Source of the DNA: Desulfopila sp.
GTDB lineage: Bacteria; Desulfobacterota; Desulfobulbia; Desulfobulbales; Desulfocapsaceae
Assembly: GCA_041642275.1 (NCBI GenBank)
Contig: JBEPWT010000004.1
Location: 6,708 to 70,707 of the forward strand
Length of the DNA: 64,000 bases
Reading direction: 5' to 3'
Shown: piece after piece, positions 1 to 64,000 of the stretch
Position numbering within the stretch: the first letter of the stretch is position 1
How the letters are laid out: the number at the start of each line of letters is the position of its first letter
Program-made: the position numbers and the translations under genes
The notes under the pieces: model-generated
What the model saw: the letters and a program-made list of their open reading frames with translations, nothing else
The model's database searches: none
Told to the model about the DNA's origin: nothing

Positions 1-6
1 GCCCTG

Positions 7-41
7 AAAAAAAAGGCCCCACCCTGTGCGGATGAGGCCTG
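7..41 (-). terminator. Rho-independent terminator after acsE (end of the Wood-Ljungdahl operon)
   Basis: On the minus-strand RNA there is an 11-bp stem (AGGCCUCAUCC / GGGUGGGGCCU) whose G-U pairs work only on this strand. It has a 5-nt loop followed by U8 (A-run 7-14 on the + strand). It begins about 25 nt after the acsE stop. Confidence 0.75.
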
Positions 42-65
42 AACAATGGCAATGCCTGAATACTC

Positions 66-959
66 TTACATCAAGTCCAGGTACGAATCCGAGAACAGGG
101 TCTCCCCCATGATGACACGAACGGTCTTGACGTAATCGGCTAGCTCCTTGTCCAGAGAACTCAGGTCTGGAGCGGTGCCGTCCATTGCCTGGTGAACGAC
201 TTCGACGATTTCCGGACGCTCGCCTTTGGCCACAGCTGTCAGGTTCGTATCCAGTGGATCGGCAATTACCGATTTCATGCCATAGCGTTCGAGCATGATC
301 ATATAGGTGGTGTTCAGTATCGGCCGCAACTCCACAGGGGGACCGTTGGATATATTGGAAAGCCCGCAGGTGCTCATTGCTCCGGGAGCGATATCTTCGA
401 GCATCATCTGGAAATTGAGAAGACTGACGCATTGCTGCTGCTGGATATTGACCGGGGTGACGATACCGTCGACCCAAATCTTTTCGTTGGGAATGCCAGC
501 CTCATTGGCGGCATAGCACAGTTCCACACACAGCGCCGCCCGCTCGTTTTCGTCGCGGGGCAGTCCGTCCGGCCCCCACAGCAGAGCGACGATGTCAGCC
601 TCATACTTGGCGGCCATCGGCAGCATGACCTCATATCTTTCCGGCCTGGCCATTATGGAATTGACGATATGCGGCTTTGTCGCCGGCTTGAGGACCTTGA
701 GACCTTCCTCGATGGCGGCGATATTGGATGTGTCGAGCAGCAGCGGCACATCCCCGGAGACCTCCTGGACCACCTGACAGACCCAGGGCATCAATTCGTG
801 ACCGTCTTTTTTCGCAGGACCAAGATTGATATCGATGTAATCCATGCGTTTTTCAATCTGATCCTGCACTTCTGCCTGAATCGGTTTTGGGTCACGCTCC
901 TTATATGCCCGTCCTATCACCGTGGAAATGACGTTCAGGCTTTCTCCAAATAAAATCAT
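66..959 (-). CDS. acsE: Methyltetrahydrofolate:corrinoid/iron-sulfur protein methyltransferase (pterin-binding, DHPS-like TIM barrel)
   Basis: 297-aa ORF with full-length resemblance to AcsE/MeTr (pterin-binding domain). It is the last gene of the acs/cdh cluster. Confidence 0.9.
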   Translation of the reverse strand: MILFGESLNVISTVIGRAYKERDPKPIQAEVQDQIEKRMDYIDINLGPAKKDGHELMPWVCQVVQEVSGDVPLLLDTSNIAAIEEGLKVLKPATKPHIVNSIMARPERYEVMLPMAAKYEADIVALLWGPDGLPRDENERAALCVELCYAANEAGIPNEKIWVDGIVTPVNIQQQQCVSLLNFQMMLEDIAPGAMSTCGLSNISNGPPVELRPILNTTYMIMLERYGMKSVIADPLDTNLTAVAKGERPEIVEVVHQAMDGTAPDLSSLDKELADYVKTVRVIMGETLFSDSYLDLM

Positions 960-998
960 AATCCTTCCTCCAAAAAAGTGGGTATATCAGCTATATTT

Positions 999-2342
999 TC
1001 ACGCCTTTGCTTTCAGAAAACCGGGTAAATGGGCGGCCTCCCGCGGACCGACGGTTATGGTCCACCCGGGCAGTTCTTCCTCGACATCGCCTGCAATGGC
1101 GGCGGCGTATCCCGGAATGATGAGTTCGGTATGCTTGACCTTGTCCATGATACCGCTCTTCTTGACGAACATGCCGACGTCATCGCCGCCGAACTTGCCT
1201 GCAGCCCAGGCGGTGAGAACGGAAAGGCCTTCCGAGTCCTTGATGAGCAGCCAGGCCGAGACCTTGCTTGCCTCGATTTCGCCGGAGACGATAAAATAGG
1301 TAAGGGCGAAGTTGGTGGTCACCAGTACCGGGGAGTTTTCGTCCGGCGTGCCGATCTCAAAAATTCCTTCGGTTACCGTCATGGGACGCTGCGGATCGGT
1401 GAAGATATTGAGCCGCTCGAGCAGGAGGGGGAAGATAATCTCGGTTTTCAAGTCGGAGAGTACGACAATACCGCCGTACTTGGCGACAAACATGGCACCG
1501 ATCAAGGTCTCCATATCGGTATTGGTGGCCATCTCTGCCGGGAAGGTTATGGTCGGGAAACCGACGGAGCGGTTTGAATCTTTCAGTGCCGCCCTTCTCA
1601 AGGCCACCTGGTCCTCGAGCGCCTGCTTGAGGTCCCTGCTGCCCGTGTCGATGACCAGGTCTTTGAGCCCCATGGCCACCAGTTTGTCGGTGAGGGCGAT
1701 GACACCGTCGATGGAGTCGGCCTTGACGGCCAGAGGCAGATCGTTGTCAAGGGCGATCTGGCCGAAGGCGTCGGCTGTTTTATCCGTTGCCGCATAGATA
1801 AGAGGACGTTTGAAGCCGGCTGTTTCTACAGCCGCGGCAATCACCTCGGCTTCCGGGCTCATCAGAATAAGGTTGAATTCCGATTTTTCGGCAACATATT
1901 TGGCCAGTGCGGCGAAGGCCTCCTTGTCACCATTGACATCCTTGAGGGCCACAAGCTCCGGGCGCAGGTTGAAGCCGACACGTTCATATTGGAAAGCGTT
2001 CCAGGCGGCAAGCTTGGTTTCGAGGTCAGCCTCCGAGGTGTCCGAGGTTATGGTGCCGGCAAAAAGTGTCGGGTTGAAAAAGGTTTTTTCATGCCTGTAC
2101 ATCACGGTTTCACCGCCGGTGGCGGCCTTTCTCACACCTTTGCCGATCTTGACGGGTCGTATGGGCGGAGCCGAAGCTTCGGCCAACTGCTCCCGCGCCT
2201 CATCGGAAACATAGGGGCAGGCATCGAGTTCAGCCTTGCCGGATGCAAGATTCATAGCAAAAGCAAGGCAGGTCGGAACTCCGCACTCCTTGCAATTCGT
2301 TTTTGGCAGGAGTTTGAATATCTGAATACCAGTTAACGCCAT
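999..2342 (-). CDS. acsC: Corrinoid iron-sulfur protein large subunit (CODH/ACS gamma, CdhE/AcsC)
   Basis: 447 aa. The N-terminal 4Fe-4S cysteine motif CKECGVPTCLAF...ACPY is typical of the CFeSP large subunit. It lies between acsB and acsE. Confidence 0.9.
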   Translation of the reverse strand: MALTGIQIFKLLPKTNCKECGVPTCLAFAMNLASGKAELDACPYVSDEAREQLAEASAPPIRPVKIGKGVRKAATGGETVMYRHEKTFFNPTLFAGTITSDTSEADLETKLAAWNAFQYERVGFNLRPELVALKDVNGDKEAFAALAKYVAEKSEFNLILMSPEAEVIAAAVETAGFKRPLIYAATDKTADAFGQIALDNDLPLAVKADSIDGVIALTDKLVAMGLKDLVIDTGSRDLKQALEDQVALRRAALKDSNRSVGFPTITFPAEMATNTDMETLIGAMFVAKYGGIVVLSDLKTEIIFPLLLERLNIFTDPQRPMTVTEGIFEIGTPDENSPVLVTTNFALTYFIVSGEIEASKVSAWLLIKDSEGLSVLTAWAAGKFGGDDVGMFVKKSGIMDKVKHTELIIPGYAAAIAGDVEEELPGWTITVGPREAAHLPGFLKAKA

Positions 2343-2407
2343 TGTCTTTATCTCCTTGTTATGGGCAGGGAGCAGTTCCAGAGAAACTGCTCCCCGTCTG
2401 AAGTGTT

Positions 2408-4621
2408 TTAGCCAATCAGCGGATCCATCGACATTGCCGGATGATTCTTCTCCTGCAGCCAGGGCAGAATCTCATCCTCGGTGATGCCAATGGTTTCATC
2501 GGCGATCATATCGGCAAAATTCTTGACCCCGAGTTCTTCGCCGCGGGCGTTAAGCCGATCACGGATCTCATCCTTGAGGATCTTCGGCATCCAAACCATG
2601 CGCAGAAGGCCGCCATCGCCGACGATGAACTTCTTCTGGGTGATATTGAATTTGGAATGGCCGACGAAGCCGGGCGAGGAGGCGCCGCCGCCCATGACTC
2701 CCGCAAGAGTGGTGAACTTCATGCCCGAAGGCGTCTCGCCTGAGTAGTCGCGGCCCACCGTCATCACGCCGTTGCAGCTCGGCAGCATGGCGGCGATACA
2801 TTCACAGCAGCCGCAGGTGGTCATCGGCGCGTTGACCAGGGAGTAGAAATTGTAGGTCTCATGGGCGCCCTTGGAGGCGGCCTTGAGAAATTCATCGACT
2901 CCTTCGAAGCGTCCGAGGACCGGATCGAGCACCTTGCCCTTCTTGATCGGCTGGTTGGGCCCGGTGGGATTGATTTCAAACGAGGCCTTACAGTCCATCC
3001 AGTTGTAGGCACCGCAGAGCCCGGTCCTTTCCGGGCTTACGGCACAGACATGGCTGGGGGCAAAGGATTGACACAGTGTACAGGAGTAGAAGGTGTCGAC
3101 ATCTTCGTCGGCCATGGTATCGACTCGCTCATCGCGCATCTTGTACTCGGCTCGGGCCCTTTCCGTCAGTTTGTCGACATCTTCGGGGTTGGTGTAAAGT
3201 GTAACTTGAACCTTGTCAATTATCTTCTGGAAATCCTGGTGGAATTTCGCATGCAGAACAACGCCGAGGTCTTTGAGGGTAAAGCCTTTTTCAACGGCCG
3301 CCTTGCTGACGCGGACCCAGGAGATATCACGCTGTCCGATGTGCATGACCCCCTGGATATAGTTGATCAGGTGATGAATCTGCCTCTCCAGGATCGGCTC
3401 GAAGTCATCCTGGAATTCACGGCCGGCAATCTGGATGTAAATACCCAGCGCCAGCGTGTCGCCCTCTTTGAGATCGCCGATATCCTTACCGACCAGTTCT
3501 ACCTTGCCGTCTTCGATTTCGTTCATCTCCGCCTTTTTTGCCAGCTCGGTGCATTGGGTCTTGCCGCCGCCCATCTGGCAGTAGAGGTCGGCGCCGCGAA
3601 CACGCTCACCTTCAAAGGCCGGGCCGAAGGAACAGGGGATATCGATTTCGGTGATGTTGATCTTCAAACCGCGCACCTCGACCGAGCGCTGACATATCTC
3701 GTCGTGGGGGACGTTGGCGACCACATGCTCGTAGGTGCAGATACCGGTGGGCAGGATCTCGGGAATATCGGTATCCGCCAGCGTCGGGAAACCCCAGTTG
3801 ACCGCCCCTGCGGCAGCTACGGCCCATTCGGTACCGACATCGCCCAAGGCGTTTATAAAGGCGAAAATCCTGTTTTTATTGTAAAGCAGCATCTTGCGGT
3901 AATCGCCTGGCTGGACGCCGCCGAAGGCCATGGCAGCCCTGTTGGCGAAGCCCAGGGCGAAAACGGCCGAGGAAATGTCGGGTCCGAAGGGAACGATCCG
4001 GGTATTCCAGCCAACCTGCATGCCGGCTTCGAGGCACTGCTCGATGACGGTTTTGCCGTAATGGTTGGCAGCGCAGAAGATATAGAGACTCTTCCGCTGA
4101 TAATCCTCAACGATCATCTTGGCGATTTCCGGATTGGGCGCGGCGCCGACGATGGCGGCAAAGCCGGGGGCGGAACCGTCGACGAACTCGACGCCACGCT
4201 TGCGCAGGATAGTGTCGTCTGCGGGTCCAACCCATATTTTCCCAGCATCAATATCTGGATCTTCCTGGGAAATATAAAAATCCGGTTCCCTGAGGATTCG
4301 CAGAGCCTCCTTGACTTCATAGGCGAAGATGCCGGCCATGCCTGCATCGAGAAGCGGTCCGAGATAGGGAAGATGGTTCTGTCCTTTCATATGCGGCGGC
4401 AGAAGGCCACGGGCAAATTCCAGGGGTTTTTTCAGGTCTTCGAGGGTTTCACACTTCATGCCGGTAAGGGAATAGATAACCGGCAGATAGTAGGCTGTAT
4501 TGGGAAATCCGATGGGGGTACTGGCATCCTGGGACTGCAGAGCCCTGTCCAACTCACCTTCCACCTGGGATACCACCTTATAGCCGCCCTGTATTGCTGC
4601 AAACGCTACTAATCTAGACAT
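2408..4621 (-). CDS. acsB: Acetyl-CoA synthase (A-cluster subunit, AcsB/CdhC)
   Basis: 737 aa. A-cluster ligand pattern: CTLCQSFAPSHVC...LC followed by the CGC motif in TTCGCCECI. Full-length AcsB-like. Confidence 0.92.
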   Translation of the reverse strand: MSRLVAFAAIQGGYKVVSQVEGELDRALQSQDASTPIGFPNTAYYLPVIYSLTGMKCETLEDLKKPLEFARGLLPPHMKGQNHLPYLGPLLDAGMAGIFAYEVKEALRILREPDFYISQEDPDIDAGKIWVGPADDTILRKRGVEFVDGSAPGFAAIVGAAPNPEIAKMIVEDYQRKSLYIFCAANHYGKTVIEQCLEAGMQVGWNTRIVPFGPDISSAVFALGFANRAAMAFGGVQPGDYRKMLLYNKNRIFAFINALGDVGTEWAVAAAGAVNWGFPTLADTDIPEILPTGICTYEHVVANVPHDEICQRSVEVRGLKINITEIDIPCSFGPAFEGERVRGADLYCQMGGGKTQCTELAKKAEMNEIEDGKVELVGKDIGDLKEGDTLALGIYIQIAGREFQDDFEPILERQIHHLINYIQGVMHIGQRDISWVRVSKAAVEKGFTLKDLGVVLHAKFHQDFQKIIDKVQVTLYTNPEDVDKLTERARAEYKMRDERVDTMADEDVDTFYSCTLCQSFAPSHVCAVSPERTGLCGAYNWMDCKASFEINPTGPNQPIKKGKVLDPVLGRFEGVDEFLKAASKGAHETYNFYSLVNAPMTTCGCCECIAAMLPSCNGVMTVGRDYSGETPSGMKFTTLAGVMGGGASSPGFVGHSKFNITQKKFIVGDGGLLRMVWMPKILKDEIRDRLNARGEELGVKNFADMIADETIGITEDEILPWLQEKNHPAMSMDPLIG

Positions 4622-4673
4622 GCTTTCCTCCTTTTTTGAGGATGAATTCTATTATTGTCAATGTGTTGGACGC

Positions 4674-6704
4674 TTACTCCATACCGAGGGCCTGTCTGTC
4701 AGCCATATCCATCAGAACTCGCTCACGGGTCTTGTCGATGCCGAGGGCAGCTCGTTTTTTATCGATATGGGCAATCATTTTATGGGCATGCTTGATCGGA
4801 TCCGGTTCACAATCCCACTTGCCGCCATAGAGTTTTTCCATTTCCTTGTAGAGATAATCCTTGAATTCCGGGGCGCCCTCTACCGGCATGTGATAGCCGA
4901 ACACCGTGTAGACGCCCGAGGCCACAAAGTACTGACCGATGGAAATGGCCTTCTCGCTCATCCACTCGGGAGCACTTCCCGCCGCCGGAAGATCGGATAT
5001 GTCTTCGCCGAGACCGCCGGCCTTGACCACTTCGGTGGCAGCCAGAAGAATCCGGCTGTTGTCGACGCAGGAACCAAGGTGCAGTACAGGTGGAATACCC
5101 ACGGTTTCACAGACTTCGGCAAGACCCGGACCGCAGTGTACCGCAGCCGCTCCAGGGGTGAGCAGTCCGTGGATACCGGCGGCAATGGCGCTGCAGCCGG
5201 TGGTGAGAACGATGACGTCGTTTTTTATCAGCTCCTTGATCAGGGTGATATGCTCTTCGTTATGCTTGGTCCTGGCGTTGTTGCAGCCGACAACGCCGGC
5301 TATGCCACGGATGCGGCCGTTGATGATATTATCGTTCAAGGTGAAGTAATCGCCTCTGAAGGAGCCGCCCAGGTGGTACTGGATCGATTCTACGCCGAAG
5401 CCGGCGATCTGGGTGGTTTTATGCTTGGGAATCATGACATCGGCGCCACGTTCCTTGAAGTTGTCAATGGCCATCTTGACGATGCGCTTGGCATCCTGCA
5501 TGGCATAATGCTCGTCGAATTCGATGTGAATGACATTGTCCTGCTCCATCTTGGCGATGGGATGGGTGGTAATCAGTTTGGTGTGAAAACACTTGGCGAC
5601 GTTGGCCAGGTTCTGGAAGATGCACTGGACATCGACGACCATGGCATCGCAGGCGCCGGTGATGATGGCAAGCTCCTGCTGCAGAAAAGTACCTGCAGGC
5701 GGCACGCCGTGACGCTGGAGCAGTTCGTTTGCCGTACAGCAGATTCCGCCGAGCTGGATGCCCTTGGCGCCCTGCTCCTTGGCATAGTCGATCATCTCCT
5801 GGGATTGGGCGGCGGCAACGATCATCTCGGAGAGCAGGGGCTCGTGGCCGTGGACGATTATATTGACGTGATCTTCCTTCATGATGCCGAGGTTGGCTTC
5901 CGACTGCAAAGGCGATGGAGTGCCGAACATCACATCCTGGAGGTCGGTGCCAATCATGGAACCGCCCCAGCCGTCGGCAAGCGCGCAGCGGGTACCCTGT
6001 TTCATCAGGTTCTTATAGTCCTGGTCGACGCCCATATGCGTCCGATGCATAATCTCGACGATCTCGCGGTCTATGTTGCGCGGTAAAACGCCCGCCTTTT
6101 CCCATTTTTCCTGCAGGAGCTTTGGTGCTCTCTTGAGATAATCAACCGAACCTTCGGCTTTCCCCCACTCATCCATCGCTTTTTTGGCCACGGCCAGGGC
6201 TATTTCCTTGATATCCCTGTCCTTGGTTTCCCCATCCTCCTCGACGGTGGTGGCGACGCCGAAGTACGGGGCTATCTGGATGAGCTTGGCCGGGTCTTTA
6301 ATGCCGTAGTCGGGGGCATTGCCGGTAACCGCTGCATAAAAGGTTTCCGCAACCCCGCGTCCGTGGTCTGAATGCGCTGCCGCGCCTGCGGCAATCATCC
6401 GTACAAAGTTTCTGGCGCAAATGGTATTGGCCGTTGCTCCGCACAAGCCCTTGCGGGTGTCTTCCCCTTCTATGCCGCTCTTTGGCAGGGGCAGGCGACA
6501 GGGGCCCATGGCACAGTTCTTACAACAGATACCCTGCAGGCCAATGGCACAGGGCTTCATGGTAACCGCGCGATCAAAAACCGTTTCTATCTCCAGTTTT
6601 TGGGCACGTCTGATCATTTCCTGGGTTGAGACCTCAATGGATGCTTCCATGGGATCTGCGAGTTTGGGCGCCTTGGGTACGGGTGTTTGTTTTGCTTCTG
6701 CCAT
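4674..6704 (-). CDS. cooS: Anaerobic Ni-Fe carbon-monoxide dehydrogenase catalytic subunit
   Basis: 676 aa. The N-terminal B/D-cluster cysteines (CAIGLQGICCKNCAMGPC) and overall CooS/AcsA architecture are present. Adjacent to acsB. Confidence 0.92.
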   Translation of the reverse strand: MAEAKQTPVPKAPKLADPMEASIEVSTQEMIRRAQKLEIETVFDRAVTMKPCAIGLQGICCKNCAMGPCRLPLPKSGIEGEDTRKGLCGATANTICARNFVRMIAAGAAAHSDHGRGVAETFYAAVTGNAPDYGIKDPAKLIQIAPYFGVATTVEEDGETKDRDIKEIALAVAKKAMDEWGKAEGSVDYLKRAPKLLQEKWEKAGVLPRNIDREIVEIMHRTHMGVDQDYKNLMKQGTRCALADGWGGSMIGTDLQDVMFGTPSPLQSEANLGIMKEDHVNIIVHGHEPLLSEMIVAAAQSQEMIDYAKEQGAKGIQLGGICCTANELLQRHGVPPAGTFLQQELAIITGACDAMVVDVQCIFQNLANVAKCFHTKLITTHPIAKMEQDNVIHIEFDEHYAMQDAKRIVKMAIDNFKERGADVMIPKHKTTQIAGFGVESIQYHLGGSFRGDYFTLNDNIINGRIRGIAGVVGCNNARTKHNEEHITLIKELIKNDVIVLTTGCSAIAAGIHGLLTPGAAAVHCGPGLAEVCETVGIPPVLHLGSCVDNSRILLAATEVVKAGGLGEDISDLPAAGSAPEWMSEKAISIGQYFVASGVYTVFGYHMPVEGAPEFKDYLYKEMEKLYGGKWDCEPDPIKHAHKMIAHIDKKRAALGIDKTRERVLMDMADRQALGME

Positions 6705-6768
6705 TTGAGGTTCCTCCTCATAAATGTTTCAAAGTATAGCTCATATGAAAAACAGGGACCAGACCGTC

Positions 6769-8322
6769 TTACCGCCTGTGAAATCTGTTAAGCATCTGGA
6801 TGATTTTTTCCTGCTGCGTAAGCTGTATTTCCGCAGCGGTCATGGTTTCCTCGATGGACTCTTCTTTTTCTCCTGCGCTACGACCGGCCCTGGCTTTCTG
6901 CCTTTCGGCGCGCAGGGCAGCCTCTTCTGCCTCGCGCTTGGCGACGGCATCGGCTTCGGCCTGTTTCTTGGCTTCTTCCTTGGCCTTCTCTTCCGCCTTG
7001 GCTTTGGCTTCAGCTTCCTCCTTGGCTTTGGCTTCGGCTTTAGCCTTGGCTTCTGCATCGGCTTTAGCCTTGGCCTCCGCCTCTTGCTTGGCTCGTGCTT
7101 CCGCCTCTTCCCTGGCCTTGGCTTCCGCCTCGGGATCGGCGGCGGGCCTGGCTTCTTCTTTTACTTCGGGCTTAGGCTCGGGCTTTTGCTGAGCTTCCGG
7201 TTTGGCCTCCGCCTTCGGGGCGGCAGGCGCCTCTTTCGCTGCGGGTGCGGCTTTTTTCGCTGCAGCCGGCTTCTTCTCTTCCTCGATTGTCAGGTCAAGT
7301 TCCGGTGCCAAACTGGCAAAGTCGACATTGACATCGGCCAAACGTTTTTCAATGGGGGCGACGTCCTTGGCGTCTCCGCCTTCCATCATGACGGTTATGA
7401 ATTCCCTGGTCAGGCGAATGGATTCGGGATGGCGCATGATGAGGATGTTGCTGCCGCTCATAAGATAGGTGACCGCGGCGACGGCCTCCATGAGTATGCC
7501 TCTTCTTTCCGGGTCGCCCAGCAGCGGTGCGTCGTCAACGGTTTCTTTTGCCTCCTTGCACTTCCACACTTCGTTGCCGACGTTGTTGATCATAGGATAC
7601 TGCAGCTTATCGTCGCCCTGTCCCATGGCGGCGAGATACAGTCTCTCCATTACGGAGTATGTATACTCCAGGCCGTATCCGAGACCACCGGTGGTCGGGT
7701 CGACTATGATCCGGTCCATGGGCATGCCGAGGTTCTCAAGGAGAATATTCACCTGTTTCGCCAGGTTGACATCGATTGGAGAAGAGGAAATCAGGCTTTG
7801 GCCATATCCCATGGCCGCCGCACCAATGCCCTTGTAGTTCTTCTCCTCGACGGGACCCAGGAGCAGATTCTCGCCCTGGCACTCCTCGGCGATGACCTTG
7901 AGAACCTCTTCATCTTTGGCGGGATTGGTACATCCCCAGACGATCAGCGGCACATCGACGGCGGCCAGTACTTTTTTGACTGTCTCGGCGGCGGACTGGG
8001 GGCTGGCATCCTTGTCATTGGGATCAGTTGATTTCAGTTGCAGACAGATTGCCCTGGCGCCGTATTCTTCAACGCACTTCTTCGCCCAGGCCGCAGGGTC
8101 CTTGACGACATCTTTAAAAGGTTCCAGGGCTGGTTCAGGCCAGTCTTGAGGTTCAATGTCCCAGATCTCCATGGCTATCACCGGCCTGTTGGGCATATCT
8201 CCTTCGAAGGTATAGAAGGGATAACAGCTTTCTCCTCCCACTTTAAGGGCCTTATCCCCCTTGCCGATGGATATCTCCTTTATGGTTCCGGTAGAGGATT
8301 CCTTCTTGATTTCAAATCCCAC
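6769..8322 (-). CDS. acsD: Corrinoid iron-sulfur protein small subunit (AcsD/CdhD) with a ~170-aa E/A/K-rich C-terminal extension
   Basis: The track ORF runs 6769..8370. I place the start at the GTG at 8322 because a perfect AAGGAGG (8328-8334) sits 5 nt upstream. The core (about 345 aa) is AcsD-like. The tail from about aa 363 of the track ORF is low complexity. Confidence 0.85.
   Translation of the reverse strand: MGFEIKKESSTGTIKEISIGKGDKALKVGGESCYPFYTFEGDMPNRPVIAMEIWDIEPQDWPEPALEPFKDVVKDPAAWAKKCVEEYGARAICLQLKSTDPNDKDASPQSAAETVKKVLAAVDVPLIVWGCTNPAKDEEVLKVIAEECQGENLLLGPVEEKNYKGIGAAAMGYGQSLISSSPIDVNLAKQVNILLENLGMPMDRIIVDPTTGGLGYGLEYTYSVMERLYLAAMGQGDDKLQYPMINNVGNEVWKCKEAKETVDDAPLLGDPERRGILMEAVAAVTYLMSGSNILIMRHPESIRLTREFITVMMEGGDAKDVAPIEKRLADVNVDFASLAPELDLTIEEEKKPAAAKKAAPAAKEAPAAPKAEAKPEAQQKPEPKPEVKEEARPAADPEAEAKAREEAEARAKQEAEAKAKADAEAKAKAEAKAKEEAEAKAKAEEKAKEEAKKQAEADAVAKREAEEAALRAERQKARAGRSAGEKEESIEETMTAAEIQLTQQEKIIQMLNRFHRR
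6856..7284 (-). repeat. Low-complexity coding repeat (cryptic GCYTTGGCYTC-type units encoding EAKAKAEAKAKEEAEAKA...)
   Basis: Direct reading shows runs of near-identical short units on the + strand between about 6930 and 7140. They translate on the minus strand to an A/E/K/P-rich segment inside the acsD ORF. Confidence 0.8.
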
Positions 8323-8500
8323 TTTAGCCTCCTTACAAATGAAAATTAGTCTCCTGAAGGCCGCGGACACTGTTTACTTTACGTAAACAGCAAGCCGCAC
8401 GTCGCTTCCTGACCTTCCCGTTTCTTTGTTGCCAATGACTACGAAAAAACATATATTGTTTTGATTTACATACCTTTTTTCCGGTCGTATCGAGCTGCTT

Positions 8501-10477
8501 TTACTCCGTCTCATTGGAGACGGCTTTTCGTTCTTCAATGCGAGCTTTCAGCCGCGGGAACTTATCAACATCGGTGTGCGGTATAAACATGGCGGCTATA
8601 TAATTGTCCATATAGGAAGGGGTTTCCGACAATTCAAAGTTGGTCATTTTTTTCGTGACCTCGACGACATCCTGACGTATACGGTTGGTGAGCGAGCTCA
8701 TCCTGGCTCCAAGAAGCGAACCGTTGCCGAGATAGGTCACCCGGGCTGGATCTGTTTCCGGCAGAAGCCCGATGGTCATTGCCTTTTCCAGGTCGATATA
8801 GCTGCCGAAACCGCCGGCGAGGATGATTTGCTCGATCATATCCACGGAGAGGCCGACCTCGTCGAGGAGCGTCATAAAGCCACTGTAGATTGCCGCCTTA
8901 GCCCTTATGAGATTGTCGATATCGATTTCGCTGATCGAGATATCCCGTCCTATCTGTGTTTCATCCTTCCAGGCAATAACATATTCCCAGACATCGTTAC
9001 GCTGCCTGATCCTGTCGGTTTTTATATCGGTATTGAATTTGCCGCTGCTGTCAATGATGCCCAACTCGTAGAGCACGGCGATCATGGTGATCAGGCCCGA
9101 ACCGCAGATACCCTTGGGTCTGACACTGCCGATGGTGATGATCATCGGCTCGAATGTCTGCGGATCTATCAGAAAATCCTCTATCCCCCCTTTTGCCGCC
9201 CGCATGCCGAACTCAACGCCTCCGCCCTCAAAGGCAGGGCCGGCGGAACAGGCGGCGCAGGCAAGCCAGTCCTTGTTGCCTATGACTATTTCGGCATTGG
9301 TGCCGATATCCATATACAGCGTCAACTCTTCCGTACGGTATAAGCCGGAACCCATGATACCAGCGACGATGTCGCCGCCGACATAACTCGAAATCTGCGG
9401 GTAAAGGAGAGCTATGGCGTGTTCATTGATGTTGATGCCTATGGATGCCGCCTGGAAAGGCGGATAGAGAGTAGCGGCGGGAACATAAGGCGACCTCCTG
9501 ATAAAGCTGGGATTAATACCCAGCAGCAGCTGGGTCATGGTGGTATTGCCGGCAATGGTGATGGTGGATATATCTTCTCTGTCAATTTGCGATTCATTGA
9601 AGATGATGTCGCAGGCTTCATTGATGGTGTCGATGATCAGCTGCTGCATCCTTGCCCGGCCTTCCGGCTTTTCGGCGACGATGATTCTGCTGATGACATC
9701 CTCTCCATAACTTATCTGTCCATTGAAAAGCCCCTTCTCCGCTTCGATTTTGCCGGTCTTCAGATTCATCAACTGGGCAAAAACCGTCGTGGTGCCGATA
9801 TCGAGGGCGATGGCATGGTTGTGATCGCTGGTGTCTCCTGCCTGTATATTGGTGACCCGGGTCTTGCCGTTTTCGCGTACCGGACGTACCAGCGTCGCCG
9901 TAACTTTAAATTCGTTTTCTCGTAGAATTTCAGGGAGCTTCCGAATGACCGGCATTGTCAGCTCGAGTTTGTGCCAGTCAGACTTTTCCTTGAGGGAGCG
10001 GACCAGTCGGTCAACATCGGCGAGGTTGTCATCGCTCGTTGGCGGCTGCAATTCCAGGTAGGTTTTTTTGACCGGGCTGATAAACAGCCCCTGCTCGCGA
10101 AGGTTTTCTATGTCCATATGCTGGACGGCGGCCGTGCAACGGGGAGGCGGTTTGACACTGAGAAGGCTCGAATCGACATCCGATTCGACCGGGATATGGA
10201 CGGTGATGCTTTCCTTGACAACAGCCAGACAGGCCAGTCGGTATCCTTTGGCAGCGTCTTCATCGGAGAGGCGTTCGCTGGTGCCTCCTTGCAGTTCGCC
10301 TTCTTTCAGAAGTACACGGCATTTACCGCATACACCCTCGCCACCGCAGGAAGCATTTATATGAACGCCGGCCTCCATGGCCACCTGTAACAGCTTTGTG
10401 CCTGGTTCGACCTCAATCTCTCGTTGATGTGGCAGAAAACGGACGGTGCATTTTTCCTTGCGTTCTTCCATGCTCAT
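8501..10477 (-). CDS. Corrinoid reductive activase (RACo-type: N-terminal 2Fe-2S ferredoxin + ASKHA ATPase domain)
   Basis: 658 aa. It has a plant-type 2Fe-2S motif (CGGEGVCGKCRV...LAC), then a large ASKHA-fold region (DIGTTTV..., DIGTNAEI...). It sits at the head of the acs cluster, as RACo-type corrinoid activase genes often do. Confidence 0.85.
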   Translation of the reverse strand: MSMEERKEKCTVRFLPHQREIEVEPGTKLLQVAMEAGVHINASCGGEGVCGKCRVLLKEGELQGGTSERLSDEDAAKGYRLACLAVVKESITVHIPVESDVDSSLLSVKPPPRCTAAVQHMDIENLREQGLFISPVKKTYLELQPPTSDDNLADVDRLVRSLKEKSDWHKLELTMPVIRKLPEILRENEFKVTATLVRPVRENGKTRVTNIQAGDTSDHNHAIALDIGTTTVFAQLMNLKTGKIEAEKGLFNGQISYGEDVISRIIVAEKPEGRARMQQLIIDTINEACDIIFNESQIDREDISTITIAGNTTMTQLLLGINPSFIRRSPYVPAATLYPPFQAASIGININEHAIALLYPQISSYVGGDIVAGIMGSGLYRTEELTLYMDIGTNAEIVIGNKDWLACAACSAGPAFEGGGVEFGMRAAKGGIEDFLIDPQTFEPMIITIGSVRPKGICGSGLITMIAVLYELGIIDSSGKFNTDIKTDRIRQRNDVWEYVIAWKDETQIGRDISISEIDIDNLIRAKAAIYSGFMTLLDEVGLSVDMIEQIILAGGFGSYIDLEKAMTIGLLPETDPARVTYLGNGSLLGARMSSLTNRIRQDVVEVTKKMTNFELSETPSYMDNYIAAMFIPHTDVDKFPRLKARIEERKAVSNETE

Positions 10478-10863
10478 ATTGTGATCACTTTTGATAGGTA
10501 CTGCGCTCTACACTGCTTCACAGCCGGCTCTCCCTGCATGCTTGTCAGAAAAAAGACCTGGTGCATCGAAGATGAACGTTCGTCTCCTTCTCCTCCCACC
10601 CGCCCTGAGCGGTGAGTTCTTCATCACCATGAGAAAAACCTTTTTTGGCTGCTCTCAAAGGGGTATGCCCTCTGCAGCACAAAAGAAATGCACCTGCTGT
10701 CTTTGTGAAAAGACCATAAATTGAAGGATACAAAGTAGCTATAACCTTTTCTGAGCATAAAAATCAATGCTTTTATAATAAAATTAGTTCTTGTTCAAAG
10801 ATTTTAAAAATAGTAGCATTCAATAATTAACATATCCGCTCACCCTTGACCCGGACCCCGCCC

Positions 10864-11451
10864 ATGGCCGCAAACGACACCATAAGCAACCAGGAGGCCG
10901 CTGAGCTCGAAGAGCTTCTGGCGAAAACCAAAAAAAAATCGGATTTCCAGCGGGTACAATGTATTTTACTGAGAGTACGCTACCACTTCAAGGCCTCCGA
11001 GGTAGCGGCAATGACAGGCCTGCGCCCTGGAACTGTGCGGCAGATCTGGTCTCTTTACAGGCGCGAGGGCAAAAGCGCGCTTTTCTGCAAGACCAGAGGA
11101 GGACGACGCAACGCCCATCTCGGCCGCGACGAGGAAAAGCTGTTTCTGAGGCCGTTTTTCAAGAAGGCCGAGCATGGCGGCGAACTCATTGTCTCCGAGA
11201 TACAGGAGGCCTACGAAACGCTTGTCGGCAAGAAGGTCCCCAAGTCCACTCTTTACAGGATGCTCTCACGCCACGGCTGGAAGCGCAAGCCCGGCAGATC
11301 GGCGAGACCTGAGGACAAGAGCGGCCCGCGCCCGGGAATGCATGAGTACTGGATCGAGGGATGCTCGCAGGTTCTGCACCCTGAACGCACGGGCAACATC
11401 TCACAACAGTGGCTCAACAGCACCCTTTCCAGCATGGTCAGACAAGACTGA
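10864..11451 (+). CDS. IS630-family transposase N-terminal (HTH / winged-helix) region only, with no DDE domain; remnant or domesticated regulator
   Basis: The pattern E..LE.LL...K....RV..ILL.....S..EVA...GL...TV.Q....Y...G......K.RGGR, followed by ST.YR.L.RHGW.RK, is the typical ORF1/N-terminus of IS630-type transposases. The ORF stops about 25 aa later, and only 176 nt remain before the next gene. The ATG at 10864 is preferred over the track's TTG at 10846. Confidence 0.6.
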   Translation: MAANDTISNQEAAELEELLAKTKKKSDFQRVQCILLRVRYHFKASEVAAMTGLRPGTVRQIWSLYRREGKSALFCKTRGGRRNAHLGRDEEKLFLRPFFKKAEHGGELIVSEIQEAYETLVGKKVPKSTLYRMLSRHGWKRKPGRSARPEDKSGPRPGMHEYWIEGCSQVLHPERTGNISQQWLNSTLSSMVRQD

Positions 11452-11627
11452 ACCCACTGGACCCAAAGCCCGAAAAACCCTCCGAAATGTGCTTTTTTGA
11501 ACGCTACTAATTATAAGAAACACGCCACTCTGGCATCAAAATAATTTATCCTTCCGTGGCGCACAAATACCATCGGTTATGACTACTTTGCACAACGCCG
11601 AAACGGGGTGACAGCGGCGGGCAAATC

Positions 11628-13328
11628 TCATTCGTGCTGCTGGATCGAGCGTTTCCGCAACTCGCTGCGTAACACCTTGCCGACGATGGTTTTGGGAAGC
11701 TCTCCGATAAATTCGATGCTGGTCGGCAGCTTGTATTTTGCCAGGCTCTGGCTGCAATAGTCGATAAGCTCCTTTTCGGTGGCTTCAGCGCCCTCGGCAA
11801 GAACGACGAAACTTTTAATCTGTTCGCCGCGGGTGGGATGGGGAATACCGACGGAAGATACCTCTTTTACCTTTGGGTGCAAAAATAATATCTCATCGAT
11901 TTCCCTCGGGTAAACGTTATATCCTCCGGAAATGACCATGTCTTTGATCCGGTCGACGATATAGAAGTAGCCGTCTTCATCCATTCTGGCAATATCACCC
12001 GTCCGCAGCCAGCCGTCATCGCTGAGAACATTTCTGGTCTCATCTTGCAAATGCAGATATCCCTGCATTACCTGCGGTCCCTTTACCAGCAGTTCGCCGG
12101 GCTGTCCCTGTTCAACTTCGACGGAGGGATCGGTTACGTCGACGATCCGACCCTGGGTGTCGGGAACGGGAATACCTATGCTTCCTGCTTTACGCACTCC
12201 GTTGAAGGGATTGATGTGGGTGACAGGAGAGCTTTCCGTAAGCCCGTATCCTTCAACGATGACGGCGCCGGTCATCTCTTCGAATTCGCGGATGACCTCG
12301 AGAGGCAAAGGAGCGCTGCCGGAGAAAAACCCCTTGAAGCACGTCATGTCGACCTTTTTGATGTCGGCGTGATTGATCATGCCGATATACATAGTCGGCA
12401 CCAGAGGACCGAAAGTGGGCTTGTATTTGCGAATCGTCTCCAGAAGTTTGGCAGGTTCCGGCTTGGGGACCAGTATGTTGCCCCAGGCCATATAGATGGC
12501 CAAATTCATAGCGGCACTGAGGCCGAAGACATGAAAAAAGGGCAAGGCGCCAATGAGAGCCTCCTGCCCTTTCTGCATATCAGGAAACCAGGCGGCAACC
12601 TGTTGCACCTGCCGACTCATATTGGAGTGTGAGAGAATAACGCCCTTGGCCCGGCCGGTCGTGCCGCCGGTGTATTGGTACATGGCCGGATCGTCGAGAC
12701 CGATGTCGACCGCTATATCCCGCGGTTTCGTGCGGTCAACGAGTTCGCCCCATAAATAGACGTTTTCTGCAGACTTGACCCTGGCCGCCAGCTTTTTGCG
12801 TTTGGCCACCAGGGGGAAAAGATAGTTCTGGGGAAACGGCAGATAATCACCAATGGAAGTGATGACAATCTGGCGGATACTGGTTTGGCTGCGCAGGTCG
12901 ATCATCCGGTTGCCCAACAGATCGAGGGTCACGAGGACGGTGAGCCCCGAATCGTTAAACTGATGCAGGAGTTCACGATCGGAGTACAGCGGACAGTTCA
13001 TCACAACTATCGCCCCCACCTTGAGAGCAGCATAATAGGCGACAACACAGGGAATGGTATTGGGCAGGAGCAGGCCCACCCTGTCGCCCTTGCCTATGCC
13101 AAAATCGGCGAGAACGGTGGCAAAAATGGAGACGAGACGATTCAGGTCTCTGTAACTCATCTCATATCCCTGAAACTGCAGGGCCATGTTCTTTGGAAAT
13201 GCCTCGGCACTTTTTTCCAGAAATTGCGGTAACAGCAGGTCCTCATAGTCGATGCTCTGCGGCACCCCTTCATCGTAAGAAGAAAACCAGGGACGCTCCT
13301 GCTCTTCAACCAATCCTTCCGTATTCAT
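11628..13328 (-). CDS. fadD: AMP-dependent acyl-CoA synthetase (long-chain fatty-acid-CoA ligase-like)
   Basis: It carries the AMP-binding signature YTGGTTGRAKGV and a C-terminal GWLRTGDIA...GYFYIVDRIKD motif. I moved the start to the ATG at 13328, which is preceded by AGGGAGAG. The track ORF begins at 13361. Confidence 0.85.
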   Translation of the reverse strand: MNTEGLVEEQERPWFSSYDEGVPQSIDYEDLLLPQFLEKSAEAFPKNMALQFQGYEMSYRDLNRLVSIFATVLADFGIGKGDRVGLLLPNTIPCVVAYYAALKVGAIVVMNCPLYSDRELLHQFNDSGLTVLVTLDLLGNRMIDLRSQTSIRQIVITSIGDYLPFPQNYLFPLVAKRKKLAARVKSAENVYLWGELVDRTKPRDIAVDIGLDDPAMYQYTGGTTGRAKGVILSHSNMSRQVQQVAAWFPDMQKGQEALIGALPFFHVFGLSAAMNLAIYMAWGNILVPKPEPAKLLETIRKYKPTFGPLVPTMYIGMINHADIKKVDMTCFKGFFSGSAPLPLEVIREFEEMTGAVIVEGYGLTESSPVTHINPFNGVRKAGSIGIPVPDTQGRIVDVTDPSVEVEQGQPGELLVKGPQVMQGYLHLQDETRNVLSDDGWLRTGDIARMDEDGYFYIVDRIKDMVISGGYNVYPREIDEILFLHPKVKEVSSVGIPHPTRGEQIKSFVVLAEGAEATEKELIDYCSQSLAKYKLPTSIEFIGELPKTIVGKVLRSELRKRSIQQHE

Positions 13329-13656
13329 ACGCTCTCCCTTATCAATTCCAGCTGTTGCCATCAGTATTCTCTATCATCAAGGCCCTTGCCCGCGGCTCGT
13401 CGCAGTCAACGCCGGTCAAGGCGATGGGTCCTGATTATCCTTGCAATTTCCTGCTGTTCTACATTATATGTGAGACCTGAGGCTTTTACAAGGATTCAAA
13501 AATTCATTTTGTCATTTTGTTCTCAACACCTTAGGCGCCCTGCCAGGCCCTATGCGTTGTGATCAAAGAAGAAGGCCCGGCGGGGCTGTCGAGCCTTTAT
13601 ATCTGAGAGGGCGCCTGTCCCAACTGGTGGTAAGGCGGCAACAGCAGAGATTCTCC

Positions 13657-13923
13657 ATGAAGAAGAAAAAGGTCCTCTTCGCCAATACAACATTCATCAT
13701 TGTCTCTGTGGCAATACTTGTCTTTCTTCTGCGGGCGCCGGAGGAGACGACTCCGGGGCTGCCAGACGATGAAGATCACCGTCTGTTTTTCACCATCAAG
13801 AGCAAGAAAGAGGCGGAAAAATTTTGCGGCGACTGCCATGCGGCGGGAAAGACAAGCCCCCTGCCCCAGCACCATCCACCGGAATATCGCTGCCTCTTTT
13901 GCCACAAACGCAACATGGAGTAA
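13657..13923 (+). CDS. Small membrane-anchored di-haem c-type cytochrome (putative)
   Basis: 88 aa counting from the internal ATG at 13657 (MKKKKVLF...). It has one N-terminal hydrophobic helix and two CXXCH motifs (CGDCH, CLFCH). The upstream part of the track ORF (13552-13656) looks non-coding. Confidence 0.6.
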   Translation: MKKKKVLFANTTFIIVSVAILVFLLRAPEETTPGLPDDEDHRLFFTIKSKKEAEKFCGDCHAAGKTSPLPQHHPPEYRCLFCHKRNME

Positions 13924-13959
13924 CTGCCTACTTTGCACAATCAGAACACTCCGTAGTCC

Positions 13960-16599
13960 TCACGCCAGACATTTCTCGACGATTTCATAGACATCAGCGG
14001 ACAGATCCTGCTGCGAGGCGATGAAGCGTATCTGCTCCTCCATCATCACTTGGTGTTTCTGGCAATACCTTCGGTAAGAGATATACGGTGTCATCAGTCT
14101 GGCGGCAATCTGGGGATTGAGACGATCCAGGGCCAGGATATTCTCCGTCAGGAACCTGTAGCCGGCCCCGCTCTCATCGTGAAAACGAGCATGATTCTGA
14201 GAGGTGAATGTGCCTATAAGCGCCCTTACCTTGTTTGGTTTTTCCATGGAAAAAGCCGGGTGGCCCATGAGTCCCTTGACGGTGTCCAGAGTGTTTTCCA
14301 GGGAGGAAGATGCCTGCAGTGCCAGCCATTTGTCTATGACGAGCGCATCATCTTTCCATCGTTCATAGAATCGGTCAAAGGCATCTCTGCTGGCAGCCGT
14401 ATCGATATGGGCAAGAGCCGAGAGTGCGGCCACGACATCGGTCATGTTGGTGTGTTGCCGGAATTGTCGCAGACACAGATTCATGGCCTGTTCATCATAG
14501 AGCGTCGGGGTCATCAGATAGCTCAGGCATCTGTTTTTCAGATTTCTTTTGCCTATCTCCTCCGGTGCCAGTGAGTAGCTGCGGTAATCGTCACATCTGT
14601 GAAACGTATCCCAGAATTCCTGCCGATAATGTCTCGCCAGTTCCTCTTTTACAAAAACAACGGCCCGGTGAAGCAGATTCGGTTCGATGGCCTCCATCAG
14701 CTGGGCTAGGTAGGTTTCCGACGGCAAAGTGAGCATCAGGGCGTTCAGGGCCAAATCTCTATGATCTCTGAAACAGACGGCATAGGACGTTTTTATCGTC
14801 TCATGGACAACCGGTGAAAGATTACGCTTAAGCATCGATACAGCCTCGAGCACGGTATCCGTGACCAGCGCATATGAAGCCTGCCAGCGATTAAAAAGAT
14901 TGTCATCGTTGACCATAAGAAAACAGAGTTCTTCACGGCTGTGAAAACGCCTGACCTTCACCGGCGCGGAAAAGTCCCGCAAAAATGAGAGGACGGGTTT
15001 GCTCTTCCAGGAAGGAAAAATAAATTTTTCTGTCTTTTCATGTAGCTGCAGCTGGCGGCTCTCTGAGCACAGCTGGCCGGATGAGATATCCGCGGCCTGC
15101 TCTTTTTCGCCGATAAGACCGATTTCCACCGGTATATGAAAGGGCTTTTTGTGCGGCTGGCCCGGAGTCGCCGGACAGTGCTGGGTTATAGTGAGAGTAT
15201 ACACCCCCTTGCTCTTGTTCCAGTCCTGGGCAACCTGCAGTTCAGGCGTTCCTGCCTGAGCGTACCAGCGGCTGAATTGCTGAAGATCTGCTCCCGAAGC
15301 TTCTGCCATGGCGGCGATAAAATCATCACAGGTTACAGCCTGGCCGTCGTGCCGGGCAAAATAGAGGTCCATGCCCCGGCGGAAGTGCTCCCAGCCAAGT
15401 ATCTTTTCCAACATCCTGATAACTTCCGCCCCCTTGTTGTAGACCGTTACCGTATAAAAGTTGTTGATTTCCACATAGGAGTCGGGGCGCACCGGATGGG
15501 CCATGGGACCGCTGTCTTCACGAAACTGATGGTTGAGAAGAATCTTGACGTCGTCTATGCGCTGAACGGCTCTCGAGTTCATGTCCGCGGAAAACTCCTG
15601 ATCTCGATACACCGTCAAGCCTTCCTTGAGACTCAACTGGAACCAGTCCCTGCAGGTAACCCTGTTGCCGGTCCAGTTGTGAAAATATTCATGGGCTATA
15701 ACCCCTTCGATACCGAGATAATCCTGGTCGGTCGCGCTTTCAGGCAATGCCAGAACATATTTGGAATTGAAGATATTCAAGCCCTTGTTTTCCATGGCGC
15801 CCATATTGAAATCGTCAACGGCGACGATCATGTATTTTTCCAGGTCATATTCAAGGCCGAATTTCTTCTCGTCCCATGCCATGGCCTTTTTCAGGGAAGC
15901 AAGGGCGTGCCGGCACCTGTTTCGATTCCGATGCTCGACATATATCTGCAGGGGAATGTGTCTGCCGGAAGCGCTCGCATAGCTGTCCTCCACACAGGCA
16001 AGATCACCGGCGACCAGGGCGAAAAGATAGGTTGGTTTGGGATAGGGATCGCGCCAGAGACTATAATGTCTTCCTGCGGGAAGATCGCCCTGGTCGACAC
16101 AATTGCCGTTGGAAAGCAGAACGGGGCAGAGCGCCTGGCCGGCCTCGATACGCGTAGTGAACAGTGCCAGCACATCCGGTCTGTCGAGGGAATAGGTAAT
16201 TCTTCTAAACCCTTCGGCTTCGCATTGAGTGCAGTAGGTTGAACCACTCATGTAGAGACCGCTCAAGGCGGTGTTTTTTTCAGGTGATATTGCCGTGCTG
16301 ATTTTCAGCGCAAAGCGTTCCGGCGGATCATGGATGACGAGAAATTTCTCATCGACGCTGTATTGCCCGGACTGAGGGGGCCGGCCGTCAATCTCCAGTG
16401 CTTTCAGTGTCAACTGTTCACCATTGAGACGCAGAGGGAGTTTTTCCGGGCCATACTCTGGATTGGCATAGAACACCGTGGTTGCCACCACTTCGGTATC
16501 CTCAGAGTCCAGACGGAAGAGAAGGTCTATCGATTCGACCAGGTGGGAGGGTGGTTGGTAATCTTTTCTGTAAATCGTTTTTTGCGTCTGTTTATCCAT
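13960..16599 (-). CDS. pepN: Aminopeptidase N (M1 family zinc metallopeptidase)
   Basis: 879 aa, with GAMEN and HEYFHNWTGNRVT...E zinc-binding motifs. Full-length PepN-like. Confidence 0.93.
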   Translation of the reverse strand: MDKQTQKTIYRKDYQPPSHLVESIDLLFRLDSEDTEVVATTVFYANPEYGPEKLPLRLNGEQLTLKALEIDGRPPQSGQYSVDEKFLVIHDPPERFALKISTAISPEKNTALSGLYMSGSTYCTQCEAEGFRRITYSLDRPDVLALFTTRIEAGQALCPVLLSNGNCVDQGDLPAGRHYSLWRDPYPKPTYLFALVAGDLACVEDSYASASGRHIPLQIYVEHRNRNRCRHALASLKKAMAWDEKKFGLEYDLEKYMIVAVDDFNMGAMENKGLNIFNSKYVLALPESATDQDYLGIEGVIAHEYFHNWTGNRVTCRDWFQLSLKEGLTVYRDQEFSADMNSRAVQRIDDVKILLNHQFREDSGPMAHPVRPDSYVEINNFYTVTVYNKGAEVIRMLEKILGWEHFRRGMDLYFARHDGQAVTCDDFIAAMAEASGADLQQFSRWYAQAGTPELQVAQDWNKSKGVYTLTITQHCPATPGQPHKKPFHIPVEIGLIGEKEQAADISSGQLCSESRQLQLHEKTEKFIFPSWKSKPVLSFLRDFSAPVKVRRFHSREELCFLMVNDDNLFNRWQASYALVTDTVLEAVSMLKRNLSPVVHETIKTSYAVCFRDHRDLALNALMLTLPSETYLAQLMEAIEPNLLHRAVVFVKEELARHYRQEFWDTFHRCDDYRSYSLAPEEIGKRNLKNRCLSYLMTPTLYDEQAMNLCLRQFRQHTNMTDVVAALSALAHIDTAASRDAFDRFYERWKDDALVIDKWLALQASSSLENTLDTVKGLMGHPAFSMEKPNKVRALIGTFTSQNHARFHDESGAGYRFLTENILALDRLNPQIAARLMTPYISYRRYCQKHQVMMEEQIRFIASQQDLSADVYEIVEKCLA

Positions 16600-16739
16600 T
16601 ATCCTTGATCCTGTTTGGATTTGCCCCAGGCGAGATTGATCGTTGACAGCGGCCGATATTCAATTATATTCTGCCCTATTCGTCACAATCTACACCCGCT
16701 CAGTGCCGCAGTCAAATTTCAACACCCACGAGACAAACC

Positions 16740-17963
16740 ATGATAACGATCAACGAGAACTACTTAAAGCTCAAGGCCTCCTACCTTTTCTCCGATATTG
16801 CCAAGCGGGTGGCCGCTTTCCAAACAGAGAATCCGGAAACCAAGGTCATCAAGCTGGGCATAGGCGATGTCACCAGGGGACTGCCGCCGGCCTGTGTCGA
16901 GGCCTTCCATAAGGGTGTCGATGAGATGGCCCACGACGCAAGCTTTCGCGGATACGGCCCCGAGCAGGGATATGACTTTCTCCGCAGAGCCATTGCGGAA
17001 AATGACTTTCAGGCCCGCGGCGCCGAGATTGCAGAAGATGAAATCTTCGTCAGCGACGGGGCAAAATGCGATACCGGCAACATCCAGGAACTTTTCAGTA
17101 AAGATATAACCGTGGCAATCCCCGATCCGGTGTATCCCGTCTACCTCGACACCAACGTCATGGCCGGGCGTACCGGCGACTCTGTTAATGGCCGCTACGA
17201 AGGAATCGTCTACCTCGAGGCCACCAGGGATAACGGCTTCGTTCCCCAACTGCCCCGGCAGAAAGTAGACCTTGTGTACCTCTGTTTCCCTAATAATCCA
17301 ACCGGTTCCACCGCCACCAGGGAAGAATTGAAGGCCTGGGTGGACTATGCGCGGGAAAACCAGGCGCTGATCCTTTTCGATGCCGCCTACGAGTCCTTTA
17401 TACGCGACAGCAGTCTGCCGAAGTCAATATTCGAAGTGGAGGGTGCCCGCGAGGTCGCCATCGAATTCCGAAGCTTCTCCAAAAGTGCCGGTTTCACAGG
17501 CACCCGCTGCGCCTATACCGTTGTTCCCAGAAATTGCCGGGCATTTGATGCCCAGGGACGCAGTCACAATCTTCACACTCTGTGGAACCGCAGACACTGC
17601 ACCAAGTTCAACGGTGTCTCCTACCCCGTTCAGCGCGCCGCCGAGGCGGTATACAGCGATGAAGGCAAGGCCCAGACGGCGGAGCTCATCAGCTATTACC
17701 TCCGTAATGCCGATTTGATCTGCAGTGAAGTCGAAGCGCTTGGCTACAGTTATGCCGGCGGCAAAAACTCGCCCTATATCTGGGTGGACGGCCAAAGAGA
17801 CAGCTGGAGTTTCTTCGATATGCTCCTCAACAAAGCCGGCGTAGTCTGCACGCCGGGCGCAGGTTTCGGCAGCTGCGGCGAGGGCTATATCAGAATCTCC
17901 GCCTTCAACAGCTTTGAAAATGTCAAGGAGGCGATGGCGAGGATCGCCCGGCAGCTGCAGTAG
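16740..17963 (+). CDS. dapL: LL-diaminopimelate aminotransferase
   Basis: 407 aa. The N-terminus [15 protein letters not shown]...V and the PLP-aminotransferase body are typical of DapL. Confidence 0.88.
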
Positions 17964-18034
17964 ATCGCTGCTAAGAAGTATCATGTCGGAGACAAATACC
18001 GGCCTGCCAACACACATCAGGGAGGCCGGAAAGC

Positions 18035-18976
18035 TTATGTGTTTTGCAATTTTGCCGGTTTGAAGTACATTTTCTTTTCTGTCCCTTCAAGTTCTCTGTA
18101 GCTGATAGTCCATCTTTCACCAATCCATTCGACCACTTCCTCAACCAGTCTCTCGGGAGCCGAGGCGCCGGCGGTTATGCCAATTGCATATCCGTCCTCC
18201 AACCACTCACGGTCAATATCGCTGCTGTCATCGACAAGATAGGCCTGCACGCCGGAACGGATCGCCACTTCCTTTAATCTGTTGGAATTGGAACTGTTTT
18301 TAGAACCTACAACCAGAATGACATCGGTGAGGACCGCCAGCCGCTTGACCGCGTCCTGACGGTTCTGGGTGGCATAGCAGGTGTTGGTGATGGAGCTTTC
18401 GATGCCGGGAAATCTCCTGAGAAGCACTGTGTACATTTTGTCAATATCATCCTGACTCAGAGTGGTCTGGGTCACATAGGCACACTTTTCCGGGTTCTTC
18501 AGCTGCAGTTTTTCCGCCTCCTGCTCATTGGCGATAATATAGACGTCATTGTCAACCCTGCCGGCCGTGCCCTCTACCTCCGGATGGTTATGATGGCCGA
18601 GAATAACTATGTCATAATTTTTTTTGTGATACCTTTCGACTATTCTGTGAATGGAACTTACCAGGGGGCAGGTGGCGTCGATGGTCTTCAACCCAAGTTC
18701 TTTAGCCCTTCTCTCCACATCAACCGCGACACCATGGGCACTGAAAATGCAGATTTCACCGGAGGGTATATCTTCGAGATTCTCGACGAACACCGCCCCT
18801 TTCTCCTCGAGTTCAGCTATAACGTGCCGGTTATGCACTATTTCATGAAGAACATAGACCTTTTTGCCATAGGCATCCAGTGTGTTCTCGACCGTTTTAA
18901 TGGCGCGCACCACGCCGGCGCAAAAGCCGCGCGGCGAAGCAACGATTATTTCTTTTTTCTTTTTGGGTTTCATCAA
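18035..18976 (-). CDS. ispH: 4-hydroxy-3-methylbut-2-enyl diphosphate reductase
   Basis: 313 aa. It has the PRGFCAGV motif, HEIVHN, and a second and third cluster cysteine in the conserved context. Confidence 0.92.
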   Translation of the reverse strand: MMKPKKKKEIIVASPRGFCAGVVRAIKTVENTLDAYGKKVYVLHEIVHNRHVIAELEEKGAVFVENLEDIPSGEICIFSAHGVAVDVERRAKELGLKTIDATCPLVSSIHRIVERYHKKNYDIVILGHHNHPEVEGTAGRVDNDVYIIANEQEAEKLQLKNPEKCAYVTQTTLSQDDIDKMYTVLLRRFPGIESSITNTCYATQNRQDAVKRLAVLTDVILVVGSKNSSNSNRLKEVAIRSGVQAYLVDDSSDIDREWLEDGYAIGITAGASAPERLVEEVVEWIGERWTISYRELEGTEKKMYFKPAKLQNT

Positions 18977-19282
18977 TGAAAGACAATCTCGTAAAAAGTT
19001 ATCGAAGTCGCCGGGATGGGCTCTGATTGGTATTTCTCAGCAACAGAAAAACCGGTCTTCTTTGAGGAAGGCCGGCTTGTAACAAAATCCCAGTAGATCA
19101 ATACTCTTTCAGTTTGTCAATGAATTCCGGCAGGAACAGTGAAATCTGCGGAATATAGGCGATGCAGACGAGGAAAACAACAGAATACTCAACCAGGGCA
19201 ATGCCGCCTTGATAACCCAGCCGATACTGTTGCCCGTTATGCCCGCTGTGACGATAGGTGCCGCTTGAGCTCGCCTGCCCGG

Positions 19283-20872
19283 CTATCTCACCACCACCCC
19301 GGCTTCTCCCATGGCTTCTTTGACCTCGGCAATGGTGACTTCCCGGCGGTGAAAAATTCCTGCTGCCAAGGCTGCCTCCACATCCGATTCAAGAAAAACC
19401 TCGACAAAATGACGCGGTTCTCCGGCACCGCTTGAGGCGATAATCGGTATGCTTACCGCCTCGCGCACCTGCCGGATCAGTTCCAGATCAAAACCGCTGC
19501 TGGTCCCGTCCTTATCTATACAATTCAGAAGAATCTCACCGGCCCCCAGCGCTTCGCAACTGCGGACCAATTCGATAACATCCAGATCCCTTCCCTCTCT
19601 GCCCCCCTTGACGGTACACTGATACCAACAATATTCCTGTCCCTTCGGTCCCTTGAAGCGTGTCTTTATGGTATGATGAGCGGTTTTAGCCGGCGAGTCG
19701 ACATACACCCGCCGTGGATCGACCGAAACGACCACCGCCTGAGCGCCGTAAACTTTTGAAATCATTTCAATAGAACTCTTGCCGCTCTTTTCGCCCTCCA
19801 GCAGATATTTCTCTGCGGCGTAGACAGCGTCGCTGCCTATCGAAACCTTATCGGCGCCGGAGCGGAAATAGGAAGAGGCAACATCCAAAGCGGTATAATG
19901 GTTGCCCTCGGTATCGGTGAACTCCTGAATACCTCCACCGATGGTCAGGGGGACGAAAACGTTTTCCGAGGTCCACTCCAAAACTTCCAGCATCGGCTGA
20001 TCCTTCATGGGAAAATCCCGAAAGCCGGTAATATTGAGGAAGGTTATTTCATCAGCCCCTTCCTCGTAATACCTGCGGGCAAGCTCCACCGGTTTACCGA
20101 GATTCCGCACCTCTCCGCCGGCACCGTCACGGACGTCATACTGGTCGCCCTTCGTCACCACCAGATCGCCATGATCATTGGAACGTACATCAAGACAGGC
20201 GATCACTCTCTTTGCCATGGCAGTAGTTTTCGTTTTGCCAACCGAAGAGGCGTCTGCAGAAGACCTGCCTTTTTGCAAGAAATTCGTCAACAGTTCCAGG
20301 CCGGCCTTGCCGCTTTTTTCGGGATGGAACTGAAAGGCGTAAATATTGCCGCGCTGTACAGAAGAGATGAACTCACAGCCATAGTCGGTGGTACTGAGAA
20401 TCCATTCCCTGTTTTCATCTACGATCTCTCCATAATAGGAATGGACAAAATAGAGCTTGTCATTTTCGTAGCCGGCGAAAAGATCTGCGACTTTGGCTAT
20501 TTTAATACTGTTCCAGCCAATTTGCGGCACCGACAGGTGATGGCCCCTGAATTTTCGCACCATGCCGGGTACAACGCCGAGACCGGGGACCCCGGGGGCC
20601 TCCTCGCTGCCTGCAAACATGGTCTGCAAAGCCACGCAGATGCCAAGAAGCGGTTTGTCCTCATGTATTCTGCGAATAAGCGGTTCCACATAACCCTTCT
20701 CCCGCAGGCGCTCCATGACCACTCCGAAATTACCGACCCCGGGAAATATAAGCTTTTCGGCGGTGATGATATCTTCCGGCCTGGCAACGTCTTCAATATC
20801 GAAACCGAGCATTTTCACCGCATTCCTGACGCTGCGTACATTACCGGCTCCGTAGTCCAGCATTTTTATCAT
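19283..20872 (-). CDS. hisHF: Imidazole glycerol phosphate synthase, fused glutaminase (HisH) + cyclase (HisF) in one polypeptide
   Basis: 529 aa. The N-terminal class-I glutamine amidotransferase has GICVALQ and a FQFHPEKS-type His/Glu pair. A linker follows, then a HisF barrel (ACLDVR..., GADKVSIG, SGGAG-like SSGAG). Confidence 0.9.
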   Translation of the reverse strand: MIKMLDYGAGNVRSVRNAVKMLGFDIEDVARPEDIITAEKLIFPGVGNFGVVMERLREKGYVEPLIRRIHEDKPLLGICVALQTMFAGSEEAPGVPGLGVVPGMVRKFRGHHLSVPQIGWNSIKIAKVADLFAGYENDKLYFVHSYYGEIVDENREWILSTTDYGCEFISSVQRGNIYAFQFHPEKSGKAGLELLTNFLQKGRSSADASSVGKTKTTAMAKRVIACLDVRSNDHGDLVVTKGDQYDVRDGAGGEVRNLGKPVELARRYYEEGADEITFLNITGFRDFPMKDQPMLEVLEWTSENVFVPLTIGGGIQEFTDTEGNHYTALDVASSYFRSGADKVSIGSDAVYAAEKYLLEGEKSGKSSIEMISKVYGAQAVVVSVDPRRVYVDSPAKTAHHTIKTRFKGPKGQEYCWYQCTVKGGREGRDLDVIELVRSCEALGAGEILLNCIDKDGTSSGFDLELIRQVREAVSIPIIASSGAGEPRHFVEVFLESDVEAALAAGIFHRREVTIAEVKEAMGEAGVVVR

Positions 20873-21052
20873 TGCGTTTTTATCCTTTTACCCAGGGAAG
20901 CACGCCGTGCCGGTGATAGATGTCACCGACGGCGATGCAGATGAAAATCCACCATCTCTTGTGAATTGCCGCCTCTTGATGCACTGTCTGCAAAGGTATC
21001 ACAAATATTTGCCCCGCCTTTCCCGCCGATGCCGGACAGACCTGTGAAAACC

Positions 21053-21084
21053 AAAAAGGCCATTCCCTCATGGGATGGCCTTTT
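21053..21084 (-). terminator. Rho-independent terminator after hup
   Basis: Minus-strand RNA: AGGCCAU / AUGGCCU 7-bp stem (extendable by A-U pairs), 11-nt loop, then UUUUU. It lies downstream of the hup stop at 21267. Confidence 0.6.
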
Positions 21085-21266
21085 CGGTGTATCTCTGTTT
21101 TCGAACAGAAGCCGGTTGCTTCTACATCGATTGATCGTGGAGTAAATTCCTCGTATGCCTGAACCGCTATGTCATTTCAGACGCCAGATCTCTTCCCTGC
21201 TTTTTCTACTCTTCGGTCCTGCGACGCGGTCTTGGGGCGTATGGGACATTCACGAATGCCGAAGGC

Positions 21267-21539
21267 TCAGTTGATCGCTTCGGACAATTTGCTGCCGGCT
21301 TTGAACTTGGCAATTTTTTTAGCTGGAATCTTAATGGTATCCCCGGTCTGAGGATTTCTTCCCTGACGGGCATCACGTTTGGAAACAGAGAAGGTACCAA
21401 AACCAACCAATGTCACTTTGTCACCCTTCTTGAGTGCATCAGCTATCGCTGCCAAAGTGCCGTTCAATGCCTTTTCTGCAGATGCTTTGCTGATGTCGGC
21501 AGCGCCAGCGATACTCTCAACCAATTCCTTCTTGTTCAT
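21267..21539 (-). CDS. hup: Histone-like DNA-binding protein HU
   Basis: 90 aa. Canonical HU sequence (MNKKELV...GFGTF.V..R.AR.GRNP.TG..I.I.A). Confidence 0.95.
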   Translation of the reverse strand: MNKKELVESIAGAADISKASAEKALNGTLAAIADALKKGDKVTLVGFGTFSVSKRDARQGRNPQTGDTIKIPAKKIAKFKAGSKLSEAIN

Positions 21540-21613
21540 GAATTCCTCCCTACTAAATCTTTCTCACTTAGCAACAGGCCTTTTGCGCTGTTCCCTTTCT
21601 CCTAGTGTTTGAT

Positions 21614-21675
21614 GCTTTACTCAAACTGCATCAGATTGTCAAAAGAAAAAAAGATTTTTTTCTTCTTTTGGCAAA
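21614..21675 (-). promoter_or_regulatory. Candidate hup promoter with A/T-rich UP-like element
   Basis: On the minus strand: TTGACA (21642-21637), a 17-nt spacer, then TAAAGC (a weak -10, 21619-21614). Directly upstream is an A/T-only imperfect palindrome (21643-21675). Confidence 0.3.
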
Positions 21676-21805
21676 AGCTGTAAAAAGCCACAACCCTTTA
21701 TAATCAGGCTTTTAGGTCGAAATAATAGGACACCTTAATGTAAACCTCAGCCATTATCAAGCACTAATTTGTGCCGAAGCCCCATTTTATCGACTTCTCC
21801 GCGGA

Positions 21806-22591
21806 TCACCTTCCTCTGAGGTTGAGGAAAACGTCGGCAAACCCTTCGCTCCGGCACAGGTTTGTTATTGCTATTCTATTATGAGTACGTGATATTCGCT
21901 GAAAATCCTGCTGACGAACCTCAAGAAGAAGCCCTTTTTCCACAGGCCGTGCACGGCATCCCGTAAAACCCAGATCCTCGAGCTGATCTTCAATCCTTTT
22001 CACCCTGTGCAGATCGCTGCCGCATATCCTGGGCAAATATGCCAGGCGGGTTGCCAGACATGAGTTCGAGGGCAGGTTATAATGGGAAATGCCAAAGAAC
22101 TTGGCCAGAAACCGTATCTCCTTCTTGCCTATTCCAGCCTGTTCCAGAGGTGCATATACCTGCAGTTCTTCGAGAACGGCATAGCCGGGCCGCTGCTGCC
22201 TGTGATCATCGGCATTCGTGCCGTCGAGCAGAATGGAAATGCCCTCCTGCGCCAGTCGTTTTTGGAAAAGGGTGTAGGTTTTCTTTTTGCAGTGATAACA
22301 TCTGGCGTGATCGTTGTTGATGAAATCCGGCCAGCTCAGAGGGTTGAGTTCGATAACTTCCAACGTGGCAATATCTTGAAAATCCGTGGTGAAAATTCTT
22401 TCGACATCGACACTACGGTTCAGCACTGACCGGCCGTGAAGGGCAAGGACATTGTCCTTTCCCAACACTTCCCCCGCAGCATGCAGCAGCAGGGAGGAGT
22501 CTATGCCGCCGGAAAAGGCCACGCCCGCACGTTCATAGGACCGGATCATACCCTTGAGATCCTCGTATTTCTGCAAAACCGGCGTGACCAT
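21806..22591 (-). CDS. PP-loop ATP pyrophosphatase of the LarE / TIGR00268-type sulfur-transferase family
   Basis: It has the SGGIDS PP-loop, a RCYHCKK motif, DGTNADD and SCLATR motifs. The start is set at the ATG at 22591, 4 nt after the upstream stop. The track ORF extends to 22681, which overlaps the upstream gene. Confidence 0.8.
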   Translation of the reverse strand: MVTPVLQKYEDLKGMIRSYERAGVAFSGGIDSSLLLHAAGEVLGKDNVLALHGRSVLNRSVDVERIFTTDFQDIATLEVIELNPLSWPDFINNDHARCYHCKKKTYTLFQKRLAQEGISILLDGTNADDHRQQRPGYAVLEELQVYAPLEQAGIGKKEIRFLAKFFGISHYNLPSNSCLATRLAYLPRICGSDLHRVKRIEDQLEDLGFTGCRARPVEKGLLLEVRQQDFQRISRTHNRIAITNLCRSEGFADVFLNLRGR

Positions 22592-22595
22592 GGCG

Positions 22596-23756
22596 TTATG
22601 AGCAGACACCGGGAAGGGTTTCGGCTGGTCTGTTGAGAAGGAAGCGGCCGTCGGCAATCCATCTCTTGAGCGTCTCGGCAATTTCCCGGGCCTTTACCAC
22701 GGAGGAAAGCGGGGCAGTCTGTACCTCCTTGCCGTTGACCATGATGGTCCCTGATTTGAGTTGATGATAGCTCACCTCGCCCAGGTCACGGGCGATACCA
22801 TTGGTGTAGTCATAGCCGTAGTCAACCACCTGGGTGAACAGCTCCTTATCGGAAACCCCGGTAAACAGGGCCATTTCAGCATCGAGAATGGGTATCGGTA
22901 TTCCCAGCCCCACTGCCAGGGTATTACCGTATCCGAGAATGGAAAGACCGCGAAGCCACTCAGCGGACATCTGCTTCAGATCCCCCTGCACCATCAGGGT
23001 ACCGGCAGGTTTTTTCGGCGCACCGTTTGCAGTTCGTTCGACATGGGGATTATGCTGGGTTCCATTCCAGGTGACATAGCCCATGCCTCCTCCTAAGAAA
23101 ATTCTCGTGCCGATACCGATGGTGCGGTAGCAGGGATCATTGAAAAGAGGGCTCAGTTCGCCGGCACTGCAGTAATTGGCGTTCTGACAGTTCCGCTTGA
23201 GCATGCCCATATAGGTGTATACGGTCTTATCCGTAAGATTGACGGCACAGTTGTAATTCTGGTAGCCATTCCGGGGGTTGCAGAGCAGGGCGTAGGGAAG
23301 ATCATCCAGGCTCACGTATTTTTTGAGTTTTCGCGCCTTGTAGCAGTCAGTGCCGTAGGCCTTTGCCTCCAGATATATCCTCTCCCCGCGCAGAAGGTCT
23401 TCAATGACATGGCCGCCTCCGTATTTGAACTCTCCGGGATAGATTTTGTTGAGCGGATCGTCTTCAGCCGGTTCGGTGGCGCCGAGAAAAGCATCAACGG
23501 CGGCCAGGCCGGCGTAACCGGGAACTTTATTGAACCAGACACGGGAGGTTTTTATGGTCGGCACCATCTGACCGATGTTGAAAAAGGCCCCGGATGAACA
23601 CATCGGGGCAAAGGTGCCGGTGGTGACGACATCAACCTTTTCCGCCGCCTGTTCCGGACCATTTTTTTTGACTATATCAACCATTTCCTCAGCAGTAACG
23701 ACAACTGCCTCTCCGGCGTGTATCTTTGCATTGATCTCTTCGTATGTCTTAGCCAT
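22596..23756 (-). CDS. COG1900/DUF39-family protein (homocysteine biosynthesis, aspartate-semialdehyde sulfurtransferase-like)
   Basis: 386 aa. It resembles the COG1900 domain over its full length (VVTTGTF..MCSSGAFFN..., GGGHVIEDL..., LCNPRN.YQNY...). There are no fused CBS domains and no adjacent NIL-ferredoxin gene. Confidence 0.75.
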   Translation of the reverse strand: MAKTYEEINAKIHAGEAVVVTAEEMVDIVKKNGPEQAAEKVDVVTTGTFAPMCSSGAFFNIGQMVPTIKTSRVWFNKVPGYAGLAAVDAFLGATEPAEDDPLNKIYPGEFKYGGGHVIEDLLRGERIYLEAKAYGTDCYKARKLKKYVSLDDLPYALLCNPRNGYQNYNCAVNLTDKTVYTYMGMLKRNCQNANYCSAGELSPLFNDPCYRTIGIGTRIFLGGGMGYVTWNGTQHNPHVERTANGAPKKPAGTLMVQGDLKQMSAEWLRGLSILGYGNTLAVGLGIPIPILDAEMALFTGVSDKELFTQVVDYGYDYTNGIARDLGEVSYHQLKSGTIMVNGKEVQTAPLSSVVKAREIAETLKRWIADGRFLLNRPAETLPGVCS

Positions 23757-23885
23757 GCCTCTTATCTGTTCTCCCTCTGTAGACAGTGGTTTTGCTTCTG
23801 TTTTTTGGCGCTTTCAGCACTACGTCTGGGCTCACAGCTTACTCCAGCCCGACGAATTTTCCAATAGATTCTATTTTATTCCCGA

Positions 23886-24052
23886 TTACCCCTAATGTTC
23901 AGCAACATATTTTGAGACAGGGTGCCCTTTTCCCGGGACGCCATAAACCCATCCCTGGGGGCTTAACTGCAGCCGTCCTGGCTGCAGATACCCGTGAAAA
24001 GGGCACCCTGTCTCTTGGTAATTGGTCAAGCTGAGTTTCAGGGGTAATCAGA
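23886..24052 (-). repeat. Copy 1 of a ~166-nt structured intergenic repeat, inverted relative to copy 2
   Basis: The reverse complement of 23886-24052 matches 41499-41664 with 4 mismatches by manual alignment. It contains a ~24-bp long-range inverted repeat (GAGACAGGGTGCCCTTTTCCCGGG ... CCCG[T/G]GAAAAGGGCACCCTGTCTC). Confidence 0.9.
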
Positions 24053-24151
24053 ATTTTATTAAATCTTGACAGCTCATAATCTATCCCATAAGTTTCTACA
24101 TCGCTGCCAAACACTGGGGTTTTCATCCTTTTCACACCAACAGGTAAAGCC

Positions 24152-25252
24152 ATGACCGTTGATCCCAACGAGGGTATTAATACAATACGCAATAAAATCG
24201 ACACCATAGATGCAGATATCGTCACCCTGCTCAAAAAAAGGCTCGAACTCGCTAAAGAGATTGGCAGACTCAAGGATGAAGGCAAACGGGCCAAGTGGGA
24301 TCCCCTGCGCGAACGCCGGATATACGATAAGCTCATGACATTGAACCAGGGTATCTTCCCCGAGAATGCTCTCAGGTCGATTTTTCATGAGATCATCACA
24401 AGCTGCAGGCTTTCCCAGAAAAAAGCCGAGGTTGCCTATCTCGGTCCGGAAGCGACCTTTACCCATCTCGCCGGTGTCAAATACTTCGGACACTCCGCCG
24501 ATTATCTCGCCATGGAGTCCATAGACGACGTCTTTTCCCATGTCGAAAAGGGACGTACCGCTTACGGCGTTGTTCCCGTAGAAAACTCGATTGAGGGAGC
24601 GGTATACTCCACTCTCGACTCCTTTATGAAGTACACGGTAAAGATCTGCGGAGAGGTGCGGCTGGCGATCAGTCACAACCTCGTCTGCCGCTCAGGTGAT
24701 ATCGAAGATATCCAGACCGTCGCCTCTCATGCCCAGCCACTGGCTCAATGCCGTCAGTGGTTGAGAAAAAACATGCCCTCGGTACCGACATTGCCGGTGT
24801 TTTCCACTGGAGCGGCGGCGCAGATGGCCGCCAATAATCCCAATATCGGCGCCATCGCCTCCTCTCTTGCCATCAAAACCTATGAACTGCAGGTGGTAGT
24901 GCCCGGCATTGAGGACTACAGCGGCAACACGACCCGATTTCTGGTTATCGGCAGGAACAGCCCTGCCAGAAGTGGGGCAGACCGTACCTCGCTGCTGCTC
25001 GGGCTCATGGACAGACCGGGGGCTCTCAACGAGATATTATCGGCCCTTTCAGAAGAAAACATCAACCTTGCCAAGATCGAATCACGCCCGGTGAAAGGCA
25101 AGCTATGGAAATATCAGTTCTTCATCGACATGCTTGGTCACATCGAGGATGAAACCGTCAGAGCCGGCTGCGAGAAATTAAAGCAGCTCTGCACCTATTT
25201 TGAATGGCTGGGTTCATATCCCAGCGCCGAAGAGTCGTCCTCGGACACCTGA
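24152..25252 (+). CDS. pheA: Bifunctional chorismate mutase / prephenate dehydratase (P-protein) with ACT domain
   Basis: 366 aa. It has an N-terminal CM type 2 helix bundle (R..ID.ID..I..LL..R), a PDT domain (AYLGPE.TF.H.A) and a C-terminal ACT domain. Confidence 0.92.
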   Translation: MTVDPNEGINTIRNKIDTIDADIVTLLKKRLELAKEIGRLKDEGKRAKWDPLRERRIYDKLMTLNQGIFPENALRSIFHEIITSCRLSQKKAEVAYLGPEATFTHLAGVKYFGHSADYLAMESIDDVFSHVEKGRTAYGVVPVENSIEGAVYSTLDSFMKYTVKICGEVRLAISHNLVCRSGDIEDIQTVASHAQPLAQCRQWLRKNMPSVPTLPVFSTGAAAQMAANNPNIGAIASSLAIKTYELQVVVPGIEDYSGNTTRFLVIGRNSPARSGADRTSLLLGLMDRPGALNEILSALSEENINLAKIESRPVKGKLWKYQFFIDMLGHIEDETVRAGCEKLKQLCTYFEWLGSYPSAEESSSDT

Positions 25253-25427
25253 GTAAGCATACGCTATTGCTGGCTAAAACCTTTATTTCCGTACTGTTCG
25301 CCGGTTCTCCTCCCTGCCGTGGCGGTGCATGCGCAACTAAGACGCCATGGCCTTACCCCCTTTTCCCGAAAAAGAATATGACGCCTTCATTGAGGAAGTC
25401 TCCAGAAGCCTTTTGCAGTCCTCCTGA

Positions 25428-25456
25428 TTGACTTTCCCTATGATGGCATATATAGT
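25428..25456 (+). promoter_or_regulatory. Candidate sigma-70 promoter for tsaD
   Basis: TTGACT (25428-25433), exactly 17 nt of spacer, then TATAGT (25451-25456). It lies about 70 nt upstream of the tsaD ATG. Confidence 0.45.
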
Positions 25457-25528
25457 GCCAATTCTTATCTGGACAGCTTCGCCACAAAGGCAGAACGTCA
25501 ACGTACTGCGGTTTTCACGTAAAAACTC

Positions 25529-26533
25529 ATGTTAATTCTCGGAATTGAAACTTCCTGTGACGATACTGCTGCAGCAGTGGTGGAGGATGGCCGGCGAATT
25601 CTTGCCAACGTCGTCAACAGTCAGGATGAAATACACAGCCGTTTCGGCGGCATCGTCCCCGAACTCGCCTCGCGCCGACATCTCGAATCCATAGAACCGG
25701 TGGTCAGAGGCGCTCTTGATACGGCAAATGTCGATCTGCAAGACATCGACCTCATTGCCGCAACACAGGGCCCCGGGCTGACAGGGTCCCTGCTCGTTGG
25801 TTTTTCTTACGCCAAGGCGTTATCCTATGTGAGTGCTATACCTTCTGTCGGCGTCGATCATATGGCAGGTCACCTGCTTGCTGTTTTTCTTGAAGAACGC
25901 ACCCCGGATTTTCCTTACATCGCCCTGATCGCCTCCGGCGGCACCACTTCTATCATGCTCTGTAGCGGCTATACCGATTTCAGGCTGCTTGGCAGAACCC
26001 GCGACGATGCCGCCGGCGAGGCCTTCGACAAGGTAGCCAAAATGCTCGATCTTGGCTATCCGGGTGGACCGGCGGTAGCTAAGAGGGCTGAACGAGGGGA
26101 TCCGCAGGCCCACCGTTTTCCCCGGGCCTGGCTGGAAGAAGGGTCACTGGATTTCAGCTTCAGCGGCCTGAAAACCGCGGTTTTCAACCAGTGTCAGACG
26201 TCAAGGGCTCTCGCTGAGGAGACGAAGGCAGATATCTGCGCCTCTTTCGAGGAGGCAGTGGTCGAGGTCCTGGTAGCCAAATCACTTTTTGCCGCAAAGA
26301 AGCATGGGATCACCACCATGGTTCTGGGAGGGGGAGTTTCGGCAAACGCACGGCTGCGCCAGGAAATGCTCAAATCCTGCAACGCCGGGGGTTTAGAGCT
26401 TTTCTTTCCACATCCTTCTTTGTGCACCGATAACGCCGCCATGATCGCTCTGGCCGGATATCACCGTTATCTCGCCGTCAACACGCCTCTGTCCTATGCA
26501 GCTGACGTCTTTTCACGATCGAAACTAGAGTAA
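25529..26533 (+). CDS. tsaD: tRNA N6-adenosine threonylcarbamoyltransferase
   Basis: 334 aa. The N-terminus ILGIETSCDDTAAAVV and the HM.GH motif are canonical for TsaD/Kae1. Confidence 0.93.
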   Translation: MLILGIETSCDDTAAAVVEDGRRILANVVNSQDEIHSRFGGIVPELASRRHLESIEPVVRGALDTANVDLQDIDLIAATQGPGLTGSLLVGFSYAKALSYVSAIPSVGVDHMAGHLLAVFLEERTPDFPYIALIASGGTTSIMLCSGYTDFRLLGRTRDDAAGEAFDKVAKMLDLGYPGGPAVAKRAERGDPQAHRFPRAWLEEGSLDFSFSGLKTAVFNQCQTSRALAEETKADICASFEEAVVEVLVAKSLFAAKKHGITTMVLGGGVSANARLRQEMLKSCNAGGLELFFPHPSLCTDNAAMIALAGYHRYLAVNTPLSYAADVFSRSKLE

Positions 26534-26720
26534 GATAATCGATGAAGCCTTTCCGGCTCGGCAGATATTATTACCTGTTGTTCACACGGTAAAGGGTGAT
26601 CCCGTTCTCGGGTGCTGGGTGCAGCTGTTTGTCGGAATCCGCAGGAAAAAAATGATCAACACATCAACAATCAATCACTGATGCGTAAAGAGACATTTAC
26701 CACTACTTCTCTTTGTTAAG

Positions 26721-27596
26721 ATGAGCAAAAACGAAACCAGAAAGACTCTGCTGGACCATCATCTCGCCCCCAAAAAGCGATTGGGCCAGAATTTCCTCGT
26801 TCATCGCCGCACCGCGGAAACCATCGTTGCCTGTGCGGAACTGAACAGCGATGATACCGTTATTGAGGTCGGCGTCGGCCTGGGCGCGCTCACCACGGTT
26901 CTGGCCGAAAAGGCAAAAACTGTCATAGGACTGGAAATCGACAGTGGTATCGTTCGTATGCACCGGCAGGAAAAACTGCTCCCCGACAATGTCAGCCTCA
27001 TTCACGGCGACATCCTTGCCACAGACTTCGAAGAGCTCGCCAAGCGAAGCGGCGGTCTTCTGAAGATCATGGCCAATCTCCCCTACTCCATCTCCAATCC
27101 TTTCATTTTCAAACTTATCGAAAACCGGCACTATCTCGACTGGACCGTCGTCATGCTGCAGAAAGAGGTGGCGCTGCGGCTGATGGCCAAACCGGCGACG
27201 AAAGAATACGGGATCCCCACCGTGCTTCTGGCCGCATGCGCAAGTATAGAAATACTCAAAACCCTCAAACCGCAGGAGTTCCATCCGCAGCCGAAAGTTG
27301 ATTCAACGGTGGTCCGCCTGGATTTTTCAGCTGGCCGGCAATATGATGCCTGCCTGGCGGCGGTAAACCGCGACATGCTGCAGAAGGTGGTGAGGGCATC
27401 CTTTGCCAAACGACGCAAAACCCTGCTCAACAATCTCGCTTCCGCCTCCTTGTGGTCCGGCTCGCCGATGGAAAGGCCGAGCAGGGAAGCAATAGGCGCA
27501 GCCATACGCAGTGCCGGACTACTTCCTGAAAGACGTGCCGAAACCATGACACTGCAGCAGTTTGCAGCCCTTGCCACAGCCATTGAAAAAATGTAA
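26721..27596 (+). CDS. rsmA: 16S rRNA (adenine1518/1519-N6)-dimethyltransferase
   Basis: 291 aa. It has K.LGQNFL, the SAM motif VIEVG.G.GALT, and NLPY. Confidence 0.92.
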   Translation: MSKNETRKTLLDHHLAPKKRLGQNFLVHRRTAETIVACAELNSDDTVIEVGVGLGALTTVLAEKAKTVIGLEIDSGIVRMHRQEKLLPDNVSLIHGDILATDFEELAKRSGGLLKIMANLPYSISNPFIFKLIENRHYLDWTVVMLQKEVALRLMAKPATKEYGIPTVLLAACASIEILKTLKPQEFHPQPKVDSTVVRLDFSAGRQYDACLAAVNRDMLQKVVRASFAKRRKTLLNNLASASLWSGSPMERPSREAIGAAIRSAGLLPERRAETMTLQQFAALATAIEKM

Positions 27597-27604
27597 GCGC
27601 CGGC

Positions 27605-29659
27605 TCATTCTCCGTCGCTCTTCTTTTCTTCCCCGCTGTCCGCCGCCGGGTCTTCGGTCCGCTCACCGAGACCCGGCAGCGGCAGGGTTCTGGTTTGCTC
27701 CTGCCGGTTCTCAAGACCCGAGGCTTCCACTACCCGACGGACCACGCGCGGGGAAATACGCTTACCCTTGGCGCTGGCTCCTTTGACAAGATAGTCGTTG
27801 AAATCTATTTCAACGATATTGGACTTTGCCCGCGGAGATGGCATCAAGCTTACCCTGGCGTACTTATCATTGCCTATCAGCAAGAGAAGGATCTTCGACC
27901 TTTTGTGCCGGTCGAAAAGAAAATATTCCTTTTCCAGAATAAACTTCGGCGTCATGAACCGCTTGACATAGGAGACGTTTTCCTGGCCGTCGCGATACAC
28001 CATATTAAAGCACTGGTCTCTTTCCACGGTTCCAAACCATTCGAGACGAGGGCCGACAAAAAGCTTGTCCGTAACCGGGATAACCTTGTACATGCCGTCG
28101 CTGAAAATAAGCAAAAGTTTGTCATATTCAGAACAGTGGACGACGATGTCGCTTTTTTCGTCTTCAACCTTGAGACCCGAGCCAAGAAAGCCGGTGTTCC
28201 GGTTGTACACCACGGTAAGATTGGAAAGGGCGACCTTGCGGATGCTTACCTCGGTAAACTCCGTGAGTACCGTCTGCCGCTGCCTGTCCTTTCCATATTT
28301 CTGCAGCAGTTTGTTTATGTAGGTAACGGTATAGCCAACGGTATCCTTGAGGCTGTTTTTGACGACCTTGATATCTTTACCGATGGCATTGATTTCTTTC
28401 TGCTGTCGCTCAATGTCATATCTGGAAATGCGTTTGATCCTGATTTCCAGCAGCCTTTCTATATCTTCTTTGGAGACATCGCGCACCAGTTCGTCCTTAT
28501 AGGCAAGCAGCGATTCCTCGATGGTCCTCAGTATACCCTTGAAGGTTTTCTCTTCTTCAATACGTTTGTAGAGCCGTTCTTCAATGAATATCTGTTCGAG
28601 TTTACGGGCATGGAGTTTTTCAAGGAGGCGGCCCAACTCAATTTCAAGTTCTTTGCTCAGATCTGCGACCAGCTTGGCTGTGTTATAGCGCAGCACTTCC
28701 GAGACGCTGCTTGTTTCCGGAACCTCATCCTTGATGAGGGTCAGGTTGGGGCTTATGGGAACTTCACAGTCGGTGAAGGCGTAGAGGGCCTTTATGGTAT
28801 CCTTGGCATAAATGCCCCGGGCCAGTTTTATCTCGATCTCGACATCTTCGGCGGTATAGTCGCTGATGGATGTAATTTTCAGCTTGCCGGCCTTGGCAGC
28901 CTTCTCAATGGAATCGATGAGCGATTCCGTGGTGGTTGTATAGGGAATCTCCCGGACAACTATGGTCTTCTCGTTGACTTCCTCTATTCGCGCCCTGCAG
29001 CGCAGCCTGCCGTTACCATCCTCATACTGGCTGACATCGAGGAGACCTTTCTTGATGAAATCCGGATATATCTGGAAATCCTCGCCACGCAAAATGGCCT
29101 TCTGGGCCTCCAGCAGTTCCTTGAAATTGTGGGGCATTATCTTCGTTGCCATGCCCACGGCTATGCCTTCTGCACCAAGCAGCAGCAGCATGGGAATCTT
29201 GGCGGGCAGAGATACCGGCTCCATCATCCTGCCGTCATAGGATTCCTCATATTCGGTCAGATCCTTGTTGAACAGAACCTCTTTGGCCAGAGGGGTCAGT
29301 CGACATTCGATGTAGCGGGCCGCCGATGCTTCATCACCGGTGTAGATATTACCGAAGTTGCCCTGGGTCTCGATAAGAAATTCCTTGTTGGCGAGATTGA
29401 CCAGCGCAGCGAATATGGAAGCATCTCCGTGGGGATGCAGCTTCATCGTCTCTCCGACGACGTTGGCGACTTTGTGAAAGCGCCCATCGTCCATGTTGTA
29501 CAAGGTTTGCAGGATTCGCCGCTGGACAGGCTTGAAACCGTCGTTAATATCCGGAATCGCCCGTTCCCGGACTACATAGGAGGTATATTCGAGAAAGTTT
29601 TCATCGAAGAGTTTGTGCAGTTTGCCGTGTGGTGTATATATAGCGTGATCGAAAGTCAT
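27605..29659 (-). CDS. parC: Type IIA DNA topoisomerase subunit A (ParC-like, topoisomerase IV-type)
   Basis: It has GFKPVQRRIL, HPHGDASI, the catalytic-Tyr context AARYIECRL, and the breakage-reunion core. The start is ambiguous: the ATG at 29659 (MTFDH...) or the track's TTG at 29713. Confidence 0.85.
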   Translation of the reverse strand: MTFDHAIYTPHGKLHKLFDENFLEYTSYVVRERAIPDINDGFKPVQRRILQTLYNMDDGRFHKVANVVGETMKLHPHGDASIFAALVNLANKEFLIETQGNFGNIYTGDEASAARYIECRLTPLAKEVLFNKDLTEYEESYDGRMMEPVSLPAKIPMLLLLGAEGIAVGMATKIMPHNFKELLEAQKAILRGEDFQIYPDFIKKGLLDVSQYEDGNGRLRCRARIEEVNEKTIVVREIPYTTTTESLIDSIEKAAKAGKLKITSISDYTAEDVEIEIKLARGIYAKDTIKALYAFTDCEVPISPNLTLIKDEVPETSSVSEVLRYNTAKLVADLSKELEIELGRLLEKLHARKLEQIFIEERLYKRIEEEKTFKGILRTIEESLLAYKDELVRDVSKEDIERLLEIRIKRISRYDIERQQKEINAIGKDIKVVKNSLKDTVGYTVTYINKLLQKYGKDRQRQTVLTEFTEVSIRKVALSNLTVVYNRNTGFLGSGLKVEDEKSDIVVHCSEYDKLLLIFSDGMYKVIPVTDKLFVGPRLEWFGTVERDQCFNMVYRDGQENVSYVKRFMTPKFILEKEYFLFDRHKRSKILLLLIGNDKYARVSLMPSPRAKSNIVEIDFNDYLVKGASAKGKRISPRVVRRVVEASGLENRQEQTRTLPLPGLGERTEDPAADSGEEKKSDGE

Positions 29660-29936
29660 AGTATCTGTGATGCCTTCCCCGGATCTCAATCCTTGTATTG
29701 ATTCGTTGAGCAAACAACCACATGCCGATGTGCATACCAGCTTCTCTTCGAAGATATCCCGAAGCCCGGAGGGCTGCAGTCAAACTCCCAGAAAGAGGGG
29801 TATGGCGTCTTTCAAGGTAACGGCTGGCATGGATGCCAGCAGAGCGTTTGCCTGTCGACCCGCCGCTGCGACAGCTCGATCATCGTCGCTTGTTCAGGAG
29901 TCCGGCTGCGCACCAGGTGATTCAGCTGAGGGCAGA

Positions 29937-31763
29937 TCAGACCAGATGGTCCATTATGTACCGTTTGCGGTCCGGCGTATTTTTTCCCATATAAAAGGTA
30001 AGCACCTTCGCCACCTGCGAGACCGAATCCATGGTCACATTCCGCAGTCTGATATCGGGCCCGATAAACTGCTTGAATTCACGAGGGGAGATCTCTCCCA
30101 GACCCTTGAACCGGGTCGTCTCCACATTCTTGGTCACCTTGCCCCGTCCTTGCAATTTGCGCGTAGCCGCGATTTTTTCCTTTTCCGAATAGCAATAGAT
30201 TGTCTCCTGCTTGTTGCGTACTCGAAAAATGGGGGTTTCGAGGATATAGATATGACCGAGCTTGACCAGCGGTTCGAAATAATGCAAAAAGAAGGTCAGC
30301 AGAAGATTGCGGATATGCAGCCCGTCCACGTCTGCATCGGTGGCGAGGATGACCTTGTCGAAGCGGAGGTTGGAGATGGAGTCCTCGATATCAAGGGCCC
30401 GCATAAGTGAGTACATCTCCTCGTTTTTGTACAGCAGCGCCAGCTTTTGCCCGTAGACGTTCATCGGTTTGCCTTTGAGCGAAAAAACAGCCTGGGTCAT
30501 CGGATCGCGCGAGGAGACGATCGAGCCGGCGGCAGACTGCCCCTCGGTGATGAAAATCATATTCTCCCTGCCTTCGGCGGAAGGTTTTTCTTTGGAGGGG
30601 TGATATTTGCAGTCTTTCAGCTGGGATATTTTCAGGGCAACCTTCTTGGCCTTAGCCCTGGCTTCCTTGCGCACGCTCTGCAGTTCCTTGCGTACCTTCT
30701 CGTTGCGCAGAATCTTGTCAATGAGTATTTCTGCCGCTGCGGTGTCTTTGTAGAGCGAACTGGAAACAGCATTTTTCACCGTATTGACAATCCACGAGCG
30801 TACTTCGGTGTTGCCAAGCTTGTTTTTGGTCTGCGACTCGAACACCGGGTCCTTGACCTTGATGGCAAGAGTGCCGACAACGCCGTCGCGGACATCCTTG
30901 CTGTCGAATTTTTTGCTGGAATATTCATTGATGCCCTTGAGCAGCCCTTCGCGAAAGGCGCTGAGATGCGTTCCGCCCTCGCTGGTATAGGTGCCGTTGA
31001 CAAAGGTATAGTAGGTATCGCCGTAGGAATCGGTGTGGGACAAGGCGAATTCGAGCGTGGCATCCTTGTAGTAAATCGGCGTATACAGTTCACCACCGTC
31101 CAGTTCCTTCTCCAGCAGATCAAGCAATCCCTTGCTGGAATAAAAGCATTCTTTGTTGAGATACAACTTCAAGCCGGCATTGAGATAGGCATATCTCCAC
31201 AGCCGTCTGGCAATAAAATCCAGATCGAAACAATAGTTCGGAAACAGCTGGGGGTCGGGTACAAACTCCATGAGGGTGCCGTCTTTCTCGGAACTCTCAC
31301 CTTCACTTTGCTCAATGAGTTTGCCGCGCTCGAAAAGCGCGGAGGAAAATTTTCCCTGGCGAAAGGCGGTCACCGTGAATTTTTTTGAAAGGGCGTTGAC
31401 GGCCTTGGTTCCGACGCCGTTAAGTCCTACGGAAAACTGGAAAACATCGGTATTGTACTTGGCGCCGGTGTTGATTGTCGATACACAGTCGACGATTTTA
31501 CCCAAAGGGATGCCCCTGCCGAAATCGCGAACCCGCACCTCGCCCTCTTCGGCGATAGTGATGTTTATACGTTTGCCGGCTCCCATGATAAATTCATCGA
31601 CGGCATTATCGACAATCTCTTTGAGCAAAATATAGATGCCGTCATCCTGGTGACTGCCGTCGCCAAGCCGGCCGATGTACATTCCCGGTCTTTTGCGTAT
31701 ATGCTCAAGGGAGCTGAGGGTTTTTATCTTGCTTTCGTCGTATATATCTGCGGATACACTCAT
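29937..31763 (-). CDS. parE: Type IIA DNA topoisomerase subunit B (ParE-like ATPase/TOPRIM subunit)
   Basis: 608 aa. GHKL ATPase motifs (EIVDNAVDE, GLNGVG), a TOPRIM domain (EGQSA.GS, ATDADVDG), and it is paired with the A subunit downstream. Confidence 0.88.
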   Translation of the reverse strand: MSVSADIYDESKIKTLSSLEHIRKRPGMYIGRLGDGSHQDDGIYILLKEIVDNAVDEFIMGAGKRINITIAEEGEVRVRDFGRGIPLGKIVDCVSTINTGAKYNTDVFQFSVGLNGVGTKAVNALSKKFTVTAFRQGKFSSALFERGKLIEQSEGESSEKDGTLMEFVPDPQLFPNYCFDLDFIARRLWRYAYLNAGLKLYLNKECFYSSKGLLDLLEKELDGGELYTPIYYKDATLEFALSHTDSYGDTYYTFVNGTYTSEGGTHLSAFREGLLKGINEYSSKKFDSKDVRDGVVGTLAIKVKDPVFESQTKNKLGNTEVRSWIVNTVKNAVSSSLYKDTAAAEILIDKILRNEKVRKELQSVRKEARAKAKKVALKISQLKDCKYHPSKEKPSAEGRENMIFITEGQSAAGSIVSSRDPMTQAVFSLKGKPMNVYGQKLALLYKNEEMYSLMRALDIEDSISNLRFDKVILATDADVDGLHIRNLLLTFFLHYFEPLVKLGHIYILETPIFRVRNKQETIYCYSEKEKIAATRKLQGRGKVTKNVETTRFKGLGEISPREFKQFIGPDIRLRNVTMDSVSQVAKVLTFYMGKNTPDRKRYIMDHLV

Positions 31764-32175
31764 TTTTTACCCATATACACTACATGAAGGTTTGAGGTTT
31801 CAAAGGTGGCCAATACTATTGTATTTGGTGTTTTTTATCAACATATCTCTTGTGGCGCCTGAAGATAAAACCATGTTCTATCAGGCGGGTCCCAACATCC
31901 GGTATGCTCTTCTGCCGTTTGTAAAAAAGGTGTTCTTCACCAAGGAAAATGGCGACCACTGTTTATTTTTCAACAAATTTGAGCTCTCCATGCACAAAAA
32001 CATATCCAATACATCAGAGCCGCCGCCGGGAAGACATTGGGCAACGGTTGGCCGCTGTTTGATTTTTTACGTTGCTGAAGCATTTCCCCCTTGTTGCTTG
32101 TTGCATTATTCTGTATTGTCTTGAGCTGTTTCTGCCGTCCTCTTGTTGGGAAAATATCTTTTGCAGTTCAACCGC

Positions 32176-33402
32176 ATGCGCCTGATACACAACAGACCCT
32201 TACTGCTCTACAGCTACCTTGCCACGGAAATGCTGGCACCGTTCTTTGCAAGCTTTGTTATCATGAACGGTATTTTTTTTCTGGTCAAGCTCATCCCCTT
32301 TCTCGATATAATTCTCGAATACGACATCAAATTCACCGATTTTGTCAAATCGTTCTCCTATCTCTTTCCCAACATGCTTCATTATTCCATTCCCATGGCG
32401 GCAATGATGGGCATTATCATCGGCATTACCAGGCTTTCCAACGATGCCGAAATTCTCGCCTTCAAGGCCTGCGGTATGAGTCTGTATCATTTTCTTCCTC
32501 CTGTTCTTCTTGTCACCCTGGTAATCTCGACCATCTCGGCCTACATATCCATCAACCTCATTCCCGCAGGCGAAGTAGCCATGAAGCAGCTTTTCTACCA
32601 GTTGACCAAGGAAAAGATCGACAAAGGCATCAGGGAAAAGGAGTTCACGGCCGCACTCGGCGATCTGGTGGTCTATGTCGAGGAGGTGGACCGAAAAACC
32701 AATGCCTGGCGCAATGTCTGGGTATCGGACATGCGGGAACAGACGACTCCGTCCATCACCATGGCCCGTACCGGCGGCATGTCAACGGACCTAGAAACGA
32801 TGATTGTCACCATAGATCTCTTCAACGGCAGCCTGCACCGTGCAGAAGAGGAACAGGGGCAGATCGTCGTTTTCGACAATTACAAGGTTCAGATACCGCT
32901 GAAGCTTCCCGCCACCAGCACGACCGTTGTCGGTCTTTCCGGGAGGACCATGCACGAGCTGCAGCAGGGAGCCCTGCGTTACGGAATCAACAGTGAAAGA
33001 GGACGGGAGTACCTTGTTCACTACCACAAAAGACTGGTTTTGCCCTTTGGCTGCCTGATAATGAGTCTTATGGCGCTGCCCCTGGGGCTGCAGTCTGGCC
33101 CGGGAAGACGGGCAATGGGCATCCCTCTGGGACTAGGTTTTTTTATTATCTACTATGTGTTCTATACCGTTGCCAAAACCCTGGCCGAGGATACCGCTCT
33201 GCCGGTTGCCCTCGCCATGTGGACGCCCAACTCCTTTTTCCTGCTGCTGGCGATAATCGCCATCTACCGGGTCGCCAACGAAAAATCGCTTCTGCCTGGT
33301 GGACTGGGTACCGCCTGGCTGAAGCTTAGACAAACACTTGAAGAGAAGTTTAAAAAGGCAAAAATGCTGCGGCGCCGGCGAAAACGGGGGCCGCAAACTT
33401 AG
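32176..33402 (+). CDS. lptF: LptF/LptG-family LPS export permease
   Basis: Six-TM YjgP/YjgQ-type architecture with a periplasmic beta-jellyroll insert. The ATG at 32176 is preferred over the track's TTG at 32143. Confidence 0.8.
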   Translation: MRLIHNRPLLLYSYLATEMLAPFFASFVIMNGIFFLVKLIPFLDIILEYDIKFTDFVKSFSYLFPNMLHYSIPMAAMMGIIIGITRLSNDAEILAFKACGMSLYHFLPPVLLVTLVISTISAYISINLIPAGEVAMKQLFYQLTKEKIDKGIREKEFTAALGDLVVYVEEVDRKTNAWRNVWVSDMREQTTPSITMARTGGMSTDLETMIVTIDLFNGSLHRAEEEQGQIVVFDNYKVQIPLKLPATSTTVVGLSGRTMHELQQGALRYGINSERGREYLVHYHKRLVLPFGCLIMSLMALPLGLQSGPGRRAMGIPLGLGFFIIYYVFYTVAKTLAEDTALPVALAMWTPNSFFLLLAIIAIYRVANEKSLLPGGLGTAWLKLRQTLEEKFKKAKMLRRRRKRGPQT

Positions 33403-34037
33403 CTTGTGTTTTCTTTCTCATCTCTTTGCCTGGCCTCGGCAATTGCCTTTTTCAGCGCTGCATGGTGGACATCGCCAGCATAGTGGACAGGGCTTTTCCC
33501 GGAAATGGGATCAAATCCCGAGGGATCGGCGTAACAGTTCTGCTCGACCTGCAGGGGTATTCGGGTCAACGCCTCATCCACCTTCATGCCGATGACATCC
33601 ACCATGGCGGCCCATGTTGCCCCGCAGGGTGCGCCGCGCAGAATGCGGATATCAGTAATCCGTCCGTTGCAGACTTCGACCGCGTATTCGGGAAAACCAA
33701 ACTGCTGACCGTAATCACCGAGTGTCTTGCTTCTGCCCAGACCGCAGCAGGTGAAGGGCGTAAAGCCTTTACCGGGCTTGCCAGTGGTCACCACCGGTAT
33801 GTTTTTGCTCTCGCAGATTTCGACGAGATAATCGGAAAGGTCCGGATGCTTGAGAAAATTCAATACCAGATCTCCAGCAAAGGAATCGGGAACATACTCC
33901 ATGGGGAAATCAATAATCTCAGGAAATGTTCCATCCAGAGAAAAAACCTTTTTTATCGTTATACCTGTTGCATATCTTCGTATCCCTGCCGTTTTTTTCT
34001 CGGCGGAACCGTTTTGTTGAAAAACTATGATATCCAT
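33399..34037 (-). CDS. Conserved hypothetical protein, probably DUF166/COG1810 family
   Basis: 212 aa from the ATG at 34037 (GAGGA sits 4 nt upstream). Motifs FTCCGL and LRGAPCGATW match my recollection of DUF166. The family assignment is from memory only. The track ORF extends to 34157. Confidence 0.55.
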   Translation of the reverse strand: MDIIVFQQNGSAEKKTAGIRRYATGITIKKVFSLDGTFPEIIDFPMEYVPDSFAGDLVLNFLKHPDLSDYLVEICESKNIPVVTTGKPGKGFTPFTCCGLGRSKTLGDYGQQFGFPEYAVEVCNGRITDIRILRGAPCGATWAAMVDVIGMKVDEALTRIPLQVEQNCYADPSGFDPISGKSPVHYAGDVHHAALKKAIAEARQRDEKENTS

Positions 34038-34373
34038 GTCGTCCTCGATACATTTTACCAAAGAGCTTGAGCCTGTCTCTGGAGAAAAATATCCTTGCGG
34101 TTTCTCGGTGGTTGCTGCCAAAGATAAGTGATAATGCAGCCATCGAGTTTCTGTCAAGCATCTTTATCATGACGGCATCACTGATTGCGCCGATGCGTCC
34201 CGTATTTTTCATTCTTGTACTATTTCCATAAATGTATGGCAGATCAATGTGTATTGCGTTAAAATATAATGAGTTACTCCATTACCTCAACAGATGCCCC
34301 TTTTTCAAGATACATGCAGCCTGCCGTCCTCCTCTGCCGGCAGGCTGCAATACCTATGCTGGGAGACAGCCAT

Positions 34374-35981
34374 ATGAAACTGCCAAAAGCACACGAAATG
34401 CAGGCATTGGACAAATGCGCCACAGACCATTTCGGCATTCCCGGGATTGTTCTCATGGAAAACGCCGGATTGGGCACTGTCCGAATGATGGAGGAAGAAC
34501 TGGGGTCCTGCAAAGGTAAATTCGCCATTATTTTTATCGGTCCCGGCAATAACGGCGGTGATGGACTTGTCATCGGCCGACACCTCCACCAGCGGGGGTG
34601 TGAGCCGATTTTCTTTTTCCTCGTCAAGCCGGATTCCCTGCAGGGCGACGCCGCCACCAATCTCAATATCATCCGCAAGCTCAAGCTGCCTTTCCATGTC
34701 ATCGACAACTCCACAAGGGTGGAAACCATACCCGTTCTCTACAAACAGATCGAATCGCGCGGCAAGCCATGCTACTGCATCATCGATGCGATATTCGGCA
34801 CAGGATTGACCCGTGGACTCGAGGGCCATTTTGCCAATGCCATCAACCTTCTCAACAGGCCTGACTTCGCCCATAACATCCCCGTCATATCCGTTGATAT
34901 TCCCTCCGGAATGGATTCCGACAGCGGCAGGATTCTGGGCACATCCATTGTCGCCAACTACACGGCAACCTATGGCTGCGCCAAGCCGGGCCAGATAATG
35001 CACGGCAGTTCGGAGCTCACCGGCAAACTGCATATCATTGACATCGGCATCCCTCCCGAGGCCTTTATCAAATCTCCCATACCAACCGAGTTGATAACCG
35101 AAGACCTGGCCAGGGTCTGGTTGAAAAAGCTCTCCCGTGACAAGTCGTCGCACAAGGGATCCCACGGCCATCTCTTCGTCATCGCCGGCTCTGCCGGAAA
35201 AACCGGTGCCGCCATACTGGTGGCCAGAGGGGCGATGCGCAGCGGCTGCGGTCTTGTGACCATGGCGGCGCCCTACGATCTCAATGCCATTTTCGAAACC
35301 AGCTGCGCTGAAGCGATGACCCTGCCCCTGCCCACCTCCTCCTCGATTATCAATGTCAGCGATCTTTCATTTTTAATCAAACATCTCAACGACAAAAATG
35401 CTATTGTCATGGGCCCTGGCCTGGGGCAGGACAGGCGCACGGCAGATCTGGTGGTCCATCTCTACAACAATGTCTCGCGTCCGATGGTGGTCGATGCCGA
35501 CGCTCTCAACATCCTTGCCGCCAACAAAAATAAAATTCAAAAGCCTGCAGGCCCGCGAATTCTCACACCCCACCCCGGAGAACTGGCCCGAATGACCGAC
35601 TCAACCTCCCAGGCTATCCAGGACAACAGACTACATGCCGCCCGGGAGGCCCATGCATCTTTCAACAACGACAAACAGGTGATTATCGTTTTGAAAGGTG
35701 ATGGAACGGTTATCGTCTCCGATAACGGCGAGGCCATGATTAATACCAGCGGCAATCCCGGAATGGCCACCGGCGGTATGGGAGATGTTCTCAGCGGCGT
35801 CATAGGTTCGCTTATCAGTCAGGGACTCAGTTGCCTGGAAGCCGCTGCTGCCGGGGTATTCCTCCACGGCAAAGCGGCAGACGACCTGTACGTCGATGCC
35901 GGCTACGGCTATACGGCAACCGAGGTTGCCAACCGCATGCCCTATACACTGAAAAGATTTCTTAAGCAGGAGAATTTATGA
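34374..35981 (+). CDS. nnr: Bifunctional NAD(P)H-hydrate repair enzyme (epimerase + ADP-dependent dehydratase)
   Basis: An N-terminal YjeF_N domain (GPGNNGGDG) and a C-terminal carbohydrate-kinase-like domain (GSHGH..VIAGS, GGMGDVLSG). The start at the ATG at 34374 follows GGGAGA. The track ORF starts at 34269. Confidence 0.9.
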   Translation: MKLPKAHEMQALDKCATDHFGIPGIVLMENAGLGTVRMMEEELGSCKGKFAIIFIGPGNNGGDGLVIGRHLHQRGCEPIFFFLVKPDSLQGDAATNLNIIRKLKLPFHVIDNSTRVETIPVLYKQIESRGKPCYCIIDAIFGTGLTRGLEGHFANAINLLNRPDFAHNIPVISVDIPSGMDSDSGRILGTSIVANYTATYGCAKPGQIMHGSSELTGKLHIIDIGIPPEAFIKSPIPTELITEDLARVWLKKLSRDKSSHKGSHGHLFVIAGSAGKTGAAILVARGAMRSGCGLVTMAAPYDLNAIFETSCAEAMTLPLPTSSSIINVSDLSFLIKHLNDKNAIVMGPGLGQDRRTADLVVHLYNNVSRPMVVDADALNILAANKNKIQKPAGPRILTPHPGELARMTDSTSQAIQDNRLHAAREAHASFNNDKQVIIVLKGDGTVIVSDNGEAMINTSGNPGMATGGMGDVLSGVIGSLISQGLSCLEAAAAGVFLHGKAADDLYVDAGYGYTATEVANRMPYTLKRFLKQENL

Positions 35982-36427
35982 AGAAAGCACAGGATATAAT
36001 GACAACCAAGGTTTTGACCGTAACCCCGGAGACGACGGTCGGCGAGCTTGCGCATTTGCTCACCGACAATACTATTAACGGTGTTCCGGTTATCGACGAG
36101 GACAACAATCTTCTCGGCGTTGTAACGGAAAACGACCTCATATTTCAGAAAAAAAAGGTTCACATCCCCACCTTCATAAGCATTCTCGACTCGGTTATCT
36201 ACCTTGAGAGTCCAGAGAGAATGAAGAAGGAAATGCAGAAGATCACCGGTTCTACGGTGGCGGAGATCTACACCAGGAAGGTGAAGACAGTTTCAGCGGA
36301 GACGCCGGTAGATGAGATTGCCACCCTCATGGCGGAAAAGAACATTCATACCATACCGGTGGTCGAGAAGGATAAGCTGGTGGGCATAATCGGCAAAAAA
36401 GATATCATCAAAACCATTTTTTCCTAA
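35978..36427 (+). CDS. CBS-domain pair protein
   Basis: 149 aa with two CBS repeats (IMTTKVLTV...GVPV.D; V..IYTRKV.TV...IPVV). Its start overlaps the nnr stop by 4 nt (ATGA). Confidence 0.85.
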   Translation: MKKAQDIMTTKVLTVTPETTVGELAHLLTDNTINGVPVIDEDNNLLGVVTENDLIFQKKKVHIPTFISILDSVIYLESPERMKKEMQKITGSTVAEIYTRKVKTVSAETPVDEIATLMAEKNIHTIPVVEKDKLVGIIGKKDIIKTIFS

Positions 36428-36445
36428 CCGGAAATGTCTGTTTCC

Positions 36446-37114
36446 CTACCACTCTATGGGCTCATGGCCATGATATTTCAAATAGTCGTTGCACCTTTTA
36501 AAGACATCGGAGCCCAGAAAACCCCTGTGTGCTGAAAGAGGAGACGGGTGGCTCGTTTTCAGCACCAGGTGCTTTTGCTCATCTATGAAGGCCGCTTTTT
36601 TCTGGGCAAAGGCGCCCCAGAGCATAAAAACCAGATGCCGCCGGTGAAGGGAGAGCGTCTCGATTATATTGTCGGTGACCTCGTGCCAGCCGATATTGGC
36701 GTGAGAATTGGGTTTTCCGGCGATGACGGTGAGACTGGCATTGAGCAGCAATACTCCCTGCAAAGCCCACCTGGTCAAGTCCGTCGAAAATACCCTCTGG
36801 GTATCACCGCCATAGATACTCCTGCGAACTTCCTTGAAGATATTGACCAGTGAGGGCGGAGCGGGAACACCTTCCACAACTGAAAAGCAAAGACCATGGG
36901 CTTCGGGGCCCAGACGGCCATGTTCGTTGAAGTAGGGATCCTGACCGAGAATAACGACCCGGACTCCATCGAAACCGGTCAGGCGCATGGAGTTGAAAAC
37001 ATTTTGCCGCAGCGGGTAGACCTTTTTGCCGGCGGCAAGCTCGCCGTATGCTTTTTCTACCAGCACTCTGTGCCGCCGCTGTTGAAGGAGCGGTACCTGT
37101 TCTTCCCACAACAT
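36446..37114 (-). CDS. ung: Uracil-DNA glycosylase, family 1
   Basis: 222 aa. Has GQDPY, the GLCFS context and HPSPLSA motifs. Confidence 0.92.
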   Translation of the reverse strand: MLWEEQVPLLQQRRHRVLVEKAYGELAAGKKVYPLRQNVFNSMRLTGFDGVRVVILGQDPYFNEHGRLGPEAHGLCFSVVEGVPAPPSLVNIFKEVRRSIYGGDTQRVFSTDLTRWALQGVLLLNASLTVIAGKPNSHANIGWHEVTDNIIETLSLHRRHLVFMLWGAFAQKKAAFIDEQKHLVLKTSHPSPLSAHRGFLGSDVFKRCNDYLKYHGHEPIEW

Positions 37115-37129
37115 TTCTAAATGTTCGGC

Positions 37130-38332
37130 CTAGGCCGTAACGATGGTATCCCGGTAATGAAAGTGGATTTTCCTTATCAGTGCGGCGAGTTCGTCCTCGT
37201 CTTTGACCTTCACCGCGGTGAATCTCTGATAAACATCACTGCTCATCTCTTTTTTCAGGCATTTCACCGGATCCAGAACGATTATGGTGCCATTGTTCTC
37301 GGTAACTTTTTTCAACCCTTTGTCTCCCTGCCTTGCATTTCCCGAGAGAAAAACAACCGCGGCACGTTCTCTGAAGACTTCAGCGACGGAGCCGATGGTC
37401 TGGTCTACCGGCGAAGATGAACCTGTATATGTATCTTTACATTTCAACGAATAGTCGGCACTGAAGGGTTTGAAGTAGATATTTTCGGTATCGCTGCCCA
37501 CATAGCAGTTGCCGCCCTGGATGGAGAGCCCGTCCTGTATCCTGACAATATTGATCGTGCTTATCTCATCGAGATACTGGGTAAAGGCGTCGACGTGTTC
37601 AACGTTGCCGTCAATGACGATCAGCACGGCGCCGTTCATGTCCTGCCGGAGGTGCGGCACCAGCTTGAGCAGGTTGATATAGGCGCCTTCACCGGCGACG
37701 ATAATGGAGAGGCAATTGGCTCGTCGGTACTTGTTTCGCTCCATAAGCGAAATATACTCGCCGCAGGCGCTGCAGATAACACCGCCCTGGTCCTCATTTT
37801 CCCGGAGGACAGCCTCCTCCTTGGATCCGCATTCTTCGCAAAACACCAGGGATTTGACTTTTCGCCTCCGCTCCTTCTTGAAAGGGCTCGGAGGAAAAAC
37901 AGGCTCGACGGCCTCCATCGACACCTCCGCAGCAGAAAGTACTTTATCGATGAGCTGCCGCTGCAATCCCTCCTGGTGGAAAATGTCCTGAAGTTTGTCC
38001 TTGCTGAAAAAATCGACCGCACCATTTTTCAGCGCATCGAAGCACCTGGCGGTACCTTCAGCGGTGAGTCTCGAAAACATGATGGTGGGCGTGGGAACAT
38101 GAATCATGAGATGCTGCAGGGCCGTCATGCCGTCCATCAACGGCATTTCGAAGTCCATGAGGATTACATCAGGTTTGCTTCTAAGGATGAGGCCGAGGGC
38201 CTCAATGCCGTTCACGGCCTCACCGATTACGGTGAGCCGCGGATGCATGTTCAGCAGCGTACTGAGGATCTTCCGATACTGGGCGGAGTCATCAACGATC
38301 ACCACTCGTACCATGTCTTTTTTTTCGCTCAT
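37130..38332 (-). CDS. Response-regulator receiver + CxxC-N19-CxxC zinc ribbon + CheB-methylesterase-like domain lacking the Ser-His-Asp triad
   Basis: The REC motifs are intact (VDDS, ILMDFEMP, FSKD). The ribbon is FCEECG...ICSACG. The C-terminal half aligns by eye to the CheB catalytic domain, but it reads VAGEGAY for GASTGG, IDGN for QHMP and ARQGD for GNDGA. Alternative starts are at 38362 and 38419. Confidence 0.7.
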   Translation of the reverse strand: MSEKKDMVRVVIVDDSAQYRKILSTLLNMHPRLTVIGEAVNGIEALGLILRSKPDVILMDFEMPLMDGMTALQHLMIHVPTPTIMFSRLTAEGTARCFDALKNGAVDFFSKDKLQDIFHQEGLQRQLIDKVLSAAEVSMEAVEPVFPPSPFKKERRRKVKSLVFCEECGSKEEAVLRENEDQGGVICSACGEYISLMERNKYRRANCLSIIVAGEGAYINLLKLVPHLRQDMNGAVLIVIDGNVEHVDAFTQYLDEISTINIVRIQDGLSIQGGNCYVGSDTENIYFKPFSADYSLKCKDTYTGSSSPVDQTIGSVAEVFRERAAVVFLSGNARQGDKGLKKVTENNGTIIVLDPVKCLKKEMSSDVYQRFTAVKVKDEDELAALIRKIHFHYRDTIVTA

Positions 38333-38393
38333 ATTTCCGGTGGTATAATTTCCATGTTGCATACCGTCATCCCGGCTACCATCTGCCCCCTCC

Positions 38394-39038
38394 TCAGCTG
38401 GCGGATGTATAGAGACCATGATCCTGTATATAGGCGTAGACCTGAGGCTGCAGACAGTCTTCAGGAAATTCTTCTGTTCCTATGGTCCGCCGGATCTGCG
38501 TCGATGAGACCTCTGGAATTTCCGCCTCGATGTAGTATAGATTCCTGCCGCTTATCCTGTTGCGCCAGTGGTCGCCATCCTGCAGATAGCCAAGAGAGTG
38601 AATGTAGGCGTCAATGTTCTCTGCTTCATAGCCTTGACGGTGGACGACGACGAAATGCACCTGCTGGAGAAGCCGGGGGTAGGCCTTCCAGGTCGGTATC
38701 TCGAGAAAGGCGTCGCTACCTATGATAAAATGGTATTGCCTGCCCGTGCTTTCTTCATCAGGGAGAGAAGAAAGCATATCGATTGAATAGGTGGGCGGCG
38801 GCAGATACCGCTCTATCTCCGAGACCGTGAACCTCTCTTCTCTCATCGTTGCTAAACGTAACATTTCCAGGCGATGGTGAAAAGATGTAATTTTGCGGCC
38901 GGTTTTATGAGGGGGTGATGCCGATGGAATAAAGACCACTTCGACAAGACCGCACCGCTGCATTGCCACATGCGCAAGGGAGGTGTGACCTTTGTGCACC
39001 GGATCGAATGCCCCGCCGAGTAAGCCGACGGCAGACAT
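38394..39038 (-). CDS. nadD: Nicotinate-nucleotide adenylyltransferase
   Basis: It has GGAFDP.H.GH and the typical NadD body. The start ATG at 39038 overlaps the proA stop (TGATG). The track ORF extends 76 codons further upstream inside proA. Confidence 0.88.
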   Translation of the reverse strand: MSAVGLLGGAFDPVHKGHTSLAHVAMQRCGLVEVVFIPSASPPHKTGRKITSFHHRLEMLRLATMREERFTVSEIERYLPPPTYSIDMLSSLPDEESTGRQYHFIIGSDAFLEIPTWKAYPRLLQQVHFVVVHRQGYEAENIDAYIHSLGYLQDGDHWRNRISGRNLYYIEAEIPEVSSTQIRRTIGTEEFPEDCLQPQVYAYIQDHGLYTSAS

Positions 39039-40297
39039 CAGTTGCGAACCTGTCCGTCGCCGAAGACGACGAATTTGCGGGTTGTCAGTTCTTCGAGACC
39101 CATCGGGCCATAGGCGTGAAGCTTGGTTGTACTGATCCCTATTTCCGTTCCCAGCCCCAGCTGGGCGCCATCGTTGAAACGGCTTGAGGTATTTACCATA
39201 ACCGCCGAGGCGTCTATCTGCCGGACAAAGGTGTTGGCCAGGGAATAATTTTCGGTGAGTATGCATTCGGTATGATGCGATCCGTACTCGCGGATATATT
39301 CTCTGGCCTCATCATAGCCGGTCACCACCTTCATGATCATCGCCAGATCAAGGAACTCGGTGCCCCAATCGGATGCACCAGCCTCTTCGACATGTTTCGA
39401 GAGGCTGCGGGTTTTTTCACATCCCAGTATGCGCACCCCCTGCTCCTGCAGTGCCGCGACTATCACCGGGACATAGGCAGCGGCGATATCTTCATGCACC
39501 AGAAGTCCCTCCAGGGCATTGCAGACGCCGGGCCGCTGCACCTTGCTGTTGAGGATGATCGGTGTCGCTTTGTCCAGATCCGCTTGTTTGTCGACATAAA
39601 TGTGGCAGACACCCTTATAATGTTTAAGCACCGGTATGGTGCTGTTTTTGGCCACGAAACGAATCAGCCCTTCTCCTCCCCGGGGGATGATGAGATCAAT
39701 ATAATCATCCTGCCTGAGCAGCAGGGCTACGGCGTCCCGGTCGGTGTCGGCGACAAGCTGGACGCCGTTGGCGTCCATGCCGGAAATCCGCAGCGCCTCC
39801 TGGATAACTCCGGCGAGAGCGATATTGGAATGTATTGCCTCCGACCCGCCTCTGAGAATGACACTGTTGCCGGCTTTCAGGCAGAGGGCGGCGGCATCGA
39901 TTGTGACATTTGGACGCGATTCGTATATCATGGCTATAACGCCAAGAGGCACGCTCATACGGCCGACCATCATACCGTTCGGACGCCGGGCCATGGATCC
40001 GATCGACCCCACCGGATCATCGAGTGCTGCGACCTCGTGAAGTCCGGCAATCATGGCCTCAACAACTTCATCGGTCAGCGCAAGCCTGTCGAGCATGGCT
40101 TGAGAAAGAGCGTTGCGACGGCCATTTTCGATATCCCTGCCGTTTTCTCTCTGGATGTGTTCCTTTCGCTCTTCAAGAAGGCCGGCTATCTTTTCAAGCG
40201 TGGCATTCTTCATCGCTGTTGATGCAAAGAGCATCTGCTGGGAAGCGGTTTGGGCTTTTCTGCATATATCGATTATGTGACTTTCAAGTGATTCCAT
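39038..40297 (-). CDS. proA: Gamma-glutamyl phosphate reductase
   Basis: 419 aa, full-length ProA-like aldehyde dehydrogenase fold with the catalytic Cys context (GVCNALE). Confidence 0.93.
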   Translation of the reverse strand: MESLESHIIDICRKAQTASQQMLFASTAMKNATLEKIAGLLEERKEHIQRENGRDIENGRRNALSQAMLDRLALTDEVVEAMIAGLHEVAALDDPVGSIGSMARRPNGMMVGRMSVPLGVIAMIYESRPNVTIDAAALCLKAGNSVILRGGSEAIHSNIALAGVIQEALRISGMDANGVQLVADTDRDAVALLLRQDDYIDLIIPRGGEGLIRFVAKNSTIPVLKHYKGVCHIYVDKQADLDKATPIILNSKVQRPGVCNALEGLLVHEDIAAAYVPVIVAALQEQGVRILGCEKTRSLSKHVEEAGASDWGTEFLDLAMIMKVVTGYDEAREYIREYGSHHTECILTENYSLANTFVRQIDASAVMVNTSSRFNDGAQLGLGTEIGISTTKLHAYGPMGLEELTTRKFVVFGDGQVRN

Positions 40298-40316
40298 TCA
40301 GCCTCCGCTCTTGTGT

Positions 40317-41477
40317 TTACAAGATGACGAGATTGTCGCGATGTATGACCACATCACTGCCTTTATATCCTAGAATATCTTCTATTTTCTGAGATTTACC
40401 ACCCATTATGCGAACGATTTCCTCGGCGCGGTAATTTGCTGTGCCGACGGCAATAATTTTTCCATTTTCATCCCGGCATTCAACGGAGTCACCGGAACAG
40501 AAACTGCCCAGGACCCGGCGCACACCGGAGGGGAGCAGACTTTTGCCTCCGCAGCAGATTGCCCGGGCCGCTCCGGCATCGACTTCAAGGATGCCGTTTG
40601 GCTTGAGAACGAAGGCTATCCACTGCTTGCGCCCCTGCAGACGTTTTCGCTGCGGCAGGAAAAAGGTGCCGATCATGTCGCCGGCGAATATATCCTGGAG
40701 AACTTTTGGCCTTTTTCCCGGACCTATAAGGGATGCGCCGCCGCTGGCGGCTACTTTTTTGGCCGCCAGTATCTTACTGCGCATGCCGCCGGTGCCTAAA
40801 GAGCTGCCGCTGTTGCCGGCCATGGCAACTATCTCTGCTGTCACTTCGGCGACGGTATGGAGCGGTCGTGCCGTCTCATCAAAAAGAGGATTGGCGGTAT
40901 AGAGACAGTCAACATCTGTGAGGCATATGAACATGTCGGCTTCGATGAGATTGGTGACCAGCGCGCCGAGGTTGTCGTTATCACCAAACTGCAGCTCTTC
41001 CGTGGAGACAGTGTCGTTCTCGTTTATTACCGGCATTACCCCCATTTTCAACAGTGTGGTGACGGTGTTCTTAAAGTTGACATACCGTACTCTGTGGGCG
41101 AGGTCATCGTGGGTCAACAGGGCCTGAGCTATCTTCAGGCCATGTTTTTCGAAAGCGGAATCATAAATATGCATCAAACTGGACTGGCCGATGGCGGCCA
41201 GTGCCTGCTTTTCCATGAGGGAGAGCTCTCTGTCCTCGAGGAATGTCATTTTCTTTCTGCCGGCGGCCACCGCACCTGAACTGACCAGAATAACCTCTTT
41301 GCCATTCTGGCGAAGAGTGCTGATGCCATCGGCGAGATTGTCTATGACCTCTTGATTCATGCCGTCGGCTGCAGTCAGCACGGCGCTGCCGACTTTGATC
41401 ACCACCCTTCGGGCCTTTTTCAGAAAATCCTGACGGCAGCCCAGCGCCGATGCAGTTGATCCTTCCTGTATGGTCAT
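40317..41477 (-). CDS. proB: Glutamate 5-kinase with C-terminal PUA domain
   Basis: It has an amino-acid kinase domain (VIKVGS..L) and a PUA domain. I set the start at the ATG at 41477, because the track's extension to 41528 runs into the intergenic repeat. Confidence 0.9.
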   Translation of the reverse strand: MTIQEGSTASALGCRQDFLKKARRVVIKVGSAVLTAADGMNQEVIDNLADGISTLRQNGKEVILVSSGAVAAGRKKMTFLEDRELSLMEKQALAAIGQSSLMHIYDSAFEKHGLKIAQALLTHDDLAHRVRYVNFKNTVTTLLKMGVMPVINENDTVSTEELQFGDNDNLGALVTNLIEADMFICLTDVDCLYTANPLFDETARPLHTVAEVTAEIVAMAGNSGSSLGTGGMRSKILAAKKVAASGGASLIGPGKRPKVLQDIFAGDMIGTFFLPQRKRLQGRKQWIAFVLKPNGILEVDAGAARAICCGGKSLLPSGVRRVLGSFCSGDSVECRDENGKIIAVGTANYRAEEIVRIMGGKSQKIEDILGYKGSDVVIHRDNLVIL

Positions 41478-41498
41478 GGCACGTTCACATTCACCTTT

Positions 41499-41705
41499 CT
41501 GATTATCCCTGAAACTCAGCTTGACCAATTACAAAGAGACAGGGTGCCCTTTTCCCGGGTATCTGCAGCCAGGACGACTGCAGTTAAGCCCCCAGGGATG
41601 GGTTTATGGCGTCCCGGGAAAAGGGCACCCTGTCTCAAAATATGTTGCTGAACATTAGGGGTAAATAGGTTCAACTTTTCAGAAGTTTACCCCTGAAACT
41701 CAGCT
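41499..41705 (+). repeat. Copy 2 of the ~166-nt structured repeat (41499-41664) plus an extra copy of its end motif (41691-41705)
   Basis: It contains a perfect 24-bp inverted repeat (41537-41560 / 41612-41635 approx.). The 15-nt CCCTGAAACTCAGCT occurs at 41507-41521 and again at 41691-41705. Confidence 0.9.
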
Positions 41706-41729
41706 GCGACCGGTAATGCAGCTGCCGCA

Positions 41730-42725
41730 TCATCCCTGTTCAATATCCATAAGCTCACCGATCAGTTCCTTCAGCTGGTCAATATTTGTATCACACAGAG
41801 CAGAGATTGCAATACAGTTGATATTTTTCCTCTCAAAGTAATTGTGCAGGTTTTTCAGCCGTTTCTCATCAACAATATCTGCCTTGTTGAGCACCACGAC
41901 ATGTTTTCTCTGCAAGAGTTCCTCTTTATATTTTTTGAGTTCTCTGTTGAGTGTTTTAAAATGCAAAACCGCATGTTCCTGTGAGGCATCGAGGACATGG
42001 AGGAGAATAGTCGTTCTTTCTATGTGCCTCAAAAAGGTGTGGCCGAGACCGACCCCATCGCTGGCGCCTTCCACCAGGCCGGGGATATCGGCGATGATGC
42101 ATGATTGTTTATAGGGCAGATGCAGTACTCCCAGCTGCGGTTCCAGGGTTGTGAAAGGATAACCGCCAATTTTGGGATTTGCCGCCGACAGCTTCGACAA
42201 CAGCGTAGATTTTCCGGCATTGGGCAGGCCGATCAGACCAATATCGGCTAGAAGTTTCAGCTCGATTTTCAGCCATCTTTCCTCTCCCGGCTTTCCTTCG
42301 GTGGCATAGCGAGGAGTCCTGTTCGCTCCGCTGGCGAAATGGCTGTTGCCCAAACCTCCTGACCCGCCTTCGGCGGCGACAAAACGCTCCCCCTCGTCAA
42401 CAAGATCGGCAATGACCTCGCCGCTCTCCCCATCTTTGATGACCGAACCAGGCGGCACCTCGACAAGACAGTCCTTTCCCTTTCTGCCATGCATGTCCTT
42501 GCCCTGGCCGTGAAGCCCCCTCTCCGCTTTGAAATGAGAACGATACTTGAAATCTATGAGTGACTGGACCTTCTTGCTGGCCACGAGAATGACGCTGCCG
42601 CCGCGTCCGCCGTCGCCGCCATTGGGGCCGCCCTTGGGGACGTATTTCTCTCTGCGGAAGCTGACGCATCCATTGCCCCCATCGCCCGCTTTGACATGAA
42701 ATTTCGCTTCATCTATGAACGCCAT
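41730..42725 (-). CDS. obgE: GTPase ObgE/CgtA
   Basis: It has an Obg fold (FIDEAKF.VKAGDGGNG.VSFRREK), a glycine-rich region and G1-G4 motifs (GLPNAGKST, DIPG, NKAD). I chose the ATG at 42725. The track ORF has 54 extra N-terminal codons. Confidence 0.92.
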   Translation of the reverse strand: MAFIDEAKFHVKAGDGGNGCVSFRREKYVPKGGPNGGDGGRGGSVILVASKKVQSLIDFKYRSHFKAERGLHGQGKDMHGRKGKDCLVEVPPGSVIKDGESGEVIADLVDEGERFVAAEGGSGGLGNSHFASGANRTPRYATEGKPGEERWLKIELKLLADIGLIGLPNAGKSTLLSKLSAANPKIGGYPFTTLEPQLGVLHLPYKQSCIIADIPGLVEGASDGVGLGHTFLRHIERTTILLHVLDASQEHAVLHFKTLNRELKKYKEELLQRKHVVVLNKADIVDEKRLKNLHNYFERKNINCIAISALCDTNIDQLKELIGELMDIEQG

Positions 42726-43016
42726 TTTTTTATCCAATTGAAATGATATTGTCCGGGATTTGTGATATCTCCGGCATCCAGGAGAACGCGGAGGGGAAAC
42801 ATATGACCTGTGACTCTTGCAGCCCAGTTGGCGCTCATCGTCAAACCGGGACAACACAGGTACAGGCGACACCGATGACGCCATCACGGTCGCTCATGTG
42901 TCGCCCGGCACTTCATTATCGACACATCTCTCGAGTTGCGGCGGCCAGAGTCATCCTCCAGCGGTATTTTATGGCTGTTGTTGCATAAACATCCCTTGCA
43001 GAGGTATCTCAGCAAT

Positions 43017-43050
43017 AAAAAAACTCGACCATCATGCCAATGAGGTCGAG
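43017..43050 (-). terminator. Rho-independent terminator after rpmA
   Basis: Minus-strand RNA: CUCGACC / GGUCGAG 7-bp stem, 13-nt loop, then U7 (A-run 43017-43023 on the + strand). Confidence 0.7.
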
Positions 43051-43114
43051 TTTCAGATGTTTCCGCGGCAGGTATCAGGATGAACGAGAGCCGCTGCTGG
43101 TGGGCTTTGTCGCG

Positions 43115-43369
43115 TTATTCAGGCTGAATACTTACTCGCTTTTTGTTTTTGCCGAACATCTCAAACTTGACGATACCATCTGATTTGGCATAGAGCGTAT
43201 AGTCTCTGCCGCATCCGACATTGGTACCGGGGTGAATCCTGGTTCCAAGCTGCCTGACAATGATGCTTCCGGCTCTTACGTTTTCACCGCCGAACTTCTT
43301 GACGCCCCGCCTTTGTCCTTTACTGTCTCTGCCGTTTCTTGAACTACCGCCAGCTTTTTTATGTGCCAT
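43115..43369 (-). CDS. rpmA: 50S ribosomal protein L27
   Basis: 84 aa. [15 protein letters not shown]...LGVK canonical N-terminus. Confidence 0.96.
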
Positions 43370-43430
43370 GATGAACTCCTTCGTTTACCGCTTCCCCTCG
43401 AATGTTTTTCGACTGTGCATTCGAGACTTT

Positions 43431-43742
43431 TTATGCCGATATTTCCTCTATAGCCAGTGCCGTATAGAATTGGCGATGACCCTGCCTGAGGCGGTAGCCC
43501 TTTCTTCTCTTCTTCTTGAAGACAATGATTTTTTTGGCTTTTCCCTGCTCTACTATTTTCGCTTTTACAGTGGCATTTTCCAGGAGTGGCGTGCCGATGT
43601 CGACGGTGCCGTCGCCGACGACCATGAGAACGTCATCGAGTTCAACCGTGTCACCTATTTCGCCGTTGATTTTCTCAACGCGCAACCGATCTCCCTGGGC
43701 CACCTGATATTGTTTGCCTCCGGTACGGACTATAGCATACAT
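43431..43742 (-). CDS. rplU: 50S ribosomal protein L21
   Basis: 103 aa. MYAIV..GGKQY.V canonical N-terminus. Upstream of rpmA. Confidence 0.96.
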
Positions 43743-43841
43743 TATATTTTCCTCATCTGCGCAAGTTATAGTGTTCTATTGAGACTGTCACCAAACTTTT
43801 AATTTGACACCGTTCTCACCGAATTGTCAATATATATTTTG

Positions 43842-43903
43842 CTGATTACCAATGAAACTCAGCCTGGCCTCGGGAAACGTAGCTGAGTTTCATACGTAAT
43901 CAG
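43842..43903. repeat. 62-nt mini-palindrome built from two inverted copies of the repeat-family end motif
   Basis: CTGATTAC-caa-TGAAACTCAGC ... GCTGAGTTTCA-tac-GTAATCAG with an 18-nt centre. The same CTGATTAYC(C)CTGAAACTCAGC motif ends the 166-nt repeats at 24052 and 41499. Confidence 0.8.
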
Positions 43904-44051
43904 TTATATTTTTGGAAAGATGCATTCACGGAAAATTCCCCTCTGCGGACAACAGAGGCGCCCGTTGGATGCAAAAAAGGGGAACAGAAACTGGAAATGC
44001 GTTGCTGTTCCCCCAAGACGAGAGCGTCCGAAAGTGTTCTCAGAAAGAGGT

Positions 44052-44498
44052 TCAGGTGGTGTATCCCAGCCTTTCAAATTCTTTCTGCTTTCGGATAGCA
44101 CAGGCCTTATTGAAAGCATTCTTCTTGCCGTGCTTGGATATGGAAACAGAGGTTTTCCCCTGCTTACCGCTTTCAGTAACCCAACTTACTTCATACCGGT
44201 TGAGTTTTTCATTGAGTCTCACTCCGACAACACCGGTGCCGGAATTGCTCACGGTCACCATGTGTTTATTCGTCCTGATTTTTCCGAGGCGTCGTTCGGT
44301 CTTGTCTCTCCAGGCTATGGCCGAGAGCAGGCTTGAGTAACGCCCTCCACATTTTTTATCTGAGAAAAACTTGGAATGTGTTTTTCCCAGAAAACGTACA
44401 CGAACATACCAGCCGTGAGTTCTTTTTGACTCCTGATCTATCCTGGCGATATCTTTGTGCTTTTCCAAAAGTATATTCTGCTTGTTGTCTTCTTCCAT
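44052..44498 (-). CDS. AP2/ERF-type DNA-binding protein with two AP2-like repeats
   Basis: The first repeat is IDQESKRTHGWYVRVRFLGKTHSKFFSDKKCGG...AIAWRD. The second is GVVGVRLNEKLNRYEVSWV..GKQGKTSVSISKHGKKNAF.KA..IR. The ATG at 44498 follows AGGGA. The track starts at the GTG at 44522. Confidence 0.7.
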   Translation of the reverse strand: MEEDNKQNILLEKHKDIARIDQESKRTHGWYVRVRFLGKTHSKFFSDKKCGGRYSSLLSAIAWRDKTERRLGKIRTNKHMVTVSNSGTGVVGVRLNEKLNRYEVSWVTESGKQGKTSVSISKHGKKNAFNKACAIRKQKEFERLGYTT

Positions 44499-44796
44499 CT
44501 TTTTCCCTTGTTGTTGTTGCACTACGAAACATTACTTTGTTACTGTACGAAGGCCTCTATATCTTTGCCTCTCGGCATGTATCCGGAGCATGGGTCATCT
44601 CATTCAGATGAGAAGAGCGCTTGTCGTGACATACCGGCCAACCTAAGTAGTTGGTCAGGTGTAAGCTGTCAATAGTTTTTTGCACCTTCGACGTGTGTGG
44701 TAAGAATGAAATCCCCTGGCCTCTAACAACCTAAGGCATCTCCTTAATTAATGCTAGTTTTTTATTGCTTTTTTTTACAATTAATCAAAAATAGCC

Positions 44797-45189
44797 ATGA
44801 ATACCAAAACCTTATCAATCAACAATTTTGTCGCTACGGTACGTCGCCTGCGTTCGGAGACCGGTTGTCCCTGGGACAAACGGCAAACTCCCGAATCTTT
44901 GTGCAAATATTTGCTGGAGGAGGTCGCCGAACTGGTTGAAGCGATCGACAATAAAGACAGTGACAATATTTGCGAAGAGATCGGCGACGTTTTTTACATT
45001 CTCATCATGCTGGCTGAGATTCACGCTGAGAGAGGGGACTTTACCTTCGACCGCTGTCTCGAAGAAATAAACAGCAAACTCATCCGCAGACATCCTCACG
45101 TTTTCGCAGGAACCAAAGTTGAAAGCGAAACAGAACTCCGCCGGCAATGGCAAAAAATCAAGGAGGAGGAGAAAAAAAGAAATAATTGA
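44797..45189 (+). CDS. mazG: MazG-family nucleoside triphosphate pyrophosphohydrolase (single domain)
   Basis: 130 aa. Has GCPWD..QT..SL..YL.EE..E...AI and EE.GD....I, plus RRHPHVF. Confidence 0.88.
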   Translation: MNTKTLSINNFVATVRRLRSETGCPWDKRQTPESLCKYLLEEVAELVEAIDNKDSDNICEEIGDVFYILIMLAEIHAERGDFTFDRCLEEINSKLIRRHPHVFAGTKVESETELRRQWQKIKEEEKKRNN

Positions 45190-45214
45190 CAGAATCTGCA
45201 ACTTTTGGTATTAT
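45186..45214 (+). promoter_or_regulatory. Near-consensus sigma-70 promoter for the rpsF-rpsR-DUF2232-rplI(-dnaB) string
   Basis: TTGACA (45186-45191, overlapping the mazG stop), exactly 17 nt of spacer, then TATTAT (45209-45214). This predicts a leader of about 160 nt before the rpsF ATG. Confidence 0.55.
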
Positions 45215-45378
45215 ACCAAGTTTTAGTCGCAGATCAACATACCTGTCTGCAGACTATCAGCGACAGTCGCTTCGACCACTGTCACCTCTTCGCTCTTGCC
45301 TGAACAGAGATGCAGGCGAGGGCCACGTACCAGGGGTTTCCTTGAAGCCCTGCAACCATGAGTCCACGAGGAGGAACC

Positions 45379-45828
45379 ATGCGTAGATACGAAACGATCT
45401 ATATCCTTCGTCCAACCCTGAACGAAGAAGAGATCAATACCGTAGTTGAAAAAGCTCAAGAGACCATCACCAGCAACAACGGAAAAATCATTGAACTTGA
45501 TCGCTGGGGCATGAGAAAACTCGCCTATCAGATCAAAAAAGAGTCTCAAGGATTCTACATATTCTGTGACTATTCCGCCATTCCTGAAGCTGTAACCGAA
45601 ATGGAACGAAGGTTTCGCATCGACGATGCTGTTCTTCGCTACATGACGGTTAAAACCGCCGACGTTATCACCGACGAAGAGATTATCGAAGCCACTGCCC
45701 GCATCGCCGACAAGCAGGTGGTCGAAGAGGAAACTGAAGAGTCCGCCGCTGGAGAGAAACAACCAGTCCAACAGACGCCTTCAACCTCCGAGAAATCAGA
45801 GGAAGTCGAAAAAAGTGAAGAAGCATAA
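45379..45828 (+). CDS. rpsF: 30S ribosomal protein S6 with acidic C-terminal tail
   Basis: MRRYETIYILRP... canonical. The ATG at 45379 is preceded by GAGGAGG. The track ORF starts 7 codons earlier. Confidence 0.95.
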   Translation: MRRYETIYILRPTLNEEEINTVVEKAQETITSNNGKIIELDRWGMRKLAYQIKKESQGFYIFCDYSAIPEAVTEMERRFRIDDAVLRYMTVKTADVITDEEIIEATARIADKQVVEEETEESAAGEKQPVQQTPSTSEKSEEVEKSEEA

Positions 45829-45861
45829 CGTCAGCCGCAACCAACGCAACAGGAGATAATC

Positions 45862-46107
45862 ATGGCACAACGACCACAAAAAAGACTGTTTTCACGAAAA
45901 AAAGTATGCCGTTTCTGCACCGACAAGGAAATGAGTATTGACTACAAGGATGTGAAGACACTCAGGAACTTTGTATCCGAAAGAGGCAAAATCATACCCC
46001 GGCGCATTGTCGGTACCTGCGCCTCTCACCAGAGACAGCTCTGCGAGGCAATCAAACGGGCCCGACACATCGCCCTGCTGCCGTACTCCGGGAACATCCA
46101 GGGATAG
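45862..46107 (+). CDS. rpsR: 30S ribosomal protein S18
   Basis: 81 aa. C.FC......IDYKD...L..F.SERGKI.PRR.TG.C...QR.L..AIKRAR canonical. Confidence 0.96.
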
Positions 46108-46125
46108 GGAAAGGAAGACGCAGTT

Positions 46126-47103
46126 GTGACCAGGCAGGTCGAAAACGAACCTGAAGGAAGAATACAAAGCCGCCACATCCTGCTGTTCATCGCAGCCCTG
46201 CTGCTGCCCAGCGTGATGTGGATGGTTCTGGGCTGGATCAGTTGTCTGCTTCCCCTGCTCGTATTTGTCTTTCTTGCAAAATACGGTTGGAGACATACCA
46301 CCACCCAGTTAACGGTAGCGCTGCCGGCCGCGGTTTTCATTGGCTTTTTTTTTCACATCGTTGAACTGGTGCTGTTCCTTGGGGCGCTGCTGCCTGCCGG
46401 GTATGTCGTCGCCCACGCCGCAAGCCGCAAGGAGGAGCCGTGGAAGGCCGGCCTCAAGGAATGGATGGTTCTGGCGCTTACGCTGTATCTGTTTTTCAGC
46501 ATTCTCCTCATCAACAGCGATTACACCGTGTTCGGCGCAATCGTCGAATCGCTGAATCGTGGTATCGATGAGTCGCTCAAGCACTACGCCGCCAGCGATA
46601 TGTCTGCTGAAAACATGGCGATGCTGACACAAACGCTCAACCAGGTCAAACAACTGGCGCCGTTGATCCTGCCGGGCATTTTGGGCTCGATACTGCTCGC
46701 CATTGTCTGGCTGACCCTGGTTCCGGCGAACGCGGTATTGCCTGCCCTGGGTGGTGACAGTCCCTGGAAAAGCTATCGCTACTGGCAGCTGCCGGAGAAG
46801 CTTGTCTGGGCGCTGATCGCCGCCGGCGTCACAGCCGCCATTCCCGGACAGCCTCTGCAGATCTGGGGCATCAACTGCCTTATGATCATAACCGTGCTCT
46901 ACGGCTTTCAGGGTCTGGCCATCGCCGTTTTTCTTCTGCATAAATGGAAAGTGCCGCGTTTTCTGCGGACGCTCATCTATGTAGTGATACTCTTGCAGAG
47001 TTTTGGTACAGTTCTACTAATTATTGCCGGTGTTGCCGATGTCTGGTTTGACATCAGACGATTGAAAAAACCGGCTGAGGATGATACAGCACACTCTGAG
47101 TAA
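46126..47103 (+). CDS. Polytopic membrane protein, DUF2232 (YybS-like) family
   Basis: 325 aa and multi-TM. It occupies the conserved position between rpsR and rplI. Its GTG start is preceded by GGAAAGGAAG. Confidence 0.6.
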   Translation: MTRQVENEPEGRIQSRHILLFIAALLLPSVMWMVLGWISCLLPLLVFVFLAKYGWRHTTTQLTVALPAAVFIGFFFHIVELVLFLGALLPAGYVVAHAASRKEEPWKAGLKEWMVLALTLYLFFSILLINSDYTVFGAIVESLNRGIDESLKHYAASDMSAENMAMLTQTLNQVKQLAPLILPGILGSILLAIVWLTLVPANAVLPALGGDSPWKSYRYWQLPEKLVWALIAAGVTAAIPGQPLQIWGINCLMIITVLYGFQGLAIAVFLLHKWKVPRFLRTLIYVVILLQSFGTVLLIIAGVADVWFDIRRLKKPAEDDTAHSE

Positions 47104-47175
47104 CCTCTTCAGGCTGCAGTCCTTCTGGAGAGACGATTCAGGCTGAAATAATCAGTTATCACGAGGGAGTCAAAA

Positions 47176-47631
47176 ATGGAGCTCATTTTACAAGAAACCA
47201 TCAGTTCACTCGGCCAGGAGGGCGACATCGTCAAGGTAAAGCCCGGCTACGGCCGCAATTATCTCCTGCCGAAGGGCAAGGCCGTCGTTGCCGATGCCAG
47301 GAACAAGGCTATTCTGGAAAGAAACAAGGCCGCCATCGAGTCGCGTCGCGCCAAGGAACGCAAGGAGGCCGAGGCCCTGGCTAAAAAACTCGCCGGTATT
47401 TCCATCGAGATTCCCCAGCTTGTCGGTGATGACGAACGGCTTTTCGGCTCGGTGACCAGTTCCGACATTCTGGAAAAACTCCAGGAACTCAACATCGACA
47501 TCGACAAGCGTCAGATCGTCCTTCCCAACCCCATCAAGACCCTCGGCGAAACCACGGTCCCCATCAGGGTCGGCTTTGATATGACCACTGATATCCAGGT
47601 CAAAGTCGTTCCCCAGGAATCAGGCGAGTAA
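47176..47631 (+). CDS. rplI: 50S ribosomal protein L9
   Basis: 151 aa. LGQEGDIVKVK.GY.RNYL.P.G.A canonical N-domain. Confidence 0.95.
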   Translation: MELILQETISSLGQEGDIVKVKPGYGRNYLLPKGKAVVADARNKAILERNKAAIESRRAKERKEAEALAKKLAGISIEIPQLVGDDERLFGSVTSSDILEKLQELNIDIDKRQIVLPNPIKTLGETTVPIRVGFDMTTDIQVKVVPQESGE

Positions 47632-47704
47632 GTATGTGAGGCCTCCTTCTGCCGGGATTGCTCCGCCTTTTCCCGGGTCCTGCCGCGGGGGAGGCACAAT
47701 ATTG

Positions 47705-47750
47705 ACACACACCATATGAGGCCCGGCCTCCATGGTGTGTTTCTGTTTTT
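47705..47750 (+). terminator. Stem-loop with U-rich tail between rplI and dnaB (terminator or attenuator)
   Basis: ACACACCAUAUGAGGCC / GGCCUCCAUGGUGUGU form an imperfect stem of about 16 bp. UUCUGUUUUU follows at 47741-47750. Confidence 0.55.
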
Positions 47751-47776
47751 AAAAGATTGACCTGGAAGAATTCACA

Positions 47777-49144
47777 ATGAACAAATTGTCAGCTTCCTTA
47801 CCGGCATCGCGAGTTCCGCCTCAAAATCTTGAAGCCGAACAGTCCGTACTGGGCTCCATCCTTCTCAAAGACAATGTCTTCGGGAACGTTCTCGAAATCA
47901 TCCAGCCAGAGGATTTTTACTCTCCGGCCCACAGAATCATCTATGACAGCATGATAACGCTGTTTGAAAAGAACGATCCCCACGACATCATTACTCTGAC
48001 CAATCATCTCAAGGACCAGAACCGGCTCGATGAAGTTGGGGGGGCCGCATATCTTGCCAGTCTGACATCCATTGTACCGGTCACCGCCAATATTGCATCC
48101 TATGCCAGGATCATCAAGCAGAAGTCCGTTTTGCGGCGGCTCATCGAGGTCAACACCGAGATAGCCGGCAGATGTTACGAAGAACAGGGTGAGATTGACC
48201 TGCTCGTTGACGAGGCCGAACAGGCCATATTCGACATCGCTGGGAAAAAGAGCGGGCAGAGCTTTACACCGTTAAAAGATATAATTCCCGCCGCCTTTGC
48301 CAAAGTCGAGCAACTGTTCAAGCGCAAAGAACTCATCACCGGTGTCCCCACGGGCTACTACGAGATAGACAAATTGACCGCCGGCCTGCAGCCCTCGGAC
48401 CTGATCATCCTTGCCGGGCGTCCCTCCATGGGCAAGACCGCCTTTGCCATGAACCTGGCCCAGCATGCTGCCCTCGTCGAGAAAACCGGGGTGGCCATCT
48501 TCAGTCTCGAAATGTCCAAGGAACAGCTGACCATGAGACTTCTCAGTTCGGTGGGGAGGATAGACTCACACCGCATCCGTACCGGGAAGCTCCATGACGA
48601 AGACTGGCCCAAACTGACGCGGGCCGTAGGGATGCTTTCTGAAGCGCCCCTGTATATAGACGACACCCCTGCCATTTCTGTGTTGGAGATGCGCTCTAAA
48701 ATCCGCCGACTTGCCTCGCAGTATCCCCTCGGCATGATATTGGTGGACTATCTCCAGCTCATGCGCGGCAGAAGTTCCAGCGAGAACAGAACCCAGGAGA
48801 TAAGCGAAATTTCGCGGTCTCTCAAGGCTCTGGCCAAAGAACATAATGTGCCGGTACTGGCACTTTCCCAGTTGAACAGGAGCCTGGAAAGCCGCACCGA
48901 CAAACGGCCGATGATGGCCGACCTTCGCGAATCGGGGGCCATCGAACAGGACGCCGATATTATCTGCTTCATATACCGCGATCAGGTCTATAACAAAGCC
49001 GAGGACAATCCCGAAAAAGGCACGGCAGAAATAATCATCGGCAAGCAGCGCAACGGCCCCACAGGGATGGTTAAATTGACATTTCTTGAAGAATTCACTA
49101 TGTTTGAGAATATGAGCAACAGAGACGATTCCAATATTCATTAA
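47777..49144 (+). CDS. dnaB: Replicative DNA helicase
   Basis: 455 aa. It has the PPQN.EAE..VLG..L N-terminus, Walker A GRPSMGKTA, and RecA-like motifs. There is no intein. Confidence 0.95.
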   Translation: MNKLSASLPASRVPPQNLEAEQSVLGSILLKDNVFGNVLEIIQPEDFYSPAHRIIYDSMITLFEKNDPHDIITLTNHLKDQNRLDEVGGAAYLASLTSIVPVTANIASYARIIKQKSVLRRLIEVNTEIAGRCYEEQGEIDLLVDEAEQAIFDIAGKKSGQSFTPLKDIIPAAFAKVEQLFKRKELITGVPTGYYEIDKLTAGLQPSDLIILAGRPSMGKTAFAMNLAQHAALVEKTGVAIFSLEMSKEQLTMRLLSSVGRIDSHRIRTGKLHDEDWPKLTRAVGMLSEAPLYIDDTPAISVLEMRSKIRRLASQYPLGMILVDYLQLMRGRSSSENRTQEISEISRSLKALAKEHNVPVLALSQLNRSLESRTDKRPMMADLRESGAIEQDADIICFIYRDQVYNKAEDNPEKGTAEIIIGKQRNGPTGMVKLTFLEEFTMFENMSNRDDSNIH

Positions 49145-49329
49145 ACTTTTTCACATTTTATCCAGGAGCCTGTCGGATAATAGGCATTTTTTCTCAGATC
49201 AAGGCATTTTCAGGAAATCAAGCACAGCCATATAGCTGATATTGCGAGCATTGATTTTCTGGTAATAACGCAGATATGGGGAAAAAGGGCATTATCCGAC
49301 AGACTCCCAGGGCAAGAGAGAACGCGAGA

Positions 49330-51822
49330 ATGGCTGACAACACTGCAAACACCATATGGTACGACTTCAAAGCCATTGAGGCCAAATGGCAGGAAAAATG
49401 GGAAAAAGAAAAGACCTATTCCGTGGGGGAAGATAGCCAGGGGAAAAAATACTATGTGCTTGAAATGTTTCCCTATCCTTCCGGCCGTATCCACATGGGA
49501 CATGTACGAAATTATTCCATTGGCGATGTTGTCGCCCGCTATAAACGCATGCGCGGCTTCAACGTGCTTCACCCCATGGGCTGGGACGCTTTCGGCCTGC
49601 CTGCCGAAAATGCAGCAATCAAAAACGATACACATCCGGCGGAATGGACCTATGAAAATATCGACTACATGAAAAAGCAGCTCAAGCAGCTCGGTCTCTC
49701 CTATGACTGGGATCGCGAAATTGCCACCTGCAACGAAAAATATTATCACTGGGAGCAGATCCTTTTTCTGAAAATGTATGAAAAAGGTCTGGTCTATCAA
49801 AAAGTCACCTCAGTCAATTGGTGTGATTCCTGCCAGACCGTTCTCGCCAACGAGCAGGTTATTGACGGCGCCTGCTGGCGTTGCGACCAACCGGTCCTGC
49901 CCCGGGAAATGAACGGCTGGTTTTTCAAGATTACCGACTACGCAGAAGAACTCCTCGCCGATCTTGATCACCTGGACGGCTGGCCGGAGAAGGTGGTTAC
50001 CATGCAGCGCAACTGGATCGGCAAGTCCACCGGTCTCAACTGCACATTCGAGATTGAAAGCTCGGATCAATCCATTTCCATCTTCACCACCAGGCCGGAT
50101 ACCATTTATGGCGTCACCTTCCTATCGCTCGCCCCCGAGCATCCGCTCCTGCCCGACCTGCTGGCGGGAAGCGACAGGCAGGCTGAGATTGAAGAATTCG
50201 CCAGGCGGATCATCACTGAAAAACAGCGGGGCCGACACGAAGATGAGATTGTCAAGGAGGGCATATTCACAGGCCGCTACTGCATCAACCCCTTTAACGG
50301 CGAAAGGATTCCAATCTATGTTGCCAACTTCGTCCTCATGGAATATGGAACCGGCGCCGTCATGGCCGTGCCCGCTCATGACCAGAGGGATTTTGAATTT
50401 GCCCGTAAATACGGGCTCGAAATCCGTCCGGTTGTCATTCCCGAAGGCGTCGATCTCCATGGCGAGACCATGGAGGAGGCGTATTCTGGTCCGGGCATTC
50501 TTGCCAACTCCGGTCAGTTCGATTCGCTCTCCAGCACCGAGGCCCGGGAAGCCATAATCGCCCATGCCGAGAAAATGGGTTTCGGGAGCGCCGAGACCAC
50601 ATACAGACTGCGCGACTGGGGCATCTCCAGGCAGCGATACTGGGGCGCTCCCATCCCGGTGGTCTATTGCCGCAACTGTGGTGTCCGGCCGGTTCCGGCC
50701 GAAGAGCTGCCGGTGACTCTGCCTGAGGACAAAGGCTCAGGAAGCGGAGACTGCGCTCCCCTGCACCTGCGCCCTTCTTTTATCGATACCACCTGCCCTT
50801 CCTGCACAGGTCCGGCACGAAGGGAAACCGACACCATGGACACCTTCGTTGAATCGTCCTGGTACTTTGCCCGCTATACCTGTCCCGAGACCCAGGAACC
50901 TCTGGATCGTCACAAGGCCGACTACTGGCTGCCCGTCGATCAATACATCGGTGGTGTCGAGCACGCCATTCTCCACCTCCTCTATTCCCGCTTTTTCACA
51001 AAGATACTCAGAGATCTCGGCTATGTCGATATCGCCGAACCCTTCACCAACCTGCTGACCCAGGGGATGGTTATCAAGGATGGCGCCAAGATGTCGAAAT
51101 CCAAGGGCAACGTCGTCGACCCCCATGACCTGGTGGCGCAGTATGGTGCCGATACCGTCCGGCTCTTCAGCCTTTTTGCCGCACCGCCGGAGAAGGATCT
51201 CGAGTGGTCGGCCCAGGGTGTCGAGGGCGCCTCCCGCTTTCTCAACCGGGTGTACCGGTTTATAGAAGGCCACAGGCCGACGCTGCAGAGGCCTCGCCGC
51301 CGCCAAGGCGAACGTGACGGCGCAAGCCGGGAACTGCGACGGAAAACGCACCAGACCATCGGCAAAGTCACTCAGGATATTGAAACGAGCTTTCATTTCA
51401 ACACCGCCATAAGCGCCGTCATGGAACTGTTCAACCATATGTCTTCGCAGGCGACGGAAGCAGCCGCCCACGAGATTGACGATGATGCCCTCTGTGAAGC
51501 GGTGGACACTGTCCTGCTGCTGCTCTCGCCCATGGTGCCGCATTTCGCCGCCGAGATGTGGCAGCGATGCGGCCACAGCGGCGACATCGAAAACAGGCCC
51601 TGGCCGCAGTATGACGTGGATGCAGCCAAAGACGAGCTTCTCACCATCGTCATCCAGGTCAACGGCAAGGTCAGATCCAGGCTGGAGGTGGCCGCAGGTA
51701 CCGACGACGACGTCCTTAAAGAGATGGCTTTAAAAGATGAGAAGGTGCGGCGCTTCCTCGGCGGCAAACCGGTGAAAAAAATCATCGTCGTCAAGAAGAA
51801 ACTTGTCAATATCGTCATTTAG
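49330..51822 (+). CDS. leuS: Leucine-tRNA ligase
   Basis: It has a HIGH-type motif ([11 protein letters not shown]), KMSKS and the CP1 editing domain. I chose the ATG at 49330. The track ORF starts at 49276. Confidence 0.95.
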
Positions 51823-51911
51823 ATTTACATATTGACGGGATGAGTCGGAACTGTGTATCGTCCAATTGAGCCAGTAACTTCATAAACGCATCAGACGAAC
51901 GGGGTCAACAA

Positions 51912-52445
51912 TTGAAACAGCTACAAAGCAGCCTGGCCAGCCTGGCCATTTGCGCCTTATCCATAGTCCTGCTGGTATCCTGCGGGTATAGAAACCCCTA
52001 TGTCTATACCGGACCAGCCAAATCGATCTATATCACCTCCTGGAAAAACCGTACCAGCGAACTGCAGCTCGAATCCGATATTCATCAGGCGCTGGTCGAA
52101 TGGTACCAGAGAAGCGATTCGCTCAGTATCGTCAACGACAAGTCTGCCGCCGATCTGATTCTCGCAGGTGAAATCATCTCCATCGACCTCCCCAGTCTCG
52201 CTTACGGCGCCAACAACATAACCCAGCAGGTCAAACTCACCCTGCATGTCCGCTACATCCTCAAGGATCTCGACAGCGGCGAAGTTCTTTTCCAGGTGCC
52301 GGCTCAACAGCGCACCGAGGAATATATCGTCGCTGCAGATTCCTCGAGAACCGCCGACAACGAAGAGGAAGCTCTCGAGATTATCATTGATGAGCTTTCT
52401 CAGGAAATCTATTCGAGAACCTTATCGGAATTGTCAAAACTGTAA
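51912..52445 (+). CDS. lptE: LPS-assembly lipoprotein LptE-like
   Basis: 177 aa with a signal peptide and lipobox (LLVSCG). It sits immediately downstream of leuS, as in many proteobacteria. TTG start. Confidence 0.6.
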   Translation: MKQLQSSLASLAICALSIVLLVSCGYRNPYVYTGPAKSIYITSWKNRTSELQLESDIHQALVEWYQRSDSLSIVNDKSAADLILAGEIISIDLPSLAYGANNITQQVKLTLHVRYILKDLDSGEVLFQVPAQQRTEEYIVAADSSRTADNEEEALEIIIDELSQEIYSRTLSELSKL

Positions 52446-52459
52446 TCGCTTCTTTTGCT

Positions 52460-52510
52460 GCCGGTTCATTGCCGATCGAACATGAACCGGCTCTTCTGAT
52501 CGCCTTTTTC
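52460..52510 (+). terminator. Hairpin after lptE (weak terminator candidate)
   Basis: GCCGGTTCAT / ATGAACCGGC form a perfect 10-bp stem (52460-52491) with a 12-nt loop. The downstream tract is only moderately U-rich (TCTTCTGATCGCCTTTTTC). Confidence 0.3.
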
Positions 52511-52516
52511 TATTAG

Positions 52517-53458
52517 ATGCCCGTCATAGCCGACCTTCAGCTTACCTCCCCCTTCATCCTCGCTCCACTGGCCGGATACAGCGACCTGCCCTTCCGCCTG
52601 ATGTGTCGCCGCTTTGGCGCCGGACTCTGTTTTTCCGAGATGATAAGCTGTCACGGGCTGGTCTATCAACAGCAGAAAACCCTGGCAATGCTGGCCTCGT
52701 CTCCGGCCGAGCGCCCCGTCGCTTTCCAGCTTTTCGGCGCCGAGCCGGCCGTCATGGGCAGGGCGGCGGATCTGCTCAACCGCTGCTCTCCCGATCTTGT
52801 TGACATCAACATGGGCTGTCCGGTGAAAAAGGTCACCAAAAAAGGCGCCGGGGCGGCCTTGATGGCGGCGCCCGATCTGGCAGCAGAGATTATCAGGGAA
52901 GTCGTAAAAAACAGTGAGGCTCCGGTGACTGTCAAATTTCGCCGGGGCGTCAGTCAGCATTCACTCACATATCTTGATTTCGCCAAAATGGCCGAGGATG
53001 CAGGGGCAGCGGCGCTCACTCTGCATGGACGTACATGGAGCCAGGGGTTTACCGGCCAAGCCGATTGGCAATGCATAGCCGAGGTGAAAAAAACCGTTTC
53101 CGTACCTGTCATCGGCAACGGCGACATTCTGAGCTACCAACAGGCCGTGATGCGACTTCAATCTTCCGGCTGCGACGCTGTCATGATAGGCCGGGGCGCC
53201 CTGGGGAACCCCTGGGTATTCGGCGGCACCGCCCGGCCAAAGCACAATGCGGCAATAGCAGCGGGGGCTCTCGAGCATCTGCAGCTCATGGAGCAATATC
53301 TGCCGGTTGAGCGACTGCTGGCCGGTATAAAAAATCATATGGGCCGCTATTTTACCGGCCTTGCCGGCAGTACGGCGATTCGCCGGCGGATCTCCCAGTG
53401 CGCCGAATTTTGCGAGCTTCGGGTGTACCTGGAGAATGCTGCTACTTCAGAGAGTTAA
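52517..53458 (+). CDS. dusB: tRNA-dihydrouridine synthase
   Basis: 313 aa. LAPLAG..D.PFR, D.N.GCP..KV and an FMN-binding TIM barrel pattern. Confidence 0.88.
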   Translation: MPVIADLQLTSPFILAPLAGYSDLPFRLMCRRFGAGLCFSEMISCHGLVYQQQKTLAMLASSPAERPVAFQLFGAEPAVMGRAADLLNRCSPDLVDINMGCPVKKVTKKGAGAALMAAPDLAAEIIREVVKNSEAPVTVKFRRGVSQHSLTYLDFAKMAEDAGAAALTLHGRTWSQGFTGQADWQCIAEVKKTVSVPVIGNGDILSYQQAVMRLQSSGCDAVMIGRGALGNPWVFGGTARPKHNAAIAAGALEHLQLMEQYLPVERLLAGIKNHMGRYFTGLAGSTAIRRRISQCAEFCELRVYLENAATSES

Positions 53459-53668
53459 CAGAAAAAAGTTAAGGCTTTCTCGAGAACATCTCGCCCTGCT
53501 TTCGGCCCTTATCGACGCCCGGAGCGCAGCCAAGAGAAAATGGTACACATCCCAGCGTTGCCAGCGTCACAGAGCGGGTCTGCCGACAGCAGATACCTGC
53601 CGGCAGAGTCCGTTTCCTGATATGTTAAGAGCTTTTAAGCAGAAAAGTGTTAAAGAAGATGGACTCGT

Positions 53669-53706
53669 AAAAAGCTCGATCTACGTCGTTGTAGATCGAG
53701 CTTTTT
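53669..53706. terminator. Bidirectional rho-independent terminator between convergent dusB and folD
   Basis: AAAAA-GCTCGATCTAC-gtcgtt-GTAGATCGAGC-TTTTT. This is a perfect 11-bp stem flanked by an A5 run on one side and a T5 run on the other. Confidence 0.8.
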
Positions 53707-53749
53707 CCAGAGCCCATACCGGCGGCTTCGATGACTTTTTACGAGATTA

Positions 53750-54637
53750 TCAAAGAAGGCCGGCAGACATCTTTGCCGACTGCAGCGTATTTTTCATGAG
53801 CATGGTGATGGTCATTGGGCCTACGCCTCCAGGAACCGGAGTGATGACCGAGGCCTTCTCCTTGACAGAATCAAAATCGACGTCACCTGCGAGAATGGCC
53901 TTGCCCGAAGCCGATTTGCCGATGCGATTGACTCCGACGTCCATAACCGCCACGCCATCTTTTACCATGTCGGCGGTGACAAGCTTGGGTACTCCTGCCG
54001 CAGCAATGATGATATCGGCGCGGCGGCAATGGGCCGCCATGTCGCGGGTACGGGTGTGACAGAGGGTTACCGTCGCATTGCCCGACTCCCTCTTCTGCAG
54101 CATAAGATTGGCCATGGGTTTGCCGACGATATTGCTTCTGCCGAGGATGACCACTTCGGCCCCGCTGGTATCAACGCCGCTCCTGGCCAGGAGTTCAAGG
54201 ACACCGTGCGGTGTGCAGGGCAGAAAACATTTTTCCCCCAGCACCATCCTGCCGATATTGACGGGGTGAAAACCGTCGACATCCTTGTCAGGATCGATCT
54301 CGTTCAGGATCTTGCTTTCGTCGATATGCTTGGGCAGGGGCAACTGCACGAGAATGCCATGAATATTGTCGTCCTCGTTGTATTTTTTGACAAGCTCGAG
54401 AAGTTCTTCCTCCGGCGTGTCGGCATCCAGGGTGATCTGCTCGGAGTGAATGCCGATGGCATGCGCCGTTTTGTTTTTGGCGGCAACATAGGATTGGGAG
54501 GCCGGATCCTCGCCCACCAGTATGGTTACCAGGCCGGGTATGACACCGTGTTTTTCCTTGAGTTCAGCAATTTGGACCTTGAGCTCTTCCCTGATTTCCT
54601 TGGCAACTTCAGTACCGCTCACTATCTTGGCTGTCAT
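53750..54637 (-). CDS. folD: Bifunctional methylenetetrahydrofolate dehydrogenase / methenyl-THF cyclohydrolase
   Basis: 295 aa. YV..K.K, GILVQLPLP, CTP.G, GRS.IVG.P and PVPGGVGPMT motifs. Confidence 0.94.
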   Translation of the reverse strand: MTAKIVSGTEVAKEIREELKVQIAELKEKHGVIPGLVTILVGEDPASQSYVAAKNKTAHAIGIHSEQITLDADTPEEELLELVKKYNEDDNIHGILVQLPLPKHIDESKILNEIDPDKDVDGFHPVNIGRMVLGEKCFLPCTPHGVLELLARSGVDTSGAEVVILGRSNIVGKPMANLMLQKRESGNATVTLCHTRTRDMAAHCRRADIIIAAAGVPKLVTADMVKDGVAVMDVGVNRIGKSASGKAILAGDVDFDSVKEKASVITPVPGGVGPMTITMLMKNTLQSAKMSAGLL

Positions 54638-54993
54638 GTGTTCACCTCGTGGTTAAAGCTTGTTTTAACGTTCTCCCTCTCGCCTCTACTCTGTACCGTT
54701 CTTTTACCTGACACGCAAAAGGCCGATGGCCTCCTGCGTCGACCTCTTCACGGAGGAGCAGGTTTTCCGCCGAAAAAAAGGCTGACTCCTCCCCAAGAGA
54801 TGCTGCCGTCTTCGCGGTAATAAAAGAATCGTGTTTTCCTGCCCCATGATCTGCAATACCATGACGTACCATAAAATGTCAAAACTATTGCCATCTTTCT
54901 TGCAAAACATTGTGATGCCTCCAATAGCCGTGCTTTATGGCTGGTGTGAAAAAGCCGTCGCCACGCCCCGCCTTGAGCCAGCCCGAGGTAAAA

Positions 54994-56736
54994 CTACATG
55001 GCGACCAGCGGCAGATAATCGGGTTCCCAGCGCATTCGGCGTATCAGTTTCTTCATGCGCTGCTCGTCATTTTCGTGCTGAAAATCGGAAAATACGCACG
55101 GTCTGCTGACGCCGCCGCTGACAGCGGTCATGGCCACGGCCTGTGCTACCTTCAACGAAATCTCTTTGAGAAAAGCGAGCCGGGGAACAAGGCAGCCTTC
55201 CTCCATCTCCTTGTCGCTGACACAGTCGGAAACCGCCCGGGCCGCAGCCGTAAAAAACTGGGGGAGCACTTCGCGGGCGCCGGAGGCCAGGATGCCTGCC
55301 CCTATCCCCGGAAAAATAAGGACGTTGCTCGCCTGGCGGGCAGTATAAACTTTTCCCTCAAAAGGGAAGGGGCCAAAAGCGCTGCCAGTGGCGACGAGGG
55401 CCCTGCCTTTGGTCCACTGATAAATCTCCGAGGGCTGGGCCTCGATAACGGCTTCAGGGTTTGACAGCGGCAAAATCACTGGCCGGTCGGTATTCCTGCC
55501 AACCGCCTCAATTACCTCCTGGGTAAAACAGCCAACGCATCCGCCCTGCCCCGAAGTACCGACCAGCACCGTGGCGCCGCAATGATCGATGACATCCTCC
55601 AGGCAGAGCATATCCTCTTTCACCCAGGGGTGATGTTCAGGATCCCTGGCATATCTTCGCTTGTAGAGCTCGCACTCCCGTCCTTTCCAGAGCACGCCTT
55701 TGGAATCGAGGGCAAAGATGCGTTTCTTGGCCTCATCGGCACTAAGCCCCTCCTCGATCAAAGCCAGTTCTATCTGCTCGGCAACGCCTATGCCGCAGGT
55801 TCCGGCACCGTGTATGAGAAATACCTGTTCGCTGAGCTTCTGGCGCTTGATCTTCATAGCCGTGAAGAGCGAGGCGAGGACAATGGCGCCGGTTCCCTGG
55901 ATATCCTCGTTAAAAGAAATGAGCTCATCGATAAAGGCATCCCGGGTGGAAAAGGCGTTTTGCTTGGAGAAATCCTCCCACTGGCATATGGCATGGGGAA
56001 AGACATTTCTGAAGGCCCTGGCGAACCTGCCGATGAACTGCAGATATTCTTCCCCCTGAAGCCGTTCATGTCTCCAGCCCAGATACTCCCTGTCGGCCAG
56101 CAGCGATTCATTGTTGGTGCCGACATCAAGGGAGATCGGCAGGCAGTGCCACGGGGCAATCCCTGCCCCCTGGGTGTAGAGCATCAGCTTGCCGAGGCAT
56201 ATGGCGATGCCGCCCACTCCCTGGTCACCAACGCCCAGTACGCCCTGGTTGTCGGTGACGACGGCAATGCGAGTATCCCGATGGGCATATCTTCTCAGTA
56301 TATCCTCGACATTGTTTATATTGCCCGGGTAGAGATGGAGGCCGTTGGCCTTACGAAACATTGATGAATACTGCTGCACCGCCAGTTCGACCGTTGGCGT
56401 GTAGATGATCGGAATGTATTTTTCGATATCGCTTTGTATGACTGCGTGGGCCAGGGTGACATTGCGGTCGAAAAGTTCACGGAGAAAACGGAATTTCTCG
56501 ACATCGTCCCGACGGGCCTCCACCTTGCTTTTAGTGGCTTCCACCTGGCTCTCGAGATCTCTTACCGAGGGGGGCAGAACGGCCTCGAGCCCCAGCTGCT
56601 TACGCTCTTTTACGGTAAAGGCCGTTCCCTTGTTGACAAAGCTGTTGGCATGGACCGAGGGGCCGCTTTCATAGACGAGGATTTCTCTGGTGTTGCCGTA
56701 TTCATCATATTTAAGCCTGTATTGATTTGCAGCCAT
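54994..56736 (-). CDS. maeA: NAD(P)-dependent malic enzyme (large, single-chain type)
   Basis: 580 aa. Has NKGTAFT..ER..LGL.G.LP, IYTPTV, VTD...ILG.GD.G and the Rossmann GAG.AG motif. Confidence 0.9.
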   Translation of the reverse strand: MAANQYRLKYDEYGNTREILVYESGPSVHANSFVNKGTAFTVKERKQLGLEAVLPPSVRDLESQVEATKSKVEARRDDVEKFRFLRELFDRNVTLAHAVIQSDIEKYIPIIYTPTVELAVQQYSSMFRKANGLHLYPGNINNVEDILRRYAHRDTRIAVVTDNQGVLGVGDQGVGGIAICLGKLMLYTQGAGIAPWHCLPISLDVGTNNESLLADREYLGWRHERLQGEEYLQFIGRFARAFRNVFPHAICQWEDFSKQNAFSTRDAFIDELISFNEDIQGTGAIVLASLFTAMKIKRQKLSEQVFLIHGAGTCGIGVAEQIELALIEEGLSADEAKKRIFALDSKGVLWKGRECELYKRRYARDPEHHPWVKEDMLCLEDVIDHCGATVLVGTSGQGGCVGCFTQEVIEAVGRNTDRPVILPLSNPEAVIEAQPSEIYQWTKGRALVATGSAFGPFPFEGKVYTARQASNVLIFPGIGAGILASGAREVLPQFFTAAARAVSDCVSDKEMEEGCLVPRLAFLKEISLKVAQAVAMTAVSGGVSRPCVFSDFQHENDEQRMKKLIRRMRWEPDYLPLVAM

Positions 56737-56793
56737 ATATAGTCCTCAATCTTCTCCATTGACTTTTTTTGCATTCATCCCATAATAGCCGGC

Positions 56794-57060
56794 ATGAAAA
56801 GCTGGCAAGAGATACTCAGCGAGAGTGTAACAACTTTCACCGATCTGCAAAAGCATTTAAATTGCAATACTACCGCATTAGAAGATGTTATAGCAACGTT
56901 TCCAATGCGCATTAACCCATATTTTTTAGACCTCATCAAAGTGCACGGAGCTCCGTTATGGCGGCAAGCCGTTCCGGATGTGAAAGAAATTCAAGATACT
57001 GTCTGTCTTATCGTAAAGAAACCTTCAACCTCAGCAGTCCCACCTCGAGGAGCCCAATGA
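56794..57060 (+). pseudogene. N-terminal remnant of a KamA/EpmB-family (lysine 2,3-aminomutase-like) radical-SAM gene
   Basis: The first ~68 aa follow the family's N-terminal pattern (W...L..S.....DL...L.......V....PMRI.PY.L.LI.....PL..QAVP...E). The similarity then ends and a stop follows. The CxxxCxxC radical-SAM core is absent, and the next gene starts at 57057. Confidence 0.5.
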
Positions 57061-58607
57061 ACGTCGATCCCATTCTGGAAAAGGTCCTGTATTCGCAAGA
57101 TTTGCCGACACTGCCGACGGTGGCCTCAAAACTCATCTCGCTGACCTCCAAGGAAGATACCACCCTCTCGGACATCGCCGAACTGATATCCAAGGATATC
57201 TCCCTCTCGGCGAAGATTCTCAAGGTTTCCAATTCGGCTTTCTACAGTTTTCCGCAACAGATCGGCTCCATCCATCAGGCGGTATCCATTCTCGGCACCA
57301 ATGCCGTCAGGAGCCTGGTTTTGTCTTTTTCCTTTCTTTCCATCAGATCCGGGAAAAAGGCCAGCCATTTTAATTTCGAACTGTTCTGGCAGCGTTCTCT
57401 CGCTCTCGCCGTCGCCTCGAAACTGATCCTGGAAAAGGTCAAGGGCGCCAACACCGAGGAAATCTTCATTTCCGGTCTGCTGCAAAACCTGGGGGAGCTG
57501 ATATTTGCCAGGACTTTTTCCGAAGAATATGACAAGGTCCTGGAAGACGTTGAGGAAAATCAGCACGACACTATTCTGGCAGAAGAAAACATCATAGGCG
57601 CCAATCACAGCTTCATAGGCTTCGAGGTTGCCAGACACTGGGGATTTCCCGAAGCGCTGCTTCTTCCCATCCGCCACCACCATGCACCGGAGGAGTATAC
57701 AGGTCGGGACATCAAGATAAGGCACACCATCAGCGCAGTCTATCTTGCTGATATTCTAATAAATATTCTCTACTCTGAGAAGCCCGAGGACTATCACAAG
57801 CAGTTTCGCAAAGAAGCGCGGAGCCAGCTCAAGCTCAACCCCGGCGATATCGAGTCGATCCTTGAAGAAATTCACAGGCATGTGGAAATGGCCGGCGAAT
57901 ATTTCGGCTTGAAAATTAAGAACACCAGATCGATTCAGGATATTCTCCAGGAGGCCAATATTCGCCTCAGCCTCATGAATCTCGATTACGACCAGATGAA
58001 TAAACAGCTGATTCAGACCAAGGTGAAGCTTGAAAAACTCACGGAAGAACTCGAGGAAAAAAACAGAATTCTCGACAATCTCGCCAACATCGACGGTCTT
58101 ACGGAGGTATACAATCACCGGTATTTTCAAAACTTTCTCGAACAGGAAATAGAGAGGGCGGAACGCAAGGACACCACCCTCTCACTGCTGCTTATCGATA
58201 TCGATCACTTCAAGAAATTCAACGACAATTACGGTCATCAGGCAGGCGATTTCGTCCTCAAAAAGTTCTGCGAAAGACTTAAAAAAAACCTGCGCAAGTA
58301 TGATATCCTTTCCCGCTATGGCGGCGAAGAATTTGTCGTTATTCTGCCGGAAACAGAGCTGGACGAGGCCTTCGCCGTCGCTGAAAAGCTGCGGCTGGCC
58401 CTCGCCGAGAGCAGTTTTGACGACGGTCAGGAGCAGTACAGTGTCACCGCCAGTTTCGGCATATCCACATGCAGACCGGCAACAGAAGATAGCTTCAGCA
58501 AGAATGAGTTCATCGGCAAAGCCGATCACGCCCTCTATACCGCCAAGGAAAACGGCAGAAACCAGTCTGCCGTCTACCAGCCGAAGAAAAAATGGTTTTC
58601 CTTCTGA
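57057..58607 (+). CDS. HDOD-domain + coiled-coil + GGDEF diguanylate cyclase
   Basis: It has an N-terminal HDOD domain (LPTLP.VA.KLI.L......L.DIA.LI..D..L.AKILK..NSAFY), a coiled-coil linker, and a GGDEF domain with an intact GGEEF site. I chose the ATG at 57057, which overlaps the upstream stop (ATGA). Confidence 0.85.
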   Translation: MNVDPILEKVLYSQDLPTLPTVASKLISLTSKEDTTLSDIAELISKDISLSAKILKVSNSAFYSFPQQIGSIHQAVSILGTNAVRSLVLSFSFLSIRSGKKASHFNFELFWQRSLALAVASKLILEKVKGANTEEIFISGLLQNLGELIFARTFSEEYDKVLEDVEENQHDTILAEENIIGANHSFIGFEVARHWGFPEALLLPIRHHHAPEEYTGRDIKIRHTISAVYLADILINILYSEKPEDYHKQFRKEARSQLKLNPGDIESILEEIHRHVEMAGEYFGLKIKNTRSIQDILQEANIRLSLMNLDYDQMNKQLIQTKVKLEKLTEELEEKNRILDNLANIDGLTEVYNHRYFQNFLEQEIERAERKDTTLSLLLIDIDHFKKFNDNYGHQAGDFVLKKFCERLKKNLRKYDILSRYGGEEFVVILPETELDEAFAVAEKLRLALAESSFDDGQEQYSVTASFGISTCRPATEDSFSKNEFIGKADHALYTAKENGRNQSAVYQPKKKWFSF

Positions 58608-58691
58608 AAACACTCTTGGTTTACCTCGAGCTCGACGACAACCTCCAGTCTCTGCGGCATATCTTTACCTCGCGGTCTTCGTAAAGAGGAG

Positions 58692-61220
58692 CTACATCAT
58701 ATTATCCGGGTCCAGGTCGAGAGCGATATGGGCCTTGCCGACCGCCATGGTGCTGCGACTGTCGCTGATCTCTCTTCCCAGAATCTGGAATGTATTGGCC
58801 TGCGGCGATTTCAGAAGAATCTGCCATCTATATTTATCCTTGATTTTTTCCAGCGGCGACGGTGCAGGCCCCAGGACTTCAAGCACAACCTGTCCTTTGG
58901 CTGCAAATGATCTTGCCGCCGCAGCAAGGTTTTCTGCTGTTTTCCGCACCTCGTATTCGATCTCTCCAGACACTCTGTAGCAGGCAAGACGAACAAATGG
59001 AGGAAACGCCGGCCGCTGGCGGATGGCGAGTTCTTTCTGATAGAAGGTTTCATAGTCATGACGGCGGGCAAGGTCGATGGCATAGTGCCGGGGCCGCATT
59101 GTCTGGATGATCACCCTGCCCCCGACTGCCCCTCTGCCGGCTCGTCCGGTCACCTGGGACAGCAACTGATAGGTTCTCTCGGCCGCCCGAAAATCAGGCA
59201 TGTTCAGACCGCCATCGGCCCAGACCACACCGACGAAACTGACATGGGGAAAATGGTGGCCCTTGGCAATCATCTGGGTGCCGATGAGAATGTCGATATG
59301 CCGCTGGCGCATACTGCCGAGAAGAGACAGGAATTTTTTTCTGTCCGAGGCGGTATCGGCATCGAGGCGCTCGATGGCGGCATCCGGGAAGAGCTCGCGC
59401 AGTTCCTCCTCCACCCGTTGCGTACCCACCCCCATCGGCACCAGCTGCGACGAACGGCAGTTGGCGCAGACCAGCTGAGAGCTGACCGCGTAGCCGCAGT
59501 AGTGGCAGATGAGACTGCTTTTCTTCTTATGATAGGTCAGCGTGACATTGCAGTGAATACAGCCAACCGCCGTGCCGCATTCCTGACATATATACGATGC
59601 AGAAAATCCCCGGCGGTTGAGCAAAAGCAGACTCTGCTCTCCTCTGTCGAGGGTGTGCTCCAGCGCATCGACAAACTCTCTGTGCAGCAGACTTTTTTTT
59701 GAATGCTTCGCCTCCTTGCTCAGGTCGATCAGAGTAACTTCAGGCAAACTGCCGGCCCCGACTCTGCTGGTCAGTTTCAAAAGCTGGTATTTCTGTTGTC
59801 TGGCATTATGATAACTGGTTACCGAAGGCGTCGCAGAGCCGAGAAGCACGCTGCAATTATGGAGTTTGCCACGGACGACGGCCAGGTCTCTGCCGTTATA
59901 TTTGAGGCTGTCATCCTGCTTGAAACCGCTGTCGTGTTCTTCATCGACGATAATCAGTCCGATATTGGCAAGAGGCGCAAACACCGCCGAACGCGCCCCT
60001 ATAACTATTTTGACCTTTCCCGCTGCAGCCAGAGACCACTGGTCATATTTCTCCCCGCCGGAGAGGCCGGAATGAAGAAGAGCTATTCTGTCGCCGAAGC
60101 GTGAGAGGAAATGGGCTTCCAGCTGTGTTGCCAGGGCAATTTCCGGAACCAGTACCAGGATATCCTTATTGTTGTCGAGAGCGACCTGGGCTGCCTGAAG
60201 GTAAACCTCGGTCTTGCCGCTGCCGGTTATGCCGTGCAAAAGAAACACCTTGTACACACCAGCATACAGGCTCTTTTCTATCTGCCTCAGCGCCGCGACC
60301 TGCTCTTTACTCAATTCTTTGGGGGCGGGCAGGTGTGGCGGCCTTTCTCCGAAAGGGTTGCGATAAATTCGCTTCTTGTCTTTCTTGAGAATGCCCAGGC
60401 GGCAAAGCTCCTTCAAGGCTTTGGCGCCTCCTCTGTAGGCCTTGAGGATCTCCTTGCGGGGAACCTCACCGGGCATGCCGCGAATATACCGGGCGTAGTG
60501 GTAGAGGGTTTTTATCTCCGAGAGTCTCAGTTGGTGGTCTACCCTGGAGTGAATGTTTTTGGAAAAACCTTCCAGGGAAAATGAAGCGGTATCGGCAATG
60601 GCCTGGTCTATATCGAGCACATCGCCGGTGCGATAGCACACTTCCGTCTTATCGCCAATTCTCTGGTCGTCTGCCTCGTTGATGATATCTATGAGACCCT
60701 GCTGCTGGAGTGTGGATGCCAGACGGCGATTTTTGGCATTGGAGAGAATTTTTCGGGTGCGGCTGCGGCCTATCCGGCCTTTTTCCTTGAGCTCTGCCAG
60801 CCAGGAATACTCCTGCTGTGCCGGATCGCCGCCCACTCCGTCGAAACTGGCAGCACGATCTTTGAGGCGAATCACCCTGCCGCCCGCCCCCTTCAACCCG
60901 GCCGGCAGCGCCGTGGTGAGCACCTCACCTATCGGATATTGATAGTAATGGGCAATCCATCGGAAAAAGGCAACCATATTGCCGGGAAACAGCGGCGCAT
61001 CGCTCAAGATGTCCCCGATTTCCTTGACAACGAAGGCGCCGTCAGGGTTGTGCGTCCGACCAAGAACATAGCCTATCGCCTGCCTCCGCCCCAGCGGCAC
61101 CAGCACCCTGCTGCCGGCATACCCGGCTTCATCCCGCCCGCTGTTCTGTAAATGGGCGGGCAGGAGATAGGTCAGCGTTGACAGAAGAGGCGCGGCGACC
61201 GCTACCTCCAGATATATCAT
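58692..61220 (-). CDS. priA: Primosomal protein N' (replication restart helicase)
   Basis: 842 aa. Has Walker A GITGSGKTEVY, DEEHD and a Cys-rich zinc-binding region (CQECG...CIHC...C.YCG...C..C). Confidence 0.92.
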   Translation of the reverse strand: MIYLEVAVAAPLLSTLTYLLPAHLQNSGRDEAGYAGSRVLVPLGRRQAIGYVLGRTHNPDGAFVVKEIGDILSDAPLFPGNMVAFFRWIAHYYQYPIGEVLTTALPAGLKGAGGRVIRLKDRAASFDGVGGDPAQQEYSWLAELKEKGRIGRSRTRKILSNAKNRRLASTLQQQGLIDIINEADDQRIGDKTEVCYRTGDVLDIDQAIADTASFSLEGFSKNIHSRVDHQLRLSEIKTLYHYARYIRGMPGEVPRKEILKAYRGGAKALKELCRLGILKKDKKRIYRNPFGERPPHLPAPKELSKEQVAALRQIEKSLYAGVYKVFLLHGITGSGKTEVYLQAAQVALDNNKDILVLVPEIALATQLEAHFLSRFGDRIALLHSGLSGGEKYDQWSLAAAGKVKIVIGARSAVFAPLANIGLIIVDEEHDSGFKQDDSLKYNGRDLAVVRGKLHNCSVLLGSATPSVTSYHNARQQKYQLLKLTSRVGAGSLPEVTLIDLSKEAKHSKKSLLHREFVDALEHTLDRGEQSLLLLNRRGFSASYICQECGTAVGCIHCNVTLTYHKKKSSLICHYCGYAVSSQLVCANCRSSQLVPMGVGTQRVEEELRELFPDAAIERLDADTASDRKKFLSLLGSMRQRHIDILIGTQMIAKGHHFPHVSFVGVVWADGGLNMPDFRAAERTYQLLSQVTGRAGRGAVGGRVIIQTMRPRHYAIDLARRHDYETFYQKELAIRQRPAFPPFVRLACYRVSGEIEYEVRKTAENLAAAARSFAAKGQVVLEVLGPAPSPLEKIKDKYRWQILLKSPQANTFQILGREISDSRSTMAVGKAHIALDLDPDNMM

Positions 61221-62089
61221 TTTCCGGTGATGGTATTCTCGAGATACTCTCTGAAATCATCGGCCAGGGCAGGATGACGCAGGGCAAAGGCCACAATGGC
61301 CTTCAGATAGCCCAGCTTGTCGCCGGCATCGAACCTGGTGCCATCGAATTCGTAGGCAAACATCGGCCTTTTCTTCGAGAGCGCCAGCAGGGCGTCGGTC
61401 AACTGTATTTCACCGCCGTGGCCAGGCGTGGTCTTGCCGAGAAGGTCGAAAATTTCCGGCATGAGTATATAGCGGCCGATTATGGCCAGGTCGGAGTCAG
61501 TGGTGCCGGGCGCCGGCTTTTCTATCATCCTCGTCACTCTATGGGTACGTTCATGCCCGTTTTGCTCGCCTTCGACGATGCCGTACTGATGCGTCTGTTC
61601 CTGCGGCACGCGCTGAACGGCTATGATCGATTCGCCGACTTCATCAAAAAAATTCAACATCTGTTTGGCGCAGGGAGTATCGCTGAGTACCAGATCGTCG
61701 CCGAGCAAAACCATAAACGGCTCATTGCCGACGACATGCTTGGCGGTCCATATGGCATGGCCGAGGCCAAGTGGTTTTTTCTGACGTACGGAAACGATAT
61801 CAATGAGATTTGATATCATGTTGAGTTCTTCGCCCAGAACCGTTTTCTTCTTTTCCCGGAGGACGGCGTCGAGATGAAAGTTGTAATCGAAGTGATTCTC
61901 GATCGCCGACTTGCCTTCACTGGTGACAAAGATTATCTGCTCAATACCAGAGGCCACCACTTCCTCGACGATGTACTGGATCGTCGGTCTGTCGACAATG
62001 GTCAGCATTTCCTTGGGTATAGCCTTCGTTGCCGGCAAAAAACGGGTTCCCAACCCCGCCACGGGAATTACAGCCTTTCTCACCTTCAT
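61217..62089 (-). CDS. galU: UTP-glucose-1-phosphate uridylyltransferase
   Basis: 290 aa. Has the canonical N-terminus KAVIPVAGLGTRFLPATKA.PKEML. Its stop overlaps the priA start by 4 nt. Confidence 0.93.
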   Translation of the reverse strand: MKVRKAVIPVAGLGTRFLPATKAIPKEMLTIVDRPTIQYIVEEVVASGIEQIIFVTSEGKSAIENHFDYNFHLDAVLREKKKTVLGEELNMISNLIDIVSVRQKKPLGLGHAIWTAKHVVGNEPFMVLLGDDLVLSDTPCAKQMLNFFDEVGESIIAVQRVPQEQTHQYGIVEGEQNGHERTHRVTRMIEKPAPGTTDSDLAIIGRYILMPEIFDLLGKTTPGHGGEIQLTDALLALSKKRPMFAYEFDGTRFDAGDKLGYLKAIVAFALRHPALADDFREYLENTITGK

Positions 62090-62194
62090 AAAAACTCCTT
62101 ATTTTTCAAAAACTGAATGTGTAGTAGTATGTCGGAGAACACGAGTGATCTACTTTTGCATACCATAAAACCGTTTTAACATCTATTATTTTTC

Positions 62195-64000
62195 ATGAAT
62201 TTCAACTATCCAGCGACGCTTCCGATAACATCGATGCGTCAGCAGATACAAGATGCCCTGCAGCACAATCAGGTCGTTATTGTCGCCGGCGACACCGGCT
62301 CGGGCAAAACCACGCAGCTTCCGAAAATGTGCCTGGAAATCATGCCGCATTCCCGGGGCATCATAGGCTGCACCCAGCCGCGCCGAATCGCCGCCCTGAC
62401 CGTCGCCTCCAGGGTTGCCGAGGAGCTGCAGGAGAACTCCTTTCAGGTAGGCTATAAAATTCGCTTCCAGGACAAGACGGATAAAAACACCCGCATCAAA
62501 TTCATGACCGACGGGGTACTTTTGGCTGAGACCAGGAGCGACCGCCTCCTGCGTCAGTACGCCATTCTCATTATCGACGAAGCCCATGAACGCAGTCTCA
62601 ATATCGATTTTCTGCTGGGGTATCTGAAAAACATACTCACCAGCAGGGATGATCTCAAGGTTATCGTCACTTCGGCAACCATAGACACGCTCTCCTTCAG
62701 CGCCCATTTCAACGGCGCGCCCATTGTCACCATTCCCGGCAAGACCTTTCCCGTCGAGGTCCGGTATATGCCTCCGGAGGCCGATGAATTCGGCGAATTC
62801 GACAACTATGTCGAAGCGGCGGCCAGAGCTGTCGGCGAACTGCACCGCAAGGAACCTCCGGGAGACATACTGGTTTTTCTGCCCACGGAAAGAGATATCC
62901 GCAGCTGCTGCGAACTCATCGGCAAAACAGTCAGCGGCCTCGACATCCTTCCCCTTTTCGGCCGGCTGCATACGGCCGACCAGAAAAAAATCTTTCAACC
63001 ATCCTCGAAAACAAAGATTGTCGTTGCCACCAATGTCGCCGAAACCTCCATCACCGTGCCGGGCATCCGCTATGTGGTCGATACCGGCCTTGCGCGCATG
63101 TCCTACTACAACTACCGGGCAAAGACCCACAGTCTGCCGGTAAAGAAAATATCGCAGGCGAGCTGCGACCAGCGCAAAGGCAGATGCGGCCGTCTGGGGC
63201 CCGGGGTCTGCATACGTCTTTATTCCGAGGAAGATTATGGCCAACGCGATGAATACATAACTCCGGAAATCAAGCGCTCCAACCTCGCCGAAGTCGTTCT
63301 GCAGATGGTCTCCTATCGTCTCGGGGACCCTTACACCTTCCCCTTTCTTGAGCCGCCGGCCGCTACCGCCATCAACGAAGGCTACAACCAGCTCCTGGAA
63401 CTGGGAGCAATAACCGACAAGCGCCGGCTTACCGCCATCGGCAAGGACATGGCGGCGCTGCCCATCGACCCCTCCATCTCCCGCATCGTTATCGAAGCCC
63501 GGAAAAACAACTGCCTCAAAGAGATACTAATCATCGCTCCCATCCTCGCCATCCAGGACCCGAGGGTGCGGCCGGCCGACTTCGAAAAACAGGCCGATGA
63601 AGCGCATCGGCAGTTTCATCATGATCAGTCGGACTTTATGGTTTTCGTGAACATCTGGAATCTCTACCACAGGGTCAAGGCCAAAACATCCTGGTCGCGT
63701 CTGAAAAAATTCTGCAAGAGCCATTTTCTGTCTTTTCAGAGAATGCGCGAATGGATTGATCTGCACCAGCAGATGACCGCTATTCTGCAAAAGCAGTCAT
63801 CTTTTGAAATCAACGAAGAGGATGCCGGCTACGAGGCTGTGCACCGCTCCCTGGCAATCGGCTTTCTCCGCAATATCGCCATGAAAAAAGAAGGCAGGCT
63901 CTACACCGGCTCCTCGGGCAAGGAAGTAATGATCTTTCCCGGATCCGGCCTGTTCAAATCGGCGCCGCAATGGATACTTGCCTCCTCATTCATGGAAACC
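62195..64000 (+). CDS. hrpA: ATP-dependent RNA helicase HrpA (DEAH-box), 5' part; continues beyond the window
   Basis: This gene is not in the ORF track because it has no stop inside the window. My translation from the ATG at 62195 gives MNFNYPATLPITSMRQQI...VVIVAGDTGSGKTTQLPK...IIDEAHERSLNIDFLLGYLK...TSATID...VATNVAETSITVPGI. The frame stays open through 64000 (602 codons). Confidence 0.9.
   Translation, partial: MNFNYPATLPITSMRQQIQDALQHNQVVIVAGDTGSGKTTQLPKMCLEIMPHSRGIIGCTQPRRIAALTVASRVAEELQENSFQVGYKIRFQDKTDKNTRIKFMTDGVLLAETRSDRLLRQYAILIIDEAHERSLNIDFLLGYLKNILTSRDDLKVIVTSATIDTLSFSAHFNGAPIVTIPGKTFPVEVRYMPPEADEFGEFDNYVEAAARAVGELHRKEPPGDILVFLPTERDIRSCCELIGKTVSGLDILPLFGRLHTADQKKIFQPSSKTKIVVATNVAETSITVPGIRYVVDTGLARMSYYNYRAKTHSLPVKKISQASCDQRKGRCGRLGPGVCIRLYSEEDYGQRDEYITPEIKRSNLAEVVLQMVSYRLGDPYTFPFLEPPAATAINEGYNQLLELGAITDKRRLTAIGKDMAALPIDPSISRIVIEARKNNCLKEILIIAPILAIQDPRVRPADFEKQADEAHRQFHHDQSDFMVFVNIWNLYHRVKAKTSWSRLKKFCKSHFLSFQRMREWIDLHQQMTAILQKQSSFEINEEDAGYEAVHRSLAIGFLRNIAMKKEGRLYTGSSGKEVMIFPGSGLFKSAPQWILASSFMET

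Follow-up and report, generated by a model that had tools for sequence, protein, structure and literature searches.

PopA and FimX are degenerate GGDEF/EAL response regulators whose output domains serve as binding modules. An enzyme-type output is also found in the chemotaxis protein CheB, in which a receiver (REC) precedes a methylesterase domain carrying the catalytic triad Ser164-His190-Asp286 in E. coli numbering (PMC3180692). On the c-di-GMP side of chemotactic control, MapZ of Pseudomonas aeruginosa is a PilZ adaptor that binds the adaptation enzyme CheR1 (PMC6370697). Here we describe a gene, referred to as X, in a 64-kb stretch of Desulfopila DNA analysed as a whole (the window), whose product can be compared with each of these systems. 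Like the CheB proteins of Salmonella and E. coli (PDB 1a2o, 1chd) and T. maritima (3sft, 3t8y), it consists of a CheB-type receiver followed by a CheB fold. By analogy with PopA and FimX, its receiver may control an enzyme fold that lacks catalytic residues and is conserved as an interaction or ligand surface, although fold and ligands are unrelated in the two cases. The parallel with MapZ and CheR1 comes from one clade in which a stand-alone PilZ gene directly follows X, itself a relative of an adaptation enzyme; the X-side partner would then be a CheB-like pseudo-enzyme instead of CheR, the association being one of gene order and the window's clade having ung at that place.

Receiver and CheB-fold domains

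The longest open reading frame of X (37130..38419, minus strand, stop codon included) encodes 429 aa, the numbering used below unless stated otherwise. M1 is probably not the start, which more likely lies at M30 (38332; 400 aa) or M20 (38362; 410 aa). The former agrees with the 400-aa form of the orthologues P0002, P0003 and P0005, orthologues spanning 396-400 aa, and the latter is NCBI's 410-aa call (P0001, 100% identity).

The receiver (residues 36-160; 37940..38314, minus strand) matches Pfam Response_reg over residues 39-141 (E 3.7e-17, 62.9 bits), and in PDB its sequence is closest to that of CheB receivers (3t8y, 4.5e-25; 1a2o). It keeps the CheB motif D-x-E-M-P-x-M-D-G, with Asp89 as the predicted phospho-acceptor (codon at 38153..38155, minus strand) in the motif ILMDFEMPLMDG, aligned with CheB Asp56 (LTLDVEMPRMDG). 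A reading of the DNA made from sequence only, without database searches, had judged the domain fully competent, and the residues in question are all found: D43 and D44 in VDDS, D89 in ILMDFEMP, S116 in IMFS and K140 in FSKD. Across 67 sequences, each of these positions is either invariant or conserved to at least 90%, with Asp89 itself at 90% or more. As judged from these positions, the X receiver retains all residues required for Asp phosphorylation. One difference from CheB lies just after the conserved Lys, where CheB has K-P and X has K-D. Within Desulfobulbales, the receiver is the most conserved portion of the protein (omega = 0.06).

The CheB-fold domain comprises residues 236-429 (37133..37714, minus strand), and the earlier description of the C-terminal half as CheB-like holds both for the sequence and for the predicted fold. 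Pfam CheB_methylest (PF01339) matches residues 240-414 at E 5.6e-23 and 82 bits (cut-off 24), over its full length (profile positions 3-173 of 174). In the AF2 model (pLDDT 86.6), the domain superposes on the CheB catalytic domain 3sft with a Foldseek TM of 0.90 and an rmsd of 2.2, and on 1chd with a TM of 0.85. The full-length model reaches a TM of 0.76, normalised to the target, against closed CheB 1a2o; because a single domain would give about 0.55 at most, the two domains are predicted to be oriented relative to each other as in CheB, in a similar closed arrangement.

Within this fold, the Ser164, His190 and Asp286 of CheB have given way to Gly, Asp and Gln. The triad was mapped by L-INS-i with E. 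coli and haloarchaeal CheB (the E. coli reference verified against PDB 1a2o), by a profile HMM of 48 canonical CheBs, and by L-INS-i with the sister groups described below, and none of the three alignments places a Ser-His-Asp triad at the active-site positions. All three put the nucleophile site at Gly243 (37691..37693), where GASTGG becomes VAGEGA; the His190 site is Asp270 (37610..37612) and the Asp286 site Gln364 (37328..37330), all on the minus strand. The sequence-only reading had likewise called all three residues substituted and quoted the motifs VAGEGAY, IDGN and ARQG, each of which is present; the loss of the triad and the Asp and Gln stand, but the residue at the serine site is Gly243 rather than the Glu244 it had named. 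This register is fixed by the pairing of the sister motif GASEGG with GAGEGG of the family, together with the 48-CheB profile HMM, and both overrule an elbow register off by 3 that appeared in large MAFFT alignments with a single canonical CheB. No Ser, Thr or Cys is conserved at the nucleophile site in any register within +/-3. The CheB motifs GxSTGGP and VVxGMP read GxGEGxY and CLxKxM in X. With Gly in place of the nucleophile and Asp and Gln in place of its partners, X is, on this alignment, incapable of Ser-His-Asp methylesterase or deamidase action.

The same picture extends across the family. The nucleophile site is Gly in about 165 of 186 sequences, the others being unaligned there, and is never Ser. 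The His190 site holds His in about 43%, Tyr in about 29% and Asp in about 16%, and the Asp286 site keeps Asp in 145/186, with Gln confined to the window's own clade (22/186). Decay of His and Asp in sub-lineages, following a family-wide change of Ser to Gly, is what loss of the nucleophile would lead one to expect. The triad-less C-domain is under purifying selection, as indicated by its omega of 0.18 against the locus L003. Residues that vary little or not at all are, in 410-aa numbering, G224, G226, H256, S340, G341, G346, C368 and K371. They fall in four loops, those coming after the strands that in CheB bear S164, H190, D286 and the GMP motif, and going by this loop topology they appear to cluster at the former active site. 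An RxxD sequence (R293-I-Q-D296), likened to the c-di-GMP I-site, was set aside, the motif being too short to count as evidence.

The linker ribbon and its relatives

Between the receiver and the catalytic domain, the linker of X carries a Cys4 ribbon, CEECG-x18-CSAC (C194, C197, C216, C219; 37763..37840, minus strand), within an insertion of about 45 residues that sets it apart from CheB. The ribbon had been recognised from the letters alone, correctly except for its spacing, which is 18 residues and not 19. Its conservation in orthologues, on which the earlier claim hinged, is borne out: all four cysteines occur in 120/120 best homologues, each of Cys1, Cys2 and Cys4 is found in 185-186 of the 186 family sequences, and the first three are kept in 82 genome loci. 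The ribbon has an omega of 0.05. Distant relatives keep the ribbon though the acidic pocket of their receiver is lost.

In Pfam, the linker (residues 193-225) gives sub-threshold generic zinc-ribbon matches only. The isolated ribbon matches GATA best, with 22.3 bits where the cut-off is 26.8; at E<=1 it has no match to the MJ0042-type Zn_ribbon_4 (PF13717), a family to which the N-terminal ribbon of a sister protein (P0273) scores 29.6 against a cut-off of 30.3. Conversely, an HMM built from the family ribbon picks up the N-terminal ribbons in the sister clade with E from 5e-5 to 1e-10, eight of ten at 3.4e-7 or below. The Zn_ribbon_4 ribbon of a ParA-like protein at locus L083 was also considered as a relative and dropped, since the family ribbon HMM does not match it.

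On its sequence motifs, the X family falls inside a wider, as yet undescribed clade, whose CheB-like regulators have degenerate triads and carry the motif G[AG][SAG]EGGY. Members outside the family (P0142, P0149, P0273, P0144) have in common with it the Glu after the nucleophile site, the CLxKEM motif and an Arg conserved ahead of the DG turn, and several carry the FCEECG...CxxCG ribbon module found in X. They differ in that their ribbon is N-terminal or absent whereas that of X lies in the linker, in that several retain Ser (as Ser-Tyr-Asp or Ser-His-Asp), in keeping K-P in the receiver, and in being encoded within MCP/CheW/CheA clusters. The sister groups with an N-terminal copy of the X ribbon adjoin MCP, CheW, CheY and CheA genes, and no CheR was seen in the stretch of these clusters covered. 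A metal ribbon gained by this module has moved between N-terminus and linker, and the CheR-less stretches around the relatives raise the question of what role the CheB fold plays in pathways that possibly operate without methylation.

Genomic setting and spread of the family

Unlike CheB genes, X lies in a housekeeping string that contains no cheR, cheA or MCP gene. Directly upstream lies nadD (nicotinate-nucleotide adenylyltransferase; 38394..39266, minus strand; Pfam CTP_transf_like), whose stop is 29-59 nt ahead of the likely X start, and directly downstream lies ung (uracil-DNA glycosylase; 36446..37114, minus strand; Pfam UDG), which begins 15 nt past the X stop. This confirms the order obgE-proB-proA-nadD-X-ung proposed from the sequence, and the reported absence of che and MCP genes from the window is upheld for the ORFs covered by a Pfam scan or by synteny, five ORFs being named by eye only and about six short ones (123-182 aa) lying outside the check. 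Wedged tightly between nadD and ung in such a string, X is probably transcribed constitutively, its activity being set by phosphorylation. Elsewhere, no cheR, cheA, cheW or MCP gene lies within +/-10 kb of the four loci annotated with Pfam (L001, L002, L089 and the paralog L064), which the che scan covered; the remaining 78 or so were probed only with ten window proteins. Orthologue contexts were taken from P0007, P0062 and P0059.

The ribbon-in-linker family, defined by a REC domain, an FCE[ED]CG-x16-20-CxxC ribbon and a CheB fold in which Gly takes the Ser164 site, includes the window protein and forms about 20 clusters at 50% identity. X occurs in at least 223 species-level genomes, all named ones of Desulfobulbales type. 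The survey of orthologues that had been proposed thus finds not only the serine lost and the ribbon kept but also the gene order largely preserved: nadD immediately precedes X in 71/74 loci, and ung immediately follows it in 66/78. A functional tie to nadD and yjeF/Nnr, neighbours with NAD-related roles, was considered and set aside: synteny across the order extends over the entire rplU-to-lptF region, so that inheritance accounts for the adjacency. Database sources label the homologues 'chemotaxis protein CheB'.

Two departures from the usual setting involve c-di-GMP genes. In a Desulfocapsa-like clade (8 loci), a stand-alone gene for PilZ, a c-di-GMP receptor, replaces ung after X, and its c-di-GMP motifs are intact, making it a directly testable candidate partner. 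The paralog L064 sits between CheY/CheX and a Cache-GGDEF-EAL gene; this signalling context was not taken as general, its nearest relative (P0059) occupying an ordinary nadD-ung site. The PilZ association belongs to one clade and the GGDEF-EAL association to one paralog, and the window's own clade has neither.

Proposed function and competing explanations

We consider it rather probable that X is an orphan CheB-derived response regulator, a pseudo-enzyme adaptor phosphorylated by a CheA-type kinase and possibly linked to c-di-GMP. With the serine lost, a ribbon gained and the protein conserved across Desulfobulbales, X is probably a phosphorylation-controlled binding module and not an enzyme. 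The sequence-only reading had also suggested a phospho-regulated pseudo-enzyme or binding module, a suggestion that gains support from the family-wide change of Ser to Gly, the decay of His and Asp in sub-lineages, and the signature of purifying selection. It had added 'rather than a chemotaxis methylesterase', which goes too far as regards chemotaxis, given the relatives in MCP/CheW/CheA clusters; these closest relatives mean that X may still be part of a chemosensory or c-di-GMP pathway, though not as a methylesterase.

In the mechanism we propose, a CheA-type kinase from another part of the genome would phosphorylate Asp89 of the presumably constitutively produced protein. As in CheB, this would loosen the packing of the receiver on the old active-site face, uncovering the ribbon together with a cleft remodelled with family-specific conserved residues. 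A partner would then dock on the exposed surface; the likeliest candidates belong to a chemosensory array or to c-di-GMP signalling, for example a receptor helix bundle or an adaptor of the PilZ type, and the degree of phosphorylation would set the level of activity.

The chief challenge to a binding role is that the C-domain could still be an enzyme with other catalytic residues, for instance a thiol-dependent esterase or deamidase using Cys387 or Cys305 with His275. Both cysteines (C368 and C286 in 410-aa numbering) are invariant in the family, C387 in 185/186 sequences, while His275 (H256) is at least 90% conserved; all three lie in loops bordering the former active site, in a domain under purifying selection. 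Conservation of Cys387 need not be catalytic, however, since a Cys at this position (Cys309 of CheB) is also common in canonical serine-dependent CheBs (sCvvyGMP). Moreover, His275 is not universal among the sister groups and the elbow residue at Glu244 varies between E, L, Q, D and K, so that we regard a re-tooled enzyme as unlikely. Hardly credible is the function that the database name implies, a working CheB methylesterase serving a chemotaxis system whose genes lie in another part of the genome: X has the domain order and fold of CheB, but its three triad residues are replaced, the Ser is missing family-wide, the four annotated loci are free of cheR, cheA and MCP genes within 10 kb on either side, and the protein falls below both NCBIfam CheB thresholds (188.1 bits vs 293 for NF001965; 152.6 bits vs 342 for NF009206).

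Two further explanations start from the ribbon. It could be a nucleic-acid-binding finger, making X a phosphorylation-dependent regulator of the transcription or translation of obgE-proBA-nadD-ung, and both the strict synteny with these housekeeping genes and a weak Pfam resemblance to GATA, TFIIB and DksA/TraR-type fingers fit such a role. Synteny within one order can be mere inheritance, though, all finger matches stay under their curated cut-offs, X has no HTH or other DNA-binding domain, and an N-terminal version of the ribbon is found in relatives within chemosensory clusters, which leaves this option quite improbable. Alternatively, the Cys4 site could be a redox or metal sensor, with rubredoxin-like Fe or labile Zn, that gates X in anaerobes while the receiver is secondary. 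The CxxCG in both knuckles recalls rubredoxin, the hosts are strict anaerobes with CODH/ACS, and the distant relatives without the receiver's acidic pocket still have the ribbon. Against this, Rubredoxin is not among the best 25 of the 27 matches at E<=1 for the isolated ribbon, and it is the receiver that is most conserved in Desulfobulbales; we give the sensor a low probability.

Taking the adaptor reading further, X and the G[AG][SAG]EGGY clade might constitute an unrecognised class of response-regulator output, in which the CheB fold has turned from eraser into a phosphorylation-gated reader or adaptor of chemoreceptor-type helices or other glutamyl-modified or acidic targets, coupled to c-di-GMP via PilZ and fixed in Desulfobulbales as a constitutive core gene linking a CheA-type kinase to a non-motility output. 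This extension is speculative, and we hold it to be doubtful. A search of the open-access literature on zinc-ribbon CheB, Desulfobulbales CheB-like proteins, triad-less CheB, PATAN/CheB and cable-bacteria CheB turned up no description of such proteins, which is weak evidence.

Databases call X-type proteins CheB methylesterases, and with X present in 223 or more species-level genomes this naming inflates the count of adaptation enzymes in chemosensory censuses of the order, an effect that probably extends to the wider degenerate CheB-like clade. Beyond annotation, X would provide a clean example of an enzyme-type response-regulator output made non-catalytic yet still under selection. Cultured hosts are available in Desulfofustis glycolicus DSM 9705, Desulfopila aestuarii DSM 18488, Desulfoprunum benzoelyticum DSM 28570 and Desulfocapsa sulfexigens.

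The CheB-like protein X and its predicted fold

The gene between nadD and ung, here termed X, occupies positions 37130..38419 on the minus strand and encodes 429 aa, exactly as the sequence-only reading had placed it; residue numbers follow this ORF unless marked otherwise. The real start of X is probably M30 (38332) or M20 (38362), the NCBI version having 410 aa and the closest orthologues 396-400 aa. Both domains recognized in the earlier reading were also recovered, namely a receiver (Pfam, residues 39-141, E 3.7e-17) and a CheB-like half (Pfam CheB_methylest, residues 240-414, profile positions 3-173 of 174, E 5.6e-23). Among PDB entries, the best sequence matches to the receiver come from CheB receivers (3t8y, 4.5e-25; 1a2o, 2.9e-25), and its sequence marks it as a phosphorylatable, CheB-type receiver. 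At FFSKD (window 37997-38011), the conserved receiver Lys precedes Asp (K140-D141), where Pro is usual; the K-D pair is at least 90% conserved in the family of ribbon-in-linker CheB-like proteins, and K-P is kept by its sister groups, the wider G[AG][SAG]EGGY CheB-like regulators.

The catalytic residues of CheB are Ser164, His190 and Asp286 (PMC3180692). With the E. coli CheB reference sequence verified against PDB 1a2o, three alignments (L-INS-i of X with two canonical CheBs, a profile HMM from 48 canonical Ser-His-Asp CheBs, and L-INS-i with the sister groups included) placed Gly243, Asp270 and Gln364 of X at these positions. All three triad residues are therefore substituted, as had been claimed, but the Ser site had been assigned to Glu244, one residue off; the Gly243 register is settled by the sister-group motif GASEGG versus GAGEGG in the family. 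Two large alignments with a single canonical CheB gave a register shifted by three residues relative to the other alignments, and this was rejected; at the nucleophile site, a conserved Ser, Thr or Cys is absent from every register within +/-3. By alignment, X has a CheB fold in which no Ser-His-Asp triad is possible.

An AF2 model of X, built from the family alignment of 67 sequences (mean pLDDT 86.6, pTM 0.84), had full-length CheB 1a2o as its top Foldseek match in the PDB (E 4e-25, target-normalised TM 0.76), followed by the isolated catalytic domains 3sft (TM 0.90, rmsd 2.2 Å) and 1chd (TM 0.85). Since a whole-chain TM of 0.76 exceeds either domain's possible share, the modelled domains adopt a closed, CheB-like arrangement, in which the ribbon is predicted as an additional four-stranded element in the linker. 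The invariant or near-invariant C-domain residues (G224, G226, H256, S340, G341, G346, C368 and K371 in the 410-aa numbering) fall in four loops after the CheB strands bearing Ser164, His190, Asp286 and the GMP motif; judged by loop topology, the model points to the old active site as a conserved cleft.

Sources name X homologues CheB, and NCBI's two CheB models align end to end with X, but the scores of 188 and 153 bits lie far under the respective curated cut-offs of 293 and 342. Judged from these comparisons, X is a CheB homologue that lacks the catalytic feature by which CheB is defined and misses both cut-offs, and we regard a genuine CheB as extremely improbable. A re-tooled thiol enzyme is unlikely. 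The linker ribbon, described earlier as CxxC-N19-CxxC, is present with a spacing of 18 rather than 19 residues, and residues 193-225 between both domains drew generic zinc-ribbon Pfam matches only, all sub-threshold. We give little credence to X being a nucleic-acid-binding regulator and similarly little to a redox or metal sensor. The sequences argue for classing X as a pseudo-enzyme response regulator of CheB descent that carries a ribbon in its linker, part of a broader, unrecognised degenerate clade. No description of such CheB-like ribbon proteins was found in the open-access literature.

Conservation and the nadD-X-ung locus

Database proteins matching X at E<=1e-5 number 640, and CxxC-x(16-20)-CxxC is present in all of the best 120. 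When each GTDB species was represented by a single genome, at least 223 genomes encoded a relative; among the best 80, every named host is Desulfobulbales-type (Desulfopila, Desulfocapsaceae, Desulfofustis, Desulforhopalus, Desulfotalea, Desulfoprunum, Desulfocapsa). Across 186 distinct family sequences, the Ser position is Gly or unaligned, never Ser, the His position holds His (~43%), Tyr (~29%) or Asp (~16%), and at the Asp position 145 have Asp while 22, all in the window's clade, have Gln. Such a pattern would fit a single loss of the nucleophile at the root, followed by drift at the His and Asp sites. Compared with its closest orthologue (L003), X has omega values of 0.06 (receiver), 0.05 (ribbon) and 0.18 (CheB-like domain). 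By these sequence measures, purifying selection acts on all three, the CheB-like domain is not decaying, and the Cys4 ribbon of X is conserved.

The housekeeping context proposed earlier was confirmed, with the order obgE, proB, proA, nadD, X, ung, CBS, yjeF/nnr, DUF166, lptF/G. The gaps from nadD stop to X start (29-59 nt) and from X stop to ung start (15 nt) are short, and nadD, X and ung are likely co-transcribed. nadD lies immediately upstream of X in 71 of 74 loci and ung immediately downstream in 66 of 78; the housekeeping synteny of X is strict. The reported absence of che and MCP genes was likewise borne out among the window ORFs covered by a Pfam scan or by synteny matching, which did not extend to about six short ORFs of 123-182 aa (e.g. 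13552-13923, 31675-32124, 43260-43802, 45223-45771); LeuRS, DusB, FolD, PriA and GalU/HrpA were identified by eye only.

Chemosensory ancestry and origin of the ribbon

An exhaustive profile search across 1.84 billion cluster representatives yielded ~20 ribbon-in-linker family clusters, followed in rank by a large set of CheB-like regulators belonging neither to this family nor to canonical CheB. Read against the canonical CheB HMM, 57 of 145 representatives have Ser-His-Asp, and the remainder show GYD, SYD, AHD, AYD, GHD and many other states; in these, G[AG][SAG]EGGY and C[LF]xK[ED]M replace the GxSTGGP and VVxGMP of canonical CheB. One sister group (~410 aa) has an N-terminal FCEECG...CxxCG ribbon. 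The linker-ribbon HMM matches such N-terminal ribbons, with E-values from 5e-5 to 1e-10 (Z=1000; 8 of 10 at <=3.4e-7), but matched neither shuffled controls nor the ribbon of Zn_ribbon_4 type in a ParA-like protein encoded nearby (L083). It is therefore one and the same ribbon module that has been relocated.

X is chemosensory in ancestry. The L083 chemosensory cluster (8146-20464) comprises cNMP-PATAN, ribbon-REC-CheB-like, CheW, CheY, a 1541-aa multi-Hpt CheA, PATAN-REC-CheB-like, REC-CheB-like and the Zn_ribbon_4-ParA-like ATPase, with no CheR or MCP within +/-10 kb; its three CheB-like regulators are of N-terminal ribbon, PATAN and plain type. Another sister-group locus, L087, encodes ribbon-REC-CheB-like, Cache-HAMP-MCP and CheW, with genes for an MglA-like small GTPase and a Roadblock/LC7 (MglB-like) protein just upstream (3363-4449), and L088 encodes CheB-like, MCP, CheW, CheY and CheA. 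CheR was found in none of these three loci. In more distant ribbon-in-linker relatives (L084:1692-3379; L086:4182-6674), the receiver acidic pair is lost and the gene directly follows one for an FHA-domain protein, which it overlaps by 4 nt in L084, and in L086 also one for a PP2C phosphatase. This arrangement hints that Ser/Thr-phosphorylation input replaces His-Asp input there.

Proposed mechanism, c-di-GMP leads and other window features

We consider it fairly probable that X acts as a phosphorylation-gated binding module. A CheA-type kinase encoded elsewhere would phosphorylate Asp89, opening the CheB-like closed state so that the remodelled cleft and ribbon become exposed and bind a partner, most likely part of a chemosensory array or a PilZ-type adaptor. 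For the latter there is precedent in MapZ-CheR1, where a stand-alone PilZ adaptor binds a chemoreceptor adaptation enzyme (PMC6370697).

In a Desulfocapsa-like clade, ung is absent and a stand-alone PilZ protein (119-141 aa) follows X after 30-70 nt in eight loci (L040:11218-11643, L059:11215-11607, L065:11220-11612, L078:11246-11605, also L070, L076, L079 and L081), with a PilZ remnant in a ninth. These proteins match Pfam at E 1e-12 to 4e-14 with RRxxxR and D[IV]SGGG motifs intact, and in L059 the PilZ gene is followed by a dCache_3-PAS-HisKA-HATPase-REC hybrid sensor kinase. The PilZ-type clade also has a conserved ~440-aa protein starting MRFIADLHIHSLYSRATSK (L040:11927-13267; L063:11261-12556; L073:11419-14766), whose stand-alone form has no Pfam match and which in L071 and L073 is fused N-terminally to a UvrD-type helicase. 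Additionally, a second X copy in a Desulfopila MAG (L064, 6664-14516) lies in a signalling cluster ordered Hpt+HATPase_c kinase (737 aa), CheY, CheX, X-paralog, Cache-GGDEF-EAL and phosphonate-type binding protein, a one-off placement because its nearest relative occupies the ordinary nadD-ung site.

The window also encodes a predicted diguanylate cyclase of HDOD-GGDEF architecture at 56958-58607 (+), ~19 kb from X. A CODH/ACS (Wood-Ljungdahl) gene cluster at 66-10477 (-) contains a pterin-binding methyltransferase, two CdhD-type subunits, the ACS beta subunit, CODH and a RACo activase. Between mazG and rplU lies a gene (44052-44522, -) for a 156-aa protein that stands alone and ends in an AP2 DNA-binding domain (Pfam 40.9 bits); L001, L002 and L089 have this gene at the same site. 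Pfam gave nothing at E<=1e-5 for two ORFs, one of 201 aa (10846-11451, +) and one of 291 aa (21806-22681, -); the latter overlaps the HcyBio gene call in its 3' part and may be no real gene. A scan of 35900-43500 for terminator-like patterns gave 24 sites versus 8.0 +/- 2.6 expected from shuffles, mostly within coding sequence on either strand, an excess that may be a composition effect.
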